From: an uncultured Gammaproteobacteria bacterium | GTDB lineage: Bacteria > Patescibacteriota > Microgenomatia > CAYXHB01 | DNA: 37,797 nucleotides | Direction of reading: 5' to 3' | NCBI GenBank assembly: GCA_964464795.1 | Contig: CAYXHB010000002.1 | Location: forward strand, 1-37,797 | Part shown: positions 1 through 37,797 of the stretch, one piece after another | Layout of the letters: the number at the start of each line of letters is the position of its first letter | Numbering within the stretch: the stretch's first letter is position 1 | The notes under the pieces: model-generated | Told to the model about the DNA's origin: nothing | Database searches by the model: none | What the model saw: only the letters and a program-made list of their open reading frames with translations | Program-made: the position numbers and the translations under genes

Positions 1-45
1 CGCGACAAAACTTCACTTATCAATCCCTAAGACTTCCAGTTAGCC

Positions 46-73
46 GTCATCCCGCACTTGATGCGGGATCCGG
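46..73. repeat. REP-like hairpin repeat (GTCAT head followed by a perfect stem-loop)
   Basis: There is a perfect 8-bp stem, ATCCCGCA (49-56) with TGCGGGAT (62-69), and a 5-nt loop. A sister hairpin CCCCGCA-TTAAA-TGCGGGG lies at 6464-6482. Confidence 0.6.
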
Positions 74-99
74 GAGTCAAGGTAGCTACAGTTCAAAAT

Positions 100-210
100 A
101 CCAGATTGCCCCGCCAGTAGTCGGGCACGCACATGCACAAATTAATTGAGAAACTTTGTGGATAATTTGTGTCCGCCTAGGCTCGGCGAGACTGGCTTTC
201 GCAATGACGA
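100..210 (+). repeat. Copy A of a ~100-nt multi-hairpin intergenic repeat
   Basis: It shares three blocks with copy B (17069-17170) in the same order: ACCAGATTGCCC (100-111), GCACATGCACAAATT (129-143) and TGGATAATTTGTG (159-171). The spacer between the last two blocks is 15 nt in both copies. A 9-bp stem pairs CACAAATTA (136-144) with TAATTTGTG (163-171). The element ends in an ATGACG tail. Confidence 0.65.
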
Positions 211-354
211 CTATATTTTATCCGTCATTCAGAGGGCAGCTCTGTATTCTTTGAGCTGTCAGTGGAATCCCCTCAGGACACTACAAGCTTTTGGTATATC
301 TATGGGATGATGGAAACTAGAAGCTCACTTTGACATAACTGATTAACAACTCTA

Positions 355-384
355 TTTACATCTCAAATAGAGAAGGAGTATTAT
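355..384 (+). promoter_or_regulatory. Candidate sigma70-type promoter (TTTACA-18 nt-TATTAT) upstream of the DUF4349 gene
   Basis: TTTACA lies at 355-360 and TATTAT at 379-384. The ATG at 393 is only 8 nt past the -10 element, which would give a near-leaderless mRNA. This conflicts with the alternative reading of GAAGGAG (372-378) as a distant ribosome-binding site. Confidence 0.35.
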
Positions 385-392
385 TTAAGATA

Positions 393-1370
393 ATGACAAA
401 TTTCTGGAATTGGATAATGAAAAACAAGCTGGCGGTGGGGTTGATAGTTGTGTTGCTAGGATACTGGTTGTGGAACAACAGTGATTTGAAATATAGAGGT
501 GTGAGCCGGAGCATGAGTTATAACTATGGAGGTGTAGCCACAGATTCTTATATTGGGAGTGCGGAAATGGGTATGCCGCAGTCTCTAAGCGTCAACTCAA
601 GAAGTACGATTGGCATAGCTCCGGCTCCGGATTATGCACCGGTAAGTGAATCTGCGAACCGAATGACCGTCCAGAATGGTTCAATGTCATTATTGGTCGC
701 TGACGTACGAGATACACAGCAGAAAATTAGCGAGTACGTAACCTCACAAAATGGTTATGTGGTCAACAGCAGTGCAACCCGGCCGACAGAGCAGCCATAT
801 GGGACGATTACAGTCAGGGTGCCGGCTGATAGATTGGCAGCAGCTTTTGACTATTTCCGGAGCTTGGGAATGAAGGTCACGAGTGAAAGCTTGAGCGGTT
901 ACGATGTCACTGACCAGTATGAAGATTTGGAAACAAAGCTTGGTTATCTGGAAAGGTCTCTAGCACAGATACAGGCAATCCAAGATAGAGCGGAGACTTA
1001 CGAGCAAATTTTGTCCGGCACACGCGAGGTGATAAATTTACAAAGGCAAATTGACGATTTGAAAGGCCGACAAACGTATCTGGAGCAGACGGCAAGATTG
1101 GCTCTCGTCAATATTGATATGTCTACAGATGAGTTAGCTCTCCCCTACGCACCTGACACAAATTTCCGTCCGGCACTTATCTTTAAGATGGCGGTTCGCA
1201 GTTTGATGGTTACGCTGCAAGACTTGGGTGGGAAAATAATCTGGCTGGCGGTGTACAGCGTGATTTGGTTGCCATTATTAATTATAATTTTTGTACTGAG
1301 AAGATTAATGATGAGAAAAAGTGCAGCAGCGAAAGGCGAAACAGGTCCCAAGAGCAGATTGATTTCCTAA
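393..1370 (+). CDS. DUF4349 domain-containing membrane protein
   Basis: The 325-aa ORF has an N-terminal TM helix. Its core (TITVRVPADRLAAAFDYFRSLGMKVTSESLSGYDVTDQYEDLETKL) is followed by a coiled-coil stretch and a C-terminal TM helix. That layout is typical of DUF4349 as I recall the family. Confidence 0.75.
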   Translation: MTNFWNWIMKNKLAVGLIVVLLGYWLWNNSDLKYRGVSRSMSYNYGGVATDSYIGSAEMGMPQSLSVNSRSTIGIAPAPDYAPVSESANRMTVQNGSMSLLVADVRDTQQKISEYVTSQNGYVVNSSATRPTEQPYGTITVRVPADRLAAAFDYFRSLGMKVTSESLSGYDVTDQYEDLETKLGYLERSLAQIQAIQDRAETYEQILSGTREVINLQRQIDDLKGRQTYLEQTARLALVNIDMSTDELALPYAPDTNFRPALIFKMAVRSLMVTLQDLGGKIIWLAVYSVIWLPLLIIIFVLRRLMMRKSAAAKGETGPKSRLIS

Positions 1371-1405
1371 CTTCAAGGTGGTGGGAAATTGCTCAGGTAT
1401 AAAAT

Positions 1406-3667
1406 TTAATCCAGCTTGAGGTTGCGAAGCTTGAGAGAGTTGGTGACAACGGAAACAGAACTAAAAGCCATAGCAGCTCCGGCAATCGCCGGATTTAGAG
1501 TAATCCCCCAGAGTGGGTACAAAATACCAGCAGCAATAGGAATGCTAATTACATTGTAAGCAAAAGCCCAGAATAAGTTCTGCTTGATAGTGCGTAGGGT
1601 AACTCGAGCTAACTTGAGGGTTGAGGGAATTTTGGTCAAGTTACCGCTTAAGAGGGTAATGCCAGCCGTTTCGTTGGCGATATCAGTCCCGGTGCCCATG
1701 GCTATTCCAACATCCGCTTGAGCTAACGCGGGGGCGTCATTTATGCCATCACCTACCATAGCCACTGTATAACCTTGTAATTGAAGCTGATTGATATGGT
1801 TGGCTTTGTCCTGAGGCAAGACTTGAGAAATTACGTGGTCGATTTGGAGTTGGGAGGCGATAGACTGGGCTGTGAGGTGGTTATCGCCTGTAATCATAAC
1901 CAAATGCAGACCTTGGGATTTGAGTTTGGCTATGACAGAAAGAGCTTCAGGCTTGATAGAGTCGGCAATGCCCAAATAGGCAATCACCTGTTTGGAGTTA
2001 GCGAAAACTACCGGCGTCTGACCTAATGATGTATAGCGGGAGACGATTTGTGAGTCTACGGTGATACCTTGGCTTTGGATAAACTGAGGGCTGCCGGCTT
2101 GGTAGGTAGTTTTGTTAATTTTGCCGCGTATGCCTTTGCCGGGCAGATTGCGGAAACTAGTTACGGGCAGAAGTCCTTTTTTGAGTGAGGAATAAGCCAC
2201 CATGGCATCGGCTAACGGATGCTCAGACAAACTCTCCAGTGATGCTAGGCGTTTGAGTACCCAAGCTCGCGGACGAGAGGTAACAATTTCCAAGTCAACG
2301 ACTTGAGGTTTACCTATAGTTAAGGTGCCGGTTTTGTCAAAAACCAAACAGTTAACATGAGCGCTTTTTTCCAGATACTGGGCGTTTTTAATCAAAATTC
2401 CATGACTAGCTCCTAGGCCAACTCCGACGATAACAGCTGTGGGAGTAGCCAAACCCAGAGCACATGGACAAGCAATGACAAGAATGCCCACGACGCTAAT
2501 TAATCCCAGAGAAAATGCTTGAGTCACAGGGAGAAACTGACTGCCGATTATTATCCAGGATAGAAAAACCGTGAGCGCGAAAACCAAAACTACAGGAATA
2601 AACACAGCCGACACCCGGTCCACAAGACGCTCGACAGGGGCTTTGGAGGCTTGGGCGGTTTGGACATAGGCGATAATTTGGGATAGGAGAGTTTGGTCTC
2701 CGACCTTGGTGGCTCGCATGAGAAAGGATCCACTAGTATTGATAGTTGCGCCAATGACAGAGTCACCAGTCTTTTTCTCTTGGGGCAGCGATTCGCCGGT
2801 CATTGATGACTCGTCAATCCAAGAACTTCCGTTGATAATAACCCCGTCAACAGGTATCTTTTGGCCTGGCTTAACACGCAAGATATCATCAACTTTAACC
2901 TCCTCAATGGGAATTTGGGTTTCTTGGTTGTCTTTGACCAGGAGAGCTGTTTTGGATTGTAGTTGGAATAGTTTTTGTAGAGCCTGACTGGTTTTTTGTT
3001 GGGAATTGGATTCTAAATATTTACCGAATTTGATAAAACTGATGACAATAATAGTGACGTCGAAATAGACAAACTCGTTCGTGCCTAACCAGTTTGTAAA
3101 TTGCGGAAGGAAAAAAACAGCGCTACTGTAAATGTAAGCGGTCAAAGTCCCAATACCAACCAAGCTGTCCATGTTGGCAACCTGATAGCGGACAAAATTA
3201 TAGACTGCCTGGATGAATTGTCTGCCAGGACCAAAAAGAGCATATGTGGCAATGAAAAAAAGCAATAAATTAAATACGTCCATAGGGAAAGACATCGGAG
3301 GAAAAGACGGGACGAGCCTGCTAACAAGGTCCCAAAGCATGAAGGTAAAAACGACTAGTGACACCGGCAAAAGACTCAAAGCGCCGGATTTGAGCTGTGA
3401 GAACTCCATATCCGGGTCATGAGAAGATGGAGATTGTGATGACTTGGGGTCAGATAACGCGTAACCATACTTAGTTAGCTCGTGATTTAAGTCAGTCAGG
3501 GATGTTTGCTTGGGTTGGTAAGTGATTTGGGCGGTTTTGGTTGAGTAGTTAACTTGGATGCCAGTGACCCCTGGATGTTTAACCAGCTTTTTGGTGATAA
3601 CTTGAGCGCAACTGGCACAATGCATGCCACCAACATCAAACGACTGGGTAAGTTTATCGGATGTCAT
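1406..3667 (-). CDS. copA: Copper-translocating P1B-type ATPase
   Basis: The 753-aa ORF has an N-terminal HMA motif GMHCASCAQ and the CPC transmembrane metal site ([11 protein letters not shown]). It also carries DKTGTLT, SEHPLA, TGDN and GDGINDAP. Confidence 0.95.
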
Positions 3668-4214
3668 ACCAATCTTGCCTGAGAGTTTCTAACACTGGAA
3701 GGGTGGTGCGCAGAAAATTCTCTACACTATCGGCGTTATTAAGCACTTGCGAGCGCGATGACTTAGTGCGGATTTCTTGAGTCATTTCAATGCCCTGTTG
3801 ATGGTGGAAAATGAGAGCGTTGAGGAAGCGAAGGTCAAAAGTTTCGTCTACTTCCCCCAGACGAGCAACGGGAGGGTCTGCAACTTGACGGGAGTTGTCG
3901 TACCAAGCCAATTTGAATTCATACAGTTCGGAAATCAACGCGGGTTCGTCAGCAAGGATGCTGGTGGCAAGTTGGCTAATTTCAGGGCGCTGGCTCTGTT
4001 GCGCTTGCTCTGCCAGCAACATAGCTCCTCGATGATGGGCAATCATGGCGTCCAAATAGCGCAAATCAACCCAACGGTCAGCTGCTCCCAAGTTCATTGA
4101 TTCTTGAGACATTGATTGGTAGTCAGGGTTAAAGTAATAGCCAACACTAATGCCAATCATCAGACTGGCAACTAAAGAAGAAATTATGAATGGTAAAGAG
4201 TATTTAGTCTGCAT
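3654..4214 (-). CDS. DUF305 family protein with an N-terminal membrane anchor
   Basis: The 186-aa ORF has two copies of the DUF305 signature, [22 protein letters not shown] and [20 protein letters not shown]. It overlaps copZ by 11 nt and copA by 14 nt. Confidence 0.85.
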
Positions 4215-4425
4215 GAGTGGATGAAACTTGGTAACCTAGATTACTAATAGTTGCGATAATTTGCTCTATCGAAACTTGGTTGGGGTCGTAACTAACAACT
4301 AAACGTGAGGTAGCGTAATCAGTATTGGCACTCTTGACTCCAGTCAAGTCTTCCAGGTCACAGTCTATATTGAGAGCACAACTGGTGCAGTGCATATTGG
4401 AAATTTGGAGTGTAATTTGGTTCAT
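4204..4425 (-). CDS. copZ: Heavy-metal-associated (HMA) copper chaperone
   Basis: The 73-aa ORF has the MHCTSCALN metal-binding loop of a ferredoxin-like HMA fold. Its start overlaps the csoR stop in an ATGA junction at 4422-4425. Confidence 0.85.
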   Translation of the reverse strand: MNQITLQISNMHCTSCALNIDCDLEDLTGVKSANTDYATSRLVVSYDPNQVSIEQIIATISNLGYQVSSTHAD

Positions 4426-4703
4426 GATTGTTTTTGGAAAACTGTAATTAACTCATTAATAACTTCTTCACCTTTACCTTCTTGGATGGCATTGACGGTG
4501 CAGTGATGCAGATGGTGTTTGAGTAAAACCGCATCAACTTGTTTGAGTGCGTTTTGGACTGCCCGTGATTGGTTAACTACATCAATACAATAGTCGTCGG
4601 CTTCAACCATGGAAATGACTTTGTCCAGATGGCCACGAGCTATCTTGAGCCGATGGAGAACTTTGTGATTGGTTGATTGGTTTCGTGGTATTCCTTTTGG
4701 CAT
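4422..4703 (-). CDS. csoR: CsoR/RcnR family metal-sensing transcriptional repressor
   Basis: The 93-aa ORF has RLKIARGHLDKVISMVE plus a C-H-C ligand pattern: Cys in DDYCIDV, and His and Cys in HHLHHC. It is the first gene of the copper operon. Confidence 0.9.
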   Translation of the reverse strand: MPKGIPRNQSTNHKVLHRLKIARGHLDKVISMVEADDYCIDVVNQSRAVQNALKQVDAVLLKHHLHHCTVNAIQEGKGEEVINELITVFQKQS

Positions 4704-4705
4704 CT

Positions 4706-4728
4706 TATATCCCCCCTATGGGGATATA
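4706..4728. promoter_or_regulatory. CsoR-type operator palindrome
   Basis: TATATCCCC-CCTAT-GGGGATATA has perfect 9-bp inverted arms and a C/G-tract core like known CsoR operators. It sits 3-25 nt upstream of the csoR ATG and overlaps the candidate -10 element. Confidence 0.6.
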
Positions 4729-4754
4729 ATACTGCTAAATAATCCGGGAGTCAA
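4726..4754 (-). promoter_or_regulatory. Candidate sigma70-type promoter of the csoR-copZ-DUF305-copA operon
   Basis: On the minus strand it reads TTGACT (4754-4749), a 17-nt spacer, then TATTAT (4731-4726). The -35 element overlaps the stop codon of the upstream permease gene, and the -10 element overlaps the operator arm. Confidence 0.5.
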
Positions 4755-5761
4755 ACAACCATCAGTTGACCCTGATACATGCCCATGGAACACATGAAGG
4801 TGAGATTTCCGGGCTGGGAAGGAGCCGTAAATTCCAGTGTCTGGGTTTGCCCTGCTCTCACAACACGCTCAATATTAAGTTCGGGGATGGTGAAAGCTTG
4901 GATACAACCTTGGCCTTCCTGGTTTACGAGATTTAGCTTAACCTTGGAGCCAGCCGCAATGGATTGGCCGCTTGTTATTTGGTATCCGTTGGTATGAAAA
5001 ACAATAGTTGCTTCGGTGGAGACATCATCACTCGATACACTTGCGTCAGGAGTACAAACAGTGACCAAACAATGTGCTTGGGACAGTAACCTCGCTGCGA
5101 CTTGGTTGCCTGAGAGAGAGAAACCGCCAATAAGGTTATAAATTGCTATCATAATAATGGCAGCAGACACGTAAGGAGTGAGTCGGGTTGATAAATTCGA
5201 GCTTATTTTTGTAGTGGCCAAACCCAGAGCTAGGAATAAAGGTGATGTGCCGATTATAAAGATAGCCATGACCAAAGCTCCTTGTAATCCAGTGCCGGTG
5301 GTCAGGGCGTAGGCCATCATGGCTTGAGTAGCACCACAGGGAATGAAAACGGTTGAAACCCCCAAAAGTCCTGGGGCAAACAAAGCTTGGCTTTGGCTCT
5401 GATTACGTGCGTATTTCATGAAAACTTTTGGGGGTTTAATGACGAAGTATCTGAAAAGTGGATGTGCTTGGAGCAAATTAAGTGCGGTACCAATCATAAA
5501 AACAGCCACAGCAATCTGAATTCCTGCACGCAGTTGGAGAGAGAGTTGGAACACTGCTCCAAGGCTACCAAGTAAAAATCCCAAAACTGTATAGCCAACG
5601 AGTCTGGAACTTAGGAAAGCAATGGTTTGCTTAAGCGGAGATAAAACGTTTTCTTGGTTCTTGGATTGAGCCAAGAGAGTCCCCAGCAACCCTCCTTGGA
5701 CAGCGAAGCACGTCAGTCCTCCAGAAAGCAGTCCTGATATGAAAACAGCGAGCAGACTCAT
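4751..5761 (-). CDS. DsbD_2/TauE-like polytopic membrane protein fused to a C-terminal cupredoxin-like domain
   Basis: The 336-aa ORF has about 6 TM helices starting GLLSGGLTCFAVQGGLL. A soluble ~95-aa C-terminus ends in NLTFMCSMGMYQGQLMVV, a Cys/Met-rich cupredoxin_1-like motif. The gene lies directly upstream of the copper operon. Confidence 0.55.
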   Translation of the reverse strand: MSLLAVFISGLLSGGLTCFAVQGGLLGTLLAQSKNQENVLSPLKQTIAFLSSRLVGYTVLGFLLGSLGAVFQLSLQLRAGIQIAVAVFMIGTALNLLQAHPLFRYFVIKPPKVFMKYARNQSQSQALFAPGLLGVSTVFIPCGATQAMMAYALTTGTGLQGALVMAIFIIGTSPLFLALGLATTKISSNLSTRLTPYVSAAIIMIAIYNLIGGFSLSGNQVAARLLSQAHCLVTVCTPDASVSSDDVSTEATIVFHTNGYQITSGQSIAAGSKVKLNLVNQEGQGCIQAFTIPELNIERVVRAGQTQTLEFTAPSQPGNLTFMCSMGMYQGQLMVV

Positions 5762-5841
5762 ATGCTGCGAAGTTTAGATGGTTTAATGAGCAATTTCAAA
5801 TTTGAGTAGAAGTTTTAGAAGTTTAGCACTATGATAAAAAT

Positions 5842-6297
5842 ATGTCGGAAACTATTTTTGACAAAATTGTCAGTGGCGAAGTTAAGAGTTGGAAAGTCTG
5901 GGAAAGCGAAACTCATTTGGCTTTTCTGACTCCTTTTGCCAATACGCCCGGGCAAACCGTGGTAATACCGAAAACAAATTTGGGTGACGATGCGTTTGAG
6001 TTAAGTGAAAACGATTATCTGGAGTTGATGCGAGTGTGCAAAGTGGTAAGTGAGTTATTGAAAAAAGCTCTAAGCGTAAGTCGTGTAGCCTTAGTGGTAG
6101 AAGGCACTGGAGTAGCGCACGTGCATGTCAAACTCTATCCCTTGCATGGAAAGATGGCAAAAAAACTTGACCTTGAGCACCCGACTCATCAGGAATTTTA
6201 TCCTGAGTACGTAGGTTATCTGAGTACTGTGGAAGGACCTAAGATGGATGATGAGCAATTGGATAAGCTATCGGCGCGAATACGGGCAGTTGAATAA
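5842..6297 (+). CDS. HIT (histidine triad) family protein with a variant triad
   Basis: The 151-aa ORF has a HIT-like N-terminus (IFDKIVSGEV..HLAFLTPFANTPGQTVVIPK). Its triad region reads GVAHVHVKLYP, which is H-x-H-x-K rather than H-x-H-x-H. Confidence 0.8.
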   Translation: MSETIFDKIVSGEVKSWKVWESETHLAFLTPFANTPGQTVVIPKTNLGDDAFELSENDYLELMRVCKVVSELLKKALSVSRVALVVEGTGVAHVHVKLYPLHGKMAKKLDLEHPTHQEFYPEYVGYLSTVEGPKMDDEQLDKLSARIRAVE

Positions 6298-6308
6298 ACT
6301 CAATCGTT

Positions 6309-6411
6309 GTCATCTTGAGCGAAATGAAATGGAGTCGAAAGATCTCTTGGCTGTTTTGTGTTATTGAAGTCCACCCATACCAAGAGATTCCTCCGCTTCG
6401 GTCGGAATGAC
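6309..6411. repeat. Inverted pair of REP-like elements (GTCAT...CTCTTGG / CCAAGAG...ATGAC)
   Basis: The left arm GTCATCTTGAGCGAAATGAAATGGAGTCGAAAGATCTCTTGG (6309-6350) faces the right arm CCAAGAGATTCCTCCGCTTCGGTCGGAATGAC (6380-6411). The inner 9 bp, ATCTCTTGG and CCAAGAGAT, are perfectly complementary across a 29-nt spacer. Confidence 0.6.
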
Positions 6412-6463
6412 AAGGCTGGTGGCAACCTGGTTTTCATGTTCTGCATCTGCCGCAAGTCCCAGA

Positions 6464-6482
6464 CCCCGCATTAAATGCGGGG
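6464..6482. repeat. REP-like hairpin, sister of the one at 49-69
   Basis: CCCCGCA-TTAAA-TGCGGGG forms a 7-bp perfect stem with a 5-nt loop. Confidence 0.6.
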
Positions 6483-6600
6483 AGACGAGGAGGTGTGACA
6501 GGAAGACGAGGAAAAATGTTAGTCATCGTTTTAATGAATATATACAAGGAGGATGAGTATTTTTGGGCTAGGTTTGCGACTCTGAGGTATCCTTATATTA

Positions 6601-7620
6601 ATGATTAAATTCTGGGTGGGATTGTTAGCGGGAATATTGTTGACCGGAGTAGTTACCGCTGGAGTGTTTATTTATTATCAGAGCAGGAAAGTTGATGTGA
6701 CAATAAAAGAAATCCCCACGATAGCTGATAGGGAAAAACCTCTGATGAGGTTTTCGTTCCCAGAGCTAGCACAAACTCAATTTGAGCCGACTGAGATTGA
6801 AGTTTTGGAAGAACAAGCCCGCGGAACAGGTTGGGTTAGTTACAAAATTGCTTACACTTGGGAAGGCCGAAGAATAACTGGGCAACTGACACGGCCGACG
6901 GGTGAAGAATATGCTGGTAAAAGACCGGTGATTATCATGGTGCGGGGCTATGTTGCTCCAAGTCAGTATGAAACCGGCATGGGTACTCGAAATGCGGCGC
7001 GGGTGTTTGCTAGTAACGGCTTCCTGACTATATCGACTGACTTCTTGGGATTTGGGGCCTCGGATAATCCAGAGAATGATATTTGGTGGGAGCGGTTTAG
7101 CAAACCTTCGCAAGTACTTCAATTAATTAAATCTGCGGAAACACTCCCCTACGCTGATATCAAAAATATTGGCATTTGGGGACATAGCAACGGCGGACAA
7201 ATTACACTGTCAGTATTGGAAATTACAGGAGGAAATTACCCCACCAGTTTATGGGCTCCGGTAAGTGTGTCTTTTCCGTATGGAATACTGGTGTTTACCG
7301 AAGGGACAGAGGATGACGGTCTGGCATTACGCAGAAATTTAGCGGCCTTTGAGTGGGACTATGATGCAAGGATTTTCTCGATATCTTCATATCTGGATAG
7401 AATCCAAGCGCCGATGATGCTCCATCAAGGGTCGGCTGACCCTGATGTCCCGCAGTGGTGGAGCGATGCCTTGGCGAGGAAGTTGCGCAACTTGGATGCA
7501 GATATAACTTACCATGTCTACCCAGGGGCTGACCATAATCTCCAACCGTCATGGCAAACGGTGGTTAACCGAGATGTGGAGTTTTATAAGGAAAATTTGG
7601 ATGGAAATATTGAGGAATGA
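6601..7620 (+). CDS. Membrane-anchored alpha/beta hydrolase, S9 prolyl-oligopeptidase/dienelactone-hydrolase-like
   Basis: The 339-aa ORF has an N-terminal TM helix and the nucleophile elbow GIWGHSNGGQ. A late acidic residue and His (GSADPDV, PGADHNL) fit a Ser-Asp-His triad order. Confidence 0.75.
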   Translation: MIKFWVGLLAGILLTGVVTAGVFIYYQSRKVDVTIKEIPTIADREKPLMRFSFPELAQTQFEPTEIEVLEEQARGTGWVSYKIAYTWEGRRITGQLTRPTGEEYAGKRPVIIMVRGYVAPSQYETGMGTRNAARVFASNGFLTISTDFLGFGASDNPENDIWWERFSKPSQVLQLIKSAETLPYADIKNIGIWGHSNGGQITLSVLEITGGNYPTSLWAPVSVSFPYGILVFTEGTEDDGLALRRNLAAFEWDYDARIFSISSYLDRIQAPMMLHQGSADPDVPQWWSDALARKLRNLDADITYHVYPGADHNLQPSWQTVVNRDVEFYKENLDGNIEE

Positions 7621-8040
7621 TGTTAGAATCGACTTATGAAAGAGTCCGGGAAAAGAGTTTTGAATAAACTTGATAGAGCGGCCGACAGAATCAGGAGGTC
7701 TCCAGCAGGAGATCAGGGGAGCAACACCTCTTTGATATAGCAGGTGCACTCACTCCTGAGCCTCGTAGATACCAAAGGCCTGTAAGCCTCCTGTTGGACT
7801 ACCAAGTCTGTAGATTGGCATATTTAGTGATGGTGAAAGTGGAAAAAATGCTTTGGTTATAAGCGGACATGTGGTGGGAATTGATAGCGAGAATTTGGAG
7901 GCGTTCAAAGAGGAAGTTAAAAACGCTAAAGCAGAACATAGAACTCCAAACTTTGATGGGATTAAGATACAGCTCAAACGTGGTAATCTGGACAGACTTG
8001 CACGTTGACAGGTAGGCAGACTCATTGCATAGTGGAATCT

Positions 8041-9057
8041 ATGCGATTGTTAAGCGAAAATTGGGAACATGTTGAAGGGAAGACTGTGCTGCTAAGAGTT
8101 AATTATGATGTGGATATAGTTGACGGAAAAGTTCAGGATACTACAAGAATTGAAGACAGTTTGGATACAATCCATGCGTTACTGGAAAGAGGCTGCAAGG
8201 TAGTGCTAATCGCTCACTTGGGACGGCCAGATGGGGAACGGAACATGGAGTTTTCGCTCCTCCCAGTACATGAGCTACTGGCAAACTTAATTGGCGAACC
8301 GATTACGTTCTTGGAAAACCTTGATGCCGAGGCAGCAAGAAATGCTCCCACGAGAGTTGTGATGCTGGAGAATTTGCGTTTCTGGAGTGAGGAAGAAGCC
8401 AATGATGAAGAATTTGCAAGACGATTGGCTGCCATGGGTGATTTTTATGTGAATGAAGCTTTTGCTAATTGCCATAGGGAGCATGCTTCAATTGTGGGAA
8501 TACCCAAGTTTTTACCCTACGCGGCGGGACTGCATTTGGCTCGTGAATACGAGATATTAACCCGAGCCAGGCAGAATCCAGAAAAACCTCTGGTGGTGAT
8601 TATCGGTGGGGCGAAAGTGGAGACCAAAGCTCCTCTAGTTGATGCCTTTGCTGACATTGCGGATGAAATTCTAGTTGGAGGAAAAATTGCGTCTGAGATA
8701 TCAGAAGAGCATAAGTCGATGCCCAATTTAGCGGTGGCTGATTTGCGTGAAGATGGAAAAGATATTACAGAAGAAAGCGCGCGGCTGTTTGCAGATAAGA
8801 TTATGAACGCTAAGAGCGTGATTTGGAATGGAACAATGGGGATTTTTGAAGAAGAGGACAGTCAGATGGGGACAACGATTGTGGCTGAGGCAATGAATAC
8901 AACCGATGCGTTTACAGTGGTAGGTGGTGGGGATACGGAAGCAGCTTTGACGGTGTTGGATATGGAGGCTGGGATTGACCATATTAGTACCGGTGGCGGA
9001 GCCATGCTTGATTACTTGTGTGACGGTAACTTGGTGGGATTTGATGCGCTTAATTAA
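8041..9057 (+). CDS. pgk: Phosphoglycerate kinase (short form, 338 aa)
   Basis: PGK motifs are present: GKTVLLRVNYDV, TTRIEDSLDTI, IAHLGRPDG, ENLRFWSEEE, VNEAFANCHREHAS, GGAKVETK, WNGTMGIFEEE, VVGGGDT and STGGGAMLDYL. I chose the ATG at 8041 over the TTG at 8005 given in the track. Confidence 0.9.
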   Translation: MRLLSENWEHVEGKTVLLRVNYDVDIVDGKVQDTTRIEDSLDTIHALLERGCKVVLIAHLGRPDGERNMEFSLLPVHELLANLIGEPITFLENLDAEAARNAPTRVVMLENLRFWSEEEANDEEFARRLAAMGDFYVNEAFANCHREHASIVGIPKFLPYAAGLHLAREYEILTRARQNPEKPLVVIIGGAKVETKAPLVDAFADIADEILVGGKIASEISEEHKSMPNLAVADLREDGKDITEESARLFADKIMNAKSVIWNGTMGIFEEEDSQMGTTIVAEAMNTTDAFTVVGGGDTEAALTVLDMEAGIDHISTGGGAMLDYLCDGNLVGFDALN

Positions 9058-9104
9058 TTTGGTCTGTTGACAATGGTTCTACAAAACAGAGTAAAATGAT
9101 TTAT

Positions 9105-10151
9105 ATGGTCAAGATTGGCATTAATGGATTTGGACGGATTGGAAGATTGGCGTTTCGGGTGGCGACACTAAATCATGCAAGTGATGCGGAAGTTGTGGCA
9201 ATCAACACATCAGGATCAATGACGGCAAGCGGATGGATGTCTTTGGTCAAGTATGACACCAACTACAAGCGTTATCCTCTGGAGATTAGCGCTGAAGATG
9301 TTAAAGACCCTAAGGACGTCACCGACGACGACCCATTGATTGGTTACATAATAGTTCAAGGCAAAAAATATCCGGTGCTGGCACAAAAAAATCCAGAAAA
9401 AATTCCCTGGGGGAAATATCAAACTGATGTGGTGATTGAATCAACTGGAGTATTTATTGATACCCAGGGCGCTTCTGGACATTTCCAAGGTGGAGCAAAG
9501 AAAGTAGTAATATCAGCTCCAGCCAAGGGCGATGATATTCCTACTTACGTGCTAGGAGTTAACCAAACAGGCGGGGAAAATATTATTTCAAATGCCTCAT
9601 GTACTACAAACTGTATTTCTCCAGTGGCTAAGGTGATTTTGAATGCTTTTGGGATTCAGAAAGCAATGATGACGACTGTGCATAGTTTTACAGATGACCA
9701 GAGGTTACACGACAACTCGCACAAAGACTTGCGACGCGCGCGGGCTGCTGGGCAAAATATCGTGCCAACTACAACTGGTGCGGCCAGCGCAACCGGGCTG
9801 GTTATGCCAGAGATGAAAGGAATTTTTGATGGGATTGCCATTCGGGTACCGACTCCTGCCGGTTCTGTATCCGACTTTGTATTTCTGACAGAAAGAGATA
9901 CTTCGGTTGAAGAAGTGAATAAAGTTTTGACCGCAGCTTCGGAGTCGGAGGAGTTTGCTGGAATTTTGGCAGTCACTAACGACCCGATTGTGTCATCTGA
10001 TGTGATAGGACAAACATATTCTGCCATAGTTGATTTAGAGTTTACTCAAGTCGTAGGCGGAAATATGGTGAAAGTCCTAGCCTGGTACGATAATGAATGG
10101 GGCTATACCAATAGGCTAGTTGAGCAAACAATTGTGGCGGGGAGGATGTAG
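9105..10151 (+). CDS. gap: Type I glyceraldehyde-3-phosphate dehydrogenase
   Basis: The ORF has the NAD-binding motif GINGFGRIGR, the catalytic SNASCTTNC, and WYDNEWGY near the C-terminus. I chose the start at MVKIGING (9105); the track ORF starts at 9096. Confidence 0.93.
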   Translation: MVKIGINGFGRIGRLAFRVATLNHASDAEVVAINTSGSMTASGWMSLVKYDTNYKRYPLEISAEDVKDPKDVTDDDPLIGYIIVQGKKYPVLAQKNPEKIPWGKYQTDVVIESTGVFIDTQGASGHFQGGAKKVVISAPAKGDDIPTYVLGVNQTGGENIISNASCTTNCISPVAKVILNAFGIQKAMMTTVHSFTDDQRLHDNSHKDLRRARAAGQNIVPTTTGAASATGLVMPEMKGIFDGIAIRVPTPAGSVSDFVFLTERDTSVEEVNKVLTAASESEEFAGILAVTNDPIVSSDVIGQTYSAIVDLEFTQVVGGNMVKVLAWYDNEWGYTNRLVEQTIVAGRM

Positions 10152-10191
10152 TTTTGTCTTTTGGATGATTGTTCGGTATGATGAATGGTAC

Positions 10192-10932
10192 ATGAACTTA
10201 TTCGGGAGGCTGATTAATTTTAAGCTGGTGATATTGGTACTGTTGATGGGGGGCTGGATATATACTAGCGGGCGGCCAATTGAAAAACCCCAATCACAGA
10301 GCATGGGAAGAAACCTGCCGGAGTTTGAAGCCATACATTCTCCTTATGCGGTGTTTTTTACCGAGGCGATTATTCCCAATAAATCTAACACTGTGGTACA
10401 GTTTCCTTACTACTTTGCGACTCCACATCAGCCGCTGTTTTTGACTCTACCTACCAATCCAGAAGCCGACGATGTAATAATCTTGGTTGACCATCCAATT
10501 ATAGAAATAGTAAAAACCTGGCCCAAAATTTCAAGTCGTAACTTAGTGTTATATCAGAGCAATCCAGTGTATGAAACAATTGACCAGTTTTTGGGAAATG
10601 TACCCAGCAGTGACGTTGTGGTAGCTGACTCAGCTTTAGTTTTCGGACAAGTCATCGCCCCGGAGAGTAATGTTATCCCTTTGAATGACTGGAATAGTGA
10701 AGCACCTTTTGAGTTTTTTTTAACGACTTATCATGAACCGACTGATAAGGGTCACTACAATTTATTTGAAACCAGGATAGACGCAAGTGAAGCTCTACTT
10801 AGAGAATGTCCGAATGAAGAACCTAACTGCCAACCAACATTAATGTGGAAGCTAGATATGCCAGATACGGACTTAGAGAATACTCTCTATATTGGCGAAA
10901 TTCACGTTGACTTCAGGCAGTCCCATCAATAG
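10192..10932 (+). CDS. Hypothetical membrane-anchored protein
   Basis: It has one N-terminal TM helix (FKLVILVLLMGGWIY) and then ~215 aa with no motif I recognise. The stop lies 6 nt before the glgA ATG. I chose the start at 10192 because the track start at 10120 overlaps the gap gene. Confidence 0.55.
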   Translation: MNLFGRLINFKLVILVLLMGGWIYTSGRPIEKPQSQSMGRNLPEFEAIHSPYAVFFTEAIIPNKSNTVVQFPYYFATPHQPLFLTLPTNPEADDVIILVDHPIIEIVKTWPKISSRNLVLYQSNPVYETIDQFLGNVPSSDVVVADSALVFGQVIAPESNVIPLNDWNSEAPFEFFLTTYHEPTDKGHYNLFETRIDASEALLRECPNEEPNCQPTLMWKLDMPDTDLENTLYIGEIHVDFRQSHQ

Positions 10933-10938
10933 TTTGTT

Positions 10939-12330
10939 ATGAAAATCTTGTCCGTTGCCGCTGAAGTCGCGGGTATATATAAAACTGGAGGATTGGGTGA
11001 TGTGGTGCGGGACTTGGCTTGCGAACTGCAGAAGAATGACGTTGAAATTAGAACTGTGCTGCCAATGTACAAATGGCTGGTAGATGATAAGGATAACAAC
11101 CTACTGTGGGAAGGTGAAGTTGCTTATGGAGGGCAAGTGCGAAAAGTGAAGTTATTTAGCAGAACCATACCTATGACAAACTTGGAATGCCTAATGGTGT
11201 ATGAGCCGGAGATAGTTTCAAGCGATAATCCTAATGACGCGGTGCGTTTTGCTCTGTTTAGTAAGGTGCTGATTGATTTACTGAAATTAAATGTTATCCA
11301 AGCTGATGTCTTGCATTTGCATGACTGGCACTTGGGGTTAGTGCCGTTGATAGTAAAATATTCTAATTTGCAAGTTAAAACAGTACTTACAATTCATAAT
11401 ATATTGTTTCAAGGCAGTACTAATGCTACTTTGATTGATGAAATCGGGGTTGATAGAGCTTTTGCTCATTCAATTATGCACGACATCCAGGATGGCGACC
11501 TTAACTTTTTATTACAGGGGATTGTCCATGCTGACTTCGTGACTACAGTCAGTCCCACTTATAAGGAGGAAATTCTTGCCAAAAAACAAGATGGCGGTTT
11601 GAGTGTTTATTTACATGATAAAGGAGCACGCTTTCAGGGTGTGTTGAACGCGATTGACATGAACGTGTGGAACCCAGAGAATGACTTAAACTTGGACTTA
11701 AAATTTAATTTGTCAAATTGGAAAGAGGGCAAGCTCTCAGCCAAAAAACAGTTGGAGTCGAAATTGAAGTTTAGCGGTAAAGACGAGATTTGGCTTGCTT
11801 ATATCGGCAGGGCTGACGGACGGCAAAAGGGCATAGGGTTGGTACTGGACGCTGTGGCTCAAGGCCTGCTTGACGATGGGGGGTTTCGGCTAATCATGCT
11901 GTCCCAGGGCGATAAGTACCTAGAAGAACAAATCAGAGTTTGTGCTAGTGGGAAAGAAAAATTTGATGCGTTTGTTGAGTTTAACGACCCGCTGGCGCAC
12001 ATTATTTATGCAGCTTGCGATATTGCACTGATTCCATCGGCCTACGAACCCTGTGGGCTGGTGCAAATGATGAGCATGCGCTATGGGTGCGTACCTATAG
12101 CCCGCGCCACAGGCGGATTGAAAGATACGATTATTGACGGAAGGGACGGTTTTTTGTTTGAGGAGTATAGCGGACTGGCACTAAGCGAAAAAATTCGTCA
12201 AGCAAGAGAGCTATTTAAGAATGAAGCCCGCTGGCAGCCGGTAGTTAGTGCAGGAATGAGCAAGGACTGGAGTTGGAAAAATTCCGCTGTGGAGTACAAA
12301 AAAGTTTTTGAAAGCCTGACATTTTCTTAA
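10939..12330 (+). CDS. glgA: Glycogen/starch synthase, GT5 (GlgA-type)
   Basis: The 463-aa ORF has the N-terminal KTGGLGDV motif (GIYKTGGLGDVVRDL). The C-terminal region reads PSAYEPCGLVQMMSMRYGCVPIARATGGLKDTI. Confidence 0.9.
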   Translation: MKILSVAAEVAGIYKTGGLGDVVRDLACELQKNDVEIRTVLPMYKWLVDDKDNNLLWEGEVAYGGQVRKVKLFSRTIPMTNLECLMVYEPEIVSSDNPNDAVRFALFSKVLIDLLKLNVIQADVLHLHDWHLGLVPLIVKYSNLQVKTVLTIHNILFQGSTNATLIDEIGVDRAFAHSIMHDIQDGDLNFLLQGIVHADFVTTVSPTYKEEILAKKQDGGLSVYLHDKGARFQGVLNAIDMNVWNPENDLNLDLKFNLSNWKEGKLSAKKQLESKLKFSGKDEIWLAYIGRADGRQKGIGLVLDAVAQGLLDDGGFRLIMLSQGDKYLEEQIRVCASGKEKFDAFVEFNDPLAHIIYAACDIALIPSAYEPCGLVQMMSMRYGCVPIARATGGLKDTIIDGRDGFLFEEYSGLALSEKIRQARELFKNEARWQPVVSAGMSKDWSWKNSAVEYKKVFESLTFS

Positions 12331-12368
12331 CCTTGGCGGGAGGTTTTGGCTTATGAACTAAGCACTCA

Positions 12369-12397
12369 TTGACAGGTTGAGGTTTTTTGCCTAATAT
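12369..12397 (+). promoter_or_regulatory. Candidate sigma70-type promoter of the surface cluster (TTGACA-17 nt-TAATAT)
   Basis: TTGACA lies at 12369-12374 and TAATAT at 12392-12397 with a 17-nt spacer. The -10 element ends about 35 nt upstream of the ATG at 12432. Confidence 0.45.
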
Positions 12398-12431
12398 CGA
12401 CTTAGGTTTAGCTATAATTTTTACATGAGCT

Positions 12432-13379
12432 ATGATTAAAAAGACTTTTCAGCTGGTTAGTTTATTTTTGTTTGTATTATTATTGCTTGGAGGGGTGGGG
12501 AAAGAAGTTTATGCCCAAGCTGGAAGGTCTTTGACTATCATTCCGCCCAAATTTGATGGGCTTTTTTCTAATCCAGGCGATACTTTGGTTGAACAAATCA
12601 GAGTGAGGAATGACTCTGATACACCAGTAACTTACGCTATCACAGTAGAAGACTTCACCACTAGTGGAGAAGAAGGCCAGGTCGTGCTTGAGGAAGGCGA
12701 GTCTGATTTGACATACTCGTTGGCTTCCTGGATAGAACTTGAAACACGCGACATCATATTGCAGCCAATGGAAGAAAAAGTGGTTACTTTTGTAGTTAAC
12801 GTACCTAGAAATGCGGAGCCTGGAGGGCATTATGCCTCTATTTTGTTTCAGTCCAGTGTTGACCAAGTCCCAGGGGGAGCAGCGGTCGCCCAAAGAGTTG
12901 GGTCTTTGGTGTTGTTGCGCGTGAGTGGAAACGTAGTTGAAGACGCAACCTTGGAAACTTTTTCTACTCCTAATTATCAGAAATCTGGTCCGATTACTTT
13001 TTCTTTGAGGGTTAAAAACGACGGAAATGTCCATGTGCAACCACAAGGAACAATTGTGATTAAGAATATGCTGGGCAGAAAAGTAGCAGAAATTCCCCTA
13101 GATAGCAGAAATGTACTTCCAGCTGCAGTAAGAAGGATGGATACAGTCTGGAATCAAGAGAGACTCTTGGGTCGATATACCGCTACCTTGATTGCGCAGT
13201 ATGGTGAAGGTGCGCAGAAGAAAACTCTAACTTCGGCTATTAACTTCACAGTTGCGTCTCCCATGGCCCTTACTTTGATTGCGGTTGGGGTTGTTGCCAC
13301 CCTGGGTTTCCTGTTCACTATGATTGCAGGATGGAAGAGAATGTCCAAGGCAATGCGGGTAATTGCGACTGGTAAATAA
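12432..13379 (+). CDS. Secreted Ig-like surface protein with a C-terminal TM anchor (architecture reminiscent of DUF916/DUF3324 proteins)
   Basis: The 315-aa ORF has a signal peptide ending VYAQA and two beta-rich segments (LVEQIRVRNDSDTPVTYAITVEDF; ITFSLRVKNDGNVHVQPQGTIVIKN). It also has PGGHYASILFQS, a C-terminal TM helix and a basic tail KRMSK. Confidence 0.6.
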   Translation: MIKKTFQLVSLFLFVLLLLGGVGKEVYAQAGRSLTIIPPKFDGLFSNPGDTLVEQIRVRNDSDTPVTYAITVEDFTTSGEEGQVVLEEGESDLTYSLASWIELETRDIILQPMEEKVVTFVVNVPRNAEPGGHYASILFQSSVDQVPGGAAVAQRVGSLVLLRVSGNVVEDATLETFSTPNYQKSGPITFSLRVKNDGNVHVQPQGTIVIKNMLGRKVAEIPLDSRNVLPAAVRRMDTVWNQERLLGRYTATLIAQYGEGAQKKTLTSAINFTVASPMALTLIAVGVVATLGFLFTMIAGWKRMSKAMRVIATGK

Positions 13380-13436
13380 TCTTTGTCTTTAGTTCTCCAC
13401 TGATTAGTTGTTAGAATGGATTATTGGTCTATTTTT

Positions 13437-14705
13437 ATGAATTTGAGTCGCAAGAAGATTATGATTTCATTTCGCAGTTTGGTTGGAGTTGGAACTACAA
13501 TTATTTTTTTGATGGCTTTGACGGTAGGCGGATGGGGAAACGTAACAACGACTTCCGCAGTGGGAAACTTGGAGGCGATGAAAGACATTATCGGAAGCGC
13601 CATTCCTGGGGCTGGAAATGTGTCGCACGAAATATCGTTTCGCTTGCCTTTTAATTCCTTACACATAGCCACCAGCGATTACATCATCATTGACATGGGA
13701 AATTTCTCTAATGTAACGGAGGCAAATCAAGTCACCGGTATATACGGAGGAACGCCTGTTTTTAGTCTAGATGGCAGTGAAGTAAAAATTACAGGGATAT
13801 TAGTGGAATCAGGTATACAATTAACTATTTCAGGCATAACTGCCACTAATCCAGGCTCGCCAATGTTGTATGGAGTAACGGTGATTGTTTCGGAAGACGA
13901 GGATGGGATGTTGATTAAAAATGTAGGGACTGTCTTGGCAAGCGGTACAGACGGATCGGTAAGCGTGACCGCGTCTATTGACCCTCCCGTGGCTTCGTTG
14001 GCAGTTTCTGGATACACATCTCCCGGGACATTTGTGACTTTTACTAATAACGGCACAGTGATTGGAACCGATACTGCAGGTCCGAGTGGTTTTTTTAGTC
14101 AGATTTTTACTGGACTACAACCCATGACACACATGTTAAGAATATATGGCATAGATCAACAAGGACGAGCAACTGCTCCGTTTTTTTTGGAGATATATAC
14201 ACCAATCTATCAACTAACCACGGTTACTGATATTATCCTGCCACCGACTATCCAGCTAAGCGACACTGTAGTGTTACAAGGCAATCACTTAGTAGTCAGC
14301 GGGTCTGCAGTCCCATCAGGAGATCTCAGTTTGTTTACGGAGTCGCCGATGCGGAGTTACTCTACTACTGTGAACCCATTAGGAAATTGGGCATATACCA
14401 TAACTGACACGGCTGATTATTTGCCTGGGGATTACCGGGCTTATTCAATAGTGCAAGATGGGTCTTTGCAGAGTCTGGCTGGGATTGCATTAGGGTTTAG
14501 TGTAACGGCTCTGGCGACTACACCAACTCCGGCTAATTGCAATATATCCCAAGGGGATCTTAATTGTGATACTAATGTGAATTTATTTGACTTTAGTATT
14601 CTCATGTATTATTGGGGAACCACTCAACCGGCAGGAGATATCAACGGCGACGGTGTGGTCAACTTATTTGATTTCAGTATCATGATGTACTACTGGGGAA
14701 CCTAG
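13437..14705 (+). CDS. Secreted protein with a C-terminal dockerin-type double repeat
   Basis: The N-terminal signal anchor is LVGVGTTIIFLMAL. A beta-rich body of ~370 aa shows no enzyme motif. A Thr/Pro linker (ATTPTPAN) precedes two 23-aa EF-hand-like dockerin segments, GDLNCDTNVNLFDFSILMYYWGT and GDINGDGVVNLFDFSIMMYYWGT. Confidence 0.8.
   Translation: MNLSRKKIMISFRSLVGVGTTIIFLMALTVGGWGNVTTTSAVGNLEAMKDIIGSAIPGAGNVSHEISFRLPFNSLHIATSDYIIIDMGNFSNVTEANQVTGIYGGTPVFSLDGSEVKITGILVESGIQLTISGITATNPGSPMLYGVTVIVSEDEDGMLIKNVGTVLASGTDGSVSVTASIDPPVASLAVSGYTSPGTFVTFTNNGTVIGTDTAGPSGFFSQIFTGLQPMTHMLRIYGIDQQGRATAPFFLEIYTPIYQLTTVTDIILPPTIQLSDTVVLQGNHLVVSGSAVPSGDLSLFTESPMRSYSTTVNPLGNWAYTITDTADYLPGDYRAYSIVQDGSLQSLAGIALGFSVTALATTPTPANCNISQGDLNCDTNVNLFDFSILMYYWGTTQPAGDINGDGVVNLFDFSIMMYYWGT
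14553..14702 (+). repeat. Tandem coding duplication encoding the two dockerin Ca-binding segments
   Basis: Two 69-nt units (14553-14621 and 14634-14702) are separated by 12 nt. The encoded peptides are identical at most positions. Confidence 0.8.
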
Positions 14706-14780
14706 AGCAAAAACAAAAACAGATTGCATGATTGCAAGGTAATTTGGTACGCTTGAGAGTAGTTATTATTTTTATGTGGT

Positions 14781-16490
14781 ATGGCAAGGACGAAAAAATC
14801 TCTCAGTTCAAACACGCATAAAGGCGGCAGTTTCTATCGAAGACTAAAACCGGTAAAAAGAAGTACCAACAGTGGTCGTAGACTCCAGAAAGACGACCAG
14901 CCGTATCATAAGCTGTTGGATGACTTGAGAGAAGAATTAACTAGTAAGTTTGAGTCTGACTTGGAGGAAACTTTGCAGCAGGCCGCTGAGGAATTCCGCA
15001 AACAAGATAAACCCCAAAGACACAATCACGGTGAGTACGAAACAGATGAGGATGACTACCACAGACAACACAAACACCCATCTTGGCCGTGGGAAACCGT
15101 GGCTAAATCTCCCCACCACCAGAGAAGGACTGATGAAAGAGAAAGGGAAAACCCAGAGAATGATTGGAGAGAGTTAACTCGGTATCGTCCTGAGCCTGAA
15201 TACGTGCCAGAGCCAAAAGCGCCAAGGAGAGAACGGCGGGTAGAACCTGCTTTCGTCTCATCGTCTGACAAGTATAGAAGTGATGTGAGTCCTAGGCGTG
15301 AAGTAGATCCAAGCTACGAAGTTCGGCCTGTGGAGGTGGAAAAAATACCTCGTAAAGAAGAGAAAAACTGGGACTCTGAAATTGAAGCGCTGAAAGATAA
15401 GATGGCTTTTTTGGAAAAAGAACTTTTGGCCTCATATCAACGTGAAGGCAGCTTGAAGAATAATGTCGAGAAACTGGAGCAAGAGTTATCTTCACGACAA
15501 GCTGGATTGAGAGATCAGCTTGATAGTTTGAAAAATAATGTAGCCGCTCCAGCCGTAGTGGCGGCGGCGAAAGAAGAAAACAAGTTGACATCTCTATCAA
15601 TGCAACTGACTCAAGTGATGCAGTCAATGAATACTATGCTTGACGAAGAGCCGCCTGCAGTTGATACAAAAACCGACCAGCCCAAACCCATCGCCGTGGA
15701 CGAGGTGGCCGAACAAGCCGAAAAATCCAAAGATACTGAGAAAAGCAAAGAAGAAAAAAAAACTGAAGAAAAAGACAAAGTAAAAACAGATGGAAAAGGC
15801 AAAAAGAAAAAAGTGCTCTGGCTATTTGCATCCATACTATTAGTTTTGGGCGGGGTGGGAGTGGGAATGTTCTTTTTCATGAATGGACAGACTGAGGTTG
15901 ACCCTGAACTAGTTAGGAACTATCTGCCGGAAGCTGAGCAGCCTGCCCCTGAGCAGTCTATGTTGCCGAATGAAGAAATTGTGGCTGATGCTGACAGCGG
16001 ATCGGTTCAGGGAGCCGCTACCAGTACTTCACCGCCTGGAAATAATAACTTCGAGCAAGCTCATGCTGATGTCGCGTATGGTGAGACACGCTGGGATACG
16101 CACAAAAACCCCCAATTGGGGGTTCAATTTGATTATCCTAGTAATTCAGCCAATGTGGTCAGGACAGATACCAGCGTGACTGTGCTACGTAAAACTGGAT
16201 ATATTTTTAAGATTCAGCACATTGAGACAGCTCTGGATTTGGACGACTACTGGAACCAGATAAAAGCCCGCAATTTAATGCATCGGGTTAGCGAAACTAC
16301 ATTTCGCGACTTGCCGGCTCTTTTTTTGGAACTTGATGACCAGACTGATTATCCAGGTAACCGGTATTTAGTGAAAAGAGGAGAGAACAGGATATATGAT
16401 ATTTGGTTTGCAACAACCTCAGCAAACTTATCGGATGATGACGCCAAAAGAATTGATATTATTTTGAATTCATTTAAGTTTATTGAATAG
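14781..16490 (+). CDS. Bitopic membrane protein with a long charged, coiled-coil cytoplasmic N-terminal region and an extracytoplasmic C-terminal domain
   Basis: The ORF is 569 aa. Residues 1-344 are rich in K/R/E/D/H/P, with a heptad-like stretch (EIEALKDKMAFLEKELL..VEKLEQEL) and a KSKDTEKSKEEKKTEEKDKVK tract. A single TM helix VLWLFASILLVLGGVGVGMFFFM is encoded at 15813-15881, followed by a ~200-aa outer domain. Confidence 0.75.
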   Translation: MARTKKSLSSNTHKGGSFYRRLKPVKRSTNSGRRLQKDDQPYHKLLDDLREELTSKFESDLEETLQQAAEEFRKQDKPQRHNHGEYETDEDDYHRQHKHPSWPWETVAKSPHHQRRTDERERENPENDWRELTRYRPEPEYVPEPKAPRRERRVEPAFVSSSDKYRSDVSPRREVDPSYEVRPVEVEKIPRKEEKNWDSEIEALKDKMAFLEKELLASYQREGSLKNNVEKLEQELSSRQAGLRDQLDSLKNNVAAPAVVAAAKEENKLTSLSMQLTQVMQSMNTMLDEEPPAVDTKTDQPKPIAVDEVAEQAEKSKDTEKSKEEKKTEEKDKVKTDGKGKKKKVLWLFASILLVLGGVGVGMFFFMNGQTEVDPELVRNYLPEAEQPAPEQSMLPNEEIVADADSGSVQGAATSTSPPGNNNFEQAHADVAYGETRWDTHKNPQLGVQFDYPSNSANVVRTDTSVTVLRKTGYIFKIQHIETALDLDDYWNQIKARNLMHRVSETTFRDLPALFLELDDQTDYPGNRYLVKRGENRIYDIWFATTSANLSDDDAKRIDIILNSFKFIE

Positions 16491-16517
16491 TTGAGCTTTG
16501 ATATATAATTTGAGGGA

Positions 16518-17039
16518 ATGAATAAGTTGCAGATAGGGTTAGTAATTTTAATCTTAGTTTCATTTGGAGGCATTTTCTGGCTATATGGTCCCAGAGAAAG
16601 AGTTTTCGGAATATCTACCGCTGGATCAGGGAGTTATGAAATTGAGATACCAGAGAGAGTCAGTGCGGCAGATCCTTTCGTAATTAAGGTAATTGTTGAT
16701 ACAAAAGGAAAAAACGTCAACGCAGTGGGTTTGAATTTGAAGTTCGCAACTAATCGTTTGCAGATTCTAAATATGGATACTACCGGGTCATTTTGTGAGT
16801 TCTATCCTGAGAATCGTTATGATAACCAAAACGGACTTATCAAGATTTCGTGCGGGCTACCGTCCCCTGGGTTTAATGGTAAGGGGACTTTGGCTGAAAT
16901 TACGTTTGAGGCTCTCAGTGTGGGGATAGCAGATATTGAAATCCTACCTGATAGTTTAATCTTGCTTAATGACGGCAAAGGAACGAATATCTTAAAAGAA
17001 TATGCTGCTGAGGAAATTCTGGTGGTGGCTAATTTGTAA
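16518..17039 (+). CDS. Membrane-anchored cohesin-like domain protein
   Basis: The 173-aa ORF has an N-terminal TM helix (IGLVILILVSFGGIFWLYG). A ~140-aa module follows the cohesin pattern: FVIKVIVDTKGKNVNAVGLNLKFATNRLQILN, NGLIKISCG and GKGTLAEITFEALSVGIADIEI. Confidence 0.6.
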   Translation: MNKLQIGLVILILVSFGGIFWLYGPRERVFGISTAGSGSYEIEIPERVSAADPFVIKVIVDTKGKNVNAVGLNLKFATNRLQILNMDTTGSFCEFYPENRYDNQNGLIKISCGLPSPGFNGKGTLAEITFEALSVGIADIEILPDSLILLNDGKGTNILKEYAAEEILVVANL

Positions 17040-17068
17040 GTGAACAGAAAAAACATTAGCTTGTGAAA

Positions 17069-17170
17069 ACCAGATTGCCCACGGCATGCTGCCATGGCGT
17101 GCACATGCACAAATTGATATGAAAAAACTATGGATAATTTGTGCTCGCCTCGATTCGAGTCGAGATGACG
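17069..17170 (+). repeat. Copy B of the ~100-nt multi-hairpin intergenic repeat
   Basis: It carries ACCAGATTGCCC (17069-17080), GCACATGCACAAATT (17101-17115) and TGGATAATTTGTG (17131-17143). A 9-bp stem pairs GCACAAATT (17107-17115) with AATTTGTGC (17136-17144). Between blocks 1 and 2 lies a hairpin whose sequence differs from the one in copy A. Confidence 0.65.
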
Positions 17171-17205
17171 GGAAATGGAGTGGAGGAGGTAGTGAATACA
17201 GAAAA

Positions 17206-17240
17206 GATCCTTCGTCCGTCAGCTGACGGATCGAAATGAC
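17206..17240. repeat. REP-like element with a perfect 16-bp palindrome
   Basis: TCCGTCAGCTGACGGA (17215-17230) is a perfect palindrome. It is flanked by GATCCTTCG and TCGAAATGAC; the GTCAT head reads on the opposite strand. Confidence 0.55.
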
Positions 17241-17314
17241 AAAAGAGAAGGGCAAGAACAATTCCATGTTTGTATTGAGGCGAGGTAGGCAATTCGTGTA
17301 AAGTGGAATTGTAT

Positions 17315-18739
17315 ATGGTTAAAGTTGGTCTTTATCTATTTGGATTGCTGTTGTCGTGTGTGTGGATGGGAGTAAACGCAGGGGATGTGCAGGCTCAGGC
17401 GAGGTTTTATATAGAAGGGGAGCAGGTTGTGGTAGTCGGCGAAACTTATAAGTATCATGTGTTCTTGGACAACACGAGTGGTGACTCGTCAATTAATGTG
17501 GTTCAGGCGACGGTTTCGATTCCTGGAAACTTTGGACAGGTTAAGGCTATATTCGCCGCTCCAGATGGATCAATTACAGGACTGTGTCTTATGAGTGTCG
17601 CACCACAGCCTGGAACTTCGGGTAAACCTCCACCTAATAACCAACAAACAACCCCATATTTTTATAATAATAATTATGTAAGCGCCTGTAATATAAATTC
17701 TCCCCTTGGAGGTAGAATTTATCTGGGTACGATGGAGCTTAATGCTAACACCCCAGGGGTCGTTTATCTTGCATTTAGCTCAACGGCTAACTATAACCTC
17801 GCGATTAAGCCAGAGCCACCATTCACTGTAGGTCTTGATATCTCATATTCACATGAAATTACTATTCTAGGTGCTGGCACACCAATGCCAACATATAGCT
17901 TAAGCGGAAAGATTCTACTGGATAGCAGTGGGTTGGACAATGTCACGGTAACTGCGGGTTCTAAATCTGCCCAAACAAATTCGTCTGGCAACTACACTAT
18001 CAATGGTCTGCTTCCTGGAAATTACAATGTAGTTCCTACGAAATCTGGATATACATTCACTCCACCCAATTATCCAGTAATAGTCACCTCTGTAAATATC
18101 GGTGATATAGACTTCATGGCAATAGCAAACCCGACAGCAGTGCCTACAGTAACACCAGCACCAACCTCGATACCTACTGGTGGCAGTGGCCAGTCATACT
18201 CACTGAGCGCGGACGATGTGAACTTTGTGAACGTGCAGCCTTTACCCACTCCGATTCCGGGTGATAATAGTCCACTGGAAGTCGTGGAGGAAGACAACAC
18301 CGTGCCTCCGCCGCCAGGTGATATTACACCCCGACCTCCGGCGACACCTTTTCCGACTCCTGATCCCAACGCAGTAGGCGGAGGTGGGGGTGACGATGGC
18401 GAGGTTTTATCGGTACAGTCTATCCGTGACCTACTTATTCCCGGCAAATCCAGAGCTGATAAAAATGTGGTGTTATTTAATTTTGTGTCGTTGCTGACTT
18501 TGTTAACGATCATCATTGTCATCATTTGGAGAATCATAATGTTGAAGCGGAAAAATAAGCTCAAACAAGAACATATCAGCGATTTAATTAATGGCGAATT
18601 GGCTGCCTTGGAAACTAAACTATCTGTATTGAATGAAAAAGACGGAGCTAAGTCGTTCCAAGCTGAGTTTGAGCAGACGGTTGACCATATACAGCAGGAG
18701 CTGTTGCTTAATAAGAAAGTCAAACAAGCGCCGGGTTAA
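17315..18739 (+). CDS. Scaffoldin-like anchored surface protein: cohesin-like N-domain, CarboxypepD_reg-like domain, Pro/Thr-rich linker, TM helix and cytoplasmic tail
   Basis: The signal peptide ends VQAQA. The N-terminal module has cohesin-like spacing (YKYHVFLDNT..INVVQATVSIPGNF..GRIYLGTMELNANTPGVVYLAF). SGKILLDSSGLDNVTVTAGSKSAQTNSSGNYTINGLLPGNYNVVPTKSGYTF matches the carboxypeptidase-regulatory-like fold pattern. A linker (PTAVPTVTPAPTSIPT, PPPPGDITPRPPATPFPTPDP) precedes the TM helix LLTLLTIIIVIIW and a ~70-aa charged tail. I chose the start at ATG 17315; the track uses GTG 17303. Confidence 0.65.
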   Translation: MVKVGLYLFGLLLSCVWMGVNAGDVQAQARFYIEGEQVVVVGETYKYHVFLDNTSGDSSINVVQATVSIPGNFGQVKAIFAAPDGSITGLCLMSVAPQPGTSGKPPPNNQQTTPYFYNNNYVSACNINSPLGGRIYLGTMELNANTPGVVYLAFSSTANYNLAIKPEPPFTVGLDISYSHEITILGAGTPMPTYSLSGKILLDSSGLDNVTVTAGSKSAQTNSSGNYTINGLLPGNYNVVPTKSGYTFTPPNYPVIVTSVNIGDIDFMAIANPTAVPTVTPAPTSIPTGGSGQSYSLSADDVNFVNVQPLPTPIPGDNSPLEVVEEDNTVPPPPGDITPRPPATPFPTPDPNAVGGGGGDDGEVLSVQSIRDLLIPGKSRADKNVVLFNFVSLLTLLTIIIVIIWRIIMLKRKNKLKQEHISDLINGELAALETKLSVLNEKDGAKSFQAEFEQTVDHIQQELLLNKKVKQAPG

Positions 18740-18770
18740 CCTCTTGAGTGTTACTGATACAATAAAACAA

Positions 18771-19871
18771 ATGATGAGCTTAAAGCGAGCGGGAGTTATT
18801 ACTTTGGTTGTGTTCAGTTTGTTCATGAGCGGATGCGGACTAAACACTTCTTCGATAACTGAAACGGGAATAGATGAAGAGATAGATCAGGGTGGACATC
18901 ATAATTTAGACAATCTCATGAAGAGCGGGAGTCTGATTGCGGTGAGACAATCTAGTCGCCTGCTGTTATTAAATCCAGAGACGAAAGAGTTCTCTGCTGT
19001 TTATGAACTTGGTGAAAATGAAATTCCTTTGGGTAATGAGTTATTTGATTTTGTGGTCTCTAAATCGGGCAAATGGATTGTCTGGTATACTGCTAATAAA
19101 GGATTACTGGTGTTGGATGTGGAAGCTGGAGAATCTGCGCTTGTGGCGGAAGCGAGTGATTGGGTGAATAGAAATCCTTACTTTGAGTTGGATGAAGATG
19201 ACTTACTTTATTGGATTGGAGACGATGGAGCAATTTTGAACAAGTTTGACCTGGAAACGAAAGAAAAACAAGCAATCCCTATTCCCTACCCGTTTGGGAA
19301 TATTTTTCGGGTGGCACCAAATAAAGAAAGATTTCTCTACATTACCGGATATAGCGATAACGCACAGCGGCCGCGGTTTATGTTTTCAGATAGGCAAGGA
19401 AATTTGCAGTCGACCTTTGCTTCGCAAGTCGAGTTATCAAGCAGATTTAATGTCGTCTGGACTCCGGACAGTCGTGGAGTGATAACTCTGTTTGACGGGC
19501 AGGCATGGATTTATCCTTATGAGAATCCAGAGAGTCCTACTCCATTTGTAACTCTTAGTCACGCTGAGGCCAGAGATATTACTCGGTCGGGAGATGAAAT
19601 ATTTATACTTGATTCACAAGGGTACTGGCATAAATACGACTATGAAAGCAGAAAAGAGCTGGCAAGAATTCCCACAGATATCGCCCGCGAGTTACGCCGT
19701 CCACAGTTTCATCCTTGGGGCGAGGATATGTTGTTAATAAATGAGATTTCCCAAAACGAAGAAAACAGATTCCAAAGACTATGGCTATCTAACTATAGAG
19801 GACAAAAAACTATGGTTTTGGCTCAATTTGGGGAGGCGACAGTAGGGGATTTTTCGCTACAATTGGATTAA
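18771..19871 (+). CDS. Lipoprotein, probably a TolB-like beta-propeller
   Basis: I chose the start at MMSLKRAGVITLVVFSLFMSGC, which has a lipobox-like SGC, after the stop of the previous gene. Repeated strand-turn motifs (WIVWYTANKGLLVLDVEAGE, LLYWIGDDGAILNKFDLETKE, VVWTPDSRGVITLFDG) resemble PD40-type blades. Confidence 0.6.
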   Translation: MMSLKRAGVITLVVFSLFMSGCGLNTSSITETGIDEEIDQGGHHNLDNLMKSGSLIAVRQSSRLLLLNPETKEFSAVYELGENEIPLGNELFDFVVSKSGKWIVWYTANKGLLVLDVEAGESALVAEASDWVNRNPYFELDEDDLLYWIGDDGAILNKFDLETKEKQAIPIPYPFGNIFRVAPNKERFLYITGYSDNAQRPRFMFSDRQGNLQSTFASQVELSSRFNVVWTPDSRGVITLFDGQAWIYPYENPESPTPFVTLSHAEARDITRSGDEIFILDSQGYWHKYDYESRKELARIPTDIARELRRPQFHPWGEDMLLINEISQNEENRFQRLWLSNYRGQKTMVLAQFGEATVGDFSLQLD

Positions 19872-19879
19872 AGACTAAA

Positions 19880-21439
19880 ATGAAATTTAGAAATATAAAA
19901 TTTGTCCAATTCCTGATGTGGGTAGTTGGAATTGCTTTATTTGTTGTTGCTTGGTGGATGAGTTTGATCATCTGGCCTGATTATGGTGAACCGTTTACTT
20001 ATGATCAGGCTCGTGATTTACTTGAGACTCGAGAACTGGTCCAAGGGCGGGATATTAAACTTCTTGGTCCAACAACCAGTATCAACGGGGTGCACTTGGG
20101 GCCTGTATATTATTATCTTTTATTACCTGGAATTTGGGTAGGAGGCGGCGATCCTCAGAGTGTACTTGATTGGCAAGTAAGTTTGTTCTTTATAAGCTGC
20201 ATAGGCTTATTTATCTGGGCAATGCGGAATAAAGATTGGGCGGTGATTTTGACAGCCTTAGTGATTGGCACGATGCCTGTAACAACTAGGTCAAGTCACT
20301 ATTTCTGGAATGCGCATTTTATGCTAACCAGCATGATTTGGCTTATCTGGATTTGGAAACTCGCCTCTAAAAATCAAAAAACTTGGTTATGGATTGGAGT
20401 AGGAATGGTATCGGGAGTTTGTTTACAAATGGAATCGGCTCTGGGCATAGTAGTTTTTCCAGCAATTATTATTAGGTTGTGGATGAAAAAATGGAAAAGT
20501 ACAATTAGATGGGTGATTGTGGGATTTGGTATCACTTTAATTCCACAAATTGTGTATGAGCTAACCCATGGAATGCAAATGAGTAAGTTACTCTTGCATG
20601 AGATAAACGGACAAGGTGTGCTAGGAGACCAAATCAACAACTGGAGTGACTTAATCCAAGACCGTTGGAGAATGTTAGTGAGTGTATTTATCTCGAGCTT
20701 TTCATTGCCTCCGGCATGGAGTTTAGGAGTGTTCGTGAGTTTGCTTTGGTTAGGATGGTGGGGAAGAAAAAAAGGCAAGGGCAAAAGTGAGATTGGGGTT
20801 CCAGGATTAATTTGGGTATTGGCAATAGCTCTTTACCTTGTTTATCCGTATCAACTCAAGCATTGGTATACATATGGATTGTGCGTGATACTCATGTGGG
20901 GATTCTGGGAATGGGTGGTTGGGAGTGGATATAAAAAGAGCGTGGTGGTGGGAGTTGGGATAGCTTTAATTTTATTTGCTAATGGACTGATTGAAGCGGA
21001 TAAATTTAAGCAATCTGCTGAAGCGATAAGTCTTGAAAACCCGAGTAGTTTAGTAAATCAAATAGAGGTAATAAAGGCTGCAGATAGTTTTTGTGGTGAC
21101 GATGACTATGCAATCCACACATTAGTTCCTGGGATTTATGATTATTCATATCAATACTTGGTTTGGTGGATGGGTAAGGAAGGACAAATTAGGCTCCCTT
21201 CTGTGATGAGCTATGAACCAGGCGTGCCTGCTTACGTTCCCAACTATGATAGCTTGTCGTGGAGTAACTCGTCAGATGAAACTAAAAATGTATGTGTAAT
21301 TATTGAGCCTGGGACGGAAAATTTGCAGCCTGGGTGGGAAGGGAGAATTGGTCTTGGTTGTGTGAGTGAAGAGAAAGTTTTTAATTTCGGAACCAGGGTG
21401 GAAAAACGCGTTAGTTGCGAGACGGAAAATGAAGTTTAA
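19880..21439 (+). CDS. Polytopic membrane protein, GT-C-type (ArnT/PMT_2-like) glycosyltransferase candidate
   Basis: The 519-aa ORF has about 12 hydrophobic helices and then a ~130-aa soluble C-terminus. The first external loop is acidic (YGEPFTYDQARDLLETRE). The start lies 8 nt after the lipoprotein gene stop. Confidence 0.5.
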   Translation: MKFRNIKFVQFLMWVVGIALFVVAWWMSLIIWPDYGEPFTYDQARDLLETRELVQGRDIKLLGPTTSINGVHLGPVYYYLLLPGIWVGGGDPQSVLDWQVSLFFISCIGLFIWAMRNKDWAVILTALVIGTMPVTTRSSHYFWNAHFMLTSMIWLIWIWKLASKNQKTWLWIGVGMVSGVCLQMESALGIVVFPAIIIRLWMKKWKSTIRWVIVGFGITLIPQIVYELTHGMQMSKLLLHEINGQGVLGDQINNWSDLIQDRWRMLVSVFISSFSLPPAWSLGVFVSLLWLGWWGRKKGKGKSEIGVPGLIWVLAIALYLVYPYQLKHWYTYGLCVILMWGFWEWVVGSGYKKSVVVGVGIALILFANGLIEADKFKQSAEAISLENPSSLVNQIEVIKAADSFCGDDDYAIHTLVPGIYDYSYQYLVWWMGKEGQIRLPSVMSYEPGVPAYVPNYDSLSWSNSSDETKNVCVIIEPGTENLQPGWEGRIGLGCVSEEKVFNFGTRVEKRVSCETENEV

Positions 21440-21466
21440 ATAACTAGACTCGCTGACGACACTATA

Positions 21467-23725
21467 TTAGTAGTCGATTGAGGACGTTTGATTTAGCATC
21501 TCTTGAGCTGGAGTGAAGTCTGGATTGTATTTAAGGATATACTCTAATTCCTGGCGGCTTTCGTTTAGATATCCGCCCTCGTAGTAAAGTTTGGCCAGCT
21601 CAAATCTGATGCCCGGCGATTGCGGATCGCGGAAAACTGCTTTGAGGAGAGTTTTGTAAGATTGGTTGAGTAACTCTGTGTCTAAACTGGCCTCACTGGC
21701 TGCCAATTCAGTTTGAGATTGTTTAAGAATTTCTTCAGCTGTGGGACTGATGCTTCCTGGGGCATAGAGTTCACCAGGGAGATCTTCAACCCCGGCAAGC
21801 AATTGGCGCGGTTGGGAAAATTGGGAGTTTAACTGGATGGCCAACTCCAGATGATAGCGGGCTTCAGTCAAATATCCTAGTTTCCCGTACAAAAAGCCGA
21901 GACTGAGATGCTTGTAAGCAAAATAATCTTTTAGTCCGGATTGGAAATAGTTTTTGGCTGGGGGAGAACTTTGGGAAAGAGTTTCTGACACCCAGTACTC
22001 TTGTTGGTTATCGGCAAGTGTGTCGGGAACTTGAGTTGTGACTTGGTATAAGTAACCTCTGGGAATGAGATAGAATGGATTAGCGTCAAACCCCATATAT
22101 TGACTGTAATATCCGTCTGGTTCAGAGAGGTATGTGGTTCGTTGACTGGCATTCCAACTGATTATGTCACTGGCAAAGAAGGGATTGTAAGAGTAAGGAT
22201 AACCTTGATATTGAGGGTTCTGGATTAAGAAATATTGGCGGTAATGGTTGTTTTTGAGTAGAACCGTGACGTCAGGGCGGTAGTCTTCAACAAGCTGTTC
22301 GTAAAGCAGACTGTAACATGAGATATCAGAGAAACAGATGATGACTGATTCTGGCTCGGCTGTGTCTAACATGCTTCGAGCGTAATCTTTGAGGAAGGTA
22401 TTGTCTGACTGGTTGGCGGTGAGGTAGTTGGCTTGGACTTGGTAAACTATTGAACCAACGATAACTAAAGAAAGCAGAATGTAGGAAGAGTTAGATTTGA
22501 GTTTGGAAGAGTTGTTGGATGACAAAAACCTGATAAGCCCGACCACGCTGATAACGGTTAACAAACCAAAGCTAATGTGACCAAGCTGGTACTGTCTATG
22601 TGAGATACCAATTCCAAGTCTGTAGTCTAAGCTTTCAGGAGAGTCCTCTGGCACACCCATATACACTCCGAACAGGAAACCTGAAACCAGCCAGAAACTA
22701 AAGGCAGTGATGAGTATCTGTTTGGGAAGGGTTCTCCAGCTGGCGGTTAATCCAATGACAGTGAGAGCTATGGCTGGCCAGGTAATTTGTTCAAACATAA
22801 ATTTAATATAGGCGACTGCCCCATTCAGGTAGAAACCTGGAGATTTGAAGTCTATGTATGCTGAGACAACCATCTCTTTATCCAAGATGGCACCGCTATA
22901 GTCCCGTCTGAAAATCAACCTCCACCAACCGTCAAAACTCTGGTCAAATACCCATGACATTGTTACTTGACGGCTGTTTAGCCAAAAAAGCAGAAGATTG
23001 GGAAGAAGCCAAAAGAGGAAAAGAACAGCCGTGCCTGGCAAAATGAGCTTGGGAAAAACTTGGGTCTTCCAGAAGTAAAACTTGGAGTGAAAAAATACCG
23101 CGCAGGTAGCAACCATGACTCCTGGGACAAGAAGGATAAAAGTGTGGACTGTCGACAGTCCCAAGCCCACACTGAGCCAGGCGATTAACCACCATTTCAA
23201 TGAGCCAAGGCGAGAGTCAGGTGTGATGCTAAGTTGCCATTTGATAACGGAAAGAAAAAGCAATCCGGCAAATAAGTTGTTGAGAGCGCCTACTTCAATA
23301 ATACCCCCGTAAAGCCAAAAAATAGCCGAGAAAGTCAAAAGCAGACTGGCAATAATTGGCAAAAGAGCCACGGAACGGTGACTTTCCGAAGAGCGCATAT
23401 GTTGAGCCAATGTATAGGCACAAAGAGCGACTAGCCCAACGGTGAAAGCGTGAGTAACCATGGCAAGAAGATTTGAACGGAAAGCAATCGAGGCAGCCAG
23501 GGGAATGAGAGAGAATAACTTAGATACAATTACCACCAAGGGGTATCCGGAAGGATGAGCCACTCCTAATAAATGGGCAATCGTGATAACTTCATCTGAG
23601 TCCCCGTAGCCGATGTTAGTTCTAGGGGCGGTTTGGTAATAAGCGAAGAAAGAAATCAAAACTACAAGCAGAATCGTAAAGATGGCGAATTTATGATTAC
23701 TTAGAAGATTGGTGACTGACTTCAT
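21467..23725 (-). CDS. DUF2723/TMEM260-like polytopic protein with C-terminal TPR repeats (putative protein O-glycosyltransferase)
   Basis: The 752-aa ORF has the N-terminal signature NIGYGDSDEVITIAHLLGVAHPSGYPL and many TM helices. The C-terminus has TPR-like repeats (LGFLYGKLGYLTEARYHLELAIQLN; LAKLYYEGGYLNESRQELEYILKYNP). Confidence 0.8.
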   Translation of the reverse strand: MKSVTNLLSNHKFAIFTILLVVLISFFAYYQTAPRTNIGYGDSDEVITIAHLLGVAHPSGYPLVVIVSKLFSLIPLAASIAFRSNLLAMVTHAFTVGLVALCAYTLAQHMRSSESHRSVALLPIIASLLLTFSAIFWLYGGIIEVGALNNLFAGLLFLSVIKWQLSITPDSRLGSLKWWLIAWLSVGLGLSTVHTFILLVPGVMVATCAVFFHSKFYFWKTQVFPKLILPGTAVLFLFWLLPNLLLFWLNSRQVTMSWVFDQSFDGWWRLIFRRDYSGAILDKEMVVSAYIDFKSPGFYLNGAVAYIKFMFEQITWPAIALTVIGLTASWRTLPKQILITAFSFWLVSGFLFGVYMGVPEDSPESLDYRLGIGISHRQYQLGHISFGLLTVISVVGLIRFLSSNNSSKLKSNSSYILLSLVIVGSIVYQVQANYLTANQSDNTFLKDYARSMLDTAEPESVIICFSDISCYSLLYEQLVEDYRPDVTVLLKNNHYRQYFLIQNPQYQGYPYSYNPFFASDIISWNASQRTTYLSEPDGYYSQYMGFDANPFYLIPRGYLYQVTTQVPDTLADNQQEYWVSETLSQSSPPAKNYFQSGLKDYFAYKHLSLGFLYGKLGYLTEARYHLELAIQLNSQFSQPRQLLAGVEDLPGELYAPGSISPTAEEILKQSQTELAASEASLDTELLNQSYKTLLKAVFRDPQSPGIRFELAKLYYEGGYLNESRQELEYILKYNPDFTPAQEMLNQTSSIDY

Positions 23726-25941
23726 AAAATAACCTGTCGTTGGGTAGTTGGTGTCTGAATCAAAGTATGCAAGTCTTGCAGGGCATCTTGAGCAGTTTGG
23801 TTGCTCGGGTCGAGAATGAGAACGTTGAGATACTCTTCCATTGACGACTCAATCAGTCCGTACTCTTTGAACGTAAGTGCCACGGCCAAACGGGCTTCCA
23901 CACTGTCTGGGTAAACCGCAATGGCACCAACAGCCATCTTATGAGCTACATCCAAACGTCGTTTCTGTTTCCATTCATCGATAAGACTAAGGAATTCAGC
24001 CAACGCGATTGGCTCCTCTCCTGGAGCGAAACGTGGGTCAATGTTGCTTGACTCAATTGAACGCCTGACGCCTTCGAAGTTGGTTTCAATCGGTTCTTGC
24101 AACCTAAGGTAGTCATCTAAGTTGCCAGCAATATTGAGTTCCTCACGAGCTTGGTTACGATAGTCTGAGCGCAACTGAATGACACTATTGAATTGGTAAC
24201 TTCTGATAACGTTACTTAGGTAATATAATCTCATTCTATCGTGACTCGGTATCGGTGTTTCTAATATCCAATTCGATAAACTAAAATCGCTTTGGGGGAA
24301 TTCTAACGGCTGAACGCGAGTTAACTCTCCATAAATTCCGTAAGGAACATAGTATGTAAAGCCTTCGTTAATTCCCAAAAGATGGTAATAATACTCTGAG
24401 ATTTCGACGGCGTATACAGGCCGTTTATCTATATTCCAAGTTATGTAATCGAAAGTTCTAAATGGGTCTTGAGTGTAAACGAAATTTTTAAGATTAGGAA
24501 TTTGTTCCAGCTGGGCAGCAGCTAAGGGATAAGCCCTGGGTAAAACTAACACATCTGGACGCAACCCATTGACTGACTGTTCGTACATTAGAGCAAAACA
24601 ACTAGTGTCAGTAAAACAGGCCACCAAAGCATTTGGTTTGAGTTGGGTAAGAACTGTTGAGTATGTTTGGGAAACGAATTTGAAGTTACGCAAATTAGAT
24701 TGAGGATATTGACGAACTAGTCCATTGATAAGAAAAAGAAGAGAAACAGAATAGATAATAAACAGAGTTTTGCGGGTTGGAATGTTAAGAACCGAGAGTC
24801 CGAGATTTAGACGATGTACAAAAAATACTAATCCAAAAGCAAAGAAAATAGGCCAAAATATATATCCCATTAACAGTAGTCTTTGAATGTTAGCCTGGGA
24901 GCCAAAGTGTTCCGGCCAGCCAAGGATGCCGGAGAAAAAAGGACCGGTTAAAATGAGACAAATGGCAAGGACAAAAGAAACTTGTCGGCTGAATTTGGTA
25001 AGAGCATAGAAACCGAATAAGGAAACTATCATAACGAGAACACCTATCTGGTCGGCAGTCAGCTCTAAGTATTGCGGCAAGAAGTTAAAGATGCTTTCTG
25101 GGTCGATGGTAGGCACGTAAGCATTAACCACTTGGCCTGTCTCAGTCACAACTCCAGCAAACTCTTGTCTACTAACATGGCGCCACAAACCGCGGACTCC
25201 AGGTTCAACCTGCCAGGAAAAAGCGGCAGCCTGGTTGTTTTGTAACCAAATAATTGAGTAAACAGCAATAACTACAGTCGCGAATACAGAGACTGATTGA
25301 ATCCAGTGATGAAGAGTTAGATGACGGATGTTTTTGATAAGGGCAAATAAAACTAAGGGGAATACAAGGATGACTGTGTGATGATGAGAAACAGCCAAAG
25401 CCAGAACAACGGCACTGACAATCCAAAACTTTTTGTCAGTAGGCTGTTTAACGACGGCTACCATACTTCGATATATCAAAGCGGTAGTTAAAAAAAGATG
25501 GAAGCTGAATACTTCAGTAACTGTACTGTATGTCCAGAATAGTGGAGTGGTTCCTAGAATCGAGGTTGAAATGAAAGCAATGATTTGTTGATTGAAAGTC
25601 GACTGTTTGACTTTGGCAGGTGTTAAGTTGGACAAAAGATAGCGAATAGTTTGATATATCAAAATTAGAGTTCCAACTGAAAAAACTGCGCTGAGAAGGT
25701 GGCCACGGAAAGCTGGTGTGCCGGCAATTAAAGATATTTTTGTCCAAATACTCAAGATAAACATATAAAGTGGATATCCAGGCGGGTGGGCAACGCCCCC
25801 ACCATAGGCAACCGAGAGCAGCTGGTCTGAATCAGAGTAGCCGACATTTACTTGCGGTAGAGTGGTGACGTATAGATATGTGAAGAGAAGTATCAGTAAA
25901 GTGACCCAGAAATTATCTTTTTGCCAGAAACGATTTATCAT
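23722..25941 (-). CDS. DUF2723/TMEM260-like polytopic protein with a C-terminal TPR region (paralog)
   Basis: The 739-aa ORF has the signature NVGYSDSDQLLSVAYGGGVAHPPGYPL and a TPR-like tail (ARLAVALTFKEYGLIESSMEEYLNVLILDPSN). Its stop overlaps the downstream paralog's start in an ATGA junction at 23722-23725. Confidence 0.8.
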   Translation of the reverse strand: MINRFWQKDNFWVTLLILLFTYLYVTTLPQVNVGYSDSDQLLSVAYGGGVAHPPGYPLYMFILSIWTKISLIAGTPAFRGHLLSAVFSVGTLILIYQTIRYLLSNLTPAKVKQSTFNQQIIAFISTSILGTTPLFWTYSTVTEVFSFHLFLTTALIYRSMVAVVKQPTDKKFWIVSAVVLALAVSHHHTVILVFPLVLFALIKNIRHLTLHHWIQSVSVFATVVIAVYSIIWLQNNQAAAFSWQVEPGVRGLWRHVSRQEFAGVVTETGQVVNAYVPTIDPESIFNFLPQYLELTADQIGVLVMIVSLFGFYALTKFSRQVSFVLAICLILTGPFFSGILGWPEHFGSQANIQRLLLMGYIFWPIFFAFGLVFFVHRLNLGLSVLNIPTRKTLFIIYSVSLLFLINGLVRQYPQSNLRNFKFVSQTYSTVLTQLKPNALVACFTDTSCFALMYEQSVNGLRPDVLVLPRAYPLAAAQLEQIPNLKNFVYTQDPFRTFDYITWNIDKRPVYAVEISEYYYHLLGINEGFTYYVPYGIYGELTRVQPLEFPQSDFSLSNWILETPIPSHDRMRLYYLSNVIRSYQFNSVIQLRSDYRNQAREELNIAGNLDDYLRLQEPIETNFEGVRRSIESSNIDPRFAPGEEPIALAEFLSLIDEWKQKRRLDVAHKMAVGAIAVYPDSVEARLAVALTFKEYGLIESSMEEYLNVLILDPSNQTAQDALQDLHTLIQTPTTQRQVIL

Positions 25942-25997
25942 ATTGAACAGCAGTATAGCGAATCAATTAAAGTTTACCAAATCGGAATTCAAGTTAG

Positions 25998-28010
25998 TTA
26001 CTCCTTTTTGAGAACGAACCCTGTCCGATTGGGAAGATAAACCTGGATGCTGCCTGGCTGCTCATGAAATTTGCCTGGGGAGTAGGGGAAAGTCTGATTG
26101 GTAATCCGGCCAAATCCGCCGAAAATCTGGTCGTCGGTGTTAAGCAGAAGTTGGTAGTCTGGGGCTTGGGACAAACCAATTTGATAGTCTGGATATGAGT
26201 TAGTGGGGTGGAGATTGAGAACAAGAAACAAATTTCCTCTCTGGGCCACAAGACATTTATTAACTTCGTGGGTATAAATTAAGTTGGGACATTCGCTGTT
26301 TAATAAATCATACTGTTTGTCTAAGTTCATTAAAGCCTGGTCAAAGCTATTAAGATGTTGATAACGGAGCTTGGAGTCATCGACGAGTGACCACTGGCGT
26401 CTGGCGTGATGATAGGAAAAGTTGTTACCTTGACGAGGAAAATCAACCCACTCGGGATGACCAAACTCATTGCCGATAAAATTTAGCCAGGCTTCACCAC
26501 CAAGGAAAAAAGTAGCAAGCCGAATTAGTTTGTGAAGAGCAATACCACGGTCGATGACTGGGTCTTGGGAGTTAGTGTCCATTTTATGGTACATACGGGC
26601 ATCCATGAGCCAAAAAGCCAGAGTCTTGTCACCAACCAGAGATTGGTCATGCGACTCCGCGTAAGCCACATGGGCTTCGTGGCGGCGGCGGTCAGTCATG
26701 GTTCTGTATAAGGACTCCATTGACCACTCATCGTCGCTTGAGTGTTTGAGTTGGCTAATCCAATAGTCAGGAATGCCCATGGCCAGCCGGTAGTCAAATC
26801 CAAGGCCGCCCTCGTCCAAGGGGCGAGCTAATCCTGGCAGTCCTGAGACTTCTTCGGCGATAGTGAGGCATTTTTTTTCGTGGGCAATTTCGTTGGCTAG
26901 TTGTAGATAGGCAACGGCATCCTTATCAATATTGGTATCGAAGTAGTCAGCGTAACTGGAAAATTCTTTATGGCCGTGGTTATGGTAAATCATGCTGGTG
27001 ACACCGTCGAAACGGAAACCGTCAAAATGGTATTCTTCTTGCCAGTAGCGGATGTTGCTAAGGAGAAAACGTAAGACTTCCAGTTGTCCGTAATCAAACA
27101 AGCACGTATCCCAGTCTGGATGGAGCCCACGGGCTCCGGAGTGGAAATACTGACCTGAACTGCCGTCAAAATTGTTGAGGCCTTCATCATAATTCTTGAC
27201 AGCGTGGGAGTGGACGATGTCTAGAAGGACAATAATCCCTAGTGAATGGGCGGTATCAATGAGTTGTCTGAGGTCGTCTGGGGGGCCAAAATAGTGGCTG
27301 ACAGCAAAAAAATTACTGACCTGATAACCAAAACTCCCGTAATAAGGATGTTGCATAATGGCCATAAGCTGGATGGCGTTGTAGCCTTGGCGGTGAATAC
27401 GAGGGAGAATATTGGCGGTGAATTCTGAGAATGTGCCGATTTCCCCCTGCTCTTGGGCCATGCCGACATGGGCCTCGTAAATGCGCAGAGACTTAACAGA
27501 GGGAGCCTGGTGCTGCCAGTTGAATGGCTGCTCGGGCGCGTAGTGTTGACCGGCGAAGCTGCCGTCTGGTAAAACAGCGACACTTTTAATGTAAGCTGGG
27601 ATACGGTCTCGGGCTGAGTCTTTGGTGAGTACGTGGACTTTGATGTGGCTTTGATGTTTGAGGGCTGGCTCGCCTGCTCTATCGGGAATAAAGATGCTCC
27701 AGACCCCATTGGTGTCACGTAGCAAAGGATGGCTGGAGCGATCCCAAAGATTGAAATCACCGATGAGGTTAAGCTGCATGGCTCCAGGGGCCCATTCGCG
27801 ATACCACCAACCTTGTTGGCCTTGGTTATCGCCTCGAGTAAAACCTAAATACTCATGACCGCGGCTGGCATTATCCAAAGAACCATAGGCGTCAATAAGT
27901 CTTTGTTTGACCCACTGATAATGACTGTAACGGTTTTCGAGGTCGGATTTATGCGGCTCGAGCCAAGGGTCTGTTTTGATTAGCGCAGTCGGCGAGGACA
28001 TAATAGTCAT
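25998..28010 (-). CDS. glgB: 1,4-alpha-glucan branching enzyme, GH13 (eukaryote-like GH13_8 type)
   Basis: The 670-aa ORF has GH13 regions I-IV: LDIVHSHA, GFRFDGVTSMIYHNHG, IAEEVSG and AESHDQ. Confidence 0.9.
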   Translation of the reverse strand: MTIMSSPTALIKTDPWLEPHKSDLENRYSHYQWVKQRLIDAYGSLDNASRGHEYLGFTRGDNQGQQGWWYREWAPGAMQLNLIGDFNLWDRSSHPLLRDTNGVWSIFIPDRAGEPALKHQSHIKVHVLTKDSARDRIPAYIKSVAVLPDGSFAGQHYAPEQPFNWQHQAPSVKSLRIYEAHVGMAQEQGEIGTFSEFTANILPRIHRQGYNAIQLMAIMQHPYYGSFGYQVSNFFAVSHYFGPPDDLRQLIDTAHSLGIIVLLDIVHSHAVKNYDEGLNNFDGSSGQYFHSGARGLHPDWDTCLFDYGQLEVLRFLLSNIRYWQEEYHFDGFRFDGVTSMIYHNHGHKEFSSYADYFDTNIDKDAVAYLQLANEIAHEKKCLTIAEEVSGLPGLARPLDEGGLGFDYRLAMGIPDYWISQLKHSSDDEWSMESLYRTMTDRRRHEAHVAYAESHDQSLVGDKTLAFWLMDARMYHKMDTNSQDPVIDRGIALHKLIRLATFFLGGEAWLNFIGNEFGHPEWVDFPRQGNNFSYHHARRQWSLVDDSKLRYQHLNSFDQALMNLDKQYDLLNSECPNLIYTHEVNKCLVAQRGNLFLVLNLHPTNSYPDYQIGLSQAPDYQLLLNTDDQIFGGFGRITNQTFPYSPGKFHEQPGSIQVYLPNRTGFVLKKE

Positions 28011-28088
28011 CTTACATGATTTTGGTTGTGAACATTAGGAGTTGACGTTTCTCCGTCCCCAAAAATGGCAGGGTTGGCTCCCTCTGCT

Positions 28089-28742
28089 TCAAGCGCCAAT
28101 TCTTTTTGTACAAGAAGCAGAGCCGAGCCAGGTATGCGGGTTGCCGTCCCAGCACCAACCGAGATTCGGCTCTTTCTTTGCGTTTATCCAAATGGCAGGC
28201 ACCCGCTGGTCTGTGCCGGTGCGCGACGCTAAAAGCGAGAAGCAGTTATTTTTTATCAAAAATTCCGGAAAGTGAGTAATGATGGCAATGCCTTCATCTA
28301 TCGTGAGCGGAGAGCGCCCCGCGTCTTTGATGAGTTTCATTGCCTCATTCGGCGGTAGGTTGATGTTGTCTTTGCCTCGGTCAATGTCCACCAGCATATA
28401 TGCCATGCTGTCGGGAATGGCGACATCATCGGTGGTTTTGAAGTCCTGCGAAGTATGCGGGCGCAAAATGGTAACGCCATTTTTTCCGTCCTTTTGTGTA
28501 AGTGCCATTGCTTGCTCCGAAGTAACTAAGTCGCTTTTGACAACTATTACAAAAGGCAAAATTCCTTTTTCTAAATCCACTTCAGGAGCGTCAAGCTCTC
28601 GGGCTTTTTCTCGTAAGGGCTCAAGATGTTTGAAAAATTCCTGTTCTGATAAACCGGCAATTTTTGCATAACCTTTTTGCGCCAAGGTATCAACTTGGCG
28701 GTCAAATTCTTTTAGTAGTCCTAAGTTATCCATCATTATCAT
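28089..28742 (-). CDS. Conserved hypothetical protein (from memory it resembles the DUF5701 family)
   Basis: The ORF is 217 aa from the start MIMMDNLG (28742). That start avoids overlapping the divergent gene at 28817. The distinctive C-terminus reads RSPLTIDEGIAIITHFPEFL...RVPAIWINAKKEPNLGWCWDGNPHTWLGSASC. The family name is recalled from memory and was not searched. Confidence 0.5.
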   Translation of the reverse strand: MIMMDNLGLLKEFDRQVDTLAQKGYAKIAGLSEQEFFKHLEPLREKARELDAPEVDLEKGILPFVIVVKSDLVTSEQAMALTQKDGKNGVTILRPHTSQDFKTTDDVAIPDSMAYMLVDIDRGKDNINLPPNEAMKLIKDAGRSPLTIDEGIAIITHFPEFLIKNNCFSLLASRTGTDQRVPAIWINAKKEPNLGWCWDGNPHTWLGSASCTKRIGA

Positions 28743-28816
28743 TTTAGCAGTTTTCTTTCTTAAAATAAGACTAAATCCATAGGAATAATCCCAAAAATCG
28801 AGTAAGCTGAATATGT

Positions 28817-30097
28817 ATGACAAGTTGGTTACAAGAAGGATGGATATATCAGATATTCTGCGGAAGGTGGGAGCGGGAGGATGAGGGGACGAGTTTTTGG
28901 GAGGGCCTGATAAACACAGATTGGGAACGAGTTACCAATTTAGGTGCTAGAACTATTTATCTGCTTGGAGTCTGGGATAATCAAGGGCCTGTTTTGGTCA
29001 AGGAAGAGGAAGGGGTAAATTTAGAGAATTGGGAAAATCGAGTGCCATCGATGATGGCGATTAGTAATCACAAGCAAAACAATCCTGAATTGGGCAGTGA
29101 GGAGCAACTGCGGCAACTGATTGTGAGTTTGCATGAAAAGGGACTCAAAGTGATTGCCGACTTCGTACCTAACCATACTTCAACCGCGCATCCGTGGTTG
29201 GAGTCAAACCCCGAATATTATAAAAAGATTAACGAAGATTTCGTCTATGAATTTAGCGGAGACGTGGTGAAGTTGGATTATGACAATGCGCAACTGCGAG
29301 CGGAAATGACTAACGTCCTAATGAGGATATCGGGGTTGGGGTTTGACGGCGTGCGCTGCGATATGGCTCACCTAGTCCCTGAGGATTATTGGCAGGAAGC
29401 GATAACAGCAGTGAAAAGCGCGAAAGAGGGGTTTGGATTTATAGCCGAGGCTTATGATGCGAGTCCGTTTGACCAGAGTAGAACTTTTGCTTTGTTGGGG
29501 GCTGGGTTTGATGCGGTCTATGATCAGTTTTTTTATAAAAATACAATTAATGTTGTTGGAGGAAATCATCCAAGCGCGGAAATCGCTGCGCATTTGAATT
29601 ATGTTAATGAGCAGCTTCGGGGAGGGAAAGTCGTTCAGTATGCTGGAAACCACGATGACCCGCCGCTGGGGAACAGAGAGAAAAATGAGGAGAAATCGGC
29701 TCTAATTGATAAATACAGACAGGCGTTGACAGCACTAGTGCTGTTTGGCGGCGGGGTGGGGATGTTTACTAATGGCTTTTTGCGAGGGACAAGTACCAGA
29801 TTGGCTCATCATTATGCGGAGAAGTTGCCAAGGGAACAGAATGAATTGTTAGCCGGAGTGAGCGAGAATTTGCTACACGTGTTTGAGCTGTATTGTAGAC
29901 AGAGAAACACTCTCTTTAATTGGGTTGCTCAAAGAAATGTATTGATAGGAAAAAGTAACCAGACGAACTTAGCTGTGGTAATAAATCTGGGAGCGGAAGA
30001 TGCGAGCTTGAAAAATATATTGGGCAATACGTCAACAGATGATGATGTTGAAAGAGTCGATAAAATTATCTCTCCAGGTCAGGTAATGTCCTGCTGA
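28817..30097 (+). CDS. Cytoplasmic GH13 alpha-amylase-family glycoside hydrolase
   Basis: The 426-aa ORF has no signal peptide. GH13 regions are VIADFVPNHTS, GFDGVRCDMAHLV, FIAEAYD and YAGNHDDPP. Confidence 0.85.
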   Translation: MTSWLQEGWIYQIFCGRWEREDEGTSFWEGLINTDWERVTNLGARTIYLLGVWDNQGPVLVKEEEGVNLENWENRVPSMMAISNHKQNNPELGSEEQLRQLIVSLHEKGLKVIADFVPNHTSTAHPWLESNPEYYKKINEDFVYEFSGDVVKLDYDNAQLRAEMTNVLMRISGLGFDGVRCDMAHLVPEDYWQEAITAVKSAKEGFGFIAEAYDASPFDQSRTFALLGAGFDAVYDQFFYKNTINVVGGNHPSAEIAAHLNYVNEQLRGGKVVQYAGNHDDPPLGNREKNEEKSALIDKYRQALTALVLFGGGVGMFTNGFLRGTSTRLAHHYAEKLPREQNELLAGVSENLLHVFELYCRQRNTLFNWVAQRNVLIGKSNQTNLAVVINLGAEDASLKNILGNTSTDDDVERVDKIISPGQVMSC

Positions 30098-30166
30098 ATG
30101 TAAACAAAAAAGACCTTCTTCAATACGTCAAAGTCATATCTTGTAAATTTTGACTCTTTTTGCCTT

Positions 30167-30195
30167 TTGACATTGGTGAGGTGGGGTTTTACTAT
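30167..30195 (+). promoter_or_regulatory. Candidate sigma70-type promoter (TTGACA-17 nt-TACTAT) ahead of the GT4-GH57 operon
   Basis: TTGACA lies at 30167-30172 and TACTAT at 30190-30195 with a 17-nt spacer. The -10 element ends about 97 nt upstream of the ATG at 30292. Confidence 0.4.
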
Positions 30196-30212
30196 GTATT
30201 TGCAGATAATTT

Positions 30213-30238
30213 CGCCTTAGATTTAGGGCGGATTTTTT
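30213..30238 (+). terminator. Intrinsic-terminator-like hairpin with a U-tract
   Basis: CGCCTTA (30213-30219) pairs with TAGGGCG (30224-30230) in a 7-bp stem that includes one G-U pair, with a GATT loop. GA and then TTTTTT (30233-30238) follow. It could terminate the GH13 gene, or act as an attenuator because it lies downstream of the candidate promoter. Confidence 0.4.
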
Positions 30239-30291
30239 GCAGTGGTTAAAATTAAAATTTATTAAGGGGGCACAATCAAAATGTAACAAAC

Positions 30292-31500
30292 ATGTCTCTG
30301 CCTAATGTCTTAATGTTCGGATGGGAACTTCCGCCTCATAATAGTGGAGGTTTGGGGGTAGCGTGTCATGGACTGACTAAGGGATTAAGTGACTTGGGAG
30401 CTAAGGTTACATTTGTTTTACCTAAACGGCTTGAGGTTGATGCTCCGTTTATGGAAGTCAAATTTGATACTTTGCCGACGGTGAACGCAATTGCAATTAA
30501 CTCACTTTTGCAGGCTTACATGACGGCATGGGGGTATAAAAAGGTTATTTTGAATGGTAAAGAGTTAGATTTGAAAACCATGAGAGGGACAATATATGAA
30601 GAATCATTACGGTTTGGCCAGGTGGCGGGACAATGGGCGACACATCTGGAGCACGATGTTGTGCATGTCCATGACTGGATGACTTATCCAGCCGGGATGT
30701 CTGCCTCAGCGGCTGGTGGCCACCCCTGGGTGGCACATGTACACGCAACTGAATATGACAGAGCCGGAGACCGTCCGGACACCAGAATTGCGCAAATTGA
30801 ATATGAAGGATTGAATAGTGCTGACCGAGTAATCTGCGTCAGTGACCTGACGAAAAGAACTGTAATGCGTAAATACGGAGTCAAGGGTGACAAGATTGAT
30901 GTAGTTTATAATGGAGTTGACCTCAATGATTTCCCCAGAGTCGATGTGCACGATTTACTTCCAGGCTCTAAAGTAGTGTTGTTTCTGGGGCGGTTGACGA
31001 TGCAAAAAGGAGCTGAATATTTCCTCCAGGCAGCTAAGAGAGTTTTGGAGTTTGAACCAAATGCCGTGTTTGTAATCGCAGGTTCAGGCGATCTGGAACA
31101 GCAGTTAATCTTGCAGGCCAGTTTGCTTGGAATTGGGAATAGGGTGATTTTTACCGGATTTATCAGAAATCCGATCCAAAGAGCCAGTCTCTTCCAGCGA
31201 GCCGATGTGTTTGTGATGCCATCAGTTTCCGAACCCTTTGGCTTGGTGGCTTTGGAGGCATTGGCTAACCAAAAGCCAGTTATTTTATCGTACCAGTCTG
31301 GAGTGGCAGAAGTAATTAAACATGCTTTGAAAGCAAATTTTTGGGATACCAACGAAATGGCGAATCTGATTGTGAATGTTTTGCGTCACAGTGAGCTTGG
31401 CGAGGAGCTATCAACTCATGGGTATCAAGAAATGCAAAAATTGTCATGGAGCGAGGCTGCACGTCAAACAATGAACATTTATCATAAGATTATTGCGTAA
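30292..31500 (+). CDS. GT4 family glycosyltransferase (alpha-glucan synthase-like)
   Basis: The 402-aa ORF has the N-terminal motif WELPPHNSGGLGVACHGL and the GT-B E-x7-E motif EPFGLVALEA. Its stop lies 6 nt before the start of the GH57 gene. Confidence 0.8.
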   Translation: MSLPNVLMFGWELPPHNSGGLGVACHGLTKGLSDLGAKVTFVLPKRLEVDAPFMEVKFDTLPTVNAIAINSLLQAYMTAWGYKKVILNGKELDLKTMRGTIYEESLRFGQVAGQWATHLEHDVVHVHDWMTYPAGMSASAAGGHPWVAHVHATEYDRAGDRPDTRIAQIEYEGLNSADRVICVSDLTKRTVMRKYGVKGDKIDVVYNGVDLNDFPRVDVHDLLPGSKVVLFLGRLTMQKGAEYFLQAAKRVLEFEPNAVFVIAGSGDLEQQLILQASLLGIGNRVIFTGFIRNPIQRASLFQRADVFVMPSVSEPFGLVALEALANQKPVILSYQSGVAEVIKHALKANFWDTNEMANLIVNVLRHSELGEELSTHGYQEMQKLSWSEAARQTMNIYHKIIA

Positions 31501-31506
31501 CTAAAT

Positions 31507-32721
31507 ATGGCCAGCGTCTGTTTATATTTTCAAATCCATCAGCCTTTTAGACTGAAACCATACCAAGTCTTTCATATTGGCAAGGATCATCAATACTTCC
31601 ATAGTGAGGAAGGCGGACAAAGTAGTAACAAAGCCATATTGCATAAAGTAGCAAAAAACAGTTACCTCCCTGGGCTGAAGTTAATTCGTGACCTTCTGGA
31701 AGATAACGAGGAATTTAAGGTTAGTTTTTCGATTAGCGGGATGGCGATAGAGCAATTCGAGCAATACGCGCCTGAGGTGTTGGAGTTGTTATCTGAGATT
31801 GGCAAAAATCCTAGGGTTGAGTTCCTGGCGGAGACCTATTACCACAGTCTGGCTGCCGTATATTCGCAAAATGAGTTTGCCAGTCAGGTGCGCATTCATC
31901 ATGAAAAAATGCATGACTTGTTTGGAAAAAGCCCTACGGCATTTAGGAATACCGAACTGATTTATGAAAACAATATTGCTGCCATGGTAGAACAAATGGG
32001 TTATGAAGTTGTTCTGGCTGAAGGCGCGGATGACGTGTTGGGGTGGAAGTCACCAAATTTTGTATATACCCCCAGCGGAGCTGAAAATTTGCGGTTAATG
32101 TTGAAAAATTACCGGCTGTCTGATGATATTGCGTTTAGGTTTTCGGATCGCAATTGGAGTGAGTGGCCGCTGACCGCTGATAAGTACGCTGACTGGGTGG
32201 CTCGAGTGAACGGTAACGGTTATGTGGTTAATCTATTCTTGGATTTTGAAACACTAGGGGAACATCATGGAGATGGAAGTGGAATCTTTGATTTTTTCCG
32301 GCATTTGCCCAAGGCTATCTTGAGTAGACCTGACATGGAGTTTGCGACTGTGACTGAAGCGGCTATGAAGTATTCACCGGTTGATTTGATTGATGTGCCT
32401 AATCCCACCTCTTGGGCGGATACCAAACGGGATTTGTCAGCTTGGACAGAAAATGCGATGCAAAGAAGCGCGCTCAAGGCTATTTATGACCTAGAAGATA
32501 AAGTTCTGGATAGCGGAAAGATTGACTTGATAAGCGACTGGAGAAAACTACAAACGAGTGACCATTTTTATTACATGAGTACCAAGTTGTTCACGGATGG
32601 GGAGGTACATGCTTATTTCAGTCCTTATGAGTCACCATATAGCGCCTTTACAAACTACATGAATGTAATCCATGATATTACATATAGGCTAAATCAATCG
32701 TTAACGAATGATGATGCCTAA
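31507..32721 (+). CDS. GH57 family glycoside hydrolase
   Basis: The 404-aa ORF has GH57 regions QIHQPFRL, FRNTELIY (candidate nucleophile Glu), LDFETLGEHH (candidate acid/base Asp) and QTSDHFYYM. Confidence 0.85.
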   Translation: MASVCLYFQIHQPFRLKPYQVFHIGKDHQYFHSEEGGQSSNKAILHKVAKNSYLPGLKLIRDLLEDNEEFKVSFSISGMAIEQFEQYAPEVLELLSEIGKNPRVEFLAETYYHSLAAVYSQNEFASQVRIHHEKMHDLFGKSPTAFRNTELIYENNIAAMVEQMGYEVVLAEGADDVLGWKSPNFVYTPSGAENLRLMLKNYRLSDDIAFRFSDRNWSEWPLTADKYADWVARVNGNGYVVNLFLDFETLGEHHGDGSGIFDFFRHLPKAILSRPDMEFATVTEAAMKYSPVDLIDVPNPTSWADTKRDLSAWTENAMQRSALKAIYDLEDKVLDSGKIDLISDWRKLQTSDHFYYMSTKLFTDGEVHAYFSPYESPYSAFTNYMNVIHDITYRLNQSLTNDDA

Positions 32722-32727
32722 CTGCCC

Positions 32728-33324
32728 ATGACACCGCAACTTGATTATCTGTATAACGAACCCAAATGGCAGGCTCATCTGACTGATGAGTCGAAATTTT
32801 TTGTATGCCAGGATGGAGGTAAAATTAGGAGTTTGTGGGAGTTGCGAGAGAGTCTGCTATCTGTCAGTGAGGAAACATTTAACGCGATGGTGAGCGAAGA
32901 ATACAATCATTTGGCAACTTGGGTGGCTGACTCGGTTGGAGACTCTACTCTGGCTGCTGATTTGCAGTCACGCAAAGGGCGCTGGGAAATATTGTCGGCT
33001 CTGGAGAGTTACATGATTAGGAGTTTGGCTGTGCCTGGGTATTTGGCTTTCCGATGGTTGGAACTGACTAGTAATTCATTTACAACTAAATCTGGGGATG
33101 TGGTGAAGAACCTACGCCACGCAAGAGAGATGCTCCAAGGAGGAGATAATAATGCTTTATTGGCACATCTGAAGTCAAATAAGCAGGATTTTAGTGACTG
33201 GGCGCGGGGGGCAATTGGGGACTATATGCTCTCAGACATGGTAGAGGATGCTGACAGTGGTGAGAAAGCGGCTCAAGTAGTGATTGACCACGTGGCGATG
33301 CTGGAGACGGCGTTGGAAAGATAG
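32728..33324 (+). CDS. Hypothetical protein built from two tandem ~75-aa repeats
   Basis: The ORF is 198 aa. Repeat 1 runs FVCQDGGKIRSLWELRESL..FNAMVSEEYNHLATWVADSVGDSTLAADL. Repeat 2 runs FTTKSGDVVKNLRHAREML..LLAHLKSNKQDFSDWARGAIGDYMLSDMV. The start lies 6 nt after the GH57 stop. Confidence 0.6.
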   Translation: MTPQLDYLYNEPKWQAHLTDESKFFVCQDGGKIRSLWELRESLLSVSEETFNAMVSEEYNHLATWVADSVGDSTLAADLQSRKGRWEILSALESYMIRSLAVPGYLAFRWLELTSNSFTTKSGDVVKNLRHAREMLQGGDNNALLAHLKSNKQDFSDWARGAIGDYMLSDMVEDADSGEKAAQVVIDHVAMLETALER

Positions 33325-33348
33325 GTTGGAAATAAATGCAGGGTGAAA

Positions 33349-34365
33349 TTAGAGAGGGAAATCTTGATGATAGAGCTGGTTGATAGTGGATAGGAGAGTT
33401 TGGACTGCTTGGTTAAGCGGAGCCTGGAGAGTGACACCAGCAGCTGCAGGATGGCCGCCACCCCCCAATGCTTGGGCAATGCGGCTCATGTGATATTTGT
33501 CACTCTGGCGGGTGCGGAGGCTGACTTTGACAACAGATGGTTCAATTTCGATTAAGCTGGCGGCAATTTCCCAGCCCACCACAGACTTGAGCTGGTTGGC
33601 GACTTCGGCACTGGAGAAATGCTCTGGATGGAGATTGTGGCTGGTTAAATCCTGGTGACTAACTGTGGAAAAGACAATCCGGTTATTGGCATGATGGGAA
33701 ATTTGCGAGAGAGCTAACCCCAGATAGGTAATCATATCTGGGTGTTGGTGGTTCTCAAGGTGAAAAAGGTAACGAGGAAAGTCAGGATTGATGGATGATA
33801 AATCTGCGGCTATTTGGAGAGTTTCAGAGGTTGTGCCCGGGTACATAAAACCGCCGGTGTCGCCATGAAGACCAACATATAAGTTAACTGCCATGTCAGG
33901 CGTCACTTCCAATTCCCAGACGCGGAAAAGTTGGTAGAGGATTTGGCAAACGGCCGGCGCAGATGAGTCTATCAAGTTTAGGCTGGCAAAGCCCTCATTG
34001 CTGGCGTGATGGTCAATGATTATGGTAGACAACGAGGGTGGAAAAGTAACTGATACAAGTTTGGTGATTTGGTTAGGAGAAGAACTATCGATAATGATAA
34101 ATAAGTCATACTGAGATAAATCGGTTTGTAAGAAAGTCTGTTCTTTGACCTGATTATATTCAGGAAAGAGGGAAAACGCCTCTGATTTAGGTGAGTCACC
34201 GGAAATTAAAGTAACTTGTTTGTTGAGTTGCTTGAGAGCAGCGGACAAAGCCAGTGCTCCGCCCACGCAGTCAGGGTCAGGACTGGGATGCAGGTGAAGT
34301 AAAATATTATGTGATGATTGGATTTTTTCTAGAATCTGTTGTGAAAGGATTGGGAAATCGGACAT
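33349..34365 (-). CDS. DHH/DHHA1 family phosphoesterase (NrnA-like oligoribonuclease/pAp phosphatase)
   Basis: The 338-aa ORF has the DHH motifs HPSPDPDCVGGALAL, FIIIDSS, IIIDHHASN and GLHGDTGGF. It also has the DHHA1 motif GGGGHPAAAG. Confidence 0.85.
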   Translation of the reverse strand: MSDFPILSQQILEKIQSSHNILLHLHPSPDPDCVGGALALSAALKQLNKQVTLISGDSPKSEAFSLFPEYNQVKEQTFLQTDLSQYDLFIIIDSSSPNQITKLVSVTFPPSLSTIIIDHHASNEGFASLNLIDSSAPAVCQILYQLFRVWELEVTPDMAVNLYVGLHGDTGGFMYPGTTSETLQIAADLSSINPDFPRYLFHLENHQHPDMITYLGLALSQISHHANNRIVFSTVSHQDLTSHNLHPEHFSSAEVANQLKSVVGWEIAASLIEIEPSVVKVSLRTRQSDKYHMSRIAQALGGGGHPAAAGVTLQAPLNQAVQTLLSTINQLYHQDFPL

Positions 34366-34380
34366 GGGGAAATTTGAATA

Positions 34381-35337
34381 TTAAATAATGAGTTTGCCAG
34401 CAAGATATTGTCGCCAGACTTCATAAAGCTCGGCGGTAGCGGTGACATCGCGGGCCACGTATTGGACGATGTCTTCTAGTTTGCCTTGGCGGTAGAGCTT
34501 GGAGACTTCCATGCCGGAGACGCCGAGGGCTTTGGGATTGGTGATGCCCAGAGCCTTGCAGATAACCTCCAATTTGAAAGGCCGGTTGTTGAGGCGGAAG
34601 CGATAGGCTAAATCGACAAACTTGTCAGCTGGCCCATGGAGTTCGAAAGGGACTTTGATTCGATGAACTGCACTGCGGAAAGCCAGGAAGGGGAAGTCAA
34701 ATCCAGTGCCGTTGTAGGTAACGAAACGCTGGTATTGGCTTGAGAGACTCCAGAATTCCTCAAGCATAGCTGCTTCGGAAGGGAAAGCTTGGGAGGTGAA
34801 ATTCTCTATGGTGAAAGCAGAATCCTGGTTGTCGGATAAGTAAAGGACTTTGCCATGGGTGGACTGGGGATTGTAGAGGCCGATGGTGAGGACTGAGCCA
34901 AACATAGGGTAGAGTCCGGTGCGGCCGACTAACTGGCGACGAGTACTGCGGAAGTCTTTTTCAAGATTATTGAGAAAATAGTCTTTGTCTGATTTGTCCA
35001 AGGCAGAAAGCGGTTGGCCGACTGTCTCGATGTCAAAAACCATGGTAGGGACAGGGACGAGATAGTTATCTGGGTCTTCGTCTGAAATAAGCAGGGCTGA
35101 CTTGATGTTGAGGACTTTTTCTTGTTGATAAGTGTCGATTACGCCTGAGATTTGAAATACCTTGGCTGGAACGAGGGAGACTGAACTAGTAAACTCTGGC
35201 CAAACTCGACCCGTGATTTGGCCTTGCGGGCTGGAGAGTTCGACGAAGAGGTAGATTTCTCCGGCGGCGGTTTTCTTGGGTAACGAGGAAATGACGGCGA
35301 AACTTTGGTTAACAGGTCCGAGTTCGTATTGGGACAT
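34381..35337 (-). CDS. OB-fold plus RNase H-like 3'-5' exonuclease (PolB-exonuclease-like DEDDy)
   Basis: The ORF is 318 aa. It has Exo I (MVFDIETVG), Exo II (FVTYNGTGFDFPFL) and Exo III (YVARD, a Y-x3-D motif). The N-terminal ~90 aa look like an OB-fold (IYLFVELSSPQGQITGRVWPE..VFQISGVIDTY). Confidence 0.7.
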   Translation of the reverse strand: MSQYELGPVNQSFAVISSLPKKTAAGEIYLFVELSSPQGQITGRVWPEFTSSVSLVPAKVFQISGVIDTYQQEKVLNIKSALLISDEDPDNYLVPVPTMVFDIETVGQPLSALDKSDKDYFLNNLEKDFRSTRRQLVGRTGLYPMFGSVLTIGLYNPQSTHGKVLYLSDNQDSAFTIENFTSQAFPSEAAMLEEFWSLSSQYQRFVTYNGTGFDFPFLAFRSAVHRIKVPFELHGPADKFVDLAYRFRLNNRPFKLEVICKALGITNPKALGVSGMEVSKLYRQGKLEDIVQYVARDVTATAELYEVWRQYLAGKLII

Positions 35338-35379
35338 ATAAGGGTATTTTACATGATACAGATTTCTAGTCGTGCAGGC

Positions 35380-35408
35380 TTTACAAAACGAGTATTATAG
35401 GATATAAT
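35380..35408 (+). promoter_or_regulatory. Near-consensus sigma70-type promoter (TTTACA-17 nt-TATAAT)
   Basis: TTTACA lies at 35380-35385 and TATAAT at 35403-35408. The ORF's ATG at 35419 is only 10 nt past the -10 element, which implies a leaderless or near-leaderless mRNA. Confidence 0.5.
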
Positions 35409-35418
35409 ATGCGGGCTT

Positions 35419-36954
35419 ATGTTATTCCTAGTTAATGGACGGGAAATATTATTTAAGTGGACCCATATTTTGACTGCCCTGATTTTGGGGTTGTTTGTAT
35501 ATATAGTGGGCACTGACTTGCAGTACAACACGGCCTTCGTTGATGAAGCTATTTATGCCAACGTTGGGGAAGAGTTTATGCGTAATGCTTCTTGGGATGC
35601 TCCCTTGAGCTGGATGGGAGGGTCATATGTGTACCCGTTTTTGAGCGCGAATATAAATAGACTCTGGGGATTATGGGGTATTCGACTAGCTTCGTTAGCC
35701 ATGGTGCTCGGGTCTGCGTGGTGTGTCGGGATACTAGGGAAAAAGGTTGCCGACGGGTGGGGGAGACCGCTGGCTATGGGTCTATTTTTGTTTTCGGCCC
35801 CAACCTTGGGAGTGGCCCAACTGGCAACTTATGATGCGCCAAGTATGTTGGCGTTTGCTCTAGGCAGCTTGGCACTATTCGCGAGCATCGATGAGCAGGG
35901 GTGGAAAAAATATTTGGGAATCCTGGTCTCGGGACTGCTGGTGGGCGGGTCGATTTTGATTAAATATGTAACAGTGCTAGTAACTGCACCCTTGGCACTA
36001 TTACATCTTAGCGCCAAACGACAGTGGTTATTGGGTGGATTCTTCTGGGGATGGATTATCTTGGCGATGGTAGCGCCATATGTTTATCTTAATTATGAGG
36101 ACCTCTACTCTTATGCTACAGGCGGTCATTCAATTGAAAACACTTCACGATTGAATATCTTGTCTCAGTTAGTCCAACAGATTCCCACACTAGTATTTGG
36201 GGCAATTATGGCTTGTGCAATGCTATGGAAATCAGAAACTAGAATGAAAAAGAATCGAATGTTAATTCTGTTTCTAATTGGACTAGCACCGATTGCTTAT
36301 CATTTGGGGTCAGGAAACATCCGTTCGTTTAACAAACATTTATCATTAGCAGGGGTGATGTGGGCACCTTTGACGGCCTGGGCCACGCTGACGTTGTTAA
36401 AGCTATTTAGGAAATATCAACAGGTTCACGGGGCGGTTGCCAATAGCATGCAGTTGATCACCTCAGTGGTACTCATCGCAATATTCACCAGTCTATGGAC
36501 AGCCTTTAGTTTGCACTGGCAATTTGAGCGTTCTTGGCCGTCAGCTAACAAGACCGTGGAATATCTGGATAATCATTTGGTAACAGGTGACAAAGTATTT
36601 GCCGAAGGTGCGGCAACTTACAAGTATCATTTGTTCCGTGGGTTTGGTGACTATAGTGCTTGGCCAAGTACCTGGTATTATGAGAAAGACGGGAAACTGG
36701 GAGCTGAGGCGATGAAAGAAGCGATTGCAGAGCGCGAGTTTCGATATATTGTCTTGAATAACTATTTCACTAACGCGACTAATCAGGAAATTTTGCCAGT
36801 GGTGAGAGAGCACTATGAGACTGTGGCGCAAGAAGAATACTTGCTCTCAGGTGTGCATGAAACTACTACTACAGTTTGGGAAAGGAAACCTCAAGTTAGG
36901 TTTGGATTCTTGGATTTGTTAGTTAAAGCGGAGAGTGACTCCAGCACAATTTAG
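35419..36954 (+). CDS. GT-C-type (ArnT/PMT-like) membrane glycosyltransferase
   Basis: The 511-aa ORF has about 11 TM helices and then a ~130-aa soluble C-terminus. The first loop carries the DE-x-x-Y motif typical of PMT/ArnT-type enzymes (AFVDEAIYANVGEEF). Confidence 0.65.
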   Translation: MLFLVNGREILFKWTHILTALILGLFVYIVGTDLQYNTAFVDEAIYANVGEEFMRNASWDAPLSWMGGSYVYPFLSANINRLWGLWGIRLASLAMVLGSAWCVGILGKKVADGWGRPLAMGLFLFSAPTLGVAQLATYDAPSMLAFALGSLALFASIDEQGWKKYLGILVSGLLVGGSILIKYVTVLVTAPLALLHLSAKRQWLLGGFFWGWIILAMVAPYVYLNYEDLYSYATGGHSIENTSRLNILSQLVQQIPTLVFGAIMACAMLWKSETRMKKNRMLILFLIGLAPIAYHLGSGNIRSFNKHLSLAGVMWAPLTAWATLTLLKLFRKYQQVHGAVANSMQLITSVVLIAIFTSLWTAFSLHWQFERSWPSANKTVEYLDNHLVTGDKVFAEGAATYKYHLFRGFGDYSAWPSTWYYEKDGKLGAEAMKEAIAEREFRYIVLNNYFTNATNQEILPVVREHYETVAQEEYLLSGVHETTTTVWERKPQVRFGFLDLLVKAESDSSTI

Positions 36955-36960
36955 AAAAGT

Positions 36961-37797
36961 ATGTTAATTCAAGCTCATATATATATTCAACCAAAGAACT
37001 GGCAGAGGATACCTGGGGCGTTGTTCCTAATCTCAGGCGCGGTTTACTTGAGTTGGTTAATAGGTAACTTGAACATGGACGCGCCTGTAGTTGGGGTTTC
37101 GTTCTGGACAATGCAATTTTTGACCTATCTGATTGTGAGCTTGTCAGTAGTGAATAACTGGAAAAGCAGCTACCGAACCGAGAAGTTAACCCTGACCAGG
37201 ACTCCAGACGTGGCAGCGATTGTGCCTACATATGGTGAAGGTGTGGAGATTATTGCTCCTACAGTAAGGTCGTTGTTGAATTCTGATTACACTGGCCGGG
37301 TCGTGGTAGTGCTCTCCAATGATGAATTGGGAGAGGAAAAAGTCTCTCAATTGGAGCAACTGAAAGCAGAAATTGAGCAAGAACTTATAAGCGGGAACTA
37401 TGCTGGAGAGCGAGTCTTTTACCTACGCAACTCAACCCCTCATAATCAGGCAAAAGCAGGAAACTTGAATCAGGCAATGGTGTTCTTGCGTGAAAGGCAT
37501 CCTGAGATTGAGTTGTTGGTTACCGAAGATGCTGATGAGGTAGTTTATCCTGAGTTTATTAGGACTGTGGTGGGGTATTTCGAGAATCCTAAAGTAGCTT
37601 ATGTACAGACGATTAAACAATCTTTGACTCACCCTGACGACCCGTTTGGAAATCAAGATTTGATGTTCTACTGCCGGACAGCCGCCTCGAGAGATGCTGA
37701 TAATGCAATGTTTGCTTGTGGTTCAGGTGTGATGTGGAGGATTAAAGCCTTGGAAGAGGTAGGCGGATTTGATACCTGGAACCTGGTGGAGGATTTG
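36961..37797 (+). CDS. Cellulose-synthase-like GT2 processive glycosyltransferase (partial; the 3' end lies outside the window)
   Basis: This ORF is not in the supplied track because it has no stop. My own translation from ATG 36961 runs open for 279 codons to the window end: two TM helices, then VAAIVPTYGEG, NQAKAGNLNQAM, TEDADEVVYPEF and ACGSGVMWRIKALEEVGGFDTWNLVEDL. These match the BcsA/CesA-type D, D, D and (T)ED motifs. Confidence 0.8.
   Translation, partial: MLIQAHIYIQPKNWQRIPGALFLISGAVYLSWLIGNLNMDAPVVGVSFWTMQFLTYLIVSLSVVNNWKSSYRTEKLTLTRTPDVAAIVPTYGEGVEIIAPTVRSLLNSDYTGRVVVVLSNDELGEEKVSQLEQLKAEIEQELISGNYAGERVFYLRNSTPHNQAKAGNLNQAMVFLRERHPEIELLVTEDADEVVYPEFIRTVVGYFENPKVAYVQTIKQSLTHPDDPFGNQDLMFYCRTAASRDADNAMFACGSGVMWRIKALEEVGGFDTWNLVEDL

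What the first reader, a model, noticed from the sequence alone, without database searches (positions are those of the whole stretch)
12369..21439. Cohesin-dockerin surface cluster with membrane anchors on both partners and a glycosyltransferase in the same operon
Seven + strand genes (12432-21439) are separated by 8-75 nt, except for one 275-nt gap that holds a structured repeat. Every product has a signal peptide, lipobox or TM anchor. The 13437-14705 product ends in two dockerin-type Ca-binding segments but shows no recognisable catalytic domain. The 16518-17039 product and the N-terminus of the 17315-18739 product look like cohesin beta-sandwiches. The latter adds a CarboxypepD_reg-like domain, a Pro/Thr-rich linker, a TM helix and a ~70-aa cytoplasmic tail. 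The set also has an Ig-like anchored protein, a bitopic protein with a 344-aa charged cytoplasmic arm, a propeller-like lipoprotein and a GT-C enzyme. Non-cellulosomal cohesin/dockerin modules are known to be widespread but are mostly of unknown function. Here the putative partners and anchors are encoded side by side. That suggests a self-assembling, possibly glycosylated, cell-surface complex, for example for attachment to a host cell or substrate in an episymbiotic lifestyle. The function is inference.
Basis: partly seen in the sequence, partly recalled or inferred. Interest (0 to 1): 0.75.

Follow-up and report, generated by a model that had tools for sequence, protein, structure and literature searches.

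The report
Conserved cohesin-dockerin surface module in Patescibacteria
This gene cluster encodes a secreted, non-enzymatic Ig-repeat protein with a dockerin tail beside two membrane-anchored cohesin proteins and a WxLIP-like anchor, and the same trio recurs across the ultra-small Patescibacteria, pointing to an undescribed way these cells hold proteins on their surface.

Summary
Seven + strand genes (12432-21439) all encode exported or membrane proteins. p2 ends in a canonical two-segment dockerin that passes Pfam's threshold. p4 is a cohesin: its AlphaFold model (pLDDT 93.8) matches solved cohesins at TM 0.82. The p5 N-terminus is a diverged cohesin homologous to p4 (hhalign 98.5%). p1 is a two-domain WxLIP homolog.

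The main new result is synteny. Seeding on the cohesin, 61 of 79 species-level Patescibacterial loci carry a dockerin gene within 10 kb, always on the same strand (median gap 42 nt). Seeding on the dockerin protein, 56 of 63 informative metagenome loci have a cohesin gene downstream and 43 of 48 have a WxLIP-like gene upstream.

Three corrections:
- The dockerin protein has a cleavable-type signal peptide and no anchor, so only the cohesin side is anchored.
- The GT-C gene p7 occurs in no relative.
- The cluster really starts upstream at about 10192, with glgA inserted into it.

No p2-type protein has a catalytic domain, so this is not a cellulosome. Binding and biological role remain untested. 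I found no prior description in the literature I could search. I classify it as a new variant of a known kind.

The parts
10192..10932 (+). u270: N-terminally anchored protein of about 246 aa and unknown fold. It is a conserved first gene of the cluster and lies outside the finding's coordinates.
   Evidence: It has a homolog directly upstream of the p1-type gene in all five independent loci (blastp E 1e-97 to 2e-11). It has no Pfam hit. glgA (10939-12330) sits between it and p1 only in the window, L001 and L003; L008, L005 and L007 lack glgA there.
12369..12397 (+). Promoter-like site (TTGACA-17-TAATAT) upstream of p1.
   Evidence: This is the best consensus match in the region at 10 of 12 positions. 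It is a consensus match only, and the promoter type of this phylum was not verified.
12432..13379 (+). p1: WxLIP-like protein with a signal peptide, two Ig-like domains and a C-terminal TM helix (aa 269-301).
   Evidence: Pfam WxLIP_PGBD scores 31 bits against a cut-off of 27.3, and 22 of 29 family members hit it. The family profile aligns to solved EfmWxLIP1 (9i25/9i1y) over both domains, E 6.5e-6. A p1-type gene lies upstream of the dockerin gene in 43 of 48 informative loci.
13437..14705 (+). p2: secreted Ig-repeat protein (Big_6/Big_13-like) with no catalytic domain and a C-terminal dockerin.
   Evidence: Across 42 p2-type proteins, 41 have Dockerin_1, 26 have Big_6, 14 have Big_13 and none has an enzyme domain. 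The family profile hits only dockerins and a Bap Ig domain in the PDB. Signal-peptide-like N-termini end in AxA motifs. None of 59 has a C-terminal TM.
14553..14702 (+). Dockerin module of p2 (aa 373-422). Its two near-identical segments are GDLNCDTNVNLFDFSILMYYW and GDINGDGVVNLFDFSIMMYYW.
   Evidence: Dockerin_1 is above the gathering score. phmmer hits solved type I dockerins 5nrk and 2yik. The tail is conserved across lineages. Ca-ligand positions D1, N3, D5, N9 and D12 can be read directly from the sequence.
14781..16490 (+). p3: bitopic protein with a charged cytoplasmic arm of about 342 aa containing a coiled-coil-like stretch, a TM at aa 343-370, and a conserved ectodomain of about 200 aa with unknown fold.
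   Evidence: The TM is. The ectodomain is conserved in L005 and L007 at a different position in the cluster and is found in 17 of 79 loci. Only a weak PsbP_2 hit (E 0.05) and no PDB match.
16518..17039 (+). p4: minimal anchored cohesin, with an N-terminal TM helix (aa 3-23) and a single cohesin module (aa 38-170; nt 16629-17027).
   Evidence: The AF2 model has pLDDT 93.8. The top 35 Foldseek PDB matches are all cohesins, the best being 2vo8 (E 1.4e-8, TM 0.82, rmsd 2.7 A). The direct Pfam Cohesin score is sub-threshold (20.9 against 24.1), but relatives score above it in the homologous region. The domain family has 7941 representative clusters.
17315..18739 (+). p5: stalked anchored cohesin. 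It has a signal peptide, a diverged cohesin (aa 28-185; nt 17396-17869), a CarboxypepD_reg-like insert (aa 197-247), a Pro/Thr linker, a conserved juxtamembrane segment, a TM (aa 383-412) and a helical cytoplasmic tail.
   Evidence: hhalign against the p4 family gives probability 98.5%, E 1.9e-15. The top Foldseek hits of the model are cohesins 2vo8, 2w1n and 2jh2 (N-domain pLDDT about 70-87). The insert is absent from all 9 other family members. The juxtamembrane segment, TM and tail are the most conserved part.
18774..19871 (+). p6: lipoprotein, possibly a beta-propeller. It is conserved only in the closest clade.
   Evidence: It has an invariant lipobox Cys21. Propeller hits are only sub-threshold (PD40, NUP159, DPPIV_N; PDB 3ott, 4av8). 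It is present in 13 of 79 loci.
19880..21439 (+). p7: polytopic GT-C-type (PMT_2-like) membrane protein. It is a lineage-specific neighbour, not a conserved cluster member.
   Evidence: Its own PMT_2 hit is sub-threshold (18.6 against 26.1). Of 29 family members, 12 hit PMT_2, best E 7e-14. D42, R45 and D46 are invariant. It has no homolog in the syntenic loci and p7-type genes occur in 0 of 79 loci.
21467..25941 (-). Two convergent TMEM260-like GT-C genes (21467-23725, which has TPR repeats, and 23722-25941). They are a clade-specific conserved neighbour of the cluster.
   Evidence: PF11028 scores 87.7 and 79.4 bits against a cut-off of 24.2. They occupy the same position in L001, L003 and L008 and in 14 of 79 loci, all from the closest clade plus L064.

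Best explanation
The window carries one instance of a gene module that is conserved across Patescibacteria and anchors proteins at the cell surface. Its order is WxLIP-like anchor (p1), then secreted dockerin protein (p2), then one or more membrane-anchored cohesin proteins (p4, p5).

Proposed mechanism:
1. p2 is exported by Sec and its signal peptide is cleaved.
2. Its C-terminal Ca-binding dockerin then docks non-covalently onto a cohesin module.
3. One candidate cohesin is on p4, held directly at the membrane by an N-terminal TM helix. The other is on p5, displayed at the end of a long Pro/Thr stalk that is fixed by a C-terminal TM helix and a cytoplasmic helical tail.
4. This holds a variable, non-catalytic Ig-repeat protein on the surface of a wall-bearing cell.
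5. p1 is a second membrane-anchored Ig-like component. By analogy with Firmicute WxLIP it probably contacts the wall or p2.
6. u270, p3 and p6 are accessory membrane components found in the clade of this genome.

What is shown: the domain identities, the topologies and the conserved adjacency. What is inferred: the p2-p4/p5 binding, which of the two cohesins is the partner, and the biological role. The likely role is a conserved anchoring platform for a variable adhesin-like or envelope protein. The system is not a cellulosome.
For: Domain identities:
- The dockerin passes Pfam's cut-off and matches solved dockerins.
- p4 has a cohesin fold with TM 0.82 to 2vo8.
- Homologs of p4 score above Pfam's Cohesin cut-off.
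- The p5 N-terminus is homologous to p4 and has cohesin top hits.

Synteny:
- Five independent loci share the gene order.
- Seeded on the cohesin, 61 of 79 species-level loci have a dockerin ORF within 10 kb. All 59 dockerin ORFs are on the same strand as the nearest cohesin ORF, with a median gap of 42 nt.
- Seeded on the dockerin protein, 56 of 63 loci have a cohesin downstream and 43 of 48 have a p1-type gene upstream.
- In distant loci, 20 of 45 partner ORFs independently hit Pfam Cohesin.

Topological complementarity:
- None of 59 dockerin proteins has a C-terminal TM, and 50 have an N-terminal hydrophobic segment; a sample shows AxA-type cleavage motifs.
- Cohesin proteins have either an N-terminal anchor (58) or a C-terminal TM (77).

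Other support:
- Small proteins carrying both a cohesin and a dockerin occur in L069, L076, L084 and L086, as expected in a true cohesin-dockerin network.
- The dockerin tail DFSI(L/M)(L/M)(Y/F)xW is far more conserved than the body of p2.
- No catalytic domain appears in 42 p2-type proteins.
Against:
- p4 itself is below Pfam's Cohesin cut-off (20.9 against 24.1), and no p5-family member hits Cohesin directly.
- The evidence does not tell which cohesin is the partner. The NDGKGT hallmark of p4 is absent from p5, and it is present in only 36 of 59 of the cohesin ORFs nearest to a dockerin.
- The loci were chosen by pattern scans and only the best 80 hits were kept, so the frequencies are not unbiased genome-wide rates.
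- Signal-peptide cleavage is judged from motifs, not from a trained predictor.
- The essential dockerin protein of the cultivated Saccharibacterium Southlakia (SEML1_0315) is not in such a module, so no genetic evidence carries over.
Confidence: 0.62

Rival explanations
1. This is a WxL-type complex in disguise. The functional pair is p1 (WxLIP) with p2, as WxLIP binds WxL-domain proteins in Firmicutes. The dockerin and cohesins would then serve another purpose, for example binding wall glycan or proteins encoded elsewhere.
For: p1 is a true two-domain WxLIP homolog with a C-terminal TM. It almost always lies immediately upstream of p2 (43 of 48 loci). In Firmicutes WxLIP is proposed to bind its neighbouring WxL proteins (PMC10599100).
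Against: No cluster protein hits the WxL domain model at E <= 1. The p2 and p4 family profiles do not hit the WxL chains deposited with WxLIP in the PDB. This reading does not explain why cohesin genes follow the dockerin gene in 89% of loci. The two readings are not mutually exclusive.
Confidence: 0.15
2. This is a cellulosome-like nutrient-capture device. The complex would hold polysaccharide-binding or polysaccharide-degrading functions at the surface, linked to the surrounding starch and glycogen genes.
For: In this clade the cluster lies among glgA, a branching enzyme, amylases, GH57 and GT4 genes. Cohesin-dockerin pairs are best known from cellulosomes.
Against: No catalytic domain or CBM is found in 42 p2-type proteins. 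Each cohesin protein has a single cohesin, so there is no multi-cohesin scaffoldin. The glycogen genes encode cytoplasmic enzymes, and they are absent from the distant loci that keep the module.
Confidence: 0.07
3. This is a housekeeping envelope scaffold or S-layer-type lattice rather than an adhesin. p2 would form, or tether, a regular surface layer held by p4 and p5, and p3 and p5 would couple it to the cytoplasm.
For: The module is conserved across the phylum, and the dockerin and cohesin motifs are highly conserved, which is unlike fast-evolving host-specific adhesins. The cytoplasmic tail of p5 and the cytoplasmic arm of p3 are conserved. There is a weak similarity of p5 to an anammox S-layer glycoprotein, but only through the CarboxypepD_reg insert. 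GT-C O-mannosyltransferase-like genes lie adjacent in this clade.
Against: The body of p2 is small and highly variable (about 200 to 1267 aa, 25% mean column identity). That fits a variable exposed ligand better than a lattice protein. There is no evidence for self-assembly.
Confidence: 0.25

Closest known systems
Single-cohesin anchoring proteins of cellulosome producers (e.g. Clostridium thermocellum OlpA/OlpC; Coh-OlpC-dockerin complex, PDB 4dh2)
   Same: One cohesin module on a cell-bound protein captures a dockerin-bearing secreted protein. The p4 model superposes on these cohesins (4dh2 is among the hits). The dockerin has two duplicated Ca-binding segments.
   Different: Anchoring here is by a TM helix, not SLH repeats. 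The cargo is a non-catalytic Ig-repeat protein. There is no scaffoldin, CBM or enzyme. The partners are encoded adjacently as a fixed module across a phylum.
Non-cellulosomal cohesin-dockerin pairs of Clostridium perfringens glycoside hydrolases (PDB 2vo8, 2jh2, 2w1n, 2o4e)
   Same: These are the best structural matches for both p4 and the p5 N-terminus. They show cohesin-dockerin used for protein-protein assembly outside cellulose degradation.
   Different: In C. perfringens the modules join secreted enzymes or toxins to each other. Here one partner is an integral membrane protein and the other has no enzyme domain.
WxL / Csc cell-surface clusters of Firmicutes (WxLIP = DUF916 + DUF3324 + TM helix; PMC10599100, PMC1534035)
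   Same: p1 is a homolog of WxLIP with the same three-part architecture. Both systems are operons of several surface proteins thought to form a non-covalent surface complex.
   Different: No WxL-domain protein is present. Its place next to WxLIP is taken by a dockerin protein followed by cohesin proteins.
Eukaryotic TMEM132 adhesion molecules (cohesin + Ig domains + TM + cytoplasmic tail; PMC6030884)
   Same: The domain logic matches p5: an extracellular cohesin-like module with Ig-like domain(s), a single TM and a cytoplasmic tail.
   Different: This is only an architectural analogy. No homology beyond the fold was tested, and no dockerin partner is known for TMEM132.

Membership tests
Cohesin (Pfam PF00963) | Score above the Pfam gathering threshold | tested here: not met
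   p4 scores 20.9 bits against 24.1. Six of 9 close homologs have sub-threshold hits. No p5-family member hits. Multidomain homologs of the p4 domain do pass, in the homologous region: P0027 at 124 bits, P0087 at 69 bits, P0072 at 40 bits. In distant loci 20 of 45 partner ORFs hit at E <= 0.01.
Cohesin (Pfam PF00963) | Nine-stranded beta-sandwich (jelly-roll) fold that superposes on solved cohesins | tested here: met
   For p4, the model has pLDDT 93.8 and the top 35 PDB hits are all cohesins, with TM up to 0.82 and rmsd 2.7 A. For the p5 N-domain, the top hits are cohesins (TM 0.71 to 2vo8) from a medium-confidence model, and hhalign to the p4 family gives 98.5%.
Cohesin (Pfam PF00963) | Binds a dockerin module in a Ca-dependent manner | not testable with these tools
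   No multimer prediction or experiment was possible. The only support is conserved adjacency with a dockerin gene.
Dockerin type I (Pfam PF00404) | Score above the Pfam gathering threshold | tested here: met
   p2 scores 30.1 bits against 22.9 at aa 373-417. Of 42 p2-type proteins, 41 hit Dockerin_1.
Dockerin type I (Pfam PF00404) | Two duplicated segments of about 22 residues, each an EF-hand-like Ca loop (D-x-N-x-D-x3-N-x2-D) followed by a helix | tested here: met
   DLNCDTNVNLFD-FSILMYYW and DINGDGVVNLFD-FSIMMYYW can be read directly from the sequence. Both align to both segments of solved dockerins 5nrk and 2y3n.
WxLIP (WxL-interacting protein; PF06030 + PF11797 + TM helix) | N-terminal PGBD (DUF916) domain | tested here: met
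   p1 scores 31 bits against 27.3. Of 29 family members, 22 hit.
WxLIP (WxL-interacting protein; PF06030 + PF11797 + TM helix) | Second Ig-like HBD (DUF3324) domain, followed by a C-terminal TM helix | tested here: inconclusive
   PF11797 is hit by only 1 of 29 members. However, the family profile aligns to solved EfmWxLIP1 across residues 23-252, which covers both domains. The C-terminal TM is present in p1 (aa 269-301) and in 37 of 42 p1-type proteins.
WxL cluster (PMC10599100 definition: at least 1 WxLIP plus at least 2 WxL proteins within 4 genes) | Adjacent WxL-domain proteins | tested here: not met
   No WxL-domain hit in any of the seven proteins at E <= 1, nor in the neighbours scanned at E <= 0.01.
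Cellulosome | Dockerin-bearing carbohydrate-active enzymes plus a scaffoldin with multiple cohesins and a CBM | tested here: not met
   There is no catalytic domain or CBM in p2 or in 42 p2-type proteins. p4 and p5 each carry one cohesin.
GT-C glycosyltransferase, PMT_2-like (p7) | PMT_2 (PF13231) above threshold; polytopic topology with a conserved acidic motif in the first extracytoplasmic loop | tested here: inconclusive
   p7 scores 18.6 bits against 26.1. Of 29 family members, 12 hit PMT_2, best E 7e-14. D42, R45 and D46 are invariant. Several TM segments are predicted. There is no PDB sequence match and no relation to the TMEM260-like pair.

The most novel reading that the evidence does not exclude
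Patescibacteria may use a dedicated, phylum-wide cohesin-dockerin system as a general way to hold secreted proteins on the cell. It would consist of membrane-anchored cohesins plus a WxLIP-like partner, and would be a functional counterpart of sortase/LPXTG or SLH anchoring in other monoderms. The variable Ig-repeat cargo (p2) would be the exposed element that mediates attachment to hosts or substrates. If so, the conserved dockerin tail DFSI(L/M)(L/M)(Y/F)xW would be a sequence tag that identifies the surface-displayed proteome of these uncultivated bacteria.
Probability: 0.35. Interest if true: 0.8.

Novelty: new variant of a known kind. Interest (0 to 1): 0.66.

Why it matters
Most Patescibacteria (CPR) are uncultivated, depend on hosts and have very small genomes. 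How they build their envelope and attach to partners is largely unknown.

A compact module found in many of their lineages gives a concrete hypothesis that can be tested with recombinant proteins. The module pairs a secreted dockerin protein with membrane-anchored cohesins and a WxLIP-like protein. It would also give a sequence tag for finding other displayed proteins.

It extends cohesin-dockerin biology to a non-enzymatic, membrane-anchored, operon-encoded form. It also links that biology to the WxLIP family, which has so far been discussed only in Firmicutes.

Tried and rejected
1. Direct sequence searches of p4, p5 and the p4 family profile against PDB sequences found no cohesin. Only fold comparison and transitive homology made the link.
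2. The lead from cultivated Saccharibacteria failed. The essential 'dockerin' protein SEML1_0315 of Southlakia is a 927-aa gene standing alone between a hydrolase gene and a tRNA, not part of this kind of module.
3. Literature searches for cohesin or dockerin together with Patescibacteria, CPR, Saccharibacteria, Parcubacteria or Microgenomates returned only cellulosome surveys or unrelated papers.
4. The 275-nt gap is not a decayed copy of the extra cohesin gene that sits at this position in L003 and L013 (tblastn found nothing). It has no Rfam match, and its fold is only marginally stable (z = -2.3).
5. p7 is not related to the neighbouring TMEM260-like GT-C pair (hhalign probability 0.8%).
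6. The ectodomains of p3 and p6 could not be assigned.
7. I tried the NDGKGT motif as a way to decide whether p4 or p5 is the partner. Its presence in the genome loci is circular, because it was part of the seed pattern, and it does not discriminate (36 against 23).
8. The 73-sequence alignment was too diverse for the locus scan, so I used the 9-sequence alignment instead.

Full report
**1. Observation**

The seven + strand ORFs exist as described, with intergenic gaps of 57, 75, 27, 275, 34 and 8 nt. A hydropathy scan shows:
- p1: N-terminal signal-like segment and a C-terminal TM (aa 269-301).
- p2: N-terminal hydrophobic segment only.
- p3: one TM (aa 343-370) after a Lys/Glu/Arg-rich arm.
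- p4: N-terminal TM.
- p5: signal-like segment and a TM (aa 383-412).
- p6: LFMSGC lipobox.
- p7: several TM segments.

The window has no tRNA and no Rfam match. The flanking genes are PGK, GAPDH and glycogen synthase upstream. Downstream lie two convergent TMEM260-like GT-C genes, a branching enzyme, an amylase, GT4 and GH57. Source names attached to homologs place the organism in the Patescibacteria.

**2. Domain identities**

*Dockerin.* p2 aa 373-417 scores 30.1 bits against Pfam Dockerin_1 (cut-off 22.9). It aligns to both segments of solved type I dockerins. The two segments, GDLNCDTNVNLFDFSILMYYW and GDINGDGVVNLFDFSIMMYYW, have the canonical Ca-ligand spacing.

*Cohesin, p4.* The direct Pfam score is below threshold (20.9 against 24.1), and PDB sequence searches found nothing. 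An exhaustive profile search showed that the p4 domain belongs to a large family of 7941 representative clusters. Multidomain members of that family score well above Pfam's Cohesin cut-off in the homologous region. With a 73-sequence alignment the AF2 model has pLDDT 93.8. Its 35 best PDB matches are all cohesins, the best being 2vo8 (TM 0.82, rmsd 2.7 A).

*Cohesin, p5.* No family member hits Pfam Cohesin. Profile-profile comparison with the p4 family gives probability 98.5% and E 1.9e-15 over aa 28-163. The model's N-domain has cohesins as its top PDB matches. An ortholog in L007 also hits p4 by plain blastp (E 4e-13).

*Rest of p5.* The CarboxypepD_reg-like segment (31.8 bits against 32.3) is an insertion found only in this genome's copy. 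The best-conserved part of the family is the juxtamembrane segment, TM and helical tail.

*p1.* It passes the WxLIP_PGBD (DUF916) cut-off. Its family profile aligns to the solved E. faecium WxLIP1 structure over both Ig-like domains (E 6.5e-6). Together with the C-terminal TM this reproduces the WxLIP architecture described in PMC10599100.

*p6.* It has an invariant lipobox Cys and only scattered sub-threshold propeller hits.

*p7.* It is GT-C through its family only. Of 29 members, 12 hit PMT_2, and a D42/R45/D46 motif is invariant.

*p3.* The ectodomain could not be assigned.

**3. Synteny in close relatives**

Contigs carrying homologs of p4 or p5 share the window's gene order. blastp shows three things:
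- The ORF at about 10192-10932 (u270) has a homolog immediately upstream of the p1-type gene in all five independent loci. The cluster therefore starts outside the finding's coordinates, and glgA is an insertion in a subset of genomes.
- The p3 ectodomain is conserved in the distant loci, but after p5.
- p7 has no counterpart in any locus.

**4. Synteny across the phylum**

I scanned one genome per species with p4-family patterns. This returned 79 loci from many Patescibacterial lineages: Microgenomates, Parcubacteria/Paceibacterota, Berkelbacteria, CPR2, WWE3, Uhr-, Woese-, Shapiro-, Kerfeld-, Jorgensen-, Lipton-, Magasanik-, Giovannoni-, Falkow- and Kaiserbacteria. Using HMMs built from the six syntenic loci:
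- 61 of 79 loci have a dockerin ORF within 10 kb, 45 have the p2 body, 33 have p1, 26 have the p5 C-terminus, 17 have the p3 ectodomain and 13 have p6.
- The usual order is p1, then dockerin protein, then cohesin protein(s).
- All 59 dockerin ORFs are on the same strand as the nearest cohesin ORF. The median gap is 42 nt, and 36 gaps are 150 nt or less.
- Independent Pfam scans confirm Dockerin_1 in 41 of 42 p2-type proteins and Cohesin in 20 of 45 distant partner ORFs.

The first scan was seeded on the cohesin, so I ran the reciprocal test on metagenome contigs, seeded on the p2 family (pattern DFSI[ML][ML][YF]xW; more than 600 matching stretches). Of 63 loci with at least 700 nt downstream, 56 have a cohesin ORF. 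Of 48 loci with at least 1 kb upstream, 43 have a p1-type ORF.

**5. Topological logic**

Across the 79 loci:
- None of the 59 dockerin proteins has a C-terminal TM, and 50 have only an N-terminal hydrophobic segment.
- Cohesin proteins fall into a p4-type with an N-terminal anchor only (58 proteins, median 229 aa) and a p5-type with a C-terminal TM (77 proteins).
- 37 of 42 p1-type proteins have a C-terminal TM.

In a sample of each type, p2-type and p1-type N-termini end in AxA-like signal-peptidase motifs, and the mature p2 starts at (V/A)GNL. p4-type hydrophobic segments are followed by charged residues with no such motif.

The dockerin partner is therefore most likely released from the membrane and retained only by protein-protein contacts. 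This corrects 'anchors on both partners'. Small proteins carrying both a cohesin and a dockerin occur in several loci, as would be expected in a real cohesin-dockerin network.

**6. What it is not**

No p2-type protein has a catalytic domain or CBM; they carry Big_6, Big_13 and other Ig-like domains. Each cohesin protein in the window has one cohesin. This is therefore not a cellulosome.

No WxL-domain protein is present, so it does not meet the published definition of a WxL cluster.

The glycosyltransferase link is weak. p7-type genes occur in 0 of 79 loci, and the TMEM260-like pair occurs in 14 of 79, all from the closest clade plus L064.

**7. The 275-nt gap**

The gap has a few short hairpins (z = -2.3). 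It is not a remnant of the extra cohesin gene found at this position in L003 and L013. It holds one copy (17066-17150) of an element of about 85 nt that also occurs at window 97-178 (77% identity). The shared core is CACAAATT-N20-AATTTGTG. There are two copies in the window against 0.01 expected by chance, and none in 87 related loci. Its folds are not significant.

**8. Mechanism and confidence**

I consider it shown that:
- The module encodes a dockerin, two cohesins and a WxLIP homolog.
- They have complementary export and anchor topologies.
- Their adjacency is conserved across a phylum.

I infer (confidence about 0.6) that the p2 dockerin binds p4 and/or p5 and that this displays p2 on the cell. 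The biological role is open: an adhesin platform or an envelope scaffold. A conserved tail on a variable body favours a conserved anchoring platform for a variable exposed protein.

**9. Novelty**

Non-cellulosomal cohesins and dockerins are known to be widespread (my own knowledge; see also PMC6030884 and the C. perfringens structures 2vo8 and 2jh2). NCBI already names one p4 homolog 'cohesin domain-containing protein'.

I found no description of this conserved WxLIP-dockerin-cohesin module in Patescibacteria in the held literature. That library does not include most subscription journals.

I classify the finding as a new variant of a known kind.

Noticed in passing
window 10192-10932 (ORF listed as 10120-10932), with glgA at 10939-12330: A TM-anchored protein of about 246 aa and unknown fold is conserved immediately upstream of the WxLIP-like gene in all five syntenic loci. 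It is therefore part of the cluster. The glycogen synthase gene sits between it and p1 only in the window, L001 and L003.
   Followed up: partly
window 97-178 and 17066-17150: A dispersed intergenic repeat of about 85 nt (77% identity, E 3e-8). Its conserved core is the inverted repeat CACAAATT-N20-AATTTGTG. There are two copies in the window against 0.01 expected, and none in 87 related loci. The predicted folds are not significantly stable. It could be an operator-like site or a small mobile element.
   Followed up: partly
window 17903-18055 (p5 aa 197-247): The CarboxypepD_reg-like domain of p5 is an insertion present only in this genome's copy. All nine other family members go straight from the cohesin to the Pro/Thr linker.
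   Followed up: yes
L003 10617-11351, and L013 (244-aa ORF): Some relatives carry an extra 244-aa protein (signal peptide, p5-type cohesin, C-terminal TM) between the p4 and p5 orthologs. This is exactly where the window has its 275-nt gap. The gap shows no trace of that gene.
   Followed up: yes
L069, L076, L084 and L086 (ORFs of about 250 aa); L052 (540 aa): These small proteins carry both a cohesin and a dockerin, which makes them adaptor-like. They suggest chained cohesin-dockerin assemblies in some Parcubacteria-type lineages.
   Followed up: no
L034, L036, L037, L039, L043, L044, L047, L048, L054, L055, L058-L060, L064, L074 (dockerin ORFs of about 110-350 aa): This is a sub-family of small dockerin proteins. 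They have only one canonical dockerin segment, usually CD(L/V)N.D..C(N/D)L.DFS(I/V)LLYY, preceded by an EF-hand-like helix such as FDIDGDGxIxxxE. Each is followed directly by a cohesin protein of about 300-360 aa.
   Followed up: no
L035 2850-4286 and 8390-9928: In one Uhrbacteria locus, a p1-type ORF and a cohesin-type ORF share an N-terminal segment of about 180 aa (63% identity). The segment gives strong hits to 23S_rRNA_IVP and bAvd-like families. It may be a repeated insertion, or an artefact of my longest-ORF calling.
   Followed up: partly
p4 aa 93 and 112; p2 aa 367 and 377 (window 16794-16796, 16851-16853; 14535-14537, 14565-14567): There are conserved cysteine pairs. C93 and C112 of the p4 cohesin are invariant in 9 close homologs and at least 90% conserved in 73. 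In the six closest orthologs a pair brackets the first Ca loop of the dockerin (C-x-I-S-x-G-D-L-N-C). Both pairs probably form disulfides.
   Followed up: no
window 21467-25941 (- strand): Two paralogous TMEM260-like GT-C genes, one with C-terminal TPR repeats, converge on the cluster. This pair is kept at the same position throughout the closest clade (14 of 79 loci). It may O-glycosylate the Ig-like domains or Pro/Thr linkers, but this was not tested.
   Followed up: partly
L009-L011, L014-L021, L029, L031 and other record titles: Many MAG records that carry this clearly Patescibacterial module are titled 'uncultured Gammaproteobacteria' or 'uncultured Pseudomonadales' (TPA_asm assemblies). 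The record taxonomy looks unreliable, so I did not use these labels.
   Followed up: no

Follow-up and report, generated by a model that had tools for sequence, protein, structure and literature searches.

A translationally coupled pair of TMEM260-like proteins with asymmetrically conserved active-site residues, encoded near a cohesin-dockerin surface cluster in a Patescibacteria genome

In a locus of the ultra-small Patescibacteria, contained in a 37,797-nucleotide stretch of DNA (hereafter the window), we identified two overlapping minus-strand open reading frames, a and b, which both encode proteins of the TMEM260 type. Judged by residue conservation, the new result is an asymmetry within this pair: b keeps its active site, whereas that of a is loosened and, in several lineages, destroyed. 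We propose, giving this reading an even chance, that a and b make up a self-contained two-gene operon encoding a paired protein O-glycosyltransferase of the TMEM260 type, in which b would be the catalytic subunit, a its partner and the cohesin-dockerin proteins the acceptors.

23722-25941, minus strand: gene a (P0001), 739 aa, the upstream TMEM260-like paralog
21467-23725, minus strand: gene b (P0002), 752 aa, the downstream TMEM260-like paralog
23722-23725, minus strand: ATGA overlap of the a stop and the b start, translational coupling
25952-25980, minus strand: promoter-like TTGGTA-17-TATACT, in the 56-nt gap from the branching-enzyme gene to gene a

Both reading frames, the N-terminal motifs quoted for them and the ATGA overlap were present as the first-pass annotation had described them. 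Its view of a and b as coupled paralogs was supported by the trees described below and by the overlap itself, which is conserved in 9 of the 10 a/b pairs checked, and the gene order a to b was found in all 16 pairs (the window and 15 further genomes). The promoter-like site is a candidate only, since comparable sites are no commoner here than in shuffles. The 27-nt gap downstream of b (21440-21466) was also correctly placed; the next gene encodes a 519-aa membrane protein (19880-21439).

Assignment of both proteins to the DUF2723/TMEM260 family held, with Pfam scores for PF11028 (TMEM260-like) of 79.4 and 87.7 bits for the two proteins at a gathering cut-off of 24.2 bits. Searches with phmmer against solved human TMEM260 (9RQL/9RQM/9RQN) gave E = 3.2e-22 for b and 2.8e-10 for a, the alignments extending into the Rossmann-like domain. 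The two AlphaFold2 models (pLDDT 94.5 and 93.5; pTM 0.93 each) displayed a membrane core made of helices, a set of five beta strands and a region of helical repeats. The suspected GT-C fold was recovered by Foldseek, in which the top PDB matches of both membrane parts were all GT-C enzymes (ArnT, PglB, STT3, ALG9/12, DPY19 and Pmt1/2/4), and the anticipated acidic residue of the first loop is an Asp in both proteins (a D37, b D42). As for the TPR tails, the C-terminal helical repeats of both models matched TPR proteins (OGT, SPY and designed CTPRs), while the Pfam TPR search returned only sub-threshold matches for P0002 and none for P0001. For each protein, the confidently predicted fold thus has three parts: a membrane core of the GT-C type, then Rossmann-like and TPR domains.

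24697-25941, minus strand: predicted membrane GT-C region of a (residues 1-415), with the first extracytoplasmic loop motif GYSDSDQLLSVAYGGGVAHPPGYPL
24319-24678, minus strand: predicted five-stranded Rossmann-like domain of a (residues 422-541), with C442-x2-D445-x2-C448
23728-24282, minus strand: C-terminal TPR-like helical repeats of a (residues 554-738)
22415-23725, minus strand: predicted membrane GT-C region of b (residues 1-437), with GYGDSDEVITIAHLLGVAHPSGYPL and the donor-loop motif R273-R-D-Y276
22037-22396, minus strand: predicted Rossmann-like domain of b (residues 444-563), with C464-x2-D467-x2-C470
21482-22006, minus strand: C-terminal TPR domain of b (residues 574-748)

The acceptor might be no protein but a lipid or a glycopolymer of the wall, modified on the outer side of the membrane in the manner of ArnT, YfhO and the Emb enzymes; lipids or polymers are the substrates of many GT-C enzymes of bacteria, and ArnT was the best structural match in the fold library. 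We consider this very improbable. ArnT tops the list only because the TMEM260 structures are absent from that library, and the kinship in sequence is specifically to TMEM260, including the catalytic-base Asp of the Rossmann-like domain and the TPR domain; in TMEM260 these two domains form a peptide groove (bioRxiv 10.64898/2026.03.17.711096).

Functional residues were mapped from the cryo-EM and mutagenesis preprint on TMEM260, in which human D441 is the catalytic-base Asp of the Rossmann-like domain (bioRxiv 10.64898/2026.03.17.711096). Protein b retains all mapped functional residues (D42, E45, H57, R273, Y276, R377 and D467), with D467 aligning with D441. Protein a retains D37, H52, R258, R354 and D445 (TMEM260 D52, H67, R264, R355 and D441) and carries Q40 at the E55 position and F261 at the Y267 position. 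No equivalent of the TMEM260 TPR asparagine ladder was mapped in a or b. In a set of 81 family members, the residue at the D52 position never varies, while H67 and R264 each occur in 80 and D441 in 78. Among 68 b-like representatives, D52, E55, R264, R355 and D441 are each found in 67, H67 in 66 and Y267 in 61, so that each of the six mutagenesis-tested positions is retained by 61-67 of them. The 50 a-like representatives keep D52 in 42, E55 in 24, H67 in 38, R264 in 39, R355 in 44 and D441 in 43, and Y267 in none; the residue replacing E55 in a-like proteins is Gln or a hydrophobic one, and the Cys pair flanking the catalytic base is present in all 50. The first-pass annotation had not noted this asymmetry. 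Some b-like and single-copy members likewise have Phe in place of Tyr267, so a change from Tyr to Phe need not inactivate the enzyme. In this genome, a still looks potentially active.

Among the sampled loci, the a copies of L007, L111, L099 and L115 are degenerate, and several a lineages are without other essential residues, yet a remains full-length and conserved. The L007 and L111 copies carry identical substitutions and share 40% identity over 701 columns, compared with 37% for their intact b partners; because they are as conserved as these partners, the alignment indicates that purifying selection acts on an a protein that is catalytically dead. Over their full length, a and b are 24% identical. 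They form separate clades (SH-aLRT 99-100 each) whose internal topologies mirror each other, and between-genome identities are nearly equal for a-a and b-b. On these trees, the a/b duplication is old.

An alternative account of these data holds that a and b are independent active O-glycosyltransferases, which use different donor sugars or acceptor motifs or act sequentially, form no complex and stay together for co-regulation only, with a decaying where its substrate has been lost. It would explain why a keeps its five residues here, and the changes at Tyr267 and E55, which lie in the sugar-contacting region, could mean another sugar. Locus L010, where five tandem TMEM260-like copies adjoin no surface cluster, suggests diversification of specificity. 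Every PDB entry for TMEM260 contains only one chain, so the family needs no partner in principle, and the lone degenerate a-type gene of L099, which has no b remnant beside it, does not fit a strict model in which a needs b. We nevertheless regard independent enzymes as unlikely: the degenerate a copies of L007 and L111 are conserved rather than decaying, and the fixed gene order, the recurrent ATGA coupling and the mirrored trees all speak against it.

The features on the cluster side of the pair, all on the opposite strand, are as follows.

16518-17039, plus strand: small membrane-anchored cohesin-like protein, core of the cluster that co-occurs with the pair
17315-18739, plus strand: cohesin-like anchor with a cohesin-like N-domain and Pro/Thr linkers, the best candidate acceptor
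19880-21439, plus strand: 519-aa polytopic membrane protein between the cluster and the pair

Of 20 informative genomes, 17 have the pair beside the cohesin-dockerin surface cluster, and the suggested phylogenomic association with cohesin/dockerin genes therefore exists; this figure joins 12 of 14 genomes found via DUF2723 genes and 5 of 6 informative loci found via the cohesin-like protein, the latter search being an independent route to its six loci. Adjacency persists despite 30-45% protein identity. The opposite flank, with cytoplasmic GH13 and glucan genes whose enzymes have no signal peptide, is kept about as often (12/15). Gene order by itself therefore cannot identify the acceptor, and the pair-cluster association cannot be told apart from a general preservation of this block of genes. 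Pair and cluster are convergent and therefore not co-transcribed. In our locus set, single-copy TMEM260-like relatives in other Patescibacteria directly follow pilin genes, suggesting that siting beside surface-protein genes is a habit of the family; no pilin-type ORF was found within 5 kb of the a/b pair.

The enzyme could also be rightly identified and its acceptors lie elsewhere, among other exported proteins such as pilins, S-layer proteins or many Sec substrates, adjacency then being inherited order in a slowly rearranging block. Actinobacterial Pmt modifies many Sec substrates. The equally conserved glucan flank and the convergent orientation are in line with this account, as are L113, which retained the glucan side and lost the surface cluster, and L010. 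Conversely, L008 and L115 have lost the glucan genes and their pairs still adjoin the cluster; this, the frequent adjacency at such divergence and the conserved extended Pro/Thr segments of the adjacent anchor make acceptors elsewhere somewhat unlikely in our judgment.

The linkers reported earlier were confirmed, PTAVPTVTPAPTSIPT at 18131-18178 and ATTPTPAN at 14511-14534. The anchor carries Pro/Thr-rich linkers at 18125-18196 and 18296-18373, the latter with the conserved motif DN[TS][IV]P.PP..(T)PRP..TP, followed by a TM anchor at the C-terminus and then a cytoplasmic tail. Pro/Thr/Ser-rich linkers occur in 15 of 16 orthologs of this family along with a conserved Pro-rich motif, and the N-domain is homologous to the small cohesin-like protein (hhalign 97%). 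The neighboring cluster may thus be the target of the pair.

Four GT-C enzymes had been counted in the region. The assignment is firm for a and b; the proteins at 19880-21439 and 35419-36954 scored 18.6 and 24.1 bits for PMT_2, below its cut-off of 26.1 bits, gave weak profile matches and found no match in a PDB sequence search. The former is possibly a GT-C enzyme and is inserted in this genome only, missing from every related locus. Within the window we saw no GT2 of the Ppm1/GtrB type that would make the donor.

No biochemical data on bacterial TMEM260-like members were found in the literature. In the paired-enzyme model that we favor, b would be a conserved catalytic enzyme of the GT-C type, whose membrane core, by homology to human TMEM260, would bind a polyprenyl-phosphate hexose, probably mannose-like, via D42, H57, R273, Y276 and R377. 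On the extracytoplasmic side, the TPR "fingers" and the Rossmann-like "palm" of b would grip an extended segment of a secreted or membrane-anchored protein, and D467 would deprotonate a Ser/Thr hydroxyl, leading to inverting transfer outside the cytoplasmic membrane. The ancient paralog a, whose synthesis the ATGA overlap presumably ties to that of b, would most likely be the hetero-complex partner of b or an acceptor-handling subunit. The likeliest acceptors would be Pro/Thr-rich extended segments of cohesin-dockerin proteins, above all the anchor at 17315-18739.

Yeast Pmt1-Pmt2 and animal POMT1-POMT2 (GT39) are heterodimeric protein O-mannosyltransferases that modify Ser/Thr in extended or unfolded segments, with polyprenyl-phosphate mannose as donor. 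They resemble a and b as paralogous paired GT-C enzymes, although pairing of a with b is our proposal; the solved Pmt1-Pmt2 complex (PDB 6P25) has weak structural similarity to the a/b membrane module. They differ in belonging to another family, with PMT/MIR domains and without a Rossmann-like or TPR lobe, and in having two catalytic subunits. The embA and embB genes stand side by side in the embCAB operon and, like a and b, encode bacterial GT-C paralogs. A heterodimer of mycobacterial EmbA-EmbB is proposed in the literature (PMC2885622, PMC7305291); for these enzymes the acceptor is cell-wall arabinan, the extracytoplasmic domain is another one and both subunits are active.

Human TMEM260 is a protein O-mannosyltransferase (PMC10214176; PF11028; PDB 9RQL/9RQM/9RQN) that shares with the bacterial proteins its Pfam family, sequence similarity from the membrane core into the Rossmann-like domain and the three-part layout, and b has equivalents of D52, H67, R264, Y267, R355 and D441. 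By contrast, the bacterial proteins form an ancient translationally coupled pair, their a member never has Tyr at the Tyr267 position and has repeatedly lost other essential residues, the C-x2-D-x2-C around the catalytic base is clade-specific, and a bacterial polyprenyl phosphate sugar has to serve as donor. An IPT-domain sequon was not found on the bacterial side.

In streptococci, GT-C enzymes use undecaprenyl-phosphate sugars to glycosylate adhesins and Ser/Thr-rich regions, as in the Pgf system (PgfS with the two GT-C enzymes PgfM1 and PgfM2) and GtrB/PgtC2 (PMC11092751). These Gram-positive-type systems parallel the role proposed for a and b in the extracytoplasmic O-glycosylation of Ser/Thr-rich disordered membrane-protein regions, whereas their GT-C families are others (YfhO-like and others) and their cluster encodes the donor-making GT2. 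The single-copy TMEM260-like genes of other Patescibacteria belong to the same family and likewise stand beside exported surface-protein genes; they are co-directional with pilins, whereas a and b are a pair convergent on a cohesin-dockerin cluster.

The two overlapping membrane-protein genes examined here are both encoded on the minus strand:

23722..25941, minus strand: gene a, the upstream ORF, 739 aa
21467..23725, minus strand: gene b, the downstream ORF, 752 aa

We confirmed that the N-terminal motifs quoted in the first-pass annotation stand at the start of both translations, that the stop codon of a and the start codon of b share an ATGA at 23722-23725, and that 27 nt separate the pair from the next gene downstream. 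The window sequence was present in only one DNA metagenome run, with no RNA run listed, and scanning for promoters and terminators near the pair gave sites no commoner than in shuffled sequence.

The earlier DUF2723 assignment held against Pfam, where PF11028 ('Protein O-mannosyl-transferase TMEM260-like') scored 79.4 bits for a and 87.7 bits for b against a gathering cut-off of 24.2. In phmmer comparisons with human TMEM260 (PDB 9RQL; structures are available as 9RQL/9RQM/9RQN), b aligned over residues 32-495 (E = 3.2e-22) and a over residues 23-469 (E = 2.8e-10). AlphaFold2 models of the two proteins (pLDDT 94.5 and 93.5, pTM 0.93 for both) showed a helical membrane core followed by a Rossmann-like domain of five beta strands with flanking helices (b 461-563, a 439-541) and then by helical repeats. 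The GT-C fold proposed earlier was borne out by Foldseek against the PDB, in which the top matches were exclusively GT-C enzymes (ArnT, PglB, STT3, ALG9/12, DPY19 and Pmt1/2/4; probability 1.00), ArnT ranking first solely because the fold library contains no TMEM260 entries; the C-terminal repeats of both proteins matched TPR structures. Sequence, fold, architecture and residues therefore establish a and b as members of the TMEM260 family. By homology to TMEM260, the Rossmann-like and TPR domains would lie outside the cell.

It was not until 2023 that TMEM260 was identified as a protein O-mannosyltransferase, and its structure followed in 2026; on bacteria the discovery paper says no more than 'distant homologs in bacteria'. 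The human enzyme combines a GT-C 'wrist' of 11 helices, which binds dolichyl-phosphate mannose, with a Rossmann-like 'palm' and TPR 'fingers' gripping an extended, proline-punctuated acceptor peptide; D52, H67, R264, Y267 and D441 are essential, D441 being the catalytic base, and R355 is important (bioRxiv 10.64898/2026.03.17.711096). HMMER alignments together with an 81-sequence family alignment placed D42, H57, R273, Y276, R377 and D467 of b opposite D52, H67, R264, Y267, R355 and D441 (human numbering), so that all of these positions are kept in b. The same alignments showed that a keeps D37, H52, R258, R354 and D445, with F261 replacing Tyr267 and Q40 replacing E55. The donor-binding set D52/H67/R264/Y267/R355 is thus 5/5 in b and 4/5 in a, and the D441 position is kept in 78 of the 81 family members. 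The HMMER alignments to TMEM260 end ahead of the TPR domain, which in the human enzyme binds the acceptor through an asparagine ladder, and the last third of the b orthologs showed no invariant Asn.

At E <= 0.001, a whole-library phmmer search with b returned 6,895 cluster representatives, 156 of which reached E <= 1e-30. Sorting the best 150 of the 6,895, together with the homologs found earlier, by a- and b-specific profiles gave 68 b-like and 50 a-like proteins, counts that refer to representatives at 50% identity and not to independent events.

Conservation of TMEM260 functional positions (human numbering) in b-like and a-like representatives
D52: b-like 67/68; a-like 42/50
E55: b-like 67/68; a-like 24/50 (Leu in 15)
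H67: b-like 66/68; a-like 38/50
R264: b-like 67/68; a-like 39/50
Y267: b-like 61/68 (Phe in 6); a-like 0/50 (Phe in 32, Leu in 8)
R355: b-like 67/68; a-like 44/50
D441: b-like 67/68; a-like 43/50
C-x2-D-x2-C Cys pair around the base: b-like 62/68; a-like 50/50

The main new result is this asymmetry between the copies, with an active site that is nearly always intact in b but relaxed, and in several lineages lost, in a. Some b-like and single-copy members likewise have Phe where TMEM260 has Tyr267, so the Tyr-to-Phe change by itself need not abolish activity. Among the sampled loci from other genomes (designated by L-numbers), degenerate a copies were found in L007, L111, L099 and L115. Those of L007 and L111 are sisters with the common changes E55->L, H67->L, R355->P and D441->K, and over 701 columns their identity is 40%, as against 37% for their intact b partners, which indicates that a catalytically dead a has been retained under selection. 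The lone degenerate a of L099, with no trace of b, is at odds with a strict partner model for a. Most catalytic residues of this gene are gone, and where b would lie (L099:12775-13917) there is a 1.1-kb stretch with neither a long ORF nor detectable similarity to b. The Cys pair around the catalytic-base Asp (window 22316-22336, b C464-D467-C470; window 24598-24618, a C442-D445-C448) is clade-specific, being present in only 20/81 of the wider family, and could form a disulfide or a metal site.

We then considered the age of the pair. A one-genome-per-species scan gave 505 relatives, from which 80 loci were retained, and a search of all their ORFs with the window proteins recovered the a-then-b arrangement in seven further genomes; in most remoter family members the gene stands alone. 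Relatives have precomputed PF11028 and PF28495 (TMEM260_2) matches. A metagenome scan that started from the cohesin-like neighbour added more pairs, as did six extra contexts chosen from the whole-library protein search, while a second, word-indexed search using a b-ortholog profile yielded no new close relatives. A recent tandem duplication was rejected in view of the 24% identity of a and b over their full length and their separate deep clades. In the trees, the a clade and the b clade each received SH-aLRT support of 99-100 with matching internal topology, and between-genome identities are nearly equal for the two genes, so the duplication predates the sampled lineages and the genes have diverged in step. 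Of 10 pairs checked, 9 have the ATGA; other pairs show short gaps of 8 to 64 nt.

Because the gene 5' of a lies on the opposite strand in most relatives, the pair is a self-contained two-gene unit, and the branching-enzyme gene upstream of a in the window is a lineage-specific neighbour. Co-transcription with that gene as a general feature was rejected, as, apart from close relatives of the window, only L113 has this arrangement.

On its downstream side the pair faces a surface cluster with the following members:

WxLIP-like anchor
Ig-like protein with a terminal dockerin
bitopic protein whose long cytoplasmic arm is charged
16518-17039, plus strand: small membrane-anchored cohesin-like protein
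17315-18739, plus strand: larger membrane-anchored protein carrying Pro/Thr linkers
probable lipoprotein

The larger anchor has an N-domain with homology to the small cohesin-like protein (97% probability in hhalign). In other respects the window is what one expects of an ultra-small Patescibacteria genome. The pair is convergent with the cluster and therefore shares no transcript with it. An association between DUF2723 pairs and cohesin-dockerin genes, which the first-pass annotation had proposed as a check, proved real, the pair adjoining the cluster in 12/14 genomes found via DUF2723 genes and in 5/6 informative loci found via the cohesin-like protein. One extra gene intervenes in 2 of those 17 genomes, the window and L114. 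The adjacency is missing in L010, where five family genes stand in tandem and there is no cluster; in L113, in which unrelated genes follow the pair; and in L090, in which a branching-enzyme gene comes after the cohesin-like gene. The row of five in L010 (7752-18987) consists of a, b and three more diverged copies.

The association is nevertheless not decisive, since the opposite flank, with its cytoplasmic GH13 and glucan genes, is retained in 12/15 loci, about as often as the cluster. A link of the pair to these alpha-glucan genes was considered and rejected: the glucan enzymes show no signal peptide, whereas the catalytic lobe of the family is extracytoplasmic by homology. In L008 and L115, moreover, the glucan genes are lost and the pair still adjoins the cluster, and together with the missing signal peptides this leans towards the cluster side. 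A gene for a ~198-aa DUF5752-like protein lies near the pair in almost every locus (window 32728-33324, L008:2424-3023, L115:179-778), and in L008 and L115 it is divergent and just upstream of a.

Single-copy relatives in other Patescibacteria directly follow pilin-type genes in 15/82 loci, as against none of the a/b loci, which points to a family tendency to adjoin genes for exported surface proteins. Single-copy genes within 5 kb of GFTLIEL-type pilin ORFs were seen in L009, L038, L046, L048, L054, L066-L068, L070, L077 and L078, several of them 1-68 nt downstream of the pilin ORF on the same strand. L010, L011, L013, L014 and others are TPA-assembled MAGs titled 'uncultured Gammaproteobacteria' or 'Pseudomonadales', yet they carry a Patescibacteria-type gene block, and these organism labels look unreliable.

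The window had also been credited with four GT-C enzymes, of which a and b are firm; the proteins at 19880-21439 (519 aa) and 35419-36954 (511 aa), by contrast, fell below the PMT_2 threshold, with 18.6 and 24.1 bits against a cut-off of 26.1. Searches of both against Pfam and NCBIfam leave them as possible GT-C enzymes; neither had a sequence match to any PDB structure, and hhalign against the family alignment gave weak matches (probability 39% and 66%, respectively). The 519-aa polytopic protein, which lies between the cluster and the pair, had no homolog in any of 118 fetched loci and is an insertion specific to this lineage; the corresponding junction of L114 holds a different gene, of 256 aa. 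A single GT2 gene is present in the window (36961-37797, open-ended), 6 nt beyond the possible GT-C gene (35419-36954). It has two N-terminal membrane helices and processive-synthase motifs, and does not resemble a polyprenyl-phosphate sugar synthase of the Ppm1/GtrB type, the GT2 component that acts with a flippase and a GT-C enzyme in three-component extracytoplasmic glycosylation.

For the acceptor, both Pro/Thr linkers named earlier were found in the surface proteins, and the larger cohesin-like anchor is the best candidate. It is found in every cluster-bearing locus, 15/16 of its orthologs carry Pro/Thr/Ser-rich linkers, and a Pro-rich motif, DN[TS][IV]P.PP..(T)PRP..TP, is conserved in all of them immediately outside the membrane. 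In the window this juxtamembrane motif (18296-18373) is followed by a conserved G.VL..QS.R.LLIPGKS.ADK before the TM helix. TMEM260 binds extended, proline-punctuated peptides, and the match of the anchor's Pro-rich segments to this is suggestive but does not amount to evidence. That the neighbouring cluster supplies the acceptor is, in our judgement, somewhat doubtful.

By homology, b is a candidate protein O-glycosyltransferase with predicted activity. Its membrane core would bind a polyprenyl-phosphate hexose, the groove formed by the TPR and Rossmann-like domains would grip an extended segment of an exported protein, and the sugar would be transferred to Ser/Thr with D467 as the base. The a protein would be made in step with b and act as a partner whose donor-sugar site is altered or missing, although the a of this genome may still be active. 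We regard this compound explanation, with b catalytic and a as its partner, as evenly balanced between right and wrong. The ATGA kept in 9/10 pairs, the mirrored trees and the conserved but degenerate a copies are consistent with a physical association of a and b. A more specific version, which we consider unlikely, is that the two form a heterodimer of enzyme and pseudo-enzyme (or altered enzyme), a bacterial version of the Pmt1-Pmt2 principle within the TMEM260 family, dedicated to O-glycosylating the conserved DN[TS][IV]P.PP..TPRP..TP juxtamembrane segment of the membrane-anchored Patescibacteria cohesin scaffold, sugar decoration then being a built-in assembly step of the surface apparatus.

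Bacterial TMEM260 relatives are numerous and without assigned function, and our literature search found no papers on any bacterial member and no description of such an a/b pairing or placement. The locus offers a concrete, testable case, combining a fully intact b, a conserved relaxed or dead sister, and a short list of Pro/Thr surface-protein candidates. If the proposal is true, the TMEM260 family acts on proteins in bacteria, a paired and possibly enzyme/pseudo-enzyme form is added to the GT-C glycosyltransferases, and an undescribed cohesin-dockerin surface apparatus of ultra-small, host-dependent bacteria is glycosylated.

The kind of enzyme is already known. In streptococci, GT-C enzymes use undecaprenyl-phosphate sugars to glycosylate adhesins and Ser/Thr-rich regions (PMC11092751). 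For paired GT-C enzymes, the solved Pmt1-Pmt2 complex (PDB 6P25) provides a precedent, and an EmbA-EmbB heterodimer has been proposed (PMC2885622). What is new here is the conserved pairing of a and b, with a relaxed or dead partner, beside a cohesin-dockerin cluster.
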